Shown: piece after piece, positions 1-64,000 of the stretch
How positions within the stretch are numbered: position 1 is the stretch's first letter
Layout of the letters: every line of letters begins with the position of its first letter
Assembly: GCA_020891255.1 (NCBI GenBank)
Contig: BQFW01000003.1
Coordinates: 1,612,001-1,676,000 of the forward strand
Source of the DNA: Entomortierella parvispora E1425
Taxonomy: Eukaryota; Fungi; Mortierellomycota
Reading direction: 5' to 3'
DNA length: 64,000 nucleotides
Notes under the pieces: generated by a model
Seen by the model: only the letters and a program-made list of their open reading frames with translations
The model's database searches: none
Told to the model about the DNA's origin: nothing
Made by a program: the position numbers and the translations under genes

Positions 1-661
1 TGTGCTCTTTTTTCTTTCTTTTTTTCTTTCTTTTTTTCTTTTTTTTTTTTCCCCTTCTGTTCCGTGGCGCGCGTCGGTGGGGGAGATGGGTCCACATCGA
101 TGAACACACCCACACAAACCCACATCCTTCCCCCTTCTCTTTCGATGGCTGCTTGAACAGATCCCAGGTCAGCTTCGCCCTCGGATGGCCATGGTCTTCT
201 GAGATTCAATCTCTTCTCTTCTGCGTGATGTGATCGACGTGCATGGGGGTTGTTTTTCCTTGATGGCCTGTTTGAAACCGATTTCCGAGTCTGGATCGCT
301 GCAGGCGTAGCATGTTGTGTCTCTATGTTTATCCATGTTCACATCCTGGCCATGTCTGTCTGTCCTTTTCATTTAACAAAACCACCCTCCTCCAGGATCA
401 CGTCTGGGGCCGTGCCATGTCTTGCGTGCGCGCACGGAACAACGACAAGAGGACAAGAGGTTCAAACATCAAGAACTGCGGACTGCGCAATTTGTCCCTT
501 CCACTTCGCCCGCGAAGAGAGACGAGAGAGAGCGAGAGACGTGTCCAAAATTCACAGTCACAGAAGTAAACAATCTTTTTTCTTTTTTATGCATGCTTGG
601 GCTTGCCCAGGACTGGGACCATCTCCATCACTCAACTTACATCCCGCTGGATTGCATCACC

Positions 662-3117
662 ATGGGCCCAGACAAGAAGAGAAAGCTGTCCCGGGACGAT
701 ATCGAGGATAGAAATAGGCCACCAAAGGTCCTCAGGGCCGACAAGAAGGACATAAAGGAGACCAAGGAGACCAAGGACAAGAAGGACAAGAAGGACAAGA
801 AGGACAAGAAGGACAAGAAGGAAAAGAAGGAGAAAAAAGACAAAAAGGAAGAACCAAAAGAAAAGACTGTCAAGGATAAAAAGGACAAGAAGGAAAAGAA
901 AGCCAAAGACTCGGAATCATCAGACTCCACCACCGAGTCCAAGGAGAAGGATGTCGAGATGACCTCAGCAGAGTCCTCCGATACTGCCCCCGTGACAAAG
1001 CCAGTTGGTAAAACCCGTTCACATTACAAGGACAGAAAATCAAGAATGGCTTGAACTCGCTCACTAAATATGCTTCCTCCTTCTAGACGATGGTCTGACA
1101 AAAAAGGAACGCAAGATGTTGAAGCTGAAGAGCCGTCAGTTGAGCAGGAAATCTGAGGGCGACGGAGAACCAAGTCTCATCATCAACCAGAGCCATGACA
1201 TGCTCTCACTCAAGGTAAGCCTTTGTTGCTTTCATCCCATACAGACTTATAAGGAGTGACAAAATACTAATAGTTGATCATTTGTATGCTTTTACAGGAT
1301 TTGCGCGACCTCGTGGTCTTTACCCTCACGGAAACGCCGTCATTACCCTGGATCCAGGTCAAGAACAAATTCAAGATTGAGAAAATGCTGATGCTCTACA
1401 TCTCTGGACTCGATACCGATCTCTTCCATATCAACCTTCAGTCACCGGACGCTCACAAGCCCATTGCATGGGTCGATCGGGCAAAGAAGCAAGGAGGACC
1501 CGCCTCGGAATTCAAGCAGCTGTCAAACCATTTCCAGGAGATGAATGTGGTAAAGGCTACTGGAGATCGATTCAGGATTCATTCACCCACCAACACGTTG
1601 CTGAACGTCCCCTTGAGTAACTCTGAAAAGACAAAGCGCGACAACCTGAAAAAGAGTAAGTCCCCGATCTTTTTTTGGTTTTCTGATTGATACCGTTCTT
1701 CAGGGACTGTCGACTGACCCACTGTTTTCTCCTTGCTTCTTGCCTTTTAGAGGCCAACGCTGCAAAGCAGGCTAAGCAACCCATCAAGAAGCCAGAAAAC
1801 TACATGTTGTCATTGGAGGATCTTCGTGAAAACAACTACCCCCTCCCTTCGTATCTTGCATCGGAAGCTGCTCCCTTAGAGAATGGGTGGATTGAGACTC
1901 CCAAGCTGGAAAAGAAGACCTTGACACCCCCACCAAAAATCATGATTGCCATGGATTGTGAGATGGTAAGGCTCTTCTCAAGAATACTTGGATTGAATAT
2001 CACGTACGGATATGTTTATAACCTCGATTGCATATTTTTGCCTCTTCGCAACCTATAGTGTAGGACAGAAGCTGGACCAGAATTGACAAGAGTGACATTG
2101 ATTGACCACAACGGCCAAACAATCATGGATGAACTCGTCATGCCCGAGTTGCCCATTTTGGATTACTTGACTCAGTACTCTGGTATGACGGCCGCTCGTC
2201 TCCAGGGAGTAACGACGCGTTTGGCAGAGGTACAAGAGAAGGTGAAGAAGCTGGTCACCTATAACACAATCTTGGTTGGACACTCGCTCGAGAACGATAT
2301 GAGGGTCTTGAAGTTGGCGCACCCTTTTATCATTGATACCAGTGTTGTTTTCCATCACACTCGAGGAGCCCCCTACCGTCCCGGATTGAAGTGGTTGGCC
2401 CAAAAGTGGCTCAACCGAACCATTCAGGCCAACATGGAGCGTGGACACGACTCTGCAGAGGATGCCCTTGCCTGTATGGATTTGATCAAGCTCAAGTTGA
2501 AGAAGCCCGTTGGATTCGGTGAATTTGAACAGGACCACGAATCACTCTTTTCAAGACTGTCCAGGTTCATGAACCCAAGGACATCGGCTTTGATCGATGC
2601 AGATTCCTTTGCCGGTCAGTCTGCAACCACCACCATCAAGACTGGCAGCGACAAGGAAGTCGTGGATGCTGTTCCAGAGGCCATTGCGAACCACAACTTT
2701 GTCTGGGCCAGGTTAAGAGATATCGAGATCAACCACGGAAAGTCGCCCTTGGCGCCTTTGCAGGAGGGTCAGATCGTCGATACAGGTCGTGCTTCCAAGA
2801 TCAGCAGTAGAGACAAGATCCAGGCTACAGAGGCCGAGATCTTGGCGGGTGTCCACTCCATTGATGATAGCATTCACAAGATCTTGGAGTGTTTGCCAGC
2901 CCGCACTGCCGTCATTGTCACCAGCGGTCAAGGAGACCATCGTGAGGTGTCAAGAATGCAGGAGAGACAAAAGGTGTATCTCGAACTTCGTAAGAAAAAC
3001 GTTCCTGATGAGGATATCCCTGCTGCTGATCGCTTCACAGACGAGGACGAGAGTGCCTTGGAGAAAGCCGTCGAGAAGGCAAAGGCTGGAATCTGTTTCC
3101 TGATGATCAAGTCATAA
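662..3117 (+). CDS. DEDDh 3'-5' RNA exonuclease, REX1/RNH70 (REXO1)-like; spliced, with Lys/Asp-rich N-terminus
   Basis: Exonuclease motifs AMDCEM, LVGHSLENDMRVLK, IIDTS, GHDSAEDA in ORFs 1687-2058 and 2083-3117. GT-AG introns at about 1008-1086, 1215-1298, 1656-1751 and 1966-2056 join the frames. (KDK)n repeat at 770-900. Confidence 0.88.
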
Positions 3118-3833
3118 GTCGAACGAAAGCAGAAGAGTCGAATAATAAAACAAAAAAAGTCGCTTGTGATGAACAGGAAAGAAGAAAAAGAGTGAAGAAG
3201 TTGCTTCATTTTGTGGATATCCCCCGAGGATAGGATGGGTTCGTGTAACGCGTCTCGGACAGAAAAAGGGGGCGGGGGTGGGAATGTAATTGCCACGCAC
3301 GGATCAAGTTCAAATAGGGACAGAAGGAGTGGCCACAGGATGCACAAGAAAATCCTCCATTTTTTTCGCTGGCCATCCTTCCAAGGAGTGAGAACCTCTT
3401 TCTTCTTCGTTCCCTGCCCCCTAGATATCTACCCTAAGATCAAGAGCGAAAAAAAAACAAGGAGTCTTTCAAGGAAAGAAAGGGGGGTAGCGGAAACCGT
3501 GGGGTGTCTAGTTTTTATTGGGCCACGACCCAATGCACCGCTCTCCTTGATGCCTCGATGGAGTGAGTATGTTGACCGTACGAGAAACCCTCCCTAAATG
3601 TTGAACGCGCGCATCGCGCCATGGCTACCCATTTTTTCAGGGGTGTCAGTCAAGCGCAGATCGTGGCGACATTTTCTCTCCTCTTCAATCCTCTCTTTTC
3701 TTTTTCTCTTTTTTTTTTTTTCTTCATCACTGATCCTCCCAGCGTCTCTTTGTCTTTTTCCCTCCTTCTTTTCCTCTTCTTTCTCCTCCACTTCAAGAGA
3801 CAAGACACAGTCCCCCCAACGAATACTTGTACA

Positions 3834-6430
3834 ATGCGCGTCTCGACAGCCATCGCACTGGTCACCCTCGCCAGTGCTACCTTTGTTCGCGCCTCCAATG
3901 TGATCGAGTTGACCAAGGAAACATTCAAAGGAGTCGTCTCACCCGACCAAGAGATTATCCTCGTCGACTTTTATACACCCTGGTGTGGTCATTGCAAAAA
4001 TCTCGGTAAGAAGCAAAACGATACCACTGGAGCCTTCCCTGCATGGGGATCCCAGCAAAGCAGGAGAACAAGACTCGAGAGATGAGAAGGAGAAAATATA
4101 TTTTCCATCCAACTGACAAAATGATTCATCCCATGGGATTGTTGTCCACATTAGAACCCGAGTTTGAGAAGGCAGCCGAAGAGTTGAAAAAGTCAGATAT
4201 TCCCTTGGCCAAGGTGGATTGCACAGAACAGTCTGAGCTTTGCAAGGACTATGAAGTGACGGGCTACCCTACCTTGAAGATCTTCAAGTAAGTTTAACCC
4301 CTCCTTGTTCGTTCAAACGTACACACCACTCACAACAGGAAAAGAAAACAACTTTGTCAACAAGGGTTGGGCGAAAGGATTTCAGGGGGTGCGAATGAGT
4401 GTGTGACCATGGTGCAACGTAGACTCTCACACGCCCTTTTTTTTGACATTCTTTGCGCTCCTCCTTTTTTTTTTATTTTTACTTTTGATGTTTCCAGGAA
4501 GGGCATTCCCAGAGATTACAAGGGCACCCGCAAGTCAGAGGGTACCGATGGTATCATTTCCTACGTCAAGAAGCATGCTGCACCACCCGTGACGGAACTC
4601 ACGCCCGAGACCCTCCCCGCCTTTGCCGCCTCGGAGCGTGTAGTCGTGGTCGCTGTCCTGCCCAAGAACAGCATCATGCACGAGGACGTCGAGCGAATTG
4701 CCAACTATTACAGAGACGATTTTATCTTTGGTGAGGTGGAAACCCATCCTGATGTCAAGGCCCCAGGTATTGTCCTCTACAAGAAGTTTGACGAGGGCAA
4801 GAACATCTATGAGGGCAAGTTCAATGATCGATCCTTGGTCAAATTTGTGCGCGCCAACTGTCTCCCCCTCCTCGACGAGATGGGACCCAAGAACTATGCT
4901 CACTACATGGATGGCGGTCTTCCCCTGGCCTACCTCTTCTTTGGTAACCAAGAGCAATTGGACACTTATAAGGATGATCTGATCAAGTACGCCAAGGAGA
5001 TGAAGGGCACCGTCAACTTTGTGACCGTGGACGGCACCCGCTTCGGCGCCCACGCCGCCAACGTCGGCCTCGAGGAGGTCTGGCCCGGTTTCGCGCTCCA
5101 GGATGTCAACACGGCCGACAAATACCCCTTGATCTTGGCCGAGGGCGAGACCTTGACGATCGAGCGTATGCGCGAGCACACAAAGAAGACCTTGGCAGGC
5201 GAGCTCCGCTCCAAACTCAAATCCGAGGCCATCCCCGCCTCCAACGACGGACCCGTCACCATTGTCGTCGCCCACAACTATGCCGATATCGTTGAACAGC
5301 AGGAGAAGGATGTCTTGATCGAATACTATGCTCCCTGGTGCGGGTTCTGTAAACAGTTGGAGCCCATCTACGAAGAGCTCGGAGAACTTTACAAAGGCTC
5401 TAATATCGTCATTGCCAAATTCGATGCCACGGCCAATGATCTGCCCTCCAACGTGCCTTTCCGTGTCGATGGTTACCCCACGATCAAGTTCAAGAAGGCC
5501 GGCTCCAAGGAGTACATGGAATACAGCGGAGGACGGACCAAAGAGGACTTTGTTGATTTCTTGAACACCCATGCCGTCAACAAGTACGATGTCGGTATCC
5601 AAAAGGTGGTCAAGTCCGAGGCCATCCCCGCCTCCAACGACGGACCCGTCACTATCGTGGTCGCCAACAACTATGCCGATATCGTTGAACAGCAGGAGAA
5701 GGATGTCTTGATCGAATATTATGCTCCCTGGTGCGGTTTCTGTAAACAGTTGGAGCCCATCTACGAGGAGCTCGGAGAACTTTACAAAGGCTCTGATATC
5801 GTCATTGCCAAATTCGATGCTACCGCCAATGAGCTTCCCAAGTCTGTTCCTTTCCAGGTCCAGGGTTACCCCACGATCAAGTTCAAGAAGGCTGGTTCCA
5901 AGGAGTACATGGAGTACAGTGGAGGACGCACCAAGGAGGACTTTGTTGATTTCTTGAACACCCATGCCGTCAACAAGTTCGATGTCGGTATCCAAAAGGT
6001 GGTCAAGTCCGAGGCGATCCCCACCTCCAACGACGGACCCGTCACGATTGTGGTGGCCAACAACTATGCTGATATCGTTGATCAAAAGGACAAGGATATC
6101 TTGATTGAGTACTATGCTCCTTGGTGCGGGTTCTGCAAAATGTTGGCCCCCATCTATGACGAGGTCGGAGAGCTTTACAAGGGCACCAACATTGTGGTGG
6201 CCAAGTTTGATGTCACGGCCAATGAACTTCCCAAGTCTGTTCCCTTCGAGGTCGATGGTTACCCTACCATCAAGTTCAAGAAGGCTGGCACGGACACTTA
6301 CATTGACTATAATGGCGAGCGCACCAAGGAGGGCTTTGTGTCTTTCTTGACCAAGCACGCGACCATCAAGGTGGAGGTGAACAACACTGAGAACCCTGTT
6401 GCCCAGGATATTGAACACGACGAGCTGTAA
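3834..6430 (+). CDS. PDI1: Protein disulfide isomerase with signal peptide, a-b-b' domains, three tandem a' domains and C-terminal HDEL
   Basis: Signal peptide MRVSTAIALVTLASATFVRA, WCGHC in the first domain, three WCGFC domains, HDEL-stop. Introns at about 4006-4152 and 4289-4496. Confidence 0.95.
5222..6400 (+). repeat. Intragenic tandem repeat, 3 x 393 bp (131 aa thioredoxin a' domain)
   Basis: TCCGAGGC(C/G)ATCCCC unit starts at 5222, 5615 and 6008 (period 393). Units 1 and 2 are near-identical and unit 3 is more diverged. Confidence 0.95.
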
Positions 6431-7246
6431 ATAATCACAAAATAAATCTTTCTTTCTACATTCAGAACCATTCCCTCTCCTTTTTGCCCGCAGCCCTAGG
6501 GGGGAAAGAAAAAAAGAAAGAAGAAAAGGGAATGAAGCGTTGATGCTGCTCATTACGCAGGACAGGCCAGAGTAGATCGTTCATTCATTTCTCAGGGGAT
6601 CATCGTAGACTTGTATCCAAGTTTATTGATTAAAACGTCAAGAGGAACAAAGTGCCTTACTAATTGCTGACAGCTCATCGGTTTAGGGAGGCGCTTCAGG
6701 CATAGAGAAATCAGCTGTGCAGAAGAGATCGCCTCTATCTTTAAATGTATACGCATCGGAGAGTCGAGGAGAGACCGAGAGAGTGAGGATGGGGGCATTG
6801 AGTAAGGTGGGTCAGATCTATGGAATCTTCAGTCTTGACTAACGGGACAACAGCTTGGGGGCCTATGTGGCGGAGTTGATATTGGACGGAAATTTGGGCT
6901 GAGATTAGGTCGCAGACTGGATTTTAAGCTGATATCTGTCGTCAAGAGCACTTTGAGTGGGACGAAAAAGTGCTTTCATCCTCAATGGCCGAGCACCACC
7001 GTGCCGCAATCGCTCAAGATTAACAGAGCGCATCCAAGTCTAGTCATCTCAACAAAGCAGATAGAAAAGGTGTTTTGTTTGCTTTAGCAATGGTGGGTTG
7101 ACAGTTTTATTGACTCTCTGTCGTTATTTTTTTCCCGTTCTCTAAAGACAAATCATTGAAGGTCGCTTCAGAGACTCGGAAAACGGCAAGAGAGCGCAAG
7201 ATGAAAGACTGAAAACAAAGGCACCCCAAGGAAAGGATCGATTAAT

Positions 7247-7698
7247 TTAATCGAAGAGACCGAATCCCATATCGTCATCAGACTCCTCCTTGGCCTCCTC
7301 CTTCTTCTCCTCAGCCTTCTCGGCAGCGGCAGCGGCACCACCGGCAGCGGGGGCAGCGGCAGCGGAAGCGCCACCAGCGGGGACGGAAGCGAGCTTGGAG
7401 GAACCCTCAGCGATGAGCTAATAGAAGGAATTAAAGAAAGAAAAAAAGTAAGCGACTGAAGAACCAGAGAGAAAGAGAGAGGCTGATGGTCTCCAAGATT
7501 GCCCTCCATTGTGTAGTTGAACTGATAATCTGAACGCACCTCGTTGATGTCCTTGCCAGCGAGCTGGGCGATCAAAGCCTCAACACGCTCGGACTCGGTC
7601 TCAACACCAACGGTGGCGAGGAGAGCCGAGACATCAGCAGCAGAGGGGGCGGTGTTACCACCGATGGTGAGCAAAAGGTAGGCAGCGAGGTACTTCAT
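7247..7698 (-). CDS. RPP2: 60S acidic ribosomal protein P2
   Basis: [11 protein letters not shown]-terminus. One GT-AG intron at 7418-7539. Exon 2 gives the Ala-rich hinge and [13 protein letters not shown]-stop. Confidence 0.97.
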
Positions 7699-9079
7699 GG
7701 TGACTAAGTAGTCGACAAGGAAAAAGGGAAAAACTTGGTGAGTACACTGAAACGTGCGAGCGCTGTTCCTGCAGTAGGTCGACTGTTGATCCTGGGTGAT
7801 GTTGGCCTCTCCTCTACATTTGTCTAATCCACCATGTCTTTCCAGAGAGAATGGTTTCCTGTTGACAAGTCAAGAAAGAGCCATTGCCATGATTGACGCT
7901 CTGACAACCGTTGTTGAATGCTGATTGACATGTGCCAAGTTCCGTGATTGAAAAATGATCTTGGCGATGCCAGTGAACTATCGAAATTTGTCGTAGGATA
8001 CGGCTGCTGCAACTGTCTGCCGAGTTGAATCCGTTGAAGATCCGTGTCCGTGAGCCTGCGATGGTGATCGATGGTCCAGATGCGTCGATGGATGGATCGG
8101 ATGGATCGGATGTGCGCACCTTTTGTATCGAAAAGTGCGGTTTAACTCTTTCGAGAACTATTCGAATTCAAAGAGGAGGAACCCAACAGCGCACGGCTTC
8201 GCTCGCAATTTAAAGGAAATTTGAATCACGTGCACTCCTTCTTCTCCGCCGCCAATATTCTCCTCGCGTCTGCAGGTCAACTGTCGCTGCTCGATGTCCT
8301 TGTTGGTGTCGCTGTTGTCACCGTGCACCACGGGGTTCATGATCTGCAAAATCTGTTTCACATTCAGGCACTGAGCATTGAGGGGATACGAGCCCATTTC
8401 ACTGAATGTCCGTTAAACCGCAACTCCCACAGAGGGTACTGTACTATCCGTCTCTGACCTTCGTCACTGTGAGCAGGAAAGACGTCTAGGCCTGGTGACT
8501 CCTCTCATTGTCCGCGTACTTGTTGGCGCTCGCTTTTGTGTCCCTTTGTGAATAATTTCCCTTAGATCTCCAAGAAAAAAAAGAGAACAGCTGCACGGAG
8601 ACAATTAGAGACCTCTTGCTCAACGTGTGAACGAGGGACTCGTGGTGGACAAGTGACCAGGCCGCTGAAAACGATGAGCTTGACAGCATAGAAAACGTTG
8701 ACGTTCTCGAAGACTATGACGATGACGACAACGAGCCGTTGTTCTGTACTTGGCATTTTTCAAATAGAGAGGGCAAAGAACACGGATAAAGCGTTTAACA
8801 ACAAACAATCGTCGGCTTCAGTTACTCCCTTCGACGAGAGCTCGTGGGGAATTGATATTGGCGTTCAGATTGCCGAGAGGGGGAGGTGATGGCGGAGGAA
8901 GAGGAAGAAGATGAATCGCCAACCTTCATCAGATCCAAAGGTCTCTAGATTATGGCCATTGCGGACAAAACGCCAGCTCCAGCCAAAAGAATTGTTGAGT
9001 GGCAGCTGAAGGATCAATAGGTCTAAACGTCGCCAGCTTGAGGTCAGTATAGACAATGTTACCCTCCTAATGCATCCCC

Positions 9080-9260
9080 TGACTTTTCCCTGCCCTTGCC
9101 TTTCCCTGCCCTTGCTTTTCTCTTCCCTTGCTTTTGGCCGCCCTGGCTTTTCCCTGCCCTCGCTTTCCTGCCCTTCTTTTTACCTGGCATCACTCTTCCC
9201 TACACTTGCTTTTCCCTGCCCATTCTTTTCCCTGCCATTGACTTCCACATCCCCTGTTGT
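9080..9260. repeat. Imperfect pyrimidine-rich tandem repeat (TTTTCCCTGCCC-like units)
   Basis: Repeated TTTCCCTGCCC motifs directly left of the MULE insertion site. Confidence 0.7.
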
Positions 9261-9308
9261 TTTCCACTGGGGTTTACCCCGTTCTTCTGTCAGTTCCATT
9301 TTTTTTTT

Positions 9309-9525
9309 GAGTGAACGAATTCCCACCTCCCCCCGTCAAACATCACTGTGACGGGACGTCAAAATTTATTCTGAGCCCACTTTTGACGGCCCTCTTCCCC
9401 CGTCTGAGTTGTCAACTGCGCTACTCTGACCCTCTCGCATCCCGTCAGAATGCTTCTCAGCACCTATTCCAACATGCCGTCAACGATTAAATTATCCCTT
9501 CATCTTACCACCGGTGAAAAAAATC
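9309..9525 (+). repeat. Left terminal inverted repeat of MULE (~217 bp)
   Basis: Reverse complement of 18874-19090, with no mismatch seen by eye. Contains several CCGTCA/TGACGG sub-repeats. Confidence 0.95.
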
Positions 9526-10479
9526 CATCATTTTCTTGAATACTTTTATCGAAGTAAACTTACTCTAGAATAAAAATAGTGAGGTCTGATGACCTCCCTC
9601 TGTCATTGCTGTTCTCTCACCAACGCTTGGCGATATGCCAAACAGGCCAAATGGAGATGACAAGTTGCGTTTCTGAAAGACCATTAAAGATTGTTCTTGG
9701 GCCTGACAGACTGAAACTACTCACCGAACGGTATCCTCAACCATGATTATTTCAAAGCAGTCGTGACCTTGAAAAAGTAATTCACCCTCAGTGGGCTTTC
9801 TGCTCAACAACAGTCTAGGCACACTAGAGGAATGAAACGTTTTATGGCAACAAACTACATGTACTAGAGCATTCTTGGTCCACCCCTTCATGGTTGACCA
9901 CCCCATGTGCGACAATTACTATGCAGGTGCGGCCTGTCTGCCCCACTTTGCAACGCTCGGGCGAAGGCCAGCGGGATTTTTTTTTTCTGATTGTCTGTTT
10001 TTGTAATACGCACACACCTGGACAAACGCGCGTCCATGTTATCCACCTTTCTTTTCCCCCAGCACCCCCTTCCACCATTTCCAAGAACAGCGATGGCACG
10101 ACGTGACTACGAAATTGATTGGATGAAGAGATTCAAAGCAGAACTCCAGGCAGAGGCCGATGATCTCGATGTGCCAGGGATCTCCTTGTAGTCAACCAAG
10201 ACTGTTTTACGGGCAGTCCTGAGCTGCAAAGGCTTTCCTCCAGCATCGTCAGTGCCTTCCTTCATTTTCTTTTTTACCCTTGTTCTTGAGCGGTACTTTC
10301 TTTGCGTCTGCCATGGGGATGATAGGATGACTCCCAGTGAAAATGAGACACTGCTTGTCAATAAGACTATGGTGAACGGCGAGAGGCAGATCGCACCGTT
10401 GGTCGATGTAAATTTTTGGACTCCTCGGGATATTTTTTTTTGATGCAATTGAATCTTGCGCGAAGGACCATTCGTTTTA

Positions 10480-13400
10480 TTATCTCAACCCTCCTTGGAC
10501 ACGAGCAATTTCTCTCCTTCTTTCTCCTTCTTTCTCCCTCTTTCTCTCTCTCTCTCTCTGTGCTCTGGCTATAGAGAGCACCCAAACGTGAACTAAGGCA
10601 TAGTTTTTGTCAGCCGTGTAGATCGCCTTGGAATCACCGGAGCCTTTTGATTTGCAGCAACTTTCCGGGGGGGGGCTTGAACATCCTTCGGGGGGAGGGA
10701 TTGTAGCACCTTTCCGAGGTGGGACCGCAGCATCTTTCCGAGGGGGCCTTCCTCTCCCTTTCTTGATAACACCCGGCAATTCTGTCTTGTTCGATCGCGA
10801 TAAACGAAGGCGACGAGATGGGGACTCGTAGCTGGCCTTGAGTCTGCGTTTTCTCGGTCTACCTTTTGTAGCAACTTTGTCACCGTCGATAACCATCCCT
10901 GGGTCGATACCTTTGAATATGTCTTGAGCATCGCCCTCTTTCTTTTCAGTATGCCCATCCCCATGCTGTTGTTGTTGGGGATGCTGTAAAGCCCCATTTG
11001 TGACTTGTGGAACAAATGACGATGCAGCTCTGATGTTCTCGATGACTTGCTTGAAATCTGTGTCTGACACGCCAGGCATTAGAATATCGCTCACAAGACC
11101 CTTGGCTGCTTGCATGACCTTCGAATACCGGATTTTTTTTGATTTCGTAGCCTTGCTGGCAGAGACGACTGGCTCGGGGCAATAAAATCTTTGGGAGGCT
11201 TGGATAGATTCATCATTTGGCTTCGTGACAGATGCACTTGGTCGAGCCGTTGCCCGAGCCAAGACTGAATCGGCTGAAATGGAAGTAGATTCACTCTCCA
11301 CAGCAGTGGCAGCATCCCTTTCGAAATCAGGCCTACACCACCTCGCAGAGATAAGACCGACTTTGTACTTGAAACGACCATCGACTTGCATGAGGGCGGA
11401 AAACGTGCCGGCACACAAATCCTTCGCCCTGCAGGAGGACGCAAGTGCAAAAATACGATCCGTCTTGAAAAAGAATCACGTAGTCCCTTATCTCCGTTCT
11501 TGCACTGTTATCGAAGACTGAAAAAACGCTTTCAATGCTGTCCACATCGACACGCGCAATGAGCTCGCTAACAGAACCAGCAGTCCTCTGATCAACCGTG
11601 ACCTACATAGATGAGCAATTAGAACGTAGAACTCCAGCTTTGGCCTTCATTTCCTTTGCGGAGCTTAACTTACTGTACTTCTCCCCGCATGTGGTACTTG
11701 TGCTCTGAGAAATCGATCGATATCCTCATCTCGATGTATATGGGTCAAGGAGTCAGCCATCTCTATCTTAAGCCTGGCTTGTGCATACGTGCTTAGGCGA
11801 TCACGGTTGATCGAAAGAACACCACGGAATGTCCTCTCAATGCCTCCATTTTCGGTCTCGGTCAGAATACGAATATCCTCTGGTCTGGGCCGTGACACTT
11901 CATTGTCGACCTTTGACATAATAGTTTCAAAGAGTTCGGGAAGCGTTGTGCTGCTGGTAACTTCGTATCGCTTGATGACACTGTGGGTGGTTTCGGCACG
12001 CTGCGTGGATCGCACTCCTGCTGTAAATGGCGCTCGAATCCAAGGTCCTGCCCAGTGTGCTCGCCTGCTGTGTAGCCGCTTGAGGTACCTTCCTGCTGTT
12101 CCTCCATAAAGGGGGTTGTCGTCAATAGGGGCCTTTCCAGGAACAACTATACCATCTCCATCACCACCAAAATTGGAGAGTATATCGCGCCATACTCTCT
12201 CAAATTCCCCTGGTGTAAGGGCTCCAAGTGCTTGTTCGAAGAGCACACTGAACTGGTCAAACCTCCGAATACCAAAAACACGTTGAAGACGCACACGAAC
12301 GTTGTTTCGCAGGTGCCATAAGCAGTTGATAACGCGAGTGTGCTCCCAAACTTGTGAAATGGCAGCATCAAGTGAGGGATCCATATCAACAAACACAACG
12401 CCAGGATCGACTCCTCCGCTGGCGCATCGCAATTGCTCAAGGATCCACCTGTAGTCTTCCTCAGCTTCGCTGCGGGTTAGAGCGCAGGCAACAAGCCGTG
12501 ATCGGAATTCACAGTCAATGACGATGATAAGTACTAGTGGCATCCCAAGTTTGTTCGTCTGTAGAGTGGCGTCCAATACAACAACGTCGTAATATCGGCT
12601 GTATAGCGCGCGCTGAGTAGGATTCATCCAGAAGACTCTTCTAAGAGTAAAGCCGTCGTAGTCTGCCTGATAATACCATTCCTCGGAAGTGGCCGAAAAC
12701 GACTGCTGGTTCAGGAGTGTCAGGAGACGCTCACTTTGGCTCGAGGTGACCGTCGCGTCTAACTTGGCTTCGCACATCCTGAGATAGCTCCGGATTTTTC
12801 TTTTTGTCGAACTTATTCCCTGGGAATTCATACTCGAGGAGCTTGATGGTCATTCTTTCGCCCATGTCCAGATCGAAACCTTTCTTGATGGTAGCCTTCA
12901 TAGTCTTGTCAAGAACCGTGTACTTCGTCATTGTTGCGTCCATTTCATGGTTGTTATGACGAAGTTTGAAGGAACTAATCCGCCAGCTACCTCCCATCTG
13001 ACGGGGTGAAGTGAGGTTGATGAAGAAGCCGCAACCGCAACGTGGAGAGGCCATCCTAGCACGGTGTTTGGCAGGATCATCAACTTTCTTCGCTTTGTGT
13101 GTCCCCTCGTGGCTGCAGACAATTTTAACTACAGAATTGATGTTTGGAGTAATTAGAAAAAGAAAAAAAAAATGAAATGGCCAGTTTGATTACAACATGG
13201 GATATGAATACATACCAGCGGTCTTGGATGATCTTCTTGTCCTTGTTTTGAACCCGAACTGGATAGCCCATTCTTTGATATTCTCCTTGGCGGCCGACAG
13301 ATCCATGAACTTAAAATCGATACTCGGCATCCATGGCTCTCCATCGAGCTCCTCGATCTTTCTGCCAAACATTTCCAATGCATACTGCTGGAATGTGAGT

Positions 13401-13576
13401 GGCTGGTCTACTCCCTCAGAGTCATCAATGACCTTGTCACTGCTGTCACTTTCACCAAGCGCAGGCTCGGCTCCGCCATTGATGTCGTCCGAGCGATGGA
13501 CCCCATCCAAGGCAGTATTGAGGGCGTTTCCAGCGAAGCTTGCAGTAGAGCTGTATGTCTGGCCTTGGCTTGGCAT
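10480..13576 (-). CDS. MULE transposase (FAR1 DNA-binding, MULE DDE, SWIM finger, AT-hook-like tail); two +1 frameshifts as assembled
   Basis: FAR1-like WAIQFGF...VCSHEG...RCGCGF across an intron at about 13130-13215. DDE motifs LDAT, VDMD, CLWH, RAETTHS in ORF 11665-12831. SWIM CTC...CRH in ORF 11333-11545. GRGRPPRK in ORF 10480-11418. Frameshifts at 12795-12799 and 11398-11399. Confidence 0.9.
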
Positions 13577-14051
13577 CTGCGTCGTGATATCAACGAGGTA
13601 CTCGTCTGCGGAGACATTAGTCAGAGGATCACTATGGATCGAAGAAAGAGGCCAGGGCCACAGATTTTTTCCTCGGTTATTTTACTTTCTTCAGAGCGAT
13701 TTTAGGTCAAGCATCTAGGTACAAAAGATCGATCGCCAACAATCCATTACCTTTCCGGCAATTCGTCATAATCACTAAGATCGGAGTACGGTCCAAAATC
13801 GATGATGTTGGAGGTGTTGCCGGACTCTATCAATCGAATTGGAGCGAAACGGTAAATGAACTGCGGGTCTTCATACAATGAGGTTGGCATCATTATTTTA
13901 CGTACGAGCTGGCATGCTAACGGGAGGAGCTGGAGACAAAGCTGTCATGATCGGGGTGCTATCCAGTGCATCCTAATGGGTATTTAAAAGCAGAGTCGAT
14001 ATGAATGTAAGTCCCTTTTTTCATTTGCGGAGAATTTGCATGGTCGAACGG

Positions 14052-15234
14052 TCATCTCTCTGAAGAAGTAACTGTTATTACCTTCAATTGCGACGTAATG
14101 ATCTTCAAGTATCGCGCTCGATGGTAATGAGCCATCTGTCCCTCCCAGCTGCCGTGATCATTGTCGTAAAAGGCGGTTGCGTCAGGACAGTTGCGGACGC
14201 GCATCAGATCCTGCTCGATAGCGGCTGCAGCGTGGATGCCACAAGAACCGAAGTCAGTTTGGCGAATAACAGGTAGTCTCGTGACATTTCTTTCGGCATC
14301 CATCCACTGTTGTGTCTCCTCTGGTATGTTGCAAATGAGCCACTGGACGATCCCGTCAATAGCCGGCGTAGGAATCTCTTGCATCATGGAATCGCCAAAC
14401 TTAATGGCAGGCTCTTGGAGATCAATACGTACAGCCCCCCAATGGCACGCGTCCATACCGGCTATCCCGTAGGCCCTTCTGTAGAGTCTTTGCGCAAGAT
14501 CCTCCTTTTTCCAGGTGATGTCACCACCCCAGTCAGCAAAGGCCATCTCGCACCTCCCATATTGCTCAAGGTGCCAGAGAAAACGGGCGGGAATGAAGAG
14601 GATGTCACATCCTCCATACTCATGCTTGAAATATGAGATGATTGCATCCACGCAAGTCTCTGACAGCCACGACTCCTCAGCGAATTCGAGAATATCCCTG
14701 ACCTTTAAGCGTTGCCCCAAATGATCAAACTGAGTATCAAGAGTGCTTCTGCGTAGGAGATCCGCAAATGATGTTGCAAGCTCGGGATCGAAATGGAAAA
14801 CCGTATCTTGGAGCCATGTAAGCATTCTCCGGATATCGGCAATACGTTTTACGGTATCTATCACCTGAGGCAAATATCTGACCGCTTCAGGTGTCAGAGT
14901 TTTGCCGTCGATGACAAGACGACAGTGGCTTTTGGAGGGCTTTCTCAGCTCCTCTCTTGCATCGGTCAGGTCACCGTTCCCGGGGATAGTGCGAAGAGAG
15001 CTGAGATCGTACTGATTATAGACCTCCCCCTTGCGGCCGAGAAACGACGGAAAAGGCGTCCAAACTGACTGATGGAATACCGTTGACCCTCGCCCAGTCA
15101 AGTAGCTCCTGGCAAGTCTTGTCTTGGACCCAGACGCGCCCCAATTCGATGGGGCAGTCTGCGGGTTGGAAGGTCTCTATGTCTATAGGGACAAGGTTGG
15201 CAGATGAAGTGGAATTGCGGGGAATGTCCAGCAT
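14052..15234 (-). CDS. Ulp1-like (peptidase C48, SUMO/Ubl protease) cargo gene in MULE; +1 frameshift at 15026-15030
   Basis: WLSETCVDA, CHWGAV (His), FGDSM (Asp), RQTDFGSCG (Gln/Cys) catalytic motifs in the order typical of C48. Gene boundaries uncertain because further exons are likely. Confidence 0.85.
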
Positions 15235-15764
15235 ATTGGCAGAAAATGAAGGGAAGAGCAGAAGGTGCGGTGAGAAAGAGGATGTAGCCCAACATATAAA
15301 AGGGATTTAGAAGTCTTCCAAGTCCATAGTGGATGCATCTAGCAGCCACCACTTCACCTTCACGCCCAGTGTCGGAACGCGTTATGAAGGTCCGAAAAAA
15401 ATTTTCACGCATGCATGGTTGCATGGTGTGTCATTAGAGTTTGCGCTTATTTTTCTTTCACGACCCTGTGTTTTCGCCATGTTCCCAAGCTTTGATGTCC
15501 ACGGTTAGAATTCCGAGGATGAAAGAACAACTCCGACTTTCAACTTGAAGGACGTTGGAGCAATCTGCCCAGTTTTATTGGTGCTCTGTCAAAAAAAAAA
15601 AAAAAAAAAAAATCACTCACATGGGTCGCCGGCAAGACCAAATATGGCTGCGTGACAAAAAAACTATGTACAGTACATATTTACTCTGGACTCTTCAATG
15701 CTCCGCACTAACTCAAGTACATGTACACATAAAGAAATTTCTCTTGGACAAAGGAGAGAGAGGT

Positions 15765-16970
15765 CTACTCTGGTCTGCTCAACGAATGATCTTGAGGTTG
15801 CGGTGTCCTCGGAGTAACTGTTGGTAAGGGAAATATAGGTGGCCGTGAGGACGTAGCATGTTCGGCACAACATATAGACTCGTGTGGGCCTTGGCCATCG
15901 TTGAGCCTTTGCATTATCGCCTGTGATAAGAGTTGTAAGTTTAGAAGGATGGCATCGACCTTTCGTGAAATCTCTTGCTGGCTATGTTGCGACATTTGCT
16001 GCCCGTGCTGTACTACATGCAGCGCCTGTAGCATTTGCTGTCCTTGCTGTTTAGTGAGAAGATCGTCCAATCTCTTCTCTAGAGTTATTGTTCGAGACCT
16101 CGATCCATTGGCACCCCGATGCTGTTGTTTCGAGCTATTGCCCGATTCAGATGAAACACTGGAGGGAATATCACGTTCAGTGCCTGGCACCGTCCCCATT
16201 TTTGCTCCTGTCGATGAAGAAGCGACTGCTGGAATTGAAGGTGGTCGCGCCGCAGATATAAGTACTGATATTGGCGTGGGCTGTCGGTTTCGTACCGATG
16301 ATGATGCCGAGGAGACCACTGTTTTCGGATGATCTTGGCTGTCGATATTATCTTGATCAGGTCGTTGAGCCACGTATTCCTCCGGCTCCAAGCCATGCCT
16401 AACATTTCCCACCGCCGTATCGTCCTCAATGCATACTGCTCTTCTTCTCTTTAGTGGAGGGTGGACGATCGTTGTAACCTCTGCAGCATGGGATTGTTGC
16501 TTTTCCTGGTCTGTGAGCTCACGTTTATCCCGCCTGACACTAAGGATAGTGGCCTCAATATCACGGAGTATCCTGCAGTACTTCAAATGACAAGTTTGAA
16601 ACATAGAATCGAATGGTGCCAAAGCTGCCAAGGAGTCAAGCTCGAGAACATCCTGGGAGATTCTTTCCACGGTGGTCGATAAAGCTAGGGCCGTCACTCC
16701 TCTTAAGCTTGGTTCCGCAACCTCGAGCTCCGATGCAAGCCTAGCATACAGCTCACCACTTCCTTGGAGAGTCTCCTTCTGATCACCCTGTGTAGTCCCT
16801 GATAGCTGTCTCACCAGAAACTGGACCGTCAAAAAGATTCGCCGCTGATTTGAGGGGCAGCTCGATTGGATAAGACCTGAGTAGTGATTGCCATTGACAG
16901 AATGCTTGACTGCATGTGCAGCTGTGTACATCAAAAGTAAAATCGAGGTGAGGTTAATGAAACAGGTCAT
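15765..16970 (-). CDS. Hypothetical 401-aa ORF inside MULE (Ser/Gln-rich, coiled-coil-like); may be upstream exons of the Ulp1 gene
   Basis: Long uninterrupted ORF on the same strand and upstream of the Ulp1 ORF. No recognisable domain. Confidence 0.55.
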   Translation of the reverse strand: MTCFINLTSILLLMYTAAHAVKHSVNGNHYSGLIQSSCPSNQRRIFLTVQFLVRQLSGTTQGDQKETLQGSGELYARLASELEVAEPSLRGVTALALSTTVERISQDVLELDSLAALAPFDSMFQTCHLKYCRILRDIEATILSVRRDKRELTDQEKQQSHAAEVTTIVHPPLKRRRAVCIEDDTAVGNVRHGLEPEEYVAQRPDQDNIDSQDHPKTVVSSASSSVRNRQPTPISVLISAARPPSIPAVASSSTGAKMGTVPGTERDIPSSVSSESGNSSKQQHRGANGSRSRTITLEKRLDDLLTKQQGQQMLQALHVVQHGQQMSQHSQQEISRKVDAILLNLQLLSQAIMQRLNDGQGPHESICCAEHATSSRPPIFPLPTVTPRTPQPQDHSLSRPE

Positions 16971-17317
16971 GATTTTAATGGAATGAACACACTATCATTT
17001 ACCTTCACACAGGTGATCGCTGGGGCAATTTGTGGTTCTGATAAGTTTTTCGACGTCTTCTGGGTCCCTGAAAATATGTCGGAAATGCTCGAGACGTTCG
17101 GTGATGTCCTTGTTTGCGTTGATGTTGGACATGGTGCTATGGTGAGGTGCAAATGCGTATCAAACAGGACTATGTGCGGTAATTGTCACGTGAATAACGT
17201 GATCTATACGTATACGTAAAGTGTACTTAAATTATATTTTTTACTTTCCTCACATGTTTTATTTGGGTTTTTTTAGTGCGGTATAATTGCGGGTTATAGT
17301 ATGTTATCACCCGGGTT

Positions 17318-17947
17318 CGATCTTGGGTTTTGCCTTTTTTTTTAAAAAAAGAAAAAAAATCTACACCTAGCGTGTCTACTCGTGGCATATACCCCGGGCA
17401 CAGCATTCTGCCACTCTGCCACTCTGCCAGGGAAGACACGAAGGGTAGTTGTTGTTTTTTTGTCTTACTCGGTCAAAAGTCACCCGTATGCAATATTGAT
17501 GTTCCTATTCTCGATCAGACTGCAAGAGCGACATATAGTTGACCGTTGCCAAAGACTGGCAGAAAAGATAGTCCTAACCCGTGAAGGGGTTATACCCGTC
17601 GTATACGCCCCGGTTTGTGGTGCCAGTAGATCCGGAATCGAGGAAAGAGTGGATCGGCAGCGAAGAAAAGATAAACAGGGTGGAGGAAGAGCAGCAAGGT
17701 AAATCGACGGTCGATTTTTTTTTTTTTTTTTTGTTTCTCACCTGATATTCGCTCTTTCACTCTCACACAAACACACAAACTTCCCAAAGGACACCACAAA
17801 ATGAATAAGGGTAACAGTCAGCTCCCTGGTGATTTTGGTGGGCCTCCGGAGGCTCAGTTGGGGCTTTCAGCCCCTCGCGCGCAGAGTACTTGGGGGACTC
17901 GTCTTGGGTTTTGCCTTTTTTTTTAAAAAAAAAAGAAAAAATCTACA
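17318..17947 (+). repeat. ~50-bp imperfect direct repeat pair inside MULE (17318-17366 and 17901-17947)
   Basis: TCTTGGGTTTTGCC-Tn-An-GAn-TCTACA occurs twice, about 580 bp apart. Confidence 0.8.
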
Positions 17948-18873
17948 TCTTGTTTCCATCTTTATCCTATGATGATATATATACTTCTATTTGCTGAAGG
18001 TATTAATTGATAGCTCGTGCAGTAGCCGCAAGCATTATATCTTCTTATTGTAGAACCAGCTTCAATGATCTGTCTTAATTCATATGTCGCCTAGATTTGT
18101 AATTCACGCATCACGCGTCAATACGCGTCGCCTCTTCTTTTTTTTTTTTTTTTTTTTTTTTTTCCTTCATGGAGACGCCGCCTGTCGTCAACCATTCCTA
18201 CATTAGCAATGAGTTCTGTGTATGAGGCTTTGTCATCCTTACAAAAAAAAAAAAAAAAGATATCCTGGACTATAAGACGCCTGAAAGATATTACTAGTGA
18301 CTTATCTTTTTCATTGTATGATGTACTCTGGACAAAAGAAGGAAATATATGCCTTGTTGTGAATTACAGGCTGGAGGTAAAGTGATAAAGTGAGATATCG
18401 GGTCAGGCTCTAGATCAGGATATACAAGACGCGTGCTGTCACGAACGCAGGCTGACATACGGTAAGCGATTTCCCCATGTATCTCTGCTTAGGGCCATCC
18501 CTAGAGCCAATTGGACCAAGGCCTCAACTCCTAACAAATATCCCTCCACGCCAAGCCATGTTCGCCTATAGCCTAGTCGACCATGGCCGCCCCTATGATC
18601 TTTTTCGTTACCTCAATGCCTCTGGCCAGTCTGCCCTCGAATGTTGCCCTGCCCATATTCAAGTAGTATTACACTTGGCTATTGCTCATTCCGTCGAATC
18701 TCTCTGTCTCATGCTGTATGACGTGTATCATTGTTATGTTCATCGATGGGCGTTGAGACATCTCAGATCAGAACTGAAAGAACAGCAAAACTATCAAATG
18801 ACCAAAAAACGGCAACATGATGAAGAGTTGCCACCAATTTTTATCTTGGAAAAAAATGTCGAATAAAAAGGAT

Positions 18874-19090
18874 GATTTTTTTCACCGGTGGTAAGATGAA
18901 GGGATAATTTAATCGTTGACGGCATGTTGGAATAGGTGCTGAGAAGCATTCTGACGGGATGCGAGAGGGTCAGAGTAGCGCAGTTGACAACTCAGACGGG
19001 GGAAGAGGGCCGTCAAAAGTGGGCTCAGAATAAATTTTGACGTCCCGTCACAGTGATGTTTGACGGGGGGAGGTGGGAATTCGTTCACTC
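18874..19090 (-). repeat. Right terminal inverted repeat of MULE (~217 bp)
   Basis: Reverse complement of 9309-9525. Confidence 0.95.
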
Positions 19091-19487
19091 TTTTTTTTTA
19101 ATGGAGCTTCTGGTATTTCTGTTGGTCTGATCGCTTCTCCTGCCCTCCTTTTGTCTATCGTCTCTGTCCCTCCCCTGAAATCTTTTTTTTTGTTGTCCCC
19201 CATCTTGGTTTTAGCCCTCCTATCTTTCAGTCAGAAGAGGTATTCCCTCATGTATAAAAGGAATTGCACATTGCAACTCCAGCACCGAAACACAACTGAT
19301 CCCTCCTCAAGACTCTTGACTCGCAACAGTGCCAACAACGCTCGCAACGGTCACAATAACTCTTTCTCGAGATCCATCCCCACGAATCTTCGTTACAATC
19401 TGGCACTTCGACGTCCAGTAGACACTGTGCTATCGCAATACCCACTCAAGGACCCCCAACAGGACCACTGTGCACCAAGTATCCAGG

Positions 19488-19799
19488 ATGATATTCACTT
19501 TTTCGAGAGTATGCGCCATCACAGCGCTTGCCTTCCTTGTCGCAGCCGATACCACGGTAACGTGTTGCTCCGCACGGATCGGCAATCAATGCGGAGGTTC
19601 CTGTACGATATATAAGGGCGGCGCTACTTGTATATCGGCCCCAGGAACAGCTTGTTTGTCAAGCACCCGAAATGTGGCCGTCTGTAGCCGCCCTGACTGC
19701 GGCGGGTCCTGTAACCAATATAGCCATGCTGGAGTACTACTCAGTGGTGGATTCGCCTATTTTCCTGGCACCGCTAGTATCTTAGTTGGTGACGCCTAA
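19488..19799 (+). CDS. Small secreted cysteine-rich protein (103 aa)
   Basis: Signal peptide MIFTFSRVCAITALAFLVAA followed by a mature part with 8 Cys. TATAAAA at about 19252. Intronless. Confidence 0.8.
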   Translation: MIFTFSRVCAITALAFLVAADTTVTCCSARIGNQCGGSCTIYKGGATCISAPGTACLSSTRNVAVCSRPDCGGSCNQYSHAGVLLSGGFAYFPGTASILVGDA

Positions 19800-21400
19800 T
19801 ACTTCGGCCATGCTCCGTTTGATGATCTTGGAGTAAAACTTTAAATTGTATCGAAGTCTTGTTAAAGGCAGACCTCGCAAGCACGCTTGGGAGAAAATAG
19901 TAACAAAAAGGGCGTCAGCTCACTTCTTAGATGCTCCAAAAAACATTTTCAGAATTGCCTTTTTCTTGCTCTTTTCCCAATCTCACATGGAGTCCCATCT
20001 GGGGCTTTATATCGCTTACATTTTTGGTCCAACTGAATAACTGAGTGAAGAATAAATCCTGAGGGCCGACATTGACGCATTTCCAATGGAGCAATAGTGG
20101 GCATGGTCAAGCGAATCCTTGAAAATTAATGGCATTGTCGATGACAGTCTATTGTCATACAAAAAGGTTGGTCAGATTTTCAGAGAAGGAAGGAGCGCGC
20201 CAGTCCTTTTCAACTGTGAAGTTCCCATACCGATGGGGAAAGAGAAAAGAGTGGACTCAAGATCCGAAGGGATATTTCAATGAAAGGAATGAATGTCAAT
20301 GGAGCAAACACTACGAACGAGATGGGAGATGAAGAGAGGGATAAGGATGATTGAGATGGAGCAAACAAACACAAAAAGAAACAGCGTCGGCTTTGCCGAG
20401 TGGGCCCCTTTCGATCACCACTCCCTGCCGATTGGTTGCACATGTGGTAGCAGTGGGTCATCAGCAAAGCGATTGACCATATCTTCCGTCTTCTCGTTGT
20501 ATCTCGATCACTCGACTGCTGTCAGTTGAAGGGTCATCCTTGCGAGGGTGCGCAGATTGACCATGACAACACGCGTCAGGAACGCGACCCACCGCGCGCG
20601 CCTCGCCCAGCGTTTGTTGGACCACACGGGCAATCACTGTGGCACGCACACACCATTCATTTAATTCATTGTTTTGTTCATCCCCATCATCCTTCCTCTC
20701 TGGCATCTCTTCATTACTCTACCATTGCCAAATGGCTCCGAATCTCCAAAGGTTCATCTACTGATGACTCACAGTTCAGGTACGGAGAACATGGCTAGCA
20801 GGAACGACGAGATGAGAGAACCATGCAACACGGGCTGATTTCTTGTTCTTTTCTGGCCATGTCTAGGCATTACGTCTCTGTCGGGCATCCCCTCATCCCC
20901 AAGCAGCATGTGCGCATTCTCTATCCACACTGTTGCTTAGCATGGCCAATACGTCCTGCAAAGCAAAGTACCTGGAGTGCTGTCTATGGCGCGAGTCACC
21001 TTTCAACTACTCGCAATTTTACCTGAGACCCCCATTTCAACTAGGGACACAAGCTGGCTGTCGTCGTTAATAATATCTCGACAACACCAACAGTAAGGGA
21101 CAGTCGGCGCAACAGTTTTTTTCTATGGAGAAATGAAGGCACAACTTGCTGGTGCTAACTTGTCCATGAATTTTTTCTAGACAGCCACCCACGGAAGCAG
21201 GATTGCAGTTGAGCTCATCCTGCACCAGGAAGATGAGCGGAACGCCAAGCCTCTATTACTTGAAGAAACTCTCTCCCGTCTTCAGCACTGGGAGCCAGCC
21301 GACAGTGACCAGTAGACGCACGGAAGCAACTACTTTGCCTATCGTGCATGTGCTGAGCATACCGTCATTCCAAGCAGTTGCATCGCTTACTCCACCGACA

Positions 21401-22370
21401 ATGTCCAAAGGAAAGCGACTGACACAGCCAACCAGACCAACAAGTCCCTCAGTTCATCTCGATTCGCATGCCATCAAAGACATTTTTTCTTCTCAGGACA
21501 ATGCTGTGAGGACTGAAGAGGAGATCCCATTGCCAACATATTGCGGATACTTCCCAGCTAGTGGTATGAGGCAGTCCTCCCTCGAGCATCAAAGAGAGTT
21601 CACTTCCAATAACGCCTATAGCGGAAGTCTACAGATCCTGGGTCGACAAGAATGGATCCAGAAAATGAACGATCGCCCACTCAGACCAGAACATGTCCAA
21701 CAGCTGGTTCGACGGATGGTACGAGACTTCAGGAATATGTTTGTTAAGGATCCAGACTCTTTTGGCGATATGATCTTGCGTCTGTCTTGGGCAAGAAGGA
21801 CTGCTAGGCGCTCCGAAGTTTCATGGACGAGTTCTGTAGAGTCTTGGATGGTCGCCCAGCCAGGGTCTCCTCCAATTGGTCCAGGATGCACCAGCAGAAC
21901 CTCTACAGTGAGAAGGCATGCTTCAGATTCCGAGGATCATTCGAGTACACATGGAGAATTCAGCACATGCCAAATTGTCAAGCTTCCGACAGGATCGTCA
22001 ACATCTTGGGTCGACAACAACTTCAAAGATCTCGACTCACGTATTTGACCTGGAGCCATTCCTCTTAAATCACCCACAGACCTAGTCATGAACACGGATC
22101 CGTTCTTTGCAGCATCAGGCACGGAATTCTCCAAAGACCCTGAGATTTGTCCCTGCCAATAAAAGTGCGCAGAGATGTGCCCTTCTCCACGTCCTCAGCA
22201 TGGTTTGTGGACCCTTCAAAAAGTCCAAAGTCATTGTGCTCGACGTGGAGAGTATTCCAAAGGCCATTCCGAACATGATAGAAGGCGGGAGAGGAATCGC
22301 CAAGAGCCACAAGGACGGATATGGGTCTGGAGGCCAGTGGTCGTGGTAAGGTGCAGTTCGATCCACTTTA
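21401..22370 (+). pseudogene. Degenerate hypothetical ORF fragments
   Basis: Coding-like overlapping ORFs 21203-22048, 21823-22068 and 22107-22349 in shifting frames. NDRPLRPEHVQQL motif. Family not established. Confidence 0.35.
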
Positions 22371-22451
22371 AAAAAATTCGTTTATTATCCAATTTCATGG
22401 CCTCCTTCATCGCCCTCTTTGACATCGTCCCAAGTGGAGGCGGTAATGCCT

Positions 22452-24125
22452 TTACTGCAGGAGCAATGGATGGAATCATGGTTAGCCTCAGTGGCAGTTG
22501 AACCAGAACATAAAATGCACTAATGGCCAGACTTACAGCAGCAGCTTTGACACGCTGGGCAGCACGCTTCCCAGTTTGAGCCTGAAAACCAGACTTGATG
22601 GCAGAGACAGATCGCGTCGAACCGCAGTCCTCGCAGCACAAGAAGAGCAAACGGTTTTCCTTGTTTAAAAGAGTGTGTGGCGACTTGCAGGTCTTGCAGG
22701 TCAAATACTCGACAATATAACGACGCAAGACAGCCTCAATCTGCTTCTGCTGGAAGCGACCTTTGATCACTAAACGCTGGGATCCATCGATCGATCCTGA
22801 AGCTCCCAATTCAGCAAACAAGAAGTGGATGACGTGCTCGGGCGGCCGACGCATCCTCTTGCAGATATCGGCAACGTTGGAAAAGATGGTCTTCTTATTA
22901 CCATCCCGCATGACCGAGGGAGGAACGATTGTATAACGCTTCTCACTAACCAACTCGGGATTGCTGTGACGAAGGATCTTGAAGACACGCGACAAGAGCT
23001 AGATCGACGAAATCATAGAGAAAACGTTAGTGCATGCAACAAGTAAAATCTTCTGACGTGATGTCGGCCACATCGGCGGGCAAGAGTTGAATTGATCATG
23101 ACTATTTACCTCTGTGTAGGTGTAATCGTGGTTGATCCAGCCTTCCTGGGTATCCGGGTTAGAACTGGCGACAAAGCACGAGCCGCTCTCATCATCGGCG
23201 GCAGAGACATCATCGGGATTGCGAACACCACCCTCCTCACCCTCCCGCTCCTGACCCTCCTCGAAAGCAGAAAAGTCCACTTTCTTTGACTTTTTCTTTT
23301 TCTTTTTCAAATCACCAAAGTCCAACAACACGCCCTCGGCAGCAGTCTCCTCACCACCCCGAGCCATATCAATATCCCCCTATATTTATTTCAGGAAGTA
23401 GAAAGTAGAGTATTAGTAGCGAGCTTGGGGGTAATAGATCAGATGTAATAGCATGGCCTTCGCAAGCTCCCAAGAGATTGTAATGGGTCCGTGTTCTGTT
23501 CCAAATCTGTGAGCGTACCTCGGTTTTGGACTTTTTCTCCTTCTTTTCGCCAAACATGGCCATAGAGTCTTCCTCAGCAGCATCTAATTGTAAGGAGAAA
23601 GGGGCCTCATTAGTCATTACGACAAATTCTCCTGTATGGCTGCGGCTGCAACATTTTATTTTCTCAGAGACCATCCACTGCGCGTTGTGCAATGACTCCA
23701 ACAGCGATAAAAAAAAAAAAAAAAAAAAAAAAAAAGCAATTTTGTCATTTTTTGGAATTTACCAGTAGCAGGGGCAGCCTTCTGGGCTCCAGCAATCTCC
23801 TCAGTCCCCTTGGACTTTTTCTTCTTCTTCTTCATGCTCCGGTCGAACACGAGCTATGATATAGAAAGATACAGTTGAGTAATATGAAGATGTCAGTGAC
23901 TAAACATAGAGCAATGGGGCAAAGTTGGGTCAAATGAAGTGATGAAGAGAGCACGTTATCGGTCAACATTTTAAAGAAAAAGATTATTGTAAGGCTGTCC
24001 ACTGGATGATTTACAGCAAAAGCCGGGCGTGTGGAGTACAGACAGGTACAATCTATGAGGGAATGGTGCCTTACATCGTCTTCCAGGATCTCCATGGACT
24101 CAGATTTCTCTTTGATTTCAGACAT
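22452..24125 (-). CDS. SUI3: Translation initiation factor eIF2 beta subunit
   Basis: Poly-Lys boxes, [22 protein letters not shown]2-C2 finger CKTC...CEDC. Exons at about 24125-24075, 23853-23763, 23583-23520, 23380-23110, 22998-22537 and 22454-22452 (stop only). Confidence 0.95.
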
Positions 24126-24675
24126 GATGCGGTATGGTGGAGAGGGTAGAATGGATTTTATGGATGCAGTTGGTCTGTGCGTCCTCAATGTCCCAAACGC
24201 AGCCCTTTAAATATGTGAACACACGTGATGGGATGAGTCGGAATGACAACGGAAGCACACAGAGTGACACTCAAGGTCTTTTCTTTCAACCTCCAAGGGT
24301 TACAGACAAGGGGAACCTCCCAAAGCAACCACATCATGGATTGTTTCTTGCTTCCTGTAATCAAGCGCCACCAACTCAAGGGTGAGTCCGTCTGAGGGAA
24401 CGCCACCGATGATGACAACAGGCGTCAGCGACGCGACTTTGCTTTTATTTCTTGATCAAAAAAGAGAAGGGCTGGGTGCAGCAAACAAGGGACAGAAGAG
24501 ACGTGTTTTTTTTTGTGTTTATTCATTCAAGTTTTATACATTGGGTGAGCAGTTGCGTTCTTTGCAATTCGTTTTTTTTTGCTGGTGATTTCTTGTTCTT
24601 GTCTTTCACTTAAGGACCAGAATGAATGTCCTCAGGCAAGAAAGCCTCGAGACTGCATGAGAGATCCTCAACGAT

Positions 24676-31023
<6,348 letters not shown>

Positions 31024-31974
31024 GGTCGATGCAAAGGATGGACTAGGAAAAGTGCCTTAAGTGCTGCGCCTCTAGCGACTTTGCAGCTGTGGGACAATTG
31101 TGCTGCGCTTCCTTCAAGCGACGAGATGAAGCTCCTTCTTAAAGTCGCGCTGTTGGTGGCGTAGACTGATCAGAGGGACAAGGGTATGTCGAGGACAAGG
31201 GGGGAGAAGAGGAGGGTGATGAGGACGATGATGGGGCCGTCGTTGGAAGGATATAATCACAACGAGCAAAGAGAAGAGTTTGTTTTTGTTGACGAGTTCC
31301 GTCTTTCCGTCTTTTTCTCAAGAGTCAGTCGGTCCTCCTCCTAGACGAATCCGGTCGATGATGCAGACAGACAGACGACAAGAAGCGAGCAGATGCAGTG
31401 CACACACAGAGAACAGCCGACGCAGTACACAGAGAAAGAGAGATAAGAGAGAAGAGACAGAGGCAGTGTCGAGAAAGAGAAGAAAAAAAGAAGAGAAAAA
31501 AAAAGCGGAGGAGTCGTCTCCTTTTTATACCTTTTAGGCAACAACAAGTCACCTGATTGTGCAGCAACTGCGATCACAGTGTATACCGTGAGCACATCGT
31601 CCATTTTATCGCACGTGACGTTGACAGGGTGCGGAACCCCTTAATCCGAAGGCTCGACGCGTTGGACGTCTTTCCTCTCTTTCGCACTTGCCCCTCTCTC
31701 AACTTCCAAAAAGGTAACAATGGTGTATCATGTCGGCGCGTCCAGCAATCGGTGGATTTTAGGTGAATGCACTTTTTTTACATTGGTCCTTGTTTTCCAC
31801 TGGAGTATATCCAAGGTTCGCATCTGGCAAGAGATCCTCCGGATGAACTGTGGGTCAAAGGCTTTAGATGATTTTCCTTCTCTAGACTCACTGTTCGTAA
31901 GAAATAATTTTACAGTGAAAGTGAATTGTGAAAAACTAAATTGCTGTTTGTTATTAATAACTTGAGCAATAGTC

Positions 31975-32830
31975 CCTCCATGGAACCCAAGTTGTCTTTT
32001 ATCTTGACATGAACCACATTTAAATGTGGAAGCGTTTATCAAAGAGTCCGACCATGGGGCCAAAAAAATCTGTTCACAATGACATGCTGGAATTGATAAA
32101 ACTACACGGGTATCGCAAATCGCTCGCAAGGCAATGATCGGAGCCATTATCTCTGGCTTATCACTGACCATGGAATATTTTGGCAAAAGCAGAGGAAGAC
32201 CGAGGCAGCCAAGAAGGCGCTCTCCAATGCTCAGACTGCCATCATCGGGATAACCGATAGTCTAGTGCCCAGCACCGTGAATCTAGTAGAAAATGCCGAT
32301 CTGATGGAGGTATGAGATGGGTTTAACATTTATTTTTTTTAATAGAAGAGACTATTCACTGATGAATTCTGCTCTATCCTTGATACTTAGGCAGCATCTG
32401 CTTCTGATGCCCTACCAGAGCCCACAACAACATCACAAGCACCCTTGTTGCAGCCCACCTCGTTGTCAAAACCCACAATTGTGGAAGATCCAAGGAGTGT
32501 GATGATCTTGGAAGAAGTAGGCACATTCGTCATTCACACATGCAAAGAAATGGTGCCGGCCCTCGTAGCGACGCTGCCTACACTCAATTTAATGAAGGTA
32601 TGCTATTTGGTAAAACAGGGGGCCCGTAAAATAGAAAACGCTGGAAGATGATCATGAGTCTTAATCTTTTCATACCATTTTCAATTAGGAGCATGTAATG
32701 AAAGTGAGAAACGACGAAAAGGTTAATCCACTGAAACGATCATGGGGACACCGGGACGACAAGATTCAGAAGAAACGTTTGCTGTAGGAATGGCAAGGAT
32801 GTTGGCCGCCCACGCTATCGCCCTTTTGAA
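31975..32830 (+). pseudogene. Degenerate hypothetical gene X (spacer), paralog of 33700-34190
   Basis: Reads ...F(N)VEAFIK...SVHNDMLELIK...YLWLITDHG...NAQTAII... with stops and frameshifts. GT-AG intron-like segments. Confidence 0.55.
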
Positions 32831-33699
32831 CCACTAAACGACAGGACGACAAGCAATTCCTCTCAGTATTGCGACAAATATGACGCTGATGCAGCCTTCA
32901 ACACCCTTCCTCACAGTAACACCTACCATTGGTGTGGAAACGTCCGTCTGCCTTACCATAGCCGTAGTTCGTGATTGAAAGCAATGAAAAGGCCAAAAGT
33001 TGCAGCCTCCTCGGTATCATGGAAATGGTCATCTTTTTTTTTTTTTTTTTTTTTTTTTCGTTTGAATCAATGTTACGTCAAGAAATGTAGATGGTATGGG
33101 CGATCTGTGTAATCTTTTGGAAGGTACGGTTTAAATAGACGCGAGGGTCCTTGTACATGTACAGTGCACATTATCTAAACCCAACAAAAAAAAATGAATT
33201 CTGCACCTCAAGCAGCACAGTTTTTGGTCTCTACCCTGTTTCATCCCCCACTCAGAATTCCTCTTCAAGCCTCTCGTTGCCTATTCTGGACCCCTCTGGA
33301 AAACTGTGTTATCCTATGAATCTCAATGCCCCGTGAAACTTCCGGGGGGGAATCAGCCAAGGTCCCTCCACAGTTACCACCTCCCACCCATCGTTGAAAT
33401 TTTCGGGTTCTCGAAACAGGATCCACGCTGCTGACGAGTGGGTCGGTAGAAGACTCCATGCAATCGATATTCAGTACCTCAGACCTTGTGACTTTGTAAT
33501 GTGGCGTGAATGGGGACAGGGATAGGGCACGGACTAGGGTAAGGATAAGGATGGGAACAAGAAAAAGGACAAGGGCAAGAATCAGGACCAGAGCAAGGAC
33601 CTGGACGAGGACAAGGTTTGTTTGTGATCTGGAATTTATTGTGAGTGATTTTGTGATGGTACTGAAGTTGGAGTTCAGGAAGGTGCTGAACCTTCCCTT

Positions 33700-34190
33700 G
33701 GGAAAGGGCTTCCTTTTGGGTCGCATTTCCAACTTGATCCAAAGTACCGGTACCAGGTTATCAGCTGTCCAGATGATCGCAGTCTGAGCATTCGAGCTTT
33801 GGTCTCTTGTTTTTGATTCGGGCATTCTCGGCAGACACACTGATCTGTACCGCTTCCGTGTCTTCATAAAACACAACATAAGCCTGATGGGCCGCTGTGC
33901 TCAAGTCACTTGAAAGCGTCTGAGCAGACAGTTTATCCGAAGAAATGAACGGTTCTCTCATTAAAAAGAACCAAGAGCGCTTGCTAAAACGTTCCATGGT
34001 CGATAATGTGCCAGAGATAACGGCTCCGCCTATTTGCCTTGCGAGTGGGTTGCAATATCGGTGTATTTTTGATCAATTCCAGCATGTCACTGTGAACAGA
34101 TTTTTCTGCTTCATAATCGAACCCTTTTTGATGAACGCTTCAACATCAAACGTGGTTTGTTCCAAGATCCAGGATAGCATGGATTCCATG
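33700..34190 (-). pseudogene. Degenerate hypothetical gene X' (inverted paralog of 31975-32270)
   Basis: Reads FDVEAFIK...SVHSDMLELIK...YLWHIIDHG...NAQTAII. DNA blocks match: 32071 with 34098, and 32226 with 33792. Confidence 0.6.
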
Positions 34191-34229
34191 GACGTGTTGG
34201 CGCGCGCTCAGCTTGACCATCAACGAATG

Positions 34230-34740
34230 CAGTATAGGACGGGGCCTTTCTAGGGGCTCCGGTCGTCCGATAGTCTTGACGACTGCCCGCCAATCAGGGC
34301 GATATTGTGTGCGCCCACCAGATCGCGGTGGATCCACCCTTGGACTCTGTACAGGCGCACATACGCATTGAAGGTTTGGCCAGCTTGGTCTTCACGCCCT
34401 TAGCAACGCGCCTCGTGCACATTGTGGTCGTAAGGTACTCGTCCACAAATGCGGTATGGGATCCCAGGGACGTGCTCTATAGTCATTAAAATAAAATAGT
34501 CAGTACTCACACTACCTCCATATTGCTCTGGAAGCGCTCTTTCAACCTTTCAACCTTTCACCCTTTTGTTACCTTTTGAGCCAAGCAGCGGAGGAACGCA
34601 ATATGCATCGAGGAGAGGCTCAGCCCCATTCTGACCCTACCGTTTTCAAGGCCAGGACACGCCTTGATGGATGGAGGTAGGACCAGAAATGCCCATTGAG
34701 AACCTGTCCATACAAGTTTGAAGACTGGCATGAGTTCGAC
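34230..34740 (-). pseudogene. TnpB/Fanzor-like RuvC C-terminal fragment, decayed
   Basis: Joined frames give SLGSHTAFVDEYLTTTMC...KLAKPSMRMCACTE(C)QGWIHRDLVGAHNIALIG...RPEPLERP. This matches the RuvC-II E, Zn finger and RuvC-III D order. Frameshifts and Cys loss. Confidence 0.7.
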
Positions 34741-35569
34741 GCCTTTTGATAAATGGGTCCAATAGTACAAGCTACAATACAGACAACCACAGCATCCAAC
34801 ATACAGTTCTGGAGACGTGGCATTAGTGCAAAAGATGAGATCGAAGGAGAGAACAGAGATCTTGGTGAGGTTGATCAGGTAGTAAGGGCAGTCATGAAGT
34901 GAGGGAGGTCAAGAGGTGAAAGTGGTCAAGAGACAAAAGTGAAGTGGTCAAGAGGCGAAAGCTTTAAATAGTCGGGGGAAGGTAGCGAAGGCGCAGGCCG
35001 TCAATCAGCAATAAAGACCACTGCGTGATGTGGATATTTGGCCTCTACTCTCTACTTTTAGCAGCCTCCCTCACAGCGCGCTATTGTAGTTGGCGCGGAG
35101 GATAATGTGAATAAAATTTAAAAATTACCAGGTCTTTTTATTCAATAAATATTATCATCACTATTTTTTAAATTAGTTTGGCTCATTTTACAGCAACTAC
35201 GACAACAACAAATACCGTGAGTCGTCCAACTTAATTCAGCCGTGTGGACCTGATCAAAGAAGCGATGTCTTTCTTACAAGAACCAGGAGACAGCATCATT
35301 GTCGGATCGATCACTCCTCTTCATCCATCCTTCGTGTGTGTGTGTGTGTGTGCGTGTGTGTGAAGCTGCTTCCTTTCTCCCCCCTCCTTCTTTCTCCCTT
35401 TCACGCTCTCTCTCCCTTCCCGCCCACATCCCGGCTCATTCTTTCTCTTCATCACCAGGAACAATCTTTGTTTCGCGTGCTGACGCTTCCGTCCCACCTT
35501 CACGGTCCCCTTGTCCTCGGTCACTTCCCTTGCTCTCCCCACAGAAGGACGCCCTAAAGACACACCACC

Positions 35570-38500
35570 ATGAGCGCCAGTCGCTTCACATATTCGTCCG
35601 CGCCGCTGCGGCGCGTGGACTGTGTCCAGTTTGGTATTCTCTCGCCAGAGGAAATTGTACGTTCAGATGTTTGTGGTCTTTATGCCTTTCATCCCATCCC
35701 TTGTTGCATGTGAATTGAGATGCAGTCAGGACAGGACCTCTGGAAACATAAACAGACAGAAGACAGACACTGCCCTTCCTTCCTCTCTCAACATCCACTC
35801 CTTGAGATGCTCTTACTCTCAACACGTCGACCAAATACGCCGAGGACTATGGCCATCAGATATACTCGACCATTTCCACTCTCCTACCCTCTCTTCCTTA
35901 ACACACTACGGGACAGTCGCAGAGATCGGATCATTATGCTGTGTTGTATTATTGTTATTCTATTTCAATATGCTTGGTGCAATCATGAAACAGAGAACAT
36001 CAGAGTTGAACTGGGCCATCCACCCGATTTTATTCTTCTGTTTTCCTAGAAAAACATGTCTGTCGCAAAGATTGAACACGCTGAACTGATCGACGAAGGC
36101 ACAAAGAGGCCCAAGATCGGAGGGTTGCATGATCCCCGCATGGGAACCATCAACCGCAACTTCAAGTGCCAGACCTGCTCGGAAGGCATGGCCGAGTGTC
36201 CCGGACATTTTGGTCACATTGAGCTGGCCAAGCCCGTCTATCTCAATGGTAATCCTTTGAGATTCTTGGGCAGTTGTTGACATTACCATTGGGTGAAGGG
36301 TCCAACAGACAGGCTAACAACCAATTACTTCTTTTTTAAATTTTACAGGTTTCCTGACCAAGGTCAAAAAGATCCTCGAGTGTGTCTGTTATTCATGTTC
36401 AAAGCTCAAGATTGACGATGTAAGCATCTTGAGATTCATGTTGAGATATGCTGTCAGTCCTTCCCGTGCTTCCCGTACGTATTACTTACTAAACTGTTTT
36501 ATACACTCCATCCAAATAGAACAACAGCAAGTTCATGAGAGCGCGAAGAATCAGAGACCCTAAAGTGCGCCTGAAGGCTGTTTGGGAGTTGGCCAAGACC
36601 AAGATGGTGTGCGAGGGTGGCGATGACATTGAAGGCGAGATGGGCGATGACATGGAGATTGATGAGCATGGAAACCCTCAGCCAAAGAAGAAGTCGCACG
36701 GCGGATGTGGACACCGTCAGCCCATCTTCCGTAAGGAAGGTCTTGGATTGAGTGTCAACTTTAAAGCCAATGCCAACGACGTAAGTTTGTTTCTGTGGAT
36801 TGCAACAGCCGTATAATAACTGTTTACTGCTTGTAACCCTTATTAACCCTCTCTTGAAATCTCTCGTTAAAACAACAGGACTCTCAACCCGAGGGCAAGA
36901 GAACTTTGACCCCAAGTGATGCATACCACATTCTGAAGCGTATCTCGAACGAGGATATTGAGGCCATGGGTCTATCAGCAGAGTTTGCTCGTCCCGAGTG
37001 GATGATCATGACTGTTCTTCCTATCCCTCCTCTTGCCGTCCGACCCAGTATTCAGATGGACGGATCCAGCACAGGAGAGGATGACTTGACTCACAAGCTG
37101 TTTGCGATCATCAAAACCAACGCTGATGTTTACCGCTGTGCCCAGGACGGAACTCCTGCTCATTTGATTCAGCAGCATGAGCAGTTGTTGCAGTACCACG
37201 TTGCCACCTACATGGATAACGACATTGCTGGTCAGCCCCCAGCAGCCCACAAGAACGGACGACCTGTATGTTATCTCTTTTGTGATGTTGCAGCCTGCGG
37301 ACCAAATTATCTATGCTAGCTGTCCCTCCTTTGCAGTCAACTGACCAAAATCTAATGTTTGTTTCTATTTCATCTAATAGTTAAAGTCTATTCGTGCTCG
37401 TCTGAAGGGCAAGGAGGGTCGTCTTCGTGGAAACTTGATGGGAAAGCGTGTGGACTTTTCGGCCCGTACTGTCATTACAGGAGATCCCAATCTGTCGATT
37501 GATGAGGTCGGAGTCCCCCGCAGTATCGCCAGAACCCTCACCTACCCCGAATTGGTCACCCCCTACAACATTGACAAACTTCAGGAGCTGGTCAGGAACG
37601 GACCCACAGAGCATCCAGGAGCTGTGTATGTGATCCGTGATGATGGACAGCGTATTGATTTGCGATGGAACAAGCGTGAGGTCCCTCTGCAGCTGGGATG
37701 GAAGGTAGAGCGACACATTAACGACGGCGATGTGGTCATTTTCAACCGTCAGCCATCTCTGCACAAGATGTCAATGATGGGACACAAGATCCGTGTCATG
37801 CCCTACTCGACTTTCCGCCTCAACTTGTCTGTCACCACCCCTTACAACGCTGATTTCGATGGAGACGAGATGAACTTGCACGTCCCTCAGTCGGTCGAGA
37901 CCCGCGCCGAGATTACCGAGATTTGCATGGTCCCACGCCAGATTGTGTCACCCCAGTCCAACAAGCCTGTCATGGGTATTGTGCAGGATACGCTGTGCGG
38001 AGTGCGCAAGTTTACCAAGCGCGACTGCTTCTTGACCAAGGAGATGGTGATGAACATTGTGATGTGGGTGCCAGGCTGGGAAGGGTTCCTGCCTACGCCT
38101 GCCATCTTGAAACCCAAGCCTCTGTGGACGGGAAAGCAGATGATCAGTATGATTATCCCCAAGGGCATCAACTGTGTGACGTTCCACTCGACCCATCCCG
38201 ATAACGAAGAGAGCGACATTTCTCCAGGCGATACCAAGGTGGTAGTGGAGAATGGCGAGCTGATCTGCGGTATTGTGTGCAAGAAGACTGTCGGAACCTC
38301 TGGAGGCGGTCTTATCCACGTCATTATGAACCAGCACGGACCTGAGGTGGCCAAGACGTTCTTCAATGGATGCCAGACGGTTGTCAACTATTGGTTGTTG
38401 CAGCACGGTTTCAGTATCGGTATTGGAGACACAGTCGCCGATCGTAGCACAGTCATGGCGATTTCATCGATTATCAACAATGCGACATCGAACGTGAACG

Positions 38501-41500
38501 ATCTGATTATCCAGGCACAGCAAGACAAGCTCGAGTGCAAGCCTGGTATGACACTGCGCGAGACGTTCGAGTCGAACGTGAACAGGGCGCTTAATACGGC
38601 GCGTGACGATGCCGGTAAAATGGCGCAGCAGAGTTTGCGCGAGGACAACAACGTGAAGCAAATGGTTATCTCTGGTTCCAAGGGTTCGTTCATTAACGTG
38701 TCCCAGATGACGGCGTGTGTGGGTCAGCAGAACGTGGAGGGTAAACGTATCCCATTCGGATTCAAGTACCGGACGCTGCCCCATTTCACAAAGGACGATC
38801 ACTCGCCCGAGAGTCGTGGATTTGTGGAGAACTCGTATCTCCGTGGTCTTACACCTCAAGAGTTTTTCTTCCACGCCATGGGAGGACGTGAAGGTAAGAG
38901 ATGGTGGAAAGTTGTTTTTATTTGTTCATTTATTTTTATTCTATTTTACTAACAACTCCTAAAACCAGGTTTGATTGATACTGCTGTCAAGACTGCCGAA
39001 ACTGGTTATATTCAGCGTCGTCTGGTCAAGGCATTGGAAGATGTCATGGTCAAGTACGATGGCACTGTCCGAAACTCTCTTGGTCACGTCATTCAGTTCT
39101 GTTATGGTGAAGACGGTATGGACGCCTGTCACGTTGAGAAGCAAAAGCTGGATACTGTCAAGATGTCGAACAAGGCATTCGAGCGAAAGTACCACATTGA
39201 CCTGACTGACAAGTCCAAGGGCTTTAAGCAAGGCACATTGGACTACAGTGTGATCAAGGCCATTGAGGAGGCCGATGTTGAGGCAGCCAAACGTGGAGAA
39301 CCTGATATGCAGACACTGTTGGAGCAAGAGTTCAAACAGCTCGAGGCTGACCGTAACCTGCTCCGCAACTATATCTTTACTGAGGGAGAAGACGGATGGC
39401 CTATGCCCACCAACATCAGACGTTACATCTGGAACTCGAAGCAAATGTTCCACGTTGACCACAAGCGACCCAGTGACTTGGATCCCCGCCATATTCTGGA
39501 GAGTATCCGCAACCTGGAAAAGCAGCTCATTGTTGTCCGAGGCACGGATCGCATCAGTGTTGAGGCACAGGACAATGCCACCCTTTTGTTCCGCATGTTG
39601 ATCCGCTCGACATTGGCTGTTCGCAGAGTCATTGAGGAGTTCCACTTGACCAGAGAGGCGTTTGACTGGGTTGTCGGAGAGATCGGATCTCGCTTCGCAC
39701 ATGCCATGGTCAACCCTGGTGAGATGGTGGGAACTGTTGCAGCCCAGTCCATTGGAGAGCCCGCTACGCAGATGACGTTGAACACTTTCCATTATGCTGG
39801 TGTGTCTTCCAAGAACGTTACACTTGGAGTACCTCGTCTGAAGGAAATTATCAACGTTGCGACCAACATCAAGACGCCATCGCTGAATGTGTACTTAACA
39901 CCCGATTGTGCTCGCAATATGGAGCGTGCCAAGCAGGTCCAGGTCGCACTGGAGTACACCAACTTGCGCAAGGTGACGTCTTCGACCGAGATTCACTATG
40001 ATCCCGATCCCGAGAACACCAACATTGCAGAGGATCAGGACTTTGTGTCGGCGTACTACGCTATGCCTGACGATGACCTGAACCTGTCCCGCACCTCGCC
40101 CTGGTTGCTTCGTATTGAACTCAACCGCAAGATGATGCTTGACAAGAAGTTGACTATGGCGGATGTGTCCAACAAGATCTCGGATGACTTCCAACGCGAC
40201 TTGATGTGTATCTGCTCTGACGACAACGCCGAAAAGCTGATTATCCGCTGCCGTATTATCAGCGAAGAGTCGGCGGACAAGCAGTCCGAGGTACAGGAAG
40301 AGGAGGATGTCTTCTTGAAGAAGATTGAGAGCAGTTTGTTGAGCTCGATTGGACTCCGTGGTATCAAGAACATTACTCGTGTGTACATGGTGGAGAAGGA
40401 AAAGATCTACATTACCACGGATGGTACATTCGACAAGCAGAAGGAGTGGTACCTCGAGACCAGTGGATCGAACTTGAAGGCGGTCATGTGCGAAGAGGAT
40501 GTCGACTCGACCCGCACGTACTCCAACAACTGTGGAGAGGTCATGTCTGTTCTCGGTATTGAGGCAGCTCGTCAGGCTCTGTTGAAGGAGTTGCGTGGAG
40601 TTATTGAGTTTGATGGTTCCTATGTCAACTACCGCCACTTGTCGCTTCTGTGCGATGTGATGACTCACCGTGGCCATCTGATGGCCATTACTCGCCATGG
40701 TATTAACCGTGCCGAGACTGGAGCTTTGATGCGCTGTTCGTTCGAGGAGACTGTGGAGATTCTGATGGAGGCAGCAGCTGTTGGTGAATTGGATGACTGC
40801 CGCGGAGTTGCCGAGAACATCATGTTGGGCCAGCTTGCACCTTTGGGTACAGGCGAGTTTGACCTGATGTTGGACGAGAAGATGCTGAGCACTGTTGTGG
40901 AGGGTCCTCGACCAGGCATGATGGGCATGGGTATGGGAATGGGTATGGGAGGCGACAACATGGCGTCCCAGATGACACCGTACGATGGACGTTCGCCCCA
41001 GTATGTGGACTTTTCGCACCCTGGATCACCCATGGATGCAGTGTTCTCGCCTATGGGCAACTCTGGAGCAAGTTCACCTATGGGAGCAGGCACCTGGGAC
41101 CCATCGAGTCCCTTTGGAGCAACGTCGCCTGGATACTCTCCCAGCTCGCCGATGTACGCGACCAGTCCTGGCTACAGTCCCACGTCGCCATCGTACTCGC
41201 CTACATCTCCCAACTATTCGCCTACGAGTCCCAGCTACTCGCCAACGTCTCCATCATACTCGCCCACATCTCCCTCCTACTCTCCTACGTCGCCATCGTA
41301 CTCTCCCACGTCGCCGTCGTATTCACCTACCTCGCCCAGTTACTCGCCCACGTCTCCCAGCTATTCACCAACGTCTCCGAGCTACTCGCCCACGAGCCAT
41401 GGCTATGGTGCAACGTCGCCTGCGTACTCGCCTACCTCGCCGAGCTACTCTCCTACTTCGCCCAGCTATTCGCCCACTTCTCCCTCGTACTCGCCGACGA

Positions 41501-41916
41501 GCCCAAGCTACTCTCCTACCAGCCCAAGCTACTCGCCCACGTCGCCGTCGTACTCTCCCACTTCTCCCTCGTACTCGCCTACGTCGCCGTCGTACTCGCC
41601 CACGTCTCCGAGCTACTCACCTACGTCCCCGTCGTACTCTCCTACGTCGCCTTCGTACTCGCCCACGTCCCCCTCGTACTCTCCTACTTCCCCCTCGTAC
41701 TCGCCCGCCAGTCCCAGCTACTCTCCCAGCTACTCTGGCTCGACCACGTTCTCGCCCATGGGGTATGGAGGAGCGGCCAACTCTGGAGCAGCGACGCCTG
41801 GACGACCTGCGTACAGCCCTGCAGGACCCAGTGGAACAGGCCCGGCCAATGGGTCTACTACGCCTCGTCAGTACCCTCCTCCTTCGGGTGGAAAGTACTC
41901 TGACGATGAAGAGTAG
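35570..41916 (+). CDS. RPB1: RNA polymerase II largest subunit, copy 2 (intact)
   Basis: Same motifs. Exons at about 35570-35656, 36050-36248, 36349-36419, 36520-36780, 36880-37265, 37381-38893 and 38969-41916. CTD with ~26 heptads. Confidence 0.98.
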
Positions 41917-42143
41917 ATCGTTGAGGATCTTGGATGCAGTCTCGAGGGCGTTCATTCCAATCCTTGAGTGACAGCAAATGAAAGGAAGGGCACTCTTTGT
42001 TTTATTGTAGCAAAATCTGAACAAACCACGAACCAAAAAAACGAATTGCAAAGAACGCAACCACACACCCAATGTATAAAACTTGAATGAATAAACACAA
42101 AAAAAAAATATGCTAAATTGTTTTCATGTTGTTGACAGATAAT

Positions 42144-42824
42144 CTATTTCTCCAAATCCATCACCCCTCGGTCGCTGCAGTCATGGTCCTGGGGACAATG
42201 AGCAGTATACGGCTTGAAAAACTTGATAGCCGTACCCAGGATCAGCATGTCTCTGTTTTTCCTCGCATTTTCGTACAGCTTCTTGAGATCGTACTTGTCA
42301 AGGTCGGTGACAACACGACCCTCGCCGTAGCTCATGATCGAATCCTCGGCGTCTGTGCCAGTATGCCTGTAGGGAACCCCCTCCCTCTCCGCATGTGTGT
42401 GGCGTAGACCGAATATATGGCCCATCTCGTGGATCATTGTTCCGACCTGCTGCTCTTTCGTTCTTGTGAACATAAGCTTGTTGATATAAAAGCTACTATA
42501 TTCGTCACTTGGGAAGAAGGCCCTGGCGTAATAGCCGAGAGAGTCATCGGCTTTCACTTCGATATCGAAATCCCGTGCACTGGTGGTACTCTCGACGATG
42601 GTGATCGGGGAAGCACTACCCCACGCGTTACATGCATCCTTGATCAGTTGGCGCACGTGCGTCTTGTCGGCATCCAGTGTATTAATCGCAAAGGAGTAGC
42701 TCAGCTCAACATTTTCATCCCACAATGGGATGAATCCTCTCTCCACATGGACATTAGCGCTTTTCTCCCTGATGCATTGCGTTACGGTGACCCTTTCGTA
42801 ATTGATATCTTGGCCCCTCAACAT
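42144..42824 (-). CDS. Zinc metalloprotease, metzincin type (matrixin/M57-like); 5' exon possibly missing
   Basis: HEMGHIFGLRH zinc motif, SIMSY Met-turn, YYARAFFP. Confidence 0.85.
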   Translation of the reverse strand: MLRGQDINYERVTVTQCIREKSANVHVERGFIPLWDENVELSYSFAINTLDADKTHVRQLIKDACNAWGSASPITIVESTTSARDFDIEVKADDSLGYYARAFFPSDEYSSFYINKLMFTRTKEQQVGTMIHEMGHIFGLRHTHAEREGVPYRHTGTDAEDSIMSYGEGRVVTDLDKYDLKKLYENARKNRDMLILGTAIKFFKPYTAHCPQDHDCSDRGVMDLEK

Positions 42825-43439
42825 ACTAAATGAAAGAGTGTTTGCATACCAGAATTAGCAATACTGCTTTTTTCATTGGTGGGTTCTTCCCTTTTTACGT
42901 CAATTGAAATTCGTAAAGCAGCCACAACGTCCCTATTTTCAGGAAGCATTCAATACCTACATGTACGAGCGAGGTTCAGAGATCGCGAGTAAGTGATATT
43001 GCAAGGTTTTATGCAGATGCTCTTGCGACGATTGAGGGGGCTGATTCTAAACTTACACAGGATCTGGAAAAGTCTGTGTAGAGTTCTTGCGATTGTTTGT
43101 CGAAGTGGCTCTTGAGATATGGAGTGTAGCAAATGTAACTGTATTGAGGCGATGTCTTGAAAATCGTCGGTTGGTGGTGATGGTTGATCAATGGTGGAAA
43201 AGTCGCGCTCTTTTTATACCGAATGCGAGGTAACATAGTCTATTTCTTTTTCTCTTCGTCAACCCCACTGTCTCCTCACACCATAATCCGACTTTGTGGC
43301 CTCTGCTACTCAGTCCAGTGTTTTTCAATGAACGGGATGTCGGTTCGATGACCAACTCGTTAAGAAATTTACAGGCACTTAGCGGGCTTAACGAAGCGAA
43401 TTCACTTTTCTCGATTCGACAAGAAACACTGCTGCTCAC

Positions 43440-43750
43440 CCCTGGCACGTCCACATGTCCCCATGCCCCTCATGCGCTGTGCTTTGCCTCCTTTTCCTTT
43501 TTTTCCTCTTCGCTGCCCACGCCCTGGCACGTTTCTTTGCTGATCTTCTTGCTCACCTTGTGCATATTATTTTCCTCCCGCTAATTACATCCTGGCACCT
43601 TCCTTTGCCTCTCTTTTCGCTCATGCGCTGTGCTTGCCTCCTTTTCCTTGTTTTTCCTCTTCGCTACCCTGGCACATTCCCACGCCATTTTCACCCATGT
43701 GCATCTTTTTTTTCTCTCGCTGCCCACACCCCAGCACATTCCCAGGACCC
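43440..43750. repeat. Imperfect pyrimidine-rich tandem repeats with CCTGGCAC units in divergent promoter
   Basis: Block 43468-43530 resembles 43620-43680. CCTGGCAC at about 43441, 43523, 43592 and 43668. Confidence 0.75.
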
Positions 43751-44076
43751 TATTTTCGTTCATATGCTATATTCTTTTATTCTTTCTTAGCTACCAACGC
43801 CCTTGGTCTTCCTCTGCACCTATGGTGTCTGGCATTCCTGTTAACATTGGTCTTCTGCTCGGCAATCAGACCGCGGACCGCATGGAGTGCGACGCCAGGA
43901 TTTACTGAAATGTTCTAAATGCTTTCAATAGGATTGATATTTCTTGCGTGCGGGTGATTTTTTTTGTATTTAAAGTCAACAGTGTGCGTTTGTCTTCCAA
44001 AATTTAGCAGCATATTTCCGCTCGTTCCATCCACACAGCACTTGCCTTAAAACTCATTCCCCTAGAATCCGTTCCA

Positions 44077-45921
44077 ATGGCTGCCGAGAATGATTTCAAC
44101 GCAGACAACGTAGCCCCTATGGAAATCCCAGGCTTCCGCGGTCAGGTGTTCACGCGCAATGGAGCTGGATATGCAACACGTGCCTACCAGTATGGTTCCA
44201 GCTCATACGCAACTCAGGGAACTATGCAACCCAGAGCAATTTATTGCCCATTGGATGACGACGATGTCATCAAAGTCATACGCTATGCCCAAGACAAAAA
44301 CATTGCTGTAGCAGTGCGCACTGGAGGCCATCAGTACTGCGGCGCGTCGTCAACATTTGGAGACAACATTCAACTCGATCTGTCTGAAACGTACCAGGCC
44401 GGTTTTGAATGGGAGAATGATGACACCATAGTGACGGTTGGTGTTAGCCACTCGTTGCGCGACTTCAATGCCAAGCTCACTGAACGAGGAAGGTTCGTGC
44501 CGCACGGTCAATGCAGCCAGGTGTACCTAGGTGGCCACGTCCAAACTGGAGGTTATGGGCAGTTGGGTCGGAGTTTTGGGCTACTCGCAGACCATGTCGA
44601 GAAGTTCCGCATCATTACCGCCCTCGATTGTAAACCCCGATGGGTTACACGTGGAGTTCGTGCCGATGAAGATTTGTTTTTCGCTGTATTGGGTGGAAGT
44701 CCAGGCAATTTCGGAGTACTCACGCATGTTACCATTCGGGTCCACAAGGACTCGGACCACAACCAGTCACGTGGCCTCAAGGCCATTTATCCGTACGACC
44801 GTGATCGTCTCAAGCGTCTGCTGGACGACATGGTGACTATGACCGAACAGACCGACTTTCCCGCCGATTACGACTACTGCGTTACGGTACTGAGCCAATT
44901 CAATTCTTTGCTTTTCCCCCCGACAACCCTTGACGAGCAAATGGTCACAGATCTAGACAGAAACCAGTCAAGCTACTGGCCTCCGATGATTATCGTTTAT
45001 GCACAGTGGGCCAACCTGGAAGGAAGTGATCAGGAATACGACTCAACATTCTTCAATGACATCAAACAAGCTGCCAGTGCATGCCCTCTATCAAAAATCT
45101 TGGTCGACAACAACGAACCTACAGCAATGTCCAGACTTGCAGCCAGTTGGATATTTCAAAATGTGCGAGAGTTCAACTTGCCTTATGTCAAGCGCGCATA
45201 CATGTCCAACTCCACGACACTCAGGAATGACGGGTGGACGGATTGGGTCAGCGACCGAGTCCAAGATATTCAGGGAGCTTTGGACAATGGATGCAAACTG
45301 TCAGTGCAAATCCAACACTTTGGTGGCACCAAATCGCGATTTTACCGAAACGATCGGAACGAGCAGGGCGAGCCGAGGAACACGACATCGTTCAGTTGGC
45401 GAGACTCGAATATCTGCTGTGTGTTGGATTGCTTTTACAGTGAAGGCTCCAGACCCATAGCCGAGGGGTGGCAAGCCGGCAACGATGAAGGAGTTGGTTC
45501 GGATCAAGCCAAATTTTGTGTGGAGGACCGTCGCGTTTTGTGGGGTTCGCACGATCCAAACTTGCATGACGTTCATAAGTATTATTACGAGGAAGCCTCC
45601 GGGAAGTACGAGCGGTTGTGTAAAATCAAGCGTGAGTATGATCCCACGGGTGTGTTTACTCCTAACGGCTTTTGCGTCGGCTCAAGCGCGGTTGTTCGAC
45701 AAGTAGGCGATCAAGCAAGACAACTGGCAGAAAGAGTAGAGTCACTGAGCATCGCTCCAGCCTTCAACTTCATTTTGGCGGATGCACCGGCGCCTTACGA
45801 TGAACATGTTTTGCAGCAAGCCGAGTTTTTGCGCAGTATGGCAAATGACGAACCCCTGGCTGAGGAATTGCAGAGGAGCCGGGACCTACAACATCAGCGT
45901 ATCTTGGATCGACTGGACTAG
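44077..45921 (+). CDS. FAD-linked oxidoreductase (FAD_binding_4 / BBE-like), 614 aa, intronless
   Basis: AVRTGGHQYCGAS (FAD-attachment His motif), GGHVQTGGYGQLGRSFGLLAD, GGSPGNFGVLT, C-terminal KIKREYDP. Confidence 0.9.
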   Translation: MAAENDFNADNVAPMEIPGFRGQVFTRNGAGYATRAYQYGSSSYATQGTMQPRAIYCPLDDDDVIKVIRYAQDKNIAVAVRTGGHQYCGASSTFGDNIQLDLSETYQAGFEWENDDTIVTVGVSHSLRDFNAKLTERGRFVPHGQCSQVYLGGHVQTGGYGQLGRSFGLLADHVEKFRIITALDCKPRWVTRGVRADEDLFFAVLGGSPGNFGVLTHVTIRVHKDSDHNQSRGLKAIYPYDRDRLKRLLDDMVTMTEQTDFPADYDYCVTVLSQFNSLLFPPTTLDEQMVTDLDRNQSSYWPPMIIVYAQWANLEGSDQEYDSTFFNDIKQAASACPLSKILVDNNEPTAMSRLAASWIFQNVREFNLPYVKRAYMSNSTTLRNDGWTDWVSDRVQDIQGALDNGCKLSVQIQHFGGTKSRFYRNDRNEQGEPRNTTSFSWRDSNICCVLDCFYSEGSRPIAEGWQAGNDEGVGSDQAKFCVEDRRVLWGSHDPNLHDVHKYYYEEASGKYERLCKIKREYDPTGVFTPNGFCVGSSAVVRQVGDQARQLAERVESLSIAPAFNFILADAPAPYDEHVLQQAEFLRSMANDEPLAEELQRSRDLQHQRILDRLD

Positions 45922-46199
45922 GGGACTTGGATGTTCAGCTAAAATTTGGCTGTCAGAGTTCTTCTCTTCCATTCTCTCTCTTTTTTTTTTTTTTTCCTTC
46001 AGTGCCACTTCTCAAGTGCAGTTTAAAATAAATTTTGGCTGTCGAGTTTGCTTTTTCATCACTTTATGGACATGGAGAAAAAACCCATACCCCGACGACA
46101 ATGACGGCAGCCCCTCCTGTCTTCTGGACGTCCTTTTGGAATGAACTCGTACCACACATCGGCCGAAAACATATTATGGCGCTGCGTGGATAACAAGCT

Positions 46200-46830
46200 C
46201 AGCTGTCGGGCCAATCTTCACAGGATCAGCCCGGACACGTCTCCCTCACCACTCTGTGAAGAGGGCGATGGAACCAAAGACCAAGAGCGTATGCTGGTGA
46301 CATACCGCATGGAATCAGCAGTCTGGCAGACGATCCTGGCTGAATTCACGACCAAAACAAACTGGACAGACGGTTCGATCTTATCCCACAGACTGAGTGC
46401 CCCTGTCTCGTCCACACACTTACTGGATCACCTCTGCAGCGTATTCTCCCAGAGGCCACCAGATCGGCTCAGGGAGGTTTGCACAGACTTGCACTCTTGC
46501 CTACACCTTGAGCGGTCGCTCATCTCCCGTGCATTCGTGCATTCTGTGGTGTATTCGCCGACATTGCCGCCACGGGCAGTCTGTAGCGTTTTTGCCTAGC
46601 GCTCAACAGATTGCCTTTGGTAGTCGGGATAAATCAGTGCTGTTGTGGGATGCGCACACAGGTGCTCCTGTCTCGTCCTTGAATGGCCATACCGATGAGG
46701 TCACTTCCGCGGCGAATAGATCGCCTCGGGGAGGGGTGACAATGAATGATAGTATTGTTGGGGAGACTATAAATGTTCTCGGCGGTACCTATCTCGTGGC
46801 TGGCAGTAGAGACACGTCTGTTCGCCTTTC
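46200..46830 (+). pseudogene. Decayed WD40-repeat gene fragment
   Basis: WITSAAYSPRGHQIGSG and VAFLPSAQQIAFGSRDKSVLLWDAHTGAPVSSLNGHTDEVTS. Stops and frameshifts. Confidence 0.75.
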
Positions 46831-47257
46831 TAAAGTGACGGAGAGAGAAGAAGGGACTCGAATCTGTCTTTGTTGGCGATCGATGGCAGACGCGCTTGTG
46901 TCGATACCAACGCTACAAGGACTGTGACTGTCTCTCTTCTATTTGTTGTTTTCCGTCGCCTCGGACGCGTTTTTTAATTTATTTATTGACACTTTGCCCC
47001 TTTGGAGACACAGAGAGAGAGAGGGAGGCGCGTCCTTCTTTGTTGTGTCCCTTTTTCCTTCGTGTTCTCTTTTCTCTTTTCGCTCTTTTCTCTCTTTTCG
47101 TCTTTCCTCCCTCTGCAACCCATTGGCTCCTTCGCTCGGTTCCATGGCCCCATAGCGACCCTCTTCTTTTGTTCCCTTTCTTCTTTCTTTCTCTCTTTTC
47201 TCTCTCTTTTCTCTCTCTTTCTCTGTCATCTGTAACTCTCCTCTCTTTTTCTACATC

Positions 47258-50200
47258 ATGGGATTCAACCATAAGAAAACTACCTTTGGCCTCATGCCAT
47301 CAGCCGCCCGAGGAGGTGGTAGGGGCGGTGCTCGAGGAGCGGCCCGAGGCAGTTTCCAGAAGCGTGGTGGGAAGCCTTACAGAGCTCCTGGCGAACAGGC
47401 CGTTGCATTCGTGGCTACCGGTGACGAGGGTACCCATGTCGAGCAACGGTTCGAAGATGCTGCCATGCAGGACGAGATTGACCGCAAAATGGGCTTTGTT
47501 AAATTCCAAGAAGGACCCGAAAAGTTGGGTTGGCTTATTAATCAGCATGCTGTAAGGACCCTCTGGAATGGAAATGTCGATGGAGAGATGAATGGACGGA
47601 ATTGTTGCATGAAGTTACTTTCATGCGTTCTTGTTACTGACAAGCTTTTTTCTTTTTTCTACTTTTTTTTATCTCGAACAGACCATCGTCAAGGACGACG
47701 ACTGGGCTTCGGGAAGATCTGCAGTAGACTATTACTTTATTCAGGATGATGGAGACATGTTCAAGGCGACGCTCAAATATAGCCCATACTTTTTCATTGC
47801 CACAAAGGTAATGCTGGGACTGGTTCTGGCCTCGTCATAACGATTATGCCGGTTGCGCAGATCAACTCATCGATTCCCTTTTTTGCTGGACCATGGAACA
47901 ATAGGTCGGATATGAAGCCGAGGTTGAGGAATACATCCGGAGAAAGTTTGAAGACACAGTCGAGAAGATTGTCCGAGTGCAAAAGGAGGATTTAGACATG
48001 GTAATGATTTTTTTAATCTTGTTTGATTTTCGACTGCGTTTCTCATCCTTGCAACCATACCTTTCTGACACTGATAAGACTTTTTTATTGCTCCCATTTT
48101 TGAATATAGCCCAACCATCTTTTAGGAAACACTCGGACATATATCAAACTGCAGTTCAGGAATGTTCTCGATCTGCAAGCAGTGCGCAGAGTGATCCTTC
48201 CAGCCGCAAAGCAAAACTTGGCCAAAATGTCCGTCTCAGATACATATGCTGAAGTTGTTGCCGCGGCTGATATGGGCATGCACGACGAACCAGTTGCCTC
48301 AAGAGCCGGAGGAGGAGGCAGCGGATTAGATCAGATTGTCGACATTCGAGAATACGACATTCCGTACACCATTCGAGTCGCCATTGACAAAGGTATAGCC
48401 TTGCTTCCTGTCATAATGCTCTCCATCTGCCAGAATCTCAACGAGAAACAGTAATCTTGACATTAACCATTTGATTTTTGTCCATTTCCTCTAGAAATTC
48501 GAATCGGTCTGTGGTACGATGTAAAGGTCACACCAACAGATGTCACTATTACAAGGCAGATGGACAGAGTTGCCCGTGCAGATCCAGTTGTGTTTGCATT
48601 CGATATCGAAACGACAAAGCTGCCGTTGAAGTTTCCCGACGCTGCTATTGACTCTGTGATGATGATTTCGTACATGATTGATGGACAGGTACGTCACAGT
48701 TAACGGTCAAGAAAAACAGCATATCCGATGAATTTTACTTTTGTTGACAACGGCTCTTCTTAATATCACAGGGCTTCTTGATTACCAACAAGGAAATTGT
48801 CTCCCAGGACATTGAAGACTTTGAATATACCCCCAAGCCGGAATACGAGGGCTTGTTTACCATCTTCAACGAACCCAACGAGGAGGAGTGTCTCCGCCGA
48901 TTTTTCCAACATGTTCAAGAAGCCAAGCCTACAGTGTTTGTCACCTACAACGGAGATTTTTTCGATTGGCCATTCATGGAGGCAAGATCAAAGGTCCACG
49001 GCATCGACATGTTCCAGGTAACCATGGAGTCAATGATGGAGTCCACTTTGTATTCAAAAGAGGACGAAAAATAGTCGACTGACGGCATCTGGAACCTCAC
49101 AAAAATAGGAAATTGGCGTGAAAAAGGATGACGAGGATGAGTACAAGTCCAACACGGCAGTCCACATGGATGCCTTCCGATGGGTCAAACGCGATTCTTA
49201 TTTGCCTATGGGAAGTCAGGGTCTCAAATCGGTCACAAAAGAAAAACTGGGATACAACCCGATGGAAATCGACCCTGAAGACATGACCCGATTTGCATCA
49301 GAAAAGCCGCAGACTCTGGCCCAGTACTCAGTTTCAGACGCTGTGGCGACATACTACCTGTATATGAAATACGTGCATCCTTTCATCTTTTCGCTCTGCA
49401 ACATTATCCCTATGAACCCAGATGAGGTTTTGCGAAAAGGTTCAGGAACGCTTTGTGAGACGCTGCTGATGGTAAGGACCTCCCTTGTCGATTTAATATC
49501 GATATTTTTGTTTGATGGTCAAAATTCCCTGTGTCTAGATTTCCCTGATACTAATCGGGGGGGTTTTTTTAATATATTTAGGTTGAAGCTTGGGTAGGAA
49601 ACATTATCATGCCCAACAAACACACAGAGTCCTACAACAAGATGTACGACGGACATTTGCTGGAGAGCGAAACATATGTCGGAGGACACGTGGAGGCTTT
49701 GCAGGCCGGAGTGTACAGAAGCGATATCCCCAACAATTTTGCGATCGTGCCAGAAACTGCACAGCAATTGATCGATGACTTGGACGCAGCCTTGAAATTC
49801 AGTATTGAGGTTGAAGGCAACATGAAAATGGAAGACGTACTCAACTACGAAGAGGTAAATGATCGCCTCCCCTTTGGAGTTTTAGTGGCTATTATGTTTT
49901 TGTGTGTAAATATATACTCATTTATGGAGTCCATCATGGCTCTCTCTAGGTCAAAGCTGCCATTGTAGCCCCATTAGAGGATTTGCGTGATCGGCCGAAT
50001 CGCAGTGAAAAGCCTAGCATTTACCATCTGGATGTCGCCGCCATGTACCCCAACATTATTCTCACCAACCGATTGCAGCCGGATTCAATCGTGGAGGAAT
50101 CCACCTGTGCTTCTTGCGATTTCAACAAGGTCGGAAAGGAGTGTGATCGACGCATGACCTGGTCCTGGCGTGGAGAGTACTTCCCAGCCAAGAAGAGCGA

Positions 50201-53200
50201 GTACAACATGATCAAGAATCAGCTTGAATCGGAGCGATTCCCTGGCAAGAAGGCTTGGGACGAGCCAAGGACATTTCACAGTTTGACGGAAGCGGAACAA
50301 TCGGCCCTTATCACCAAACGTATTGCAGAATACTCCAGAAAGGTCTACCGTAAGACTCATGAGACCAAGGTTTTGGAGAAGGAGGCTGTGGTCTGTCAGC
50401 GCGAGAACCCTTTCTACGTCGACACTGTGAAAGCTTTCCGTGATCGTCGTTACGAATACAAGGGTCTGCACAAGAAATGGAAGGGCGAGGTGGATAAGGC
50501 GCTAAAGTCTGGCGATCTGGTCGAGATTGAGAACGCGAAAAAGATGGTTGTTCTGTATGACTCATTGCAGTTGGCCCACAAGTGTATTCTCAACTCCTTT
50601 TACGGTTACGTCATGAGAAAGGGTGCTCGCTGGTACTCAATGGAGATGGCTGGAATCGTGTGCCTGACTGGCGCCAGGATTATTCAGCTCGCTCGACAAC
50701 TCGTGGAACAGATCGGACGACCACTGGAACTGGATACCGACGGTATTTGGTGTATCATCCCACAAACCTTCCCCGAGAACTTTACGTTCAAGTTCAAGAA
50801 TGGCAAAAAGTTTGGTATCTCGTACCCCTGTACCATGTTGAACCATCTTGTCCACGCCAAATTCACCAACAAACAGTACCAGGTCCTCAAGAACAAGGAG
50901 GAGAATGAATACGAGACTATCGAAGAAAACAGTATTTTCTTTGAGGTGGATGGACCCTACCACGCCATGATCTTGCCCTCATCCAAGGAAGAAGACAAGT
51001 TGCTCAAGAAGCGTTACGCTGTGTTCAACAAGGATGGATCCATTGCAGAGTTGAAGGGATTCGAAGTCAAGCGTCGTGGAGAGCTAAAGATGATCAAGAA
51101 CTTCCAATCTCAATTGTTCAAGGTCTTTCTCGAGGGTTCGAACTTGGAGGAATGTTACAGCGCTGTCGCAAGAGTTGCTAACCAATGGCTGGACGTCCTG
51201 TACAGTAAGGCTGTCGATCTGGAGGAGAACGAGCTGTTTGACCTGATTTCCGAAAACAGAAGCATGTCCAAGTCGCTGGAGGAGTACGGGGCTCAAAAGT
51301 CGACTTCAATTACCACAGCAAGACGTCTCGGAGAGTTCTTGGGCGATCAGATGGTGAAGGACAAGGGTCTGAACTGCAAGTTTATTATTGCTGCTCAACC
51401 TGCAGGCAGTCCCGTCACGGAGCGTGCTATCCCTGTGGCGATTTTCTCGGCCGAGCCTGCTGTCATGAAGTTTTATTTGCGAAAGTGGCTCAAGGACAAC
51501 AGTTTGCAGGACTTTGATATCCGATCCATCTTGGACTGGCATTATTATCTGGAGCGATTCGGAGGAGTGATCCAGAAGCTGATCACCATTCCTGCGGCGA
51601 TGCAAAAAGTGACAAACCCAATCCCGCGTGTTCGTCATCCTGACTGGCTGTTCAAGCGAGTGATGGCCTTGGACAACAAGTTTAAGCAGCACCGAATCAC
51701 GGACGCGTTCAAGCCTGCGGAGAAGAGACCTTTTGGAGGCGATGGCGTCAATGACCTAGAAGACTTTGGATCCAGACCACAGGAAGGACGAGTTCGACCC
51801 GTTGTCCACAAAATGGGCAAACCAACCAAGAATCAACGGAGCCAGCAACGATCTCTGGAAGAACAAGTTCTGGAACTGGAGCTGCCTGATACGATGCCTG
51901 ACATGTTGACGGATTACCATGGATTCTTGGCTTATCAAAAAAAGAAGTGGAAGCGCCAACGTCTGGAACGTGCGCAGCGCAAGGCACTGGGTCAAGTCCG
52001 TGCCAAGGGACCCGCCGGATCACTCTCTGGATTTATTCAGAAACAATCAACCAACATTTTGACAAACAAATGGCAGATTGTTCAAATTGTCGACACTGAG
52101 ATTCCTGGCGAGTTCCGTCTCTGGATCTTGATCGACAAGACCTTGCACTCGATCCGCGTATCAGTGCCCCGTATCTTTTATGTCAACAGTCGCGTTGAGG
52201 ATGCCAGCCACGAGACCCGTCTCTTCCCTAAACAAAAGATGATCAGGACGCTGCCTCGCGCCCATCCCTGTTTGCATCTCTACCAATTTTCGATGCCCGA
52301 AAGTGTTTACCAAAAGGAATCCAAGAACCTGTCCAGTTTTTTCAGTCACCCAGACGTCGAAGGTGTTTATGAAACACAGCTACCTCTACTCTACCGCGCC
52401 ATTATCAACTTGAGCTGTGTCTGCTCTGTTGCTAACAAAGCCAAGCGTGGACTGGATGAGGGATTTGATCTTGGAGATCTCAAGGCCGAGTCTGAAAACA
52501 AGGATTCATATCTAGAGGAAGATCGGGCGCTCCATTACCTGTTCCTCTACCATGCGACAACGGACACCCGGCATTTATTTGCACTCTACTCTTCTGTTCA
52601 CAACCGCGTGAATGTCTTTGTGGTGGATGCACCTGGTCAGAGAGGCCAGATGCCCAACATGTCCAGGACGTACACGGAAGTGAAGGCAGAGATTGATCGC
52701 ATGGACGCCACAGCTCGCCGACCAAACAAGGCCTTTGAGTACTTTGAGCAGCTTCAATTTGACATTGAATATGCGAGCGACGAGAGAAGCGCTTTCAAGG
52801 GCTTGTCCAAGTGTCTTAGCAAATACCAGGATGAACGTCGTGGACCTACCGCCGTGATCTTGCATACGCCCAGGACCAGACAAAAGATGGTGGAGAGCAT
52901 GAGTATCCTTGCGGATTTCCCATTGATCTCGATGCCTTGCTCCAAGCGATCCAAGCCCTTCCAAGCCCTGGCCTGGCAAACAAACGCCACCAAGCGGATG
53001 CTGGCCCAGTTCTTGACTGTGGGTGGATGGGTGACGGAGCAAATTGCATTGGCAAGATATTCAGACATTCCACTGTGCAACATTGAACAGGATTCGCCCA
53101 TCTTTGTGACGGATATCATCCTGGCGCGCCGTTTGCAGCGACACGACATGTTGCTTTGGTGGTCGCCCTCGAGTAAGCCGGATCTGGGCGGTCGTGAGGA

Positions 53201-54908
53201 CGATGAGAACTTGTCAGGATTCGAGGAGCTCATGGATCCCAATATTAATTTGCCCGGCCATTACGAGACAGTATGCTTGGAAATGGACCTCTTGCACCTG
53301 GCTGTGAACACTGTTCTGCAGTCAAGTTTGATCAATGACCTTGAAGGAGGCGCCGAGGCGGCTCTGGATGCGTCCCATACCTTGGACGACTACAAGACAG
53401 GAAAGGTATCGAGCGTGATCAGCTTTGGTACTGGCACAGCCTCTGCCCAGGCGTTTGCCGTGATCAAGTACATGGTCAGACATTGGGTGATCGAATCGGC
53501 CGAGTCGGACAATCTGTTTGCGGATAGTTTGATTGGACATTTCCACCGGTGGCTGACGAGTCCTAGCTCCAAGTTGTACGACCCGTGCATGTATGCTTTG
53601 GTCCATGGATTGATGAAGAAAGTCTTTTTGCAGCTCGTGGCGGAATTCAAGAGACTAGGCTCGCGCGTTGTCCTGGGTAGTTTCAACAAGTTGACGATCG
53701 TGACGTCCAAGGCCTCTGTCGGAAACGCGTTTGCATATGGAAGCTGGATCATTCGTCACATTCAGTCAAAGCCATTGTTCCTGACGATCACCTTGGCGCC
53801 TATTCATTACTGGGAGCAATTGCTGTGGATGGACTCTGCAAACTTTGGAGGCATCATCTGCCCCAACCCCCACGAGGCCCAGGATGAGGATCAGCCCATG
53901 ATTTTGACCGAGATCAACCGAGATATCCACATGCAATGGAACATTCAGCAGTATTTGCCTGTTGCATTGCATTCGGAATTCTTGAGCACGGTGGCCGAAT
54001 TCTTGGACCAAATCTACAAGTTCCGACACCACAAACAGTTGGCGACGCCTCGATCCGCCTCTGCTACGGCCGACGATGCCAGTCACCAAAATGGCGGCAG
54101 TAACGGATCTCTGGAAGGCGCAATGGATGTGACAACGACCAACGGCAGCGGCAACAAGACGGATCGCAAGACATTGGAGTTGATTGCGTACAAGAAAAAG
54201 CTGATCTCTCAACAAATCTCGCGTCGTTTGCTTCGCGTGTTCCCCGAGATCTTGGTCAAGAAGCGCGAGTCGATGAAGGATCCTCAGACATCGTTCCTAT
54301 ATGCTTTCCCACGTCAACCAGGTTCGCATCTTAAGTTGACCAACCCGGTCCTGGAGTTGGTCAAGTCGATCACGGCTGTGTTTGCGATTGACACGACGAT
54401 CGAGCGAGAGGTCCGTGTCTTGCGCAAGAACTTGTTGGATCTGATCGAGATCCGCGAGTTCTCGCCCGAGTCCTTGTTTGAGAATCCATGCCAGAGCTTT
54501 GTGTTGCGGGGAGTGATTTGCTCGTACTGCAATTACTGTCAGGACCTGGATTTCTGCCGTGACCCCCATTTGTTGCCCAGGATCAAGAAGGATACAGGCA
54601 AGATGGTACTGGGAACGTGGAGATGCCAGGAATGCAAGGAGGAATATGATCGGGAGGCGATTGAGGAGTCGATGGTGGCGATTGTGGAGCGAATGGTGGA
54701 TCAATACCAGATGCAGGATCTGAAATGTATCAAGTGCCGGAGGGTCAAGGCCGATCATCTGGGCGAGTGGTGCGAATGCTCGGGTCGATTTGTCACGGTC
54801 CTGGGCAGGAATGAGTACCTGAAGAAGATGCGCGTGTTTGAGAACATTGCAGAGTTTTATGGCCTGGTCTTGCTCAAGGAGATTGTGACCTGGATCCTGG
54901 CCAACTAG
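47258..54908 (+). CDS. POL2: DNA polymerase epsilon catalytic subunit A
   Basis: [16 protein letters not shown] exonuclease, [41 protein letters not shown]-terminal CSYC/CQEC and CIKC/CEC motifs. Multiple 5' introns. Confidence 0.97.
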
Positions 54909-55850
54909 ATTAGAGGAAAAGTGGCTGTCAGTAAACACTGTGATATTAGATTGTGTTGAGCAACTGGATGGCAGAGTGCGGAAGGGTGATATCAACTGTA
55001 TGCCATAGCGGGACAAAAGGCAAGGCGGAAGACCCGTCGTCGTGTGCTGATCTCTATCGGCTTGCCCCAAGTTGCTTCCGATACCAGCGAAAGATTCTTG
55101 ACGCGCAGACTGCGCACTCAAGGGTACTCATAACTATGATACATGTCCGTCACTTGTGGCGACCTTGAGCCTTCAAAGACAGGCCGCATCACGAACCTGA
55201 ACAATGGCACGACCGATGGGTTTTTGATGCGTCGCTGACGAAAAAAACTATGAACATGCAAATACGAGGTGGAGTGAGAGATGGATGTTTAATAAAAGCC
55301 ATGGCCAATGTATCTCGTATTTACTGTGTCTATCAGTACCACCAGTCATTACATATGAAGATGCTGCAGCAAACAAGTATGTGGAACCCGCCAAGTGAAC
55401 CCACTCCACCATTCTGTTTAAAAAACCCCCTCCCATTGCACCACCAAGTTGACACGGCCTCAGCACAGGGGCGCTTGCGTGCTTCTAGCACGTCGCCACC
55501 AACTTTACGTTGGTGTGGTGTATGGAACTTCCCAGTGACTAGTAACGTTGGGCCCCGGCGCTCCCAAATTTAGCATGGCAGAGAGCCCCAGAACAGTGCT
55601 TTCGAAGGTGCTGGTATGGGTCTTTCAGGGAGAATGCTGTGATGGCGTTAGACTTCAAAAAAGCGCGCTCTGAAAACGTTTTTTTTTTTCGAATTGGATT
55701 TTTTTATTTATTTATTTTTTGAGAAAGAACCAGCCTGGCACCCCTCGGGGGGCGGGGGGTTGCTGGTGCCAGATGGTAGCCCTGCGATTTGTCGAAAATC
55801 ACACAAAAAGAACCAAAAACTCCAACTCGTCGTCCAAGGTTGGGTATTGA

Positions 55851-56126
55851 CTAACAATTTGGGTGACCACGGGTTGCCGTGGAAGGTACCATTTGACCTT
55901 CAGGAGTAGAACACCAGCAATACCCTGTAGAACCGCTGCACTGTATGCGAGAATAGGAGCCATCCGGTTCACATGAAGGAACCATTTGGCCCACCATTCC
56001 AGCTTCCGCCGCTTTCGTCGCCTCATCCCTCCCTTTCTGGCAAGCTGTTGGTTCCGCACTTGCCATCAGGGTCTTGCAAAGCAGGAGAGCCACAACGAAA
56101 ATAAGCGTGTTATTGTTTTGACGCAT
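55851..56126 (-). CDS. Secreted single thyroglobulin type-1 domain protein (thyropin-like), 91 aa
   Basis: Signal peptide, then C...PSCEPDGSYSRIQCSGSTGYCWCSTPEG...C: a six-Cys Tg1 pattern with the QC and CWC signature. TATA at about 56292. Confidence 0.85.
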   Translation of the reverse strand: MRQNNNTLIFVVALLLCKTLMASAEPTACQKGRDEATKAAEAGMVGQMVPSCEPDGSYSRIQCSGSTGYCWCSTPEGQMVPSTATRGHPNC

Positions 56127-56658
56127 TTTTTAGGTCTGATGTAAGAATGGATGAGATCTTGTGCCGATGCTTTCTGGTTTCGCTCTTGACTGCTCTTGTT
56201 TTCGTTTTTTTTTTTTTGGCTGACGAGGAGTGAACTTGCGGGTCTTGCAATCTTGAAGAAAGGAACAGATATGGGTGGGGTAGCGACTTGTTTTTATACG
56301 GTACGTGGATGAGTCAAAAGAGATGAAAACCAGTACAGATGTTTGTCCTTGGGCACGCAAAGAAAGTCATCCGCGAACACAAGTCTCCTTGCCAATAAAA
56401 AAAATAAAAAAAAAAAAAATCTCAGGGGGGATGGAGGGGGTGGAGGAGTAAAAATAGATATTCAGGGAAGGGGGGACGATGTTCAGGGAGGGAGGAACTG
56501 CAAGGCTGCCGGAGGTTGCTTCACGCCTCTCTTATAACTCATTGACTCTAGTCTGATCTAGTTTTACCGCCCCCTTGCACGTTTTTTTTTATTCTTGTTG
56601 CCGGGCCTTGAAGGGTTCACATTCTCATCAAGGTCACGACTATTGTGCTCTTCAGGAG

Positions 56659-56976
56659 TTATAGTTTCCTCATATCGCAATTTGCTAGGACTTTATTATA
56701 TCTCGATATTACTTCTACCACTCTAATTTTTTGACTGGCAGGTATGTTGATGAACGCCGCTTTTCGACCTATCAACCCCAGAAACATACATTCATATCCA
56801 GCAGGACAGGGGCAATCATTTGCTAGGGGTTTAAAATCCTCCGTAGGGAAGTCCGTTGTGTATCTGCATATTTCACCAATGTTGCATTCATGCGGAACAT
56901 AGGCAATTGCGGTCGACAAGAATACTGCCATTATGGCCAAGTTGACAAGGATAAGGAAAATAGTGCAAGAAGCCAT
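56659..56976 (-). CDS. Small secreted Cys-rich peptide, copy B (probable 1-nt frameshift at 56761-56764)
   Basis: Signal peptide, C-x5-CRYTTDFPTEDFKP...C-P-C...EC. An extra A restores ...VHQHTCQSKN-stop, matching the paralog. Confidence 0.8.
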   Translation of the reverse strand: MASCTIFLILVNLAIMAVFLSTAIAYVPHECNIGEICRYTTDFPTEDFKPLANDCPCPAGYECMFLGLIGRKAAFINIPASQKIRVVEVISRYNKVLANCDMRKL

Positions 56977-57496
56977 TACGGAGTTATGGACTGAGTATCA
57001 GAAGTGACGGTTATTTAAGAAATCTGAAAATGGATGAGGTTGGCGAGACCTCAATTATCCATGCAACAAGGATACCAAGGGGTACACGGAAAAGACATGC
57101 CAGGGGCAGGGGAGGGATACCAAGCAAAGATAGGAATGCAGGAGGGAAGGGACAACCAAAAAAAAAAAATCTCACGGGGGGGGGGGGGGGAAGGCAGTAA
57201 AAAAGAGACTTTCAGGGAGGGAGGGACTGCAAGGCACTTCATGTGGCACTTGTGAATTTAAAAAAGAGGTTGAATCTAGCCATTTGCTACAGACGGGGAT
57301 AGACGGAGACAGAAAGCAAAAGTGTATACGAGAGGAACCTTTCATTCAGATAGCTGGTATTTGGGCCTACTACCTGAGCAGGCAATAGCGCTAGAACGCG
57401 ATGATTATTGTCTCTGCCTTCACGAGTAACATCTTTCTCATAAAGCATTTTCAGATTGCATTTGTAAGGACTTTATTTCGATATTTCTTCCACTCT

Positions 57497-57769
57497 TTAT
57501 TTTTTTTTCTGGCAGGTGTAGTAATGAATGGCTTTATTCCAGATGTAATCCCCAGAGTACATGCATTCACCTTCAACACAGATGCATTCATTTTCTGGCG
57601 GCTTAAAATCATCTGTAGGATAGTCCGTTGTATATCTGCAGTTTTGATCAGCATTGCAAATGCTCGAAAAATCGTGATCCAGATTGCCAGGGATGGCAAT
57701 TGCGGTCGACAAGAGTAATGCCAATATTGCCAAGTTGACAAGGATAAGGATAAAAGTGCGAGGAGCCAT
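57497..57769 (-). CDS. Small secreted Cys-rich peptide, copy C (90 aa, 6 Cys)
   Basis: Signal peptide MAPRTFILILVNLAILALLLSTAIA, CRYTTDYPTDDFKP motif shared with copy B, TATA at about 57845. Confidence 0.85.
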   Translation of the reverse strand: MAPRTFILILVNLAILALLLSTAIAIPGNLDHDFSSICNADQNCRYTTDYPTDDFKPPENECICVEGECMYSGDYIWNKAIHYYTCQKKK

Positions 57770-58739
57770 TGTGGAGTTATAGACTGAGTATTCAGAGTAG
57801 TGTCAAGGGATGTTTGAGAAATCTCAGGTTGGTGCGACCCCTTTTATATATGCGAATCGGAACAGCAAAAATGGAACCTTGGAGAAGGACATAGAAAAGA
57901 CATGTCAAAGGAGGGACACCGAGGAAAGATGGGAATGCAGGAAAGACATGTCAGGGGAGGGACGCCGAGGAAAGATGAGAATGCAGGAGGTGAGGGATGT
58001 CCAAAAAAAAAAAGAACGACCAGGCCACTAAGGGTACAGAGTCACATTACTGAGAGTTGGGACGAGCATGGGCGTGGGAGAGCAAGGGCCCATGGCAAGC
58101 GAGAACACCTGGCGGTATCCTAACACCGAGGAAGGATGGAGAAAGATAGCAAAGAGCTGATAAAGAAGAGAAACATAAATAGGAGAGGGAGACGCTAAAA
58201 TAAAGGCAACGGATTCAGATGCTGAAAAAATGACGATGATGGATTAATGCAGAGTGAAAAGAGGCAGGGAGTACTACTGGATAACTGACTTGTGGCAGCC
58301 AAGCGCACATAGCGACGTTGCCCCAGATCCTTCAATGTCGGCTCTTTCCACCGTACTCAGGTTGCAAATGAAGGACTTCTGTTTTTGCTGGGAGGTGACG
58401 TGTGGGAAAGAAAAGAGTAGGAGCGGAAGGGAGAGTGTGAGCTGGAGGGAGGAAGGTAAAAGAAACGTGTGTCGGCGTCAGAGGTGGCTGTTGAAGTCTC
58501 TTGAAATAACGAGAGATGACGCGCCCGCCAGCTCGCAAGGTGCCACCAAAACGCGTCGAACGCGTCCAAGCCTGGAGCATCACTTACGGAGCTCATAGAT
58601 CTTGCTCCATGCCTACTCCCAAACTGATCGAAGAGAGTCTCGGTGTGTACACTGGCGTTATTGGGTACAACATGAATGTCAGTGGGAGGGCATCCCAACG
58701 ACTACCCGATACCCAACAAAATTTGCTTGCATCTCCCTC

Positions 58740-59120
58740 GACTAAGGACGAATTGATGGCCCACGCCCAGACACGCTCACTCTTTGGGCAAGTGCTGAAT
58801 GAGACGGCCTTGCAATCGTTGTTCCATCATTCTTGGAAGAATATAATATTACTGCTACACACGAAAAAGGATCCGGCCATGTTGTAGAGACATGATGCCC
58901 TTGGAACGCCACCAAACTGGATTTGTGAAGAACATGTTCATCAATGGATTGACAACGTCAGCGCTTATGGACAGGGCAAAGGGCAAAAAGTTCCCACATG
59001 TCTGTGTTTGCTGGACCAAGCCAAAGCATGTGACAGAGTCTGCCTGGGTTTTTGGAAGGCAACCCTGGAACATATGAAGCTTCCCCCTACGTTTAACAAT
59101 GGGATCTGCGATCTATATGG
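58740..59120 (+). pseudogene. Non-LTR (LINE) reverse transcriptase relic
   Basis: Joined frames: LFGQVL...SWKNIILLLHTKKDP...HQTGFVKN...ALMDRAK...LLDQAKACDRV...LEHMKLP, matching LINE RT N-terminal motifs including D(Q)xKAxD. Stops and frameshifts. Confidence 0.8.
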
Positions 59121-59970
59121 TATGGGCACTTGAGACCACATGCAGTACCACATCACATCTTGAGAATTCAGATAAGAAGAGAAACAAAAAAAAATCGCAA
59201 GATCAAGAGCAACATCGTTTTGAACTCGTAACTGCCCCTAGTCACAAGCCTCTTATCAGCGGTATCAACTTGTCCTCCTGCACCCTTCCCTTTTTCTTGA
59301 CTAAATTCTATGCATCTCTTTTTTTTTCTTTGTGTGTCTGTGTGTGCGTCGCGAACCCCTGGACCCCCTCACTTCGCTTTTGCTGTATCTGCGTATCTTT
59401 GTGTCCCCCAGGATCCCTCCTTTGTTTCCTACCCTGTGCTATTTATGTATTCTGTACTCGAGGTCTCTTGTCATCCTGTTTTGTATCCGCCTACTTAAAC
59501 AGGTCGAATCTGCTTCGAATCCTGCACGGAAACACAGCACCTTCCACCTCAAGACTTATCACAACTCTGGCCGCAACGCTCAGAGACACAATTCGAAATC
59601 TCTAAGCACACTCTTTTGTTACACCACAGCGAGGCCAGCCCCCGCATCAAAACGTCCACGTCCACGTTGTGCAGAAGTACCATTTTGCTTTTGGTAAGTC
59701 CCCTCAAGCTAGCTGCCCCACCATGTTAATTGACATCACCATTGTCTGATCGGACAAACCTTCTGCTCTACGCATCCTCTAGTACAAGTGCCCCCTCCTC
59801 CGCAGATCCATTCTTGGTCAACAAACTTAAACAGCCCACAAGCCTGACTCATCGCTTTCAACTGGTAAAGCTAAGATGGCCCTTTTGATGATTTGCTTCA
59901 TCTTGCAATGAAAGTGCATCAACTCACAAACTCTAGTTTATATTCTACTCGCGGATAACAATAGGGCACC

Positions 59971-61449
59971 ATGCATGTCATGTTTTTTCTGGCACTCCAA
60001 GTGCTGTCTCTGGCCATTTTGACGGTGTCTGGGCAGCCTGACCTATACAAGGAAATGCACGAGCAGGATCCTGTTTTAAAGTTGGTGGTCCCTTCTCCAG
60101 CTAGTCAAGTGATTCATCCAGGAACATTGCGGGATCAAGCTATGGAAGAGGTTTGCAAACTGCCATCTTGCACTCCTGACACTAATGCCAGCACCCAAGC
60201 CCATACATTCGCAACTGTGGGAATCGATACCGGATCCATGATGTGGGAAAATGTCACAGGGCAAGTCCTTGGATGTTGTCTGCCTCCCAACTCATCGAGT
60301 GCACCTCCTAGCTCTGAGATCTGCGGTATGTCTTGCACGCGTTTTGACTCGCAGTTACCACAGCAACCAAGGCAAGAGATTCCTGCTTTGCGCATCGCAG
60401 TCATTGCCCCTCCACATGAGGCAGTTCCACCCAAACTTTATGGCGGCACGGAACGCGTCGTTTCCTATTTGACCGAGGCTTTAGTGGAGCTGGGACATGA
60501 GGTCACCCTCTTCGCCAGTGGAGATTCGCAGACGAAAGCGACACTTCGAGCAACATGGCCGCACGCCCTGCGCTTAGATCCTTCGGTGCGCGATGCACTG
60601 GCGCCGGTCTTGTTAATACTCGAAGAGGTCTACCAAGTAGCAGACCAATTCGACGTATTGCATTTCCATTTGGATTATCTGCCGTTCTCTTTGTTCTCTC
60701 GCTCTCCAGTGCCCTTTTTGAATACTTTCCATGGACGACTCGATTTACCCGAATTGCAGCCGGTCTTCAATAAGTTCCCGCATGCACCGGTGACTTCTAT
60801 TTCAGATTCGCAACGCTCACCGATACCTCAAGCAAATTGGATGAGGACTGTGTACCACGGCCTCCCCGTGGACTTGCTGACACCACGACTGGACATTCAA
60901 CCCGAGTACCTGGCTTTCTTGGGCCGTATCTGTCCGGAAAAGGGCGTCGACAGGGCCATTCGTATCGCGGCACAATCGGGCCTGCCGCTCAAAATCGCTG
61001 CCAAAGTGGACAAAGCCGACGTGGAGTATTTTGAAACCATGATCAAGCCGTTGCTCGGGCAGGCCCATGTGGAGTTTATTGGCGAGATCAACGAAGCCCA
61101 GAAGCCGGCTTTCTTGTCAGGCGCCAAGGCCTTGCTGTTCCCGATCAATTGGCCCGAGCCTTTTGGTCTCGTCATGATCGAGGCCATGGCGTGCGGCACG
61201 CCTGTGATCGCGTTTAACCGTGGCTCGGTCCCGGAAATCATCGAACACGGGGTGACAGGGTTCATTGTCGAGGATGAACAAGGGGCCATCGGCGCAGTCG
61301 ACCGGATCGAGGGATTGTCACGCAGTGAGATTCGCACGCAGTTCGAGCAACGTTTTAGCGCGCACACGATGGCCAACCACTATCTGGATTTATATCAAAC
61401 TGTGATCCAGCAGAAGCAACATTCGAATTCGCGTCACGTAGTTGGATAG
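59971..61449 (+). CDS. GT4 (GT-B) glycosyltransferase of bacterial type with N-terminal signal peptide and Cys-rich extension
   Basis: RIAVIAPPHEAVPPKLYGGTERVVSYL, LAFLGRICPEKG, WPEPFGLVMIEAMACGTPV. 492-aa uninterrupted ORF. Hydrophobic N-terminus. Confidence 0.92.
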   Translation: MHVMFFLALQVLSLAILTVSGQPDLYKEMHEQDPVLKLVVPSPASQVIHPGTLRDQAMEEVCKLPSCTPDTNASTQAHTFATVGIDTGSMMWENVTGQVLGCCLPPNSSSAPPSSEICGMSCTRFDSQLPQQPRQEIPALRIAVIAPPHEAVPPKLYGGTERVVSYLTEALVELGHEVTLFASGDSQTKATLRATWPHALRLDPSVRDALAPVLLILEEVYQVADQFDVLHFHLDYLPFSLFSRSPVPFLNTFHGRLDLPELQPVFNKFPHAPVTSISDSQRSPIPQANWMRTVYHGLPVDLLTPRLDIQPEYLAFLGRICPEKGVDRAIRIAAQSGLPLKIAAKVDKADVEYFETMIKPLLGQAHVEFIGEINEAQKPAFLSGAKALLFPINWPEPFGLVMIEAMACGTPVIAFNRGSVPEIIEHGVTGFIVEDEQGAIGAVDRIEGLSRSEIRTQFEQRFSAHTMANHYLDLYQTVIQQKQHSNSRHVVG

Positions 61450-61717
61450 TTTTCATTCTTCTAAATAAAAAAAAACTAATTTGACTCACTCCTCCATTGG
61501 CACGTTTTGTTGGTTGCTGGAACGGCCAACATTGTTGATGGCAACCTTTGTATTTTCTTGCAAGTTAAGGAATTCTTCTTTATTGTCCAAGAACATTTGT
61601 AAGATCCAATCCTTGCTCCGGTTGGTGTATCCTTGTTTTTCGGCCACTGACTAGATGTTGTAAACTCTCCATAGCTACGTGTTGGTATGTGTTGTATTGT
61701 TGTTGTGTTTGTTCCTT

Positions 61718-63107
61718 TTAAGCAGAGCGGTTATCGAAGGGCTTGCGGTACTCGATCCTCTCGACCTTGACCTCTCCTTCGATCAATTGATATACATAAA
61801 GAACCACGACCGATCCCTGCAAGTCCATCAACACAAACGAAGGCGTCACGTCCCTAATCACAAAGAAGAGGGACCCCATGTTAGTAACGAGTAAAATTTA
61901 AGGCAAGCGAGAAGAAGAAGAAAAAAGAACATACTCAATTTGTGGGTGGAAGGCTCCTGTAGCGGATCCAGGGTTGACAAAGAACTTGCCCTCATGTTCA
62001 AAGGCCTCAAACTTGTGTGTATGTCCAGTCAACAAGATGTCGACATCCATCTGACGGGCTGTGATGTTGAGAGCCTCGGTATCGCCCCAAGGGATCACCT
62101 GGTGTCCATGCACAACGCCAATTCGGATCGGTCCATGTGTGATGATCTTTGAAAGAGGCCAGGAAGGGTTCTGGAAAAGAAAGGGGATGTGGCAAAAAGA
62201 AGGAAATGGGAAGACATATTAGAACATGAAAACAGAAAACGAGTCATCGACAACCAAGAACAGAGAGTCATGTGGACCATCAGCCTCTGAGAAGAAGAAA
62301 AGATGGGGGACGAAGCGAAGGGTCACGGTCATTACCTGGTCATAGTCTCCACGAACAACCTGGATATCGCCAGCGACAGATCTCAAATAGTCAAATGTTT
62401 CCTTGTCGCACACGTTTCCTGTAGAGATGATTTGTTGAATCTTTCCCGGAACCTAGTTGAGCGATTGAACAAAAAGACAAAAAGACAAAAAGACAATCCG
62501 CGTTTCGGAAAAAAAAAAGTCAGGAACTGCTTTGACCATATTTTCTTTCTTCTAGAGAGGTCCATGTCGAACAAAAAGTGTTTCCTTGCAGAAAATGACT
62601 CCTGGAATCGTGGGAGGAGAAAGCAGCCGAGCCTCTTCTTTTCGGGCTGTGGCGATAAAGAGTCACTCTGAACCATCCTACAAGAGGAGACAGGGATCTT
62701 TCAACATAGGGCTATCTCCTGCAAGATGTTTCTCCTCAAAAAGATCCTGAATGGCCACGCTGTTCTCTATGCTGTCAAGATGAAGCGGTACGGTTTGCAG
62801 AGGTATATTTTTTTGTCCACAAGGTAGTGTCGCTTGTCCTTTATCCCGCCGTTGCTCTGGCAGGTGCGAGTCCATGAAAAAGAGTTTCGATACAACCACC
62901 TTAAGAGGTAATGGGATAAGAAAGAAAGCAAACATACAAGCAGCTTCTTGAACTTGAGAGGCAAGTCATGAGCCCTGTTGGGAATGTGAAGGTCGCCTAT
63001 TACTAGAACTAGCTGATGCCATGAATGAAACAAGTTTTGTTAGAGATGCGGTTCAGACCAGAAGCAAGCAAGCATCAGATATACTCATAGACAGCAAGGG
63101 TTACCAT
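61718..63107 (-). CDS. VPS29: Retromer subunit Vps29
   Basis: ATG-only exon (63107-63105), [40 protein letters not shown]...VYVYQL...VKVERIEY. Four GT-AG introns. Confidence 0.95.
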
Positions 63108-63572
63108 GATGGAGTGATGGAGTCAGGTGCAATGTGTGTTGAAGAGGGGGAGAGAGAAGTAAAGAAGAAGAAGACGGGATGCGCCCAGGGACAGCCAACG
63201 TGCCATGTCGTCAACCTTTCTGGCCGCTGGGGGTCGATTCACAGTCACCACAGGGAACGAACGAACGAACGTGTCGTGTGAATGGTGAAGAGGGTCTTAA
63301 GGGGTGCTGCGAATGGAAGATATCTTGGCATGTTGCCACCAATCTAAAACGGAAGGTGTTGTCAATGAGGGAGGATCCCGACTTTGTTTATTGTGCAGTG
63401 GTGTGCTTGCTTGTTTGTTTGTGCGTGTGTGCATGGTGTCTTGGTTTTTTTGAATATAAAACAACTATTTATATAGCTAACTTTTTCTCCTTTTGTTATT
63501 CGCTCGCCGTGCGTGAATGGCTCTTTCTTGCAATATGATTTCAGAGTATGGAGGGTCCCGGGTAGAAACACC

Positions 63573-64000
63573 TTATTTCTCTACCTTGCGACCTCCTTTG
63601 GCAGGTATTGACTGTTGCTGCTGCTGTTGTTGTTGTTGCTGTTGTTGTTGTTGCGCGTTCTGTCCTTGCCAGTAATTGCCATCGTTGTATTGAGGACCGC
63701 CGTTGGGATAGTGAAGTGGCATGTTGGAATAATAAGATGCTGGCAATGGGATATGGCTGTAAGGTGGTGGGTAGGTGGGCACACTCATCGCCGACGACGA
63801 CCCATAGCCGCCTCCTGGACCAGACTGCCCTGGCACTGGCTGACCTTGCTGCTGCTGCTGCTGTGGTGGCTGTTGTTGTTGTTGATACGCCTGACTGTGG
63901 TGCGCGGGCGACGACTGACCCGAAGCTGCCGCAGATCGCTCTTCTTGATGATGGTCCACCGAAGGAGAGGCTTCTCTTGATTCAGATCTTTCTCCGCCAG
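63573..64000 (-). CDS. 3' end of a Gln-rich protein gene cut by the window edge
   Basis: The frame is open from the window end through poly-Q tracts to the stop at 63573. The listed M is a GTG. Confidence 0.6.
   Translation of the reverse strand, partial: GGERSESREASPSVDHHQEERSAAASGQSSPAHHSQAYQQQQQPPQQQQQQGQPVPGQSGPGGGYGSSSAMSVPTYPPPYSHIPLPASYYSNMPLHYPNGGPQYNDGNYWQGQNAQQQQQQQQQQQQQQSIPAKGGRKVEK

What the first reader, a model, noticed from the sequence alone, without database searches (positions are those of the whole stretch)
55851..56126. Stand-alone secreted thyroglobulin type-1 domain in a fungus
Seen: a signal peptide plus one domain with the six-Cys type-1A pattern and QCSGSTGYCWC signature, intronless, with a TATA box. 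Known: Tg1 domains are characteristic of animals (thyroglobulin, equistatin, p41 invariant chain), and several inhibit papain-like cathepsins. Inference: a fungal thyropin, from horizontal transfer or ancient opisthokont retention, possibly acting against invertebrate gut proteases.
Basis: partly seen in the sequence, partly recalled or inferred. Interest (0 to 1): 0.72.

Follow-up and report, generated by a model that had tools for sequence, protein, structure and literature searches.

The report
Secreted thyroglobulin-type-1 protein family in Entomortierella
A soil fungus carries a small family of genes for tiny secreted proteins that each consist of one "thyroglobulin type-1" domain, a module otherwise typical of animals and best known as a cathepsin inhibitor. 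The copy examined here sits in a young, lineage-specific DNA insertion, so it is a good but unproven candidate for a borrowed protease inhibitor used against soil invertebrates.

Summary
Window 55851-56126 (minus strand) is an intact, intronless 91-codon ORF. It encodes a signal peptide plus one complete six-cysteine Tg1 domain: Pfam PF00086 at 60 bits, AF2 pLDDT 93, and best PDB fold match the p41 fragment bound to cathepsin L (TM 0.83).

The genome is Entomortierella parvispora, and DNA polymerase epsilon lies next door, so this is not contamination. The gene is not alone. There are five intact single-domain paralogues on three contigs, plus two decayed copies. They share a signal peptide and fit one clade (AU p 0.63).

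Only one paralogue is in public protein sets, mis-modelled and auto-named as Tg1. No paper on fungal Tg1 was found.

The window copy lies in a ~6.5-kb segment that is absent at the same site in five relatives. One of those relatives is 88% identical in DNA. The segment also holds two other small secreted Cys proteins and a bacterial-type GT4 gene.

Tg1 is not animal-only, because marine Flavobacteriales and Marinimicrobia MAGs carry it. The nearest full-length relatives are invertebrate.

The genome shows no papain-like protease, so any cysteine-protease target would be foreign. Inhibition, expression, donor and distribution in other fungi remain untested. I rate it a new member of a known kind, of moderate interest.

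The parts
55851..56126 (-). Complete intronless CDS (91 codons plus TAG) of a secreted single-domain Tg1 protein
   Evidence: ORF list; Pfam PF00086 at 60.1 bits
56052..56126 (-). Predicted signal peptide (residues 1-25). It is conserved among the five paralogues (72% identity to the C1 copy).
   Evidence: Alignment A1; region-wise identities. Inferred from sequence features; no predictor was run.
55854..56051 (-). Mature Tg1 type-1A domain (66 aa, six Cys). Predicted as an N-terminal helix plus a small beta-sheet.
   Evidence: AF2 model with pLDDT 92.9. Foldseek best hit 1icf_I: TM 0.83, rmsd 1.8 A, 42% identity.
56291..56298 (-). TATA-like element (TATAAAAA) about 165 nt upstream of the ATG
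   Evidence: Read directly from the sequence. A consensus match only.
55699..55722 (-). AATAAA-rich stretch 130-150 nt downstream of the stop; a candidate polyadenylation signal
   Evidence: Read directly from the sequence. Inferred.
55031..61545 (.). Lineage-specific ~6.5-kb segment between POL2 and a Metallophos_2 gene. It is absent at this site in five relatives.
   Evidence: tblastx and blastn synteny against L109-L113. Single copy in the genome apart from short repeat fragments.
56659..56976 (-). Small secreted Cys-containing protein (105 aa) within the segment; paralogue of the next entry
   Evidence: ORF list; no Pfam match; only two copies in the genome
57497..57769 (-). Small secreted Cys-containing protein (90 aa), 61% identical to the previous entry
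59971..61449 (+). GT4 glycosyltransferase gene inside the same segment. An earlier agent reported it as a bacterial transfer.
Evidence: Its origin was not re-tested here.
49983..54908 (+). Last large exon of the DNA polymerase epsilon catalytic subunit; the conserved left flank
   Evidence: Pfam; orthologues in Mortierellaceae
61652..63088 (-). Metallophos_2 gene homologue; the conserved right flank, which directly follows POL2 in relatives
   Evidence: Gene tables of L109-L112; tblastx

Best explanation
The ORF is a real gene of Entomortierella parvispora. It encodes a ~67-residue secreted protein that is nothing but one thyroglobulin type-1A domain. It belongs to a small family (five intact copies on contigs C1, C3 and C10) that most likely descends from one ancestral gene of animal-type Tg1 ancestry. 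That ancestor was gained by this fungal lineage and then duplicated and moved. The window copy arrived at its present site with a young ~6.5-kb insertion. The most likely mode of action is that of a thyropin: the wedge-shaped domain plugs the active-site cleft of papain-like cysteine proteases with its three loops. Because the fungus itself shows no papain-like protease, the targets would be foreign enzymes, such as the digestive cathepsins of fungus-feeding nematodes, mites or insects. Shown: domain identity, fold prediction, gene family, genomic setting, and absence at the syntenic site in relatives. Inferred: secretion, inhibition, the target, and the foreign origin.
For: Domain and fold: Pfam 60.1 bits over the full profile. 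AF2 pLDDT is 92.9. The best solved match is the p41 fragment in complex with cathepsin L, at TM 0.83 and 42% identity. The p41 fragment and other single Tg1 domains are documented cathepsin inhibitors (PMC7863939; PMC10889554).

Real gene: the frame is intact. All six Cys and the conserved G, P, Q and W are kept. dN/dS against the C1 paralogue is 0.3-0.5.

Family with one origin: there are five intact copies plus two decayed ones. They share a signal peptide. A tree holding them together is 11 lnL units better than the free tree, with AU p 0.63.

Native but lineage-specific setting: POL2 lies next door. The segment is missing in Gryganskiella, E. beljakovae, Gamsiella, M. alpina and an 88%-identical metagenome relative.

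Arms-race signature in the youngest pair (C10b and C10d): mature-domain dN/dS is about 2.5 at dS 0.12. The changes are confined to the three inter-cysteine loops. The upstream DNA is 91% identical against 79% for the mature coding part.

Foreign target: no PF00112 match was found in the 38.9-Mb genome.

Ecology: the genus is reported with insects and worms (PMC10277274), and nematodes attack Mortierella (reference 8 in PMC8759367).

Animal-type ancestry: the best full-length matches are invertebrate-like (cnidarian, spider, and a contig with a retrotransposon fragment) at 49-54% identity and 78 bits. The best bacterial-genome domain scores 49 bits.
Against: No biochemical or expression evidence exists. 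No RNA run could be listed. The public RNA-guided annotation did not call this ORF.

The review literature stresses that Tg1 is a structural motif only occasionally used as an inhibitor (PMC7863939).

The dN/dS excess is not significant (Fisher p 0.066), and loops are in any case the least constrained parts.

The domain tree is unresolved, so no donor can be named.

Paralogues are as diverged at synonymous sites (dS about 1 or more) as housekeeping genes between genera. The family should therefore exist in related species, yet none was seen. That absence rests on a word-indexed search of annotated proteins, which would miss small uncalled ORFs.

The absence of Peptidase_C1 comes from one six-frame profile search.
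Confidence: 0.5

Rival explanations
1. The proteins are secreted Tg1 modules with a different job. They might inhibit aspartic or metallo-proteases, including the fungus's own secreted enzymes or those of competitors. Alternatively they might bind some ligand or surface without inhibiting anything.
For: Individual Tg1 domains inhibit cathepsin D (equistatin domain 2) or metalloproteases (testicans), and many have no shown inhibitory role (PMC7863939; PMC10889554). The IGFBP C-domains, which bind a hormone, are also good fold matches. The paralogues differ greatly in loop lengths, and one (C10a) has only five Cys, which suggests varied specificities.
Against: The window copy is closest in both sequence and fold to p41, a cysteine-cathepsin inhibitor. 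It keeps the full type-1A cysteine set.
Confidence: 0.3
2. The Tg1 family is an ancient opisthokont inheritance. It survived in this fungal lineage and in animals and was lost elsewhere in fungi.
For: Paralogues are deeply diverged (dS about 1 or more). The domain tree does not place them inside any animal group with support. Monophyly of the fungal copies is not rejected.
Against: No other fungal protein was recovered. The window copy sits in a young insertion absent from five relatives. Identity of 50-54% to cnidarian-like domains is as high as between animal Tg1 domains. The domain is demonstrably mobile across kingdoms, because it occurs in bacterial MAGs.
Confidence: 0.1
3. The ORF is a silent relic: a transferred or duplicated fragment that is not expressed and has no function.
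For: It is not annotated in the public genome despite RNA-guided gene calling. No RNA run was listed. Decayed copies exist on C10.
Against: The frame is intact, with a start codon, signal peptide and stop directly after the sixth Cys. dN/dS is below 1 against the C1 copy. TATA-like and poly(A)-like signals are present. Four of the five intact paralogues are equally unannotated, so non-annotation mainly reflects their small size.
Confidence: 0.08

Closest known systems
p41 invariant-chain fragment (MEROPS I31 thyropin; PDB 1ICF chain I)
   Same: It is a single ~65-residue Tg1 type-1A domain with three disulfides. It is the best fold match (TM 0.83/0.84, rmsd 1.8 A, 42% identity) and a strong sequence match (E 1.8e-13).
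   Different: p41 is an exon-encoded insert in a membrane chaperone of vertebrate immune cells. The fungal protein is free-standing with its own signal peptide. Its inhibition is untested.
Single-domain secreted Tg1 proteins of spiders and equistatin-like proteins of cnidarians
   Same: The architecture is the same: a signal peptide plus one Tg1 domain of 85-101 aa. Identity over the whole length is 38-42%. The nearest named multi-domain relatives are cnidarian thyroglobulin-like proteins.
   Different: Those are animal genes, while this one is in a fungus. No supported phylogenetic link to any one animal group was found.
Mycocypins (clitocypin, macrocypin) of basidiomycete mushrooms
   Same: [quoted passage not shown] This is the functional analogue if the thyropin reading is right.
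   Different: The fold is unrelated (beta-trefoil), they are not secreted by a signal peptide, and they come from a different fungal phylum.
Bacterial Tg1-domain proteins of marine Flavobacteriales and Marinimicrobia
   Same: They share the GSTGYCWC-type core at 44-52% identity over residues 39-91. One is fused to a Kunitz inhibitor domain.
   Different: They match only Pfam profile positions 20-67. They are parts of larger multi-domain proteins with low-GC bacterial context. As full domains they score lower than animal-type domains (49 against 78 bits).

Membership tests
Thyroglobulin type-1 domain (Pfam PF00086 / InterPro IPR000716) | Profile match above the curated gathering score over the whole domain | tested here: met
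   60.1 bits against a cut-off of 20.6, profile positions 1-67 of 67. All four other paralogues also pass.
Thyroglobulin type-1 domain (Pfam PF00086 / InterPro IPR000716) | Type-1A pattern: six Cys with the QC and CWC motifs | tested here: met
   Cys 29, 52, 63, 70, 72 and 91, with Q62-C63 and C70-W71-C72. These columns are invariant or nearly so in a 95-domain alignment.
Thyroglobulin type-1 domain (Pfam PF00086 / InterPro IPR000716) | Fold: N-terminal helix plus small beta-sheet wedge | tested here: met
   AF2 pLDDT 92.9 with helix 3-16 and two strands. TM 0.8-0.9 to p41, saxiphilin, thyroglobulin and SMOC Tg1 domains. This is a prediction, not an experiment.
Thyropins (MEROPS family I31, functional inhibitors) | Contains a Tg1 domain homologous to characterised inhibitors | tested here: met
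Thyropins (MEROPS family I31, functional inhibitors) | Measured inhibition of a cysteine (or aspartic) protease | not testable with these tools
   This needs recombinant protein and kinetic assays.
Thyropins (MEROPS family I31, functional inhibitors) | Three-loop reactive edge compatible with a papain-like active-site cleft | tested here: inconclusive
   The model superposes on cathepsin-bound p41 over 66 columns. No complex was modelled and the contact residues were not checked.
Horizontally acquired gene | Absent from close relatives at the syntenic site, and restricted in taxonomic distribution | tested here: met
   Five relatives lack the ~6.5-kb segment. This holds for the site only; whole genomes of relatives could not be searched.
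Horizontally acquired gene | Phylogeny nests the gene inside a donor clade with support | tested here: inconclusive
   The 91-domain tree has only 4 well-supported branches, and none links the fungal copies to a donor.

The most novel reading that the evidence does not exclude
This is the first thyropin family of the fungal kingdom. An animal-type Tg1 gene was captured by the Entomortierella lineage from an invertebrate associate. It was given a fungal secretion signal and then duplicated into islands of small secreted proteins. It has been driven by an arms race with the digestive cysteine cathepsins of fungus-feeding nematodes or arthropods, an enzyme class the fungus itself lacks.
Probability: 0.3. 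Interest if true: 0.75.

Novelty: new member of a known kind. Interest (0 to 1): 0.55.

Why it matters
Tg1 domains are described in the literature as modules of the animal kingdom (PMC10889554). The known fungal cysteine-protease inhibitors (mycocypins) are unrelated in fold. A secreted, expanding Tg1 family in a soil fungus that associates with invertebrates and lacks papain-like proteases would be a new class of fungal defence or effector protein. It would also be a clean case of cross-kingdom domain transfer, and a source of very small (~7 kDa) cathepsin inhibitors. In addition, it shows that RNA-guided annotation missed four of the five family members. Small secreted proteins of early-diverging fungi are therefore under-counted.

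Tried and rejected
1. Single-sequence word-indexed protein search gave no hits. The alignment version returned only the fungus's own EMPS_07270 and three spider proteins. This is weak evidence of absence, because small ORFs are rarely annotated.

It was used only as a source of domains.

3. An RNA-run look-up with a 2.5-kb query listed none.

It was redone with a closer set. The hits were marine invertebrate-like or bacterial, and none was recognisably fungal.

5. A bacterial donor was considered because the neighbouring GT4 gene looks bacterial. Bacterial Tg1 domains exist, but they lack the N-terminal part of the profile and score lower. This reading is not favoured and not excluded.

6. The domain phylogeny is unresolved. 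Only monophyly of the fungal copies could be tested, and it was not rejected.

7. GC3 of the Tg1 genes (0.44-0.58) against housekeeping exons (0.64) is not diagnostic.

8. A transposon origin of the segment was checked. No terminal inverted or long direct repeats were found at its ends, and there is no second copy in the genome.

9. A search of relatives' whole genomes by locus handle is not possible, because the collection holds prokaryotes only.

It was redone from files by reference.

11. The primary p41 structure paper (PMC1171172) is not held, so loop contact residues were not compared.

Full report
**What is there**

Window 55851-56126 on the minus strand is an uninterrupted ATG-to-TAG frame of 91 codons.
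- The first 25 residues have the layout of a secretion signal. This was read from the sequence; no predictor was available.
- Residues 29-91 match Pfam Thyroglobulin_1 over the whole profile (positions 1-67 of 67; E 1.4e-16; 60.1 bits against a cut-off of 20.6).
- The six cysteines (29, 52, 63, 70, 72, 91) and the QC...GYCWC motif define the type-1A subclass.
- The frame stops directly after the sixth cysteine, so the mature protein is one bare domain.
- A TATAAAAA lies about 165 nt upstream of the ATG. AATAAA repeats lie 130-150 nt downstream of the stop.
- Sequence matches among solved structures are thyroglobulin, saxiphilin and the p41 invariant-chain fragment.
- An AlphaFold2 model of the mature 66 residues, built on a 95-domain alignment, has mean pLDDT 92.9.
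- Its best Foldseek hit in the PDB is chain I of 1ICF, the p41 fragment bound to cathepsin L (TM 0.83/0.84, rmsd 1.8 A, 42% identity).
- ESM Atlas matches are all Tg1 clusters.

**Whose gene is it**

A profile search with the paralogues returned NCBI GJJ74912.1, [quoted passage not shown]. UniProt names it automatically as a Tg1 domain-containing protein. It lies on a contig of 1,814,996 bp, exactly the length of contig C10 of this genome. The assembly (20 contigs, 38.9 Mb) fits the published long-read genome of strain E1425 (PMC8759367).

The gene's left neighbour, 943 bp away and convergent, is the catalytic subunit of DNA polymerase epsilon. It is 73-89% identical to named Mortierellaceae orthologues. 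This is a native fungal chromosome, not a contaminant.

**A family, not a singleton**

The genome has six PF00086 matches. Reading them gives five intact genes:

| Copy | Contig | Length |
|---|---|---|
| Window copy | C3 | 91 aa |
| C1 paralogue | C1 | 96 aa |
| C10a | C10 tandem array | 83 aa |
| C10b | C10 tandem array | 96 aa |
| C10d | C10 tandem array | 99 aa |

Each is a signal peptide plus one Tg1 domain. There is also a partial copy without a start codon and a copy with an internal stop.

None of the five exact products is in the 15-billion-protein collection. The only public model, EMPS_07270, fuses one of them to a piece of an upstream kinase-like gene.

The signal peptides are alike in all five, while the mature domains share only 29-50% identity. 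In fact the window domain has more than 100 foreign domains that score better than its own paralogues.

A maximum-likelihood tree of 91 domains is almost unresolved, with 4 well-supported branches of 88. Forcing the six fungal domains into one clade gives a tree 11 log-likelihood units better than the free search found, with AU p 0.63. Together with the shared signal peptide, this favours a single origin followed by diversification in the lineage.

**Age and selection**

Synonymous divergence was calibrated on POL2 and compared with the Tg1 paralogues:

| Comparison | dS | dN/dS |
|---|---|---|
| POL2, window vs closest relative found (L113) | 0.63 | n/a |
| POL2, window vs Gryganskiella | 1.55 | n/a |
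| Tg1 window vs C1, signal part | 0.64 | 0.30 |
| Tg1 window vs C1, mature part | 1.2 | 0.47 |
| Tg1 C10b vs C10d, mature domain | 0.12 | 2.5 |

- The window copy and the C1 copy are an old pair under purifying selection.
- The youngest pair, C10b and C10d, has 39 replacement changes against 5 silent ones in the mature domain (Fisher p 0.066).
- Every difference falls between C1-C2, C3-C4 or C5-C6, and none falls in the core. Those three stretches carry the L1-L3 loops that contact the protease in thyropins (PMC10889554).
- The upstream non-coding DNA of this pair is 91% identical, against 79% for the mature coding part.

This is suggestive of diversifying selection, but it is not statistically secure.

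**Genomic setting**

POL2 orthologue contigs were fetched from five sources:
- Gryganskiella cystojenkinii
- Entomortierella beljakovae
- Gamsiella multidivaricata
- Mortierella alpina
- a metagenome contig 97% identical in protein and 88% in DNA

In all five, the POL2 stop is followed within about 200-350 bp by a Metallophos_2 gene. No Tg1 profile match occurs within 10 kb.

In the window, homology ends near 55,031 and resumes at 61,546. A ~6.5-kb segment is therefore specific to the E. parvispora lineage, and it is younger than a split at dS 0.63.

Besides the Tg1 gene, the segment holds:
- two paralogous small secreted cysteine proteins with no Pfam match (56659-56976 and 57497-57769)
- a 168-codon ORF
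- the GT4 glycosyltransferase that an earlier agent attributed to bacterial transfer

The segment has no terminal repeats. It is single copy apart from 70-80-bp fragments of a dispersed repeat.

The window copy is older than its locus. The likeliest history is an existing family member relocated into a growing island of secreted-protein genes. Import of the whole segment from outside is not excluded.

**Where else the domain occurs**

The literature calls Tg1 an animal module (PMC10889554), and no paper on fungal Tg1 was found.
- Pattern scans found the same GSTGYCWC-type core in many marine metagenome contigs.
- It also occurs in 16 prokaryotic species genomes, mostly Flavobacteriales and Marinimicrobia MAGs.
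- An Atlas cluster of 150 bacterial members carries PF00086.
- One bacterial-type protein joins Tg1 to a Kunitz inhibitor domain.

So the domain crosses kingdoms. The bacterial domains match only profile positions 20-67, and as full domains they score 49 bits against the window domain. Eukaryotic domains score 78 bits.

The nearest full-length relatives that could be named are cnidarian thyroglobulin-like proteins and single-domain spider proteins. An unnamed close relative sits on a gene-poor contig beside a retrotransposon fragment, which suggests an invertebrate genome. Animal-type ancestry is therefore favoured, but no donor can be named.

**Function**

Shown: the protein is a complete Tg1 domain whose predicted shape is closest to a proven cathepsin L inhibitor.

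Inferred: it is secreted and inhibits papain-like cysteine proteases by the three-loop wedge mechanism.

A six-frame profile search found no Peptidase_C1 in the fungus, so such targets would be foreign. The genus is reported from insects and soil worms (PMC10277274). Fungivorous nematodes are a known threat to Mortierella (reference 8 in PMC8759367).

Basidiomycetes use unrelated inhibitors (mycocypins) in a comparable way (PMC7863939).

Against this reading, Tg1 is only occasionally an inhibitor. Some Tg1 domains hit aspartic or metallo-proteases, which the fungus does have. No expression or activity data exist.

**Verdict**

| Claim | Confidence |
|---|---|
| Genuine secreted Tg1 gene | about 0.9 |
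| Gained rather than anciently inherited | about 0.7 |
| Acts as a cysteine-protease inhibitor | about 0.45-0.5 |

It is a new member of a known kind in an unexpected kingdom. One paralogue is already auto-labelled in UniProt, but the family is undescribed. The decisive missing piece is a DNA-level survey of other fungal genomes, which these tools could not perform.

Noticed in passing
window 56659-56976 (-) and 57497-57769 (-): Two tandem paralogous genes encode small secreted cysteine-containing proteins (105 and 90 aa, 61% identical). They have no Pfam family and occur only here in the genome. The nearest ESM Atlas feature hits are unnamed arthropod clusters at 0.86-0.87, which is below the reliable range. 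They lie within an internal ~790-bp tandem duplication (about 56,800-58,013).
   Followed up: partly
G000 C10 130.7-135.5 kb (L007 2776-8060): A tandem array of Tg1 genes sits here. A ~2.7-kb unit was duplicated together with part of a kinase-like gene. The public model EMPS_07270 (166 aa) fuses that fragment to a Tg1 gene. One copy lacks a start codon and another has an internal stop. The C10a copy has only five cysteines.
   Followed up: partly
L025 4992-5969 (+); L037 4935-6143 (+); L088-L103: Marine Flavobacteriales-type proteins begin with a Tg1 domain. It is fused to a Kunitz/BPTI inhibitor domain in L025, or to DUF4886 in L037. Both have C-terminal tails that look like type-9 secretion sorting signals. 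Marinimicrobia MAGs also carry Tg1. This contradicts the view that the domain is confined to animals.
   Followed up: partly
whole genome G000: A six-frame search found no match to Peptidase_C1 (PF00112). The fungus appears to lack papain-like cysteine proteases.
   Followed up: partly
window about 57,320-57,390 and 58,272-58,357: Two fragments of 70-80 bp belong to a dispersed repeat. About 20 or more copies occur on contigs C5, C11, C13, C16 and C18. There the two pieces lie about 190 bp apart; here they are about 960 bp apart.
   Followed up: no
window 49983-54908 vs L109, L110: POL2 of E. parvispora is closer to Gryganskiella cystojenkinii (89% aa, dS 1.55) than to its nominal congener Entomortierella beljakovae (80% aa, dS saturated). 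The genus may not be a natural group, or that assembly may be mislabelled.
   Followed up: no
window 24510-42110: A large inverted duplication contains two 981-codon ORFs in mirror orientation. Another agent has already reported it as a head-to-head RPB1 pair.
   Followed up: no

Follow-up and report, generated by a model that had tools for sequence, protein, structure and literature searches.

The window analysed here is a stretch of 64,000 nucleotides from the fungus Entomortierella parvispora E1425. It contains a chimeric gene, which occupies a single open reading frame on the plus strand, from an ATG at position 59971 to 61449 (492 codons plus TAG). The coding sequence is complete, as judged from the ORF listing, the RNA contigs and a 492-residue orthologue (protein P0002, locus L001), found on a 2.8-kb contig of a second sequencing run. 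The first 139 codons (417 nt) form a leader, and the remainder is a complete glycosyltransferase of family GT4. The original prediction had placed the beginning of the enzyme at 60388, and the frame indeed reads TTG CGC ATC GCA GTC ATT GCC CCT (LRIAVIAP) from this position, following 139 in-frame codons. The protein is 100% identical to EMPS_02558 of E. parvispora, which is located on a 1.86-Mb contig, and the contig is therefore fungal. The E1425 genome was determined from an endobacterium-cured line as a Nanopore assembly polished with Illumina reads (PMC8759367).

The annotated EMPS_02558 is a 592-residue AUGUSTUS model with an over-extended N-terminus. The supported length of the protein is 492 residues, and the public gene model is to be corrected accordingly. 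The upstream frame is closed and not conserved, as L001 has a stop codon in frame some 30 codons before the ATG; the ATG at 59971 is thus the first conserved in-frame start. Met1 lies in a good Kozak context (ACC ATG, with A at -3). In both species the spliced transcript leader has its first ATG here; no upstream ATG is present in the last ~337 nt of this leader in the window or in the last ~290 nt in L001. A 100-nt GT..AG intron of the 5'-UTR (59865 to 59964, plus strand) ends 6 nt upstream of the ATG. It is spliced out in RNA: the alignment of RNA contig 3 (run X2) begins at 59964 and is preceded by 13 loose letters, ATCGCTTTCAACT, which are found at 59851 to 59863 of the window. The adjoining 82-nt exon of the 5'-UTR (59783 to 59864, plus strand) has no ATG; it is coding in the 592-residue model and is also 82 nt long in L001. 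A second upstream GT..AG intron (59694 to 59782, plus strand) is predicted from the annotation, and was deduced from the annotated protein P0001 and the alignment to L001. L001 shares about 850 nt of the 5' flank, including the splice sites of both introns. No flanking repeats pointing to a mechanism of integration were found.

The gene is integrated in the host genome and transcribed, and at least one of its 5'-UTR introns is spliced. One short-read contig spans positions 58600 to 63400 at an even depth of 76, with zero differences from the window, and this even depth runs across both gene junctions, including the one with the neighboring gene VPS29, where a check of the reads had been proposed. 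The RNA contigs follow the genome colinearly, without mismatches or joints, over 59964-60535, 60581-60932 and 61123-61459, and cover both the leader and the GT4 part. A further run of the same organism (X3, 2020) contributed nothing to this stretch. No intron is seen in the RNA-covered parts of the coding sequence (60536-60580 and 60933-61122 lie outside the coverage). The RNA includes both the leader and the splice junction upstream of the ATG, which goes against transcripts that start downstream of the leader. The RNA depth is low, at 4-6 for the GT4 gene compared to ~820 for VPS29, and the captured RNA stops short of the 5' end of the transcript.

VPS29 (61662 to 63012, minus strand) is a spliced and highly expressed host gene, identified from RNA contig 7, a Metallophos_2 match and its translation. 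Three GT..AG introns (CT..AC on the plus strand) are removed in the RNA contigs, giving joints at 62170/62336, 62450/62936 and 63012/63105 in RNA contig 7. The gene converges tail-to-tail on the GT4 stop codon. This arrangement on a fungal contig had been proposed from the sequence, and the RNA joints, the Metallophos_2 match and the identity to EMPS_02558 bear it out.

The GT4 part (60388 to 61446, plus strand) encodes a retaining glycosyltransferase domain of the GT-B fold and of bacterial origin, according to Pfam, trees, a PDB match and Foldseek. The domain is complete, as originally described, with both of its Pfam domains scoring above their cut-offs: Glyco_transf_4 (PF13439) at residues 157-264 (46.6 bits, cut-off 28.5) and Glycos_transf_1 (PF00534) at residues 310-452 (103.3 bits, cut-off 26.4). 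In the AlphaFold2 model the pLDDT of the C-terminal domain is mostly ~84-95. All 50 matches listed by Foldseek in the PDB are GT-B enzymes of family GT4, with the best target-normalised TM-score being 0.85-0.86. The closest enzyme in the PDB is the cyanobacterial alpha-1,2-glucosyltransferase tll1591 (TeGSS), with a HMMER E-value of 1.6e-92. Together with alr1000, it belongs to the same GT4 subfamily as the fungal protein (PDB 7FG9, 7FGA, 8X3Q; PMC9909042), at 46% identity in the Foldseek alignment. The catalytic units of tll1591 and the fungal protein are equal in length, but the cyanobacterial enzymes are cytosolic and have no leader, whereas the fungal protein carries an N-terminal extension of 139 residues.

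The residue roles in TeGSS, including that of the catalytic Tyr18, have been described (PMC9909042), and can be transferred to the fungal protein by alignment to 7fg9. Tyr157 (60439 to 60441, plus strand) corresponds to Tyr18 and is invariant in alignment A2. Arg319 (60925 to 60927, plus strand) corresponds, also in A2, to Arg179, which is catalytic and binds the UDP phosphate. The E-x7-E motif of retaining GT4 enzymes can be read from the sequence between E396 and E404 (EPFGLVMIE; 61156 to 61182, plus strand); both of its glutamates, equivalent to Glu256 and Glu265 of TeGSS, do not vary among the 34 sequences of A2. Thus the catalytic and UDP-binding residues Tyr18, Arg179, Lys184, Glu256 and Glu265 have identical counterparts in Y157, R319, K324, E396 and E404, and Trp254, Arg117 and Tyr97 are conserved as well. 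This conservation makes a retaining UDP-sugar transferase mechanism the best working model. The acceptor side is different. Trp10 of tll1591 is replaced by His in the fungal protein, Tyr70 by Ala, Glu74 by Val, Thr119 by Asp and Asn122 by Leu, which makes sucrose an improbable acceptor. With the sucrose-contacting Trp10 and four residues of the acceptor rim replaced, the protein was not classed as a glucosylsucrose synthase.

The next-closest solved relatives are structures of BGluT, a UDP-glucose:tetrahydrobiopterin glucosyltransferase (PDB 5ZER, 9V0L; E-value 6e-34, 24-27% identity). BGluT is much more distant and its acceptor is different, but, like the relatives around tll1591, it glucosylates a small soluble molecule. 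Judged from its conserved residues, the fungal protein appears to be still an active retaining GT-B glycosyltransferase. By analogy with tll1591 and BGluT, its donor is probably UDP-glucose, and its acceptor would differ from those of both enzymes.

A search of 5.8 billion proteins found only two eukaryotic sequences among the best 120 matches, EMPS_02558 and the orthologue P0002, the latter being the one further eukaryotic copy found; the search covered deposited proteins and, among fungal genomes, those for which proteins are deposited. The bacterial matches are proteins of Burkholderiaceae, about 354 residues long. These proteins (group A), annotated as 'glycosyltransferase family 4 protein', represent the direct source family of the fungal enzyme, to which they are 72-76% identical over their full length, with the same start and stop. 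They have no leader, unlike the fungal protein. At the DNA level, the identity of the GT4 part to any bacterial gene is only 70-72%. In the tree, the two fungal proteins form a pair (support 100/99) that groups with a clade of small-genome bacteria (100/99), and this assemblage is placed inside group A (97/93). The two fungal proteins branch beside the small-genome clade as sampled, as its sister, and not from within it. The derived residues PEKG, PINWPEPF and VEDE are common to both. The horizontal transfer from Burkholderiaceae bacteria into the fungus is real. The original prediction, which had likened the enzyme to those of Burkholderiaceae and proposed its horizontal acquisition, is strongly supported by both the best matches and the trees, and no broad, vertically inherited fungal clade was found.

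The sister lineage is represented by the assemblies GCA_031963405.1, GCA_031963415.1 and GCA_031963445.1, with genomes of 2.44, 2.64 and 2.96 Mb and loci of 45-47% GC. The published values for Mycoavidus cysteinexigens are 48.9-49.0% GC and 2.64-2.80 Mb, and the lineage looks like Mycoavidus in these two properties. A GcvT search for the sister lineage gave no named Mycoavidus match, and the next-best match was 68%. E. parvispora E1425 itself hosts Mycoavidus sp. B2-EB (PMC8759367). The suggested link to Burkholderia-related endosymbionts is consistent with a sister lineage that has small, low-GC genomes. The genes flanking the bacterial homologs vary: in free-living Burkholderia and Paraburkholderia the GT4 gene is positioned between flhC and an aquaporin gene, and in the small-genome lineage it adjoins a DUF2863 gene. 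The contexts differ between the clades, and the bacterial gene neighborhoods show no common operon and no clear function.

In the anchored alignment, the TTG of Leu140 (60388 to 60390, plus strand) takes the place of the bacterial ATG. The same TTG is present in L001, and the bacterial loci L002, L003, L006, L012 and L053 all begin with ATG CGN ATC GCA. The 15 nucleotides that precede the TTG (60373 to 60387, plus strand), now codons Q-E-I-P-A, are a probable relic of the bacterial 5' UTR with its Shine-Dalgarno sequence. Ungapped, they match 10 of the 15 nucleotides before the start of the closest bacterial gene (L002, AAGGAGATTGCCACT), a score reached by only 0.1% of the 15-mers in the window. 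As several bacterial references were compared, this likeness is no more than suggestive of a trace of the bacterial ribosome-binding site.

Since its arrival the gene has acquired properties of its host. Its GC3 of 0.62 now matches that of host genes (0.54-0.68 for host ORFs), compared to 0.47-0.49 in the sister lineage and 0.80-0.84 in Burkholderia and Paraburkholderia. Strong purifying selection acts on the catalytic domain, which has a dN/dS of 0.12 relative to the orthologue (dS 0.51). The corresponding value for the leader is 0.76 (dS ~0.27).

No stretch of the protein is more hydrophobic than the N-terminus of the leader, MHVMFFLALQVLSLAILTVSGQ. Residues 1-21 (MHVMFFLALQVLSLAILTVSG; 59971 to 60033, plus strand) are a putative signal peptide or signal anchor, recognized by its hydrophobicity and by an AlphaFold2 helix at residues 2-19. 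Cleavage is proposed between VSG and Q, a site with small residues at -3 and -1. In both species the top 15-residue Kyte-Doolittle window is at the N-terminus (mean 2.4-2.6), and residues 3-19 have a mean of 2.2-2.6; the hydrophobic character is thus conserved in P0002. The n-region has no basic residue. The h-region, at ~17 residues, lies on the border between cleaved signals and anchors, and the flank that follows the helix is net negative, with D, E, E and D against one K.

Most of the rest of the leader is a disordered linker, or 'stem', rich in Pro, Ser, Thr and Gln (residues 22-134; 60034 to 60372, plus strand), characterized by its pLDDT, no Pfam match and no credible relatives. The AlphaFold2 pLDDT is below 50 for residues 35-135. 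The dN/dS of the linker is 0.79, and all indels relative to L001 (three across the leader) are in frame. Of the six cysteines in the leader only C62 is kept in the orthologue, so that the linker does not qualify as a conserved disulfide module. Only one of the leader's three N-glycosylation sequons is conserved, and Met58 is present in both species. Of the two parts originally described, the hydrophobic N-terminus stands, but the 'Cys-containing linker' is weakened by the conservation of only one of its cysteines. No relatives of the leader were found in Pfam or in a metagenome scan, a word search with residues 1-139 returned only the protein itself, and the 64-kb window contains no paralogous copy. 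The sole match from exhaustive HMMER, a WD40-repeat protein, was rejected as homology because one and the same stretch of 29 residues (10/29 identical) was aligned 13 times over, and repeats inflate the E-value. The GT4 domain contains no sequons, but this is uninformative about a life in the lumen, because 72 of 86 bacterial homologs do not have any either.

It is plausible that the leader routes the protein into the secretory pathway. This reading is based on the conserved hydrophobic helix, the site between VSG and Q, the negative C-terminal flank, the conserved start codon and the disordered stem of about 115 residues. The points against the secretory part are the near-neutral leader, its unconserved cysteines and sequons, and the n-region without a basic residue. 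The account that we favor as a whole, and regard as likely, is that a gene of an endosymbiont-like member of the Burkholderiaceae was transferred, was kept as an active enzyme and was provided with a leader to the secretory pathway. A single bacterial gene of ~1.08 kb, from the ribosome-binding site to the stop codon, would have entered the nuclear genome of an Entomortierella ancestor. The donor would have been a lineage of Burkholderiaceae whose closest sampled members have low-GC genomes of 2.4-3.0 Mb and are similar to the Mycoavidus endosymbionts of Mortierellaceae. In the transferred gene, the bacterial ATG would have changed to TTG, with the start of the reading frame shifting 139 codons upstream and two 5'-UTR introns preceding the new ATG. 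The helix of the leader may insert co-translationally into the endoplasmic reticulum (ER) with its N-terminus facing the cytosol, so that a once-cytosolic bacterial enzyme would end in the lumen of the ER or Golgi, where UDP-sugars occur. The lumenal form might be a cleaved soluble protein or a type II anchored one, like the Golgi transferases; alternatively, the protein may be exported.

Two explanations dispense with a transfer. The high identity to Burkholderiaceae proteins, in a strain that naturally hosts such a bacterium, would be expected of bacterial contamination or an assembly chimera, but curing of the line, the even depth across both junctions in one short-read contig, the GT..AG intron that is spliced out 6 nt before the ATG, the host-like GC3 and the orthologue of the second run, which has the same eukaryotic 5' flank, refute this for practical purposes. 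The low DNA identity to bacterial genes and the loss of the bacterial start codon with an in-frame extension also argue against contamination, the probability of which is negligible. Similarly, there is next to no chance that the gene represents an ancient GT4 family of fungi, passed on vertically, that looks like Burkholderiaceae through conservation, an idea for which nothing was found in favor. It is refuted by the tree position of the fungal pair, nested in one bacterial family with 97-100% support, and by the distribution of the best 120 matches, all bacterial and ~354 residues long apart from the two eukaryotic sequences. The RNA-covered coding sequence without introns and the suggestive relic before codon 140 point the same way.

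Other explanations accept the transfer but differ in the destination of the enzyme. The protein could have remained cytosolic, either through an anchor in the reverse orientation (N-terminus out, C-terminus cytosolic) or through initiation mostly at Met58, with the leader being a by-product of losing the bacterial ATG. The near-neutral dN/dS of the leader, the unconserved cysteines and sequons, the n-region free of positive charge and the conservation of Met58 are all compatible with this, and the closest characterized relatives use a cytosolic donor, UDP-glucose, and small soluble acceptors. However, the frame has stayed open through three in-frame indels over a dS of ~0.27, Met1, with A at -3, is the first ATG of the spliced transcript leader in both species, and the helix is conserved as the hydrophobicity maximum of the protein. 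Furthermore, the negative flank after the helix favors, by the positive-inside rule, translocation of the C-terminal side. A cytosolic enzyme is thus unlikely, but deserves to be kept in mind. It is much harder to credit that the symbiont-derived, host-encoded enzyme is secreted back to the endobacterium or to its surrounding membrane, where it would replace or control a Mycoavidus function by glycosylating a bacterial or interface molecule. The Mycoavidus-like sister lineage, the Mycoavidus sp. B2-EB hosted by E1425 and the gain of a hydrophobic N-terminal leader are in keeping with such a return, and in other eukaryotes host proteins do reach bacterial endosymbionts via the secretory pathway (reviewed in PMC12176269). 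However, fungi go unmentioned in that review, and the RNA comes from the cured line, so that expression is independent of the symbiont. We consider this return very improbable.

The favored account, in which the enzyme reaches the secretory pathway, invites comparison with the type II glycosyltransferases of the eukaryotic Golgi. The order of elements is alike: both begin with a short N-terminus and a single hydrophobic helix, continue with a disordered stem and end in the catalytic domain. The likeness is predicted and is one of architecture only, as the catalytic domain of the fungal GT4 is a bacterial GT-B domain, whereas fungal Golgi type II glycosyltransferases mostly belong to GT-A fold families of eukaryotic descent. 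No GT4 enzyme is known to us from the lumen of fungal compartments, and a lumenal activity would therefore be unprecedented.

The transfer itself has precedents. Burkholderiales, including Mycoavidus, are reported to be one of the main groups of donors to Mortierellomycota; a signal peptide is predicted for 33% of the interkingdom xenologs of early-diverging fungi, and 100 of 829 are post-transfer fusions (Ciach et al. 2024; PMC11291939). The GT4 gene fits this pattern. E. parvispora is absent from that study, as is the present GT4 case with its added leader, its ATG-to-TTG change and its possible relic of the ribosome-binding site.

The passage of Burkholderia-related genes into Mortierellomycota, often with a gain of signal peptides or fusions, is thus already documented, and it is the clarity with which the individual steps can be seen that is unusual at this locus. 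One gene was transferred, its start codon became a sense codon and a leader was recruited; 5'-UTR introns were gained, the GC3 came to match that of the host and the catalytic part is held under purifying selection. If the return of the enzyme to the bacterium were true, an endofungal bacterium would for the first time be the target of a symbiont-derived protein encoded by its host, which would amount to an early stage of organelle-like integration in a fungus. If the leader delivers the enzyme to the lumen of the ER or Golgi, a bacterial GT-B GT4 enzyme would be working in the fungal secretory pathway, with a possible change to the glycosylation of the cell wall, glycoproteins or secreted metabolites in a fungus that hosts endobacteria. 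The locus provides a concrete gene for asking whether transfer from endosymbiont to host contributes to the symbiosis.

The GT4 glycosyltransferase gene EMPS_02558 of Entomortierella parvispora occupies a single open reading frame on the forward strand of the window (59971..61449), which starts with ATG and encodes 492 residues. Its bacterial-type part begins at 60388 with TTG CGC ATC GCA (LRIAVIAP) and is preceded by 139 in-frame codons. The Pfam domains Glyco_transf_4 (residues 157 - 264) and Glycos_transf_1 (residues 310 - 452) each exceed the gathering threshold; no NCBIfam equivalog reached its cut-off. The neighboring gene, VPS29, is on the minus strand and is convergent with the GT4 gene. 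It has a Metallophos_2 match and the expected translation, and three GT..AG introns are removed from it in RNA contigs. The ORF listing, Pfam and the RNA contigs thus reproduce the layout described in the original prediction, in which the upstream codons were also said to encode a Cys-containing linker. Six cysteines are indeed present, but just one of them is kept in the orthologue from a second fungus.

Strain E1425, the natural host of Mycoavidus sp. B2-EB, was cured with ciprofloxacin, and the resulting line, endobacteria-free by PCR, supplied the DNA and RNA; Nanopore reads with Illumina polishing gave 19 contigs, and genes were called by AUGUSTUS with RNA evidence (PMC8759367). Three public runs of E. 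parvispora (X1, X2 and X3) were aligned to window positions 58600-63400. A single X1 contig spans this entire region, including the VPS29 junction, at a depth of 76 with zero differences, which excludes a long-read chimera here, although X1 may be the source data of the assembly and is therefore not independent of it. No X3 sequence was placed on 58600-63400. Two 18-nt pieces (59177-59194 and 59311-59328) recur in reversed order on another X1 contig of 4.3 kb at equal depth, which suggests that the promoter or 5'-UTR region contains a short dispersed repeat.

X2 is an RNA-like run, in which VPS29 is spliced and has a depth of about 820. The GT4 gene is covered by four X2 contigs (59964-60212, 60194-60535, 60581-60932 and 61123-61459) at a depth of 4 - 6, with zero mismatches and zero internal joints. 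The first of them carries 13 additional letters, ATCGCTTTCAACT, ahead of 59964, which are identical to window positions 59851-59863. Thus, a 100-nt GT..AG intron (59865-59964, forward strand) is spliced out just 5' of the ATG at 59971, at the junction of the annotated model (...HRFQL|GTMHV). Because this junction is found in RNA, transcripts begin upstream of the leader and contain it, contrary to the possibility, raised with the original prediction, that they start downstream. The annotated EMPS_02558 model has 592 residues: it starts at ATG 59099, and its 100 added residues come from treating three upstream exons (59099-59970) as coding. The orthologue is carried by L001, a 2819-nt Logan contig of run ERR15945747, whose alignment covers window positions 59115-61531. 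L001 retains the splice sites of both upstream introns as well as the intervening 82-nt exon, and its upstream frame has a stop about 30 codons 5' of the ATG and several further stops beyond. The final stretch of the spliced transcript leader is free of ATG over ~290 nt in L001 and ~337 nt in the window. These stops and the lack of an upstream ATG mark ATG 59971, in an ACC ATG context, as the conserved start. Judging from the two sequences, the 592-residue model is most likely over-extended, the protein having 492 residues and the upstream exons being 5' UTR. At the 3' end, AATAAA followed by an A-run is present at 61466-61477, 16 nt past the stop codon. RNA coverage by the last contig reaches 61459, and a very short 3' UTR is possible.

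In a word search with residues 140 - 492, the 100% match was 'hypothetical protein EMPS_02558 [Entomortierella parvispora]' (592 aa), encoded on a contig of 1.86 Mb, confirming that the contig is fungal. The best 120 matches are all bacterial except for this protein, P0001, and the 492-residue orthologue, P0002, the GT4 part of which is 89% identical to the query. Most of the bacterial matches among the 120 have 351 - 356 residues and 72 - 76% identity, and the named ones belong to Burkholderia, Paraburkholderia, Caballeronia, Trinickia and Robbsia. Scanning species-representative genomes added named loci of Burkholderiaceae and an outgroup from the Alphaproteobacteria. In a quick tree of 88 rows and a careful tree of 45 rows, the fungal sequences form a pair (support 99 and 100/99, respectively), which groups with five bacterial proteins, P0004, P0005, P0121, P0122 and P0123 (99 and 100/99), within group A, the Burkholderiaceae GT4 proteins of ~354 residues (95 and 97/93). 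The five are monophyletic among themselves (95/91), so that the fungal genes branch beside the sampled clade as its sister and not from inside it. Derived residues common to the fungal pair and the sister bacteria (PEKG, PINWPEPF, VEDE and MAN.YL) were identified by eye in protein alignment A1. The identities and the tree agree with the predicted Burkholderiaceae-like character of the enzyme, and horizontal transfer and domestication are very probable. In P0003, a JGI metagenome protein of 406 residues, the final ~50 residues repeat the previous ~50 near-exactly (GAVGALQRLDELSRTEIRAQFERRF...), owing either to tandem duplication or to an assembly artefact at the contig end.

Three of the five sister sequences are on single contigs of 2.44 (GCA_031963405.1), 2.64 (GCA_031963445.1) and 2.96 Mb (GCA_031963415.1); the other two are Logan contigs of one SRA project. 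The GC content of 21-kb loci is 45 - 47% in the sister bacteria compared to 62 - 66% in Burkholderia and Paraburkholderia. Mycoavidus cysteinexigens has a GC content of 48.9 - 49.0% and 2,795,004 or 2,638,116 bp, and that of Mycetohabitans is 61% (PMC5877345). A GcvT search returned no named Mycoavidus protein, the next-best match being 68%. The lineage fits a Mycoavidus-like, Burkholderia-related endobacterium, and a donor of this kind is somewhat favored. In the low-GC small-genome bacteria (L002:507-6344 and L083:3840-6295), three to five genes for OmpW-family outer-membrane proteins are arrayed in tandem just 5' of the genes for the response regulator, the DUF2863 protein and GT4.

The bacterial genes start with (SD) AAGGAGATTGCCACT ATG CGC ATC GCA and the fungal sequence reads CAAGAGATTCCTGCT TTG CGC ATC GCA, the ATG being replaced by TTG in both fungal species. 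Of the 15 nt ahead of the fungal TTG, 10 are identical to the closest bacterial 5' UTR, a score attained by 0.1% of the window's 15-mers; because several references were compared, a relationship between the two is suggestive only. The fungal stop codon coincides with that of the bacterial gene, and the similarity between them ceases there. Together, the SD-side match and the shared stop suggest that the retained insert is a single gene, ribosome-binding site to stop, of about 1.08 kb. Third-position GC (GC3) is 0.62 in the GT4 part, equal to that of the long host ORFs of the window (0.54 - 0.68), compared to 0.47 - 0.49 in the sister bacteria and 0.80 - 0.84 in Burkholderia/Paraburkholderia. 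The DNA identity of the GT4 part to any bacterial gene is 70 - 72% at most. Between the fungal orthologues, dN/dS is 0.12 (dS 0.51) for the GT4 part and 0.76 (dS 0.27) for the leader, in which all three indels are in frame. In the window VPS29 ends about 240 nt past the stop, and it was not found within the 414 nt 3' of the gene in L001 (L001:2406-2819). The flank shared by the two species is thus 5' only, and the 3' neighborhood in the second fungus differs or is more widely spaced.

The closest solved structure is that of tll1591/TeGSS, a UDP-glucose:sucrose alpha-1,2-glucosyltransferase (E 1.6e-92; Foldseek target-normalised TM-score 0.85, 46% identity), followed by UDP-glucose:tetrahydrobiopterin glucosyltransferases. 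In TeGSS, the UDP diphosphate is bound by Tyr18, Arg179, Lys184 and Glu256/Glu265, the Y18F and R179A mutants have almost no activity, and the acceptor cavity is surrounded by eleven residues, with Trp10 stacking onto the fructose of sucrose (PMC9909042). In the sequence alignment, Tyr18, Arg179, Lys184, Glu256, Glu265, Trp254, Arg117 and Tyr97 are the same in the fungal protein, and most of the conserved residues are invariant in protein alignment A2. In contrast, Trp10, Tyr70, Glu74, Thr119 and Asn122 are replaced by His, Ala, Val, Asp and Leu, respectively, and the acceptor residues of the fungal protein are not those that define a glucosylsucrose synthase. Since the UDP-site residues are kept, the most likely mode of action for the enzyme is that of the retaining UDP-sugar transferases in the tll1591 subfamily.

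Group A GT4 genes have flhC on one side and an aquaporin gene on the other, and in the small-genome lineage the GT4 gene adjoins a DUF2863 gene. The paralogous group B genes have, on their upstream side, a GT20 gene (OtsA-like, trehalose-6-phosphate-synthase-like) and an ABC exporter in divergent orientation, a context conserved in Burkholderiaceae (L037:3464-10642, L039, L068 and about 35 other loci), with an uncharacterized ORF of 518 - 575 residues downstream (checked in L037 and L068). An ABC exporter is also found beside GT4 in Acetobacteraceae and other alphaproteobacterial loci. The group B arrangement is reminiscent of tll1590, a sucrose-phosphate synthase gene numbered next to tll1591, and hints at compatible solutes or oligosaccharides being glycosylated. 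The bacterial context does not settle the acceptor; the group B system may make and export a glycosylated disaccharide. Candidatus Vallotia lariciata retains a group B copy (L053:8001-9065) in its 1.06-Mb chromosome, which suggests an important role for the family in Burkholderiaceae.

In both fungal species, the hydrophobicity of the protein peaks at residues 3 - 19, within the leader. The AF2 model has a helix at residues 2 - 19 and pLDDT <50 over residues 35 - 135, and a putative cleavage site, VSG|Q, satisfies the -3/-1 rule. The N-terminus is without acidic residues and the flank following the helix is net negative, which by the positive-inside rule favors N-in, C-out insertion. The GT4 domain would then be in the lumen, either cleaved or type II anchored, the anchor and stem being as in Golgi transferases. 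The two species have just one sequon (WENVT) and a single Cys in common. Pfam, word search and a metagenome scan found no relatives of the leader, and no paralogue of it was found in the window. Leader residues 74 - 102 (60190-60276; ...ATVGIDTGSMMWENVTGQVLGC) resemble one WD40 blade motif of P0255, a 1351-residue repeat protein, with 10 of 29 residues identical and 13 matches, and the IDTGS..WENVT core of this stretch is kept in the second fungus. This was the sole match of an exhaustive search, and WD40 homology was rejected because the match was inflated by repeats. The resemblance is probably due to chance, but could reflect a captured exon fragment. On the sequence features of the leader, secretory or lumenal targeting is somewhat favored.

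The leader and the probable identity of the donor would also accord with the host-encoded, symbiont-derived enzyme being sent back to the endobacterium, which is very improbable. The string 'fung' is absent from a review of how proteins are imported by bacterial endosymbionts (PMC12176269), and such return-targeting, if true, would be new. Among the main donors of genes to Mortierellomycota are the Burkholderiales, Mycoavidus included; a signal peptide is predicted in 33% of the xenologs of early-diverging fungi compared to 7.7% of the proteome background, and 100 of 829 xenologs have post-transfer fusions (Ciach et al. 2024, PMC11291939). That study makes no mention of E. parvispora. Given this pattern, the type of transfer is already known, and EMPS_02558 is a new, well-resolved case of it.
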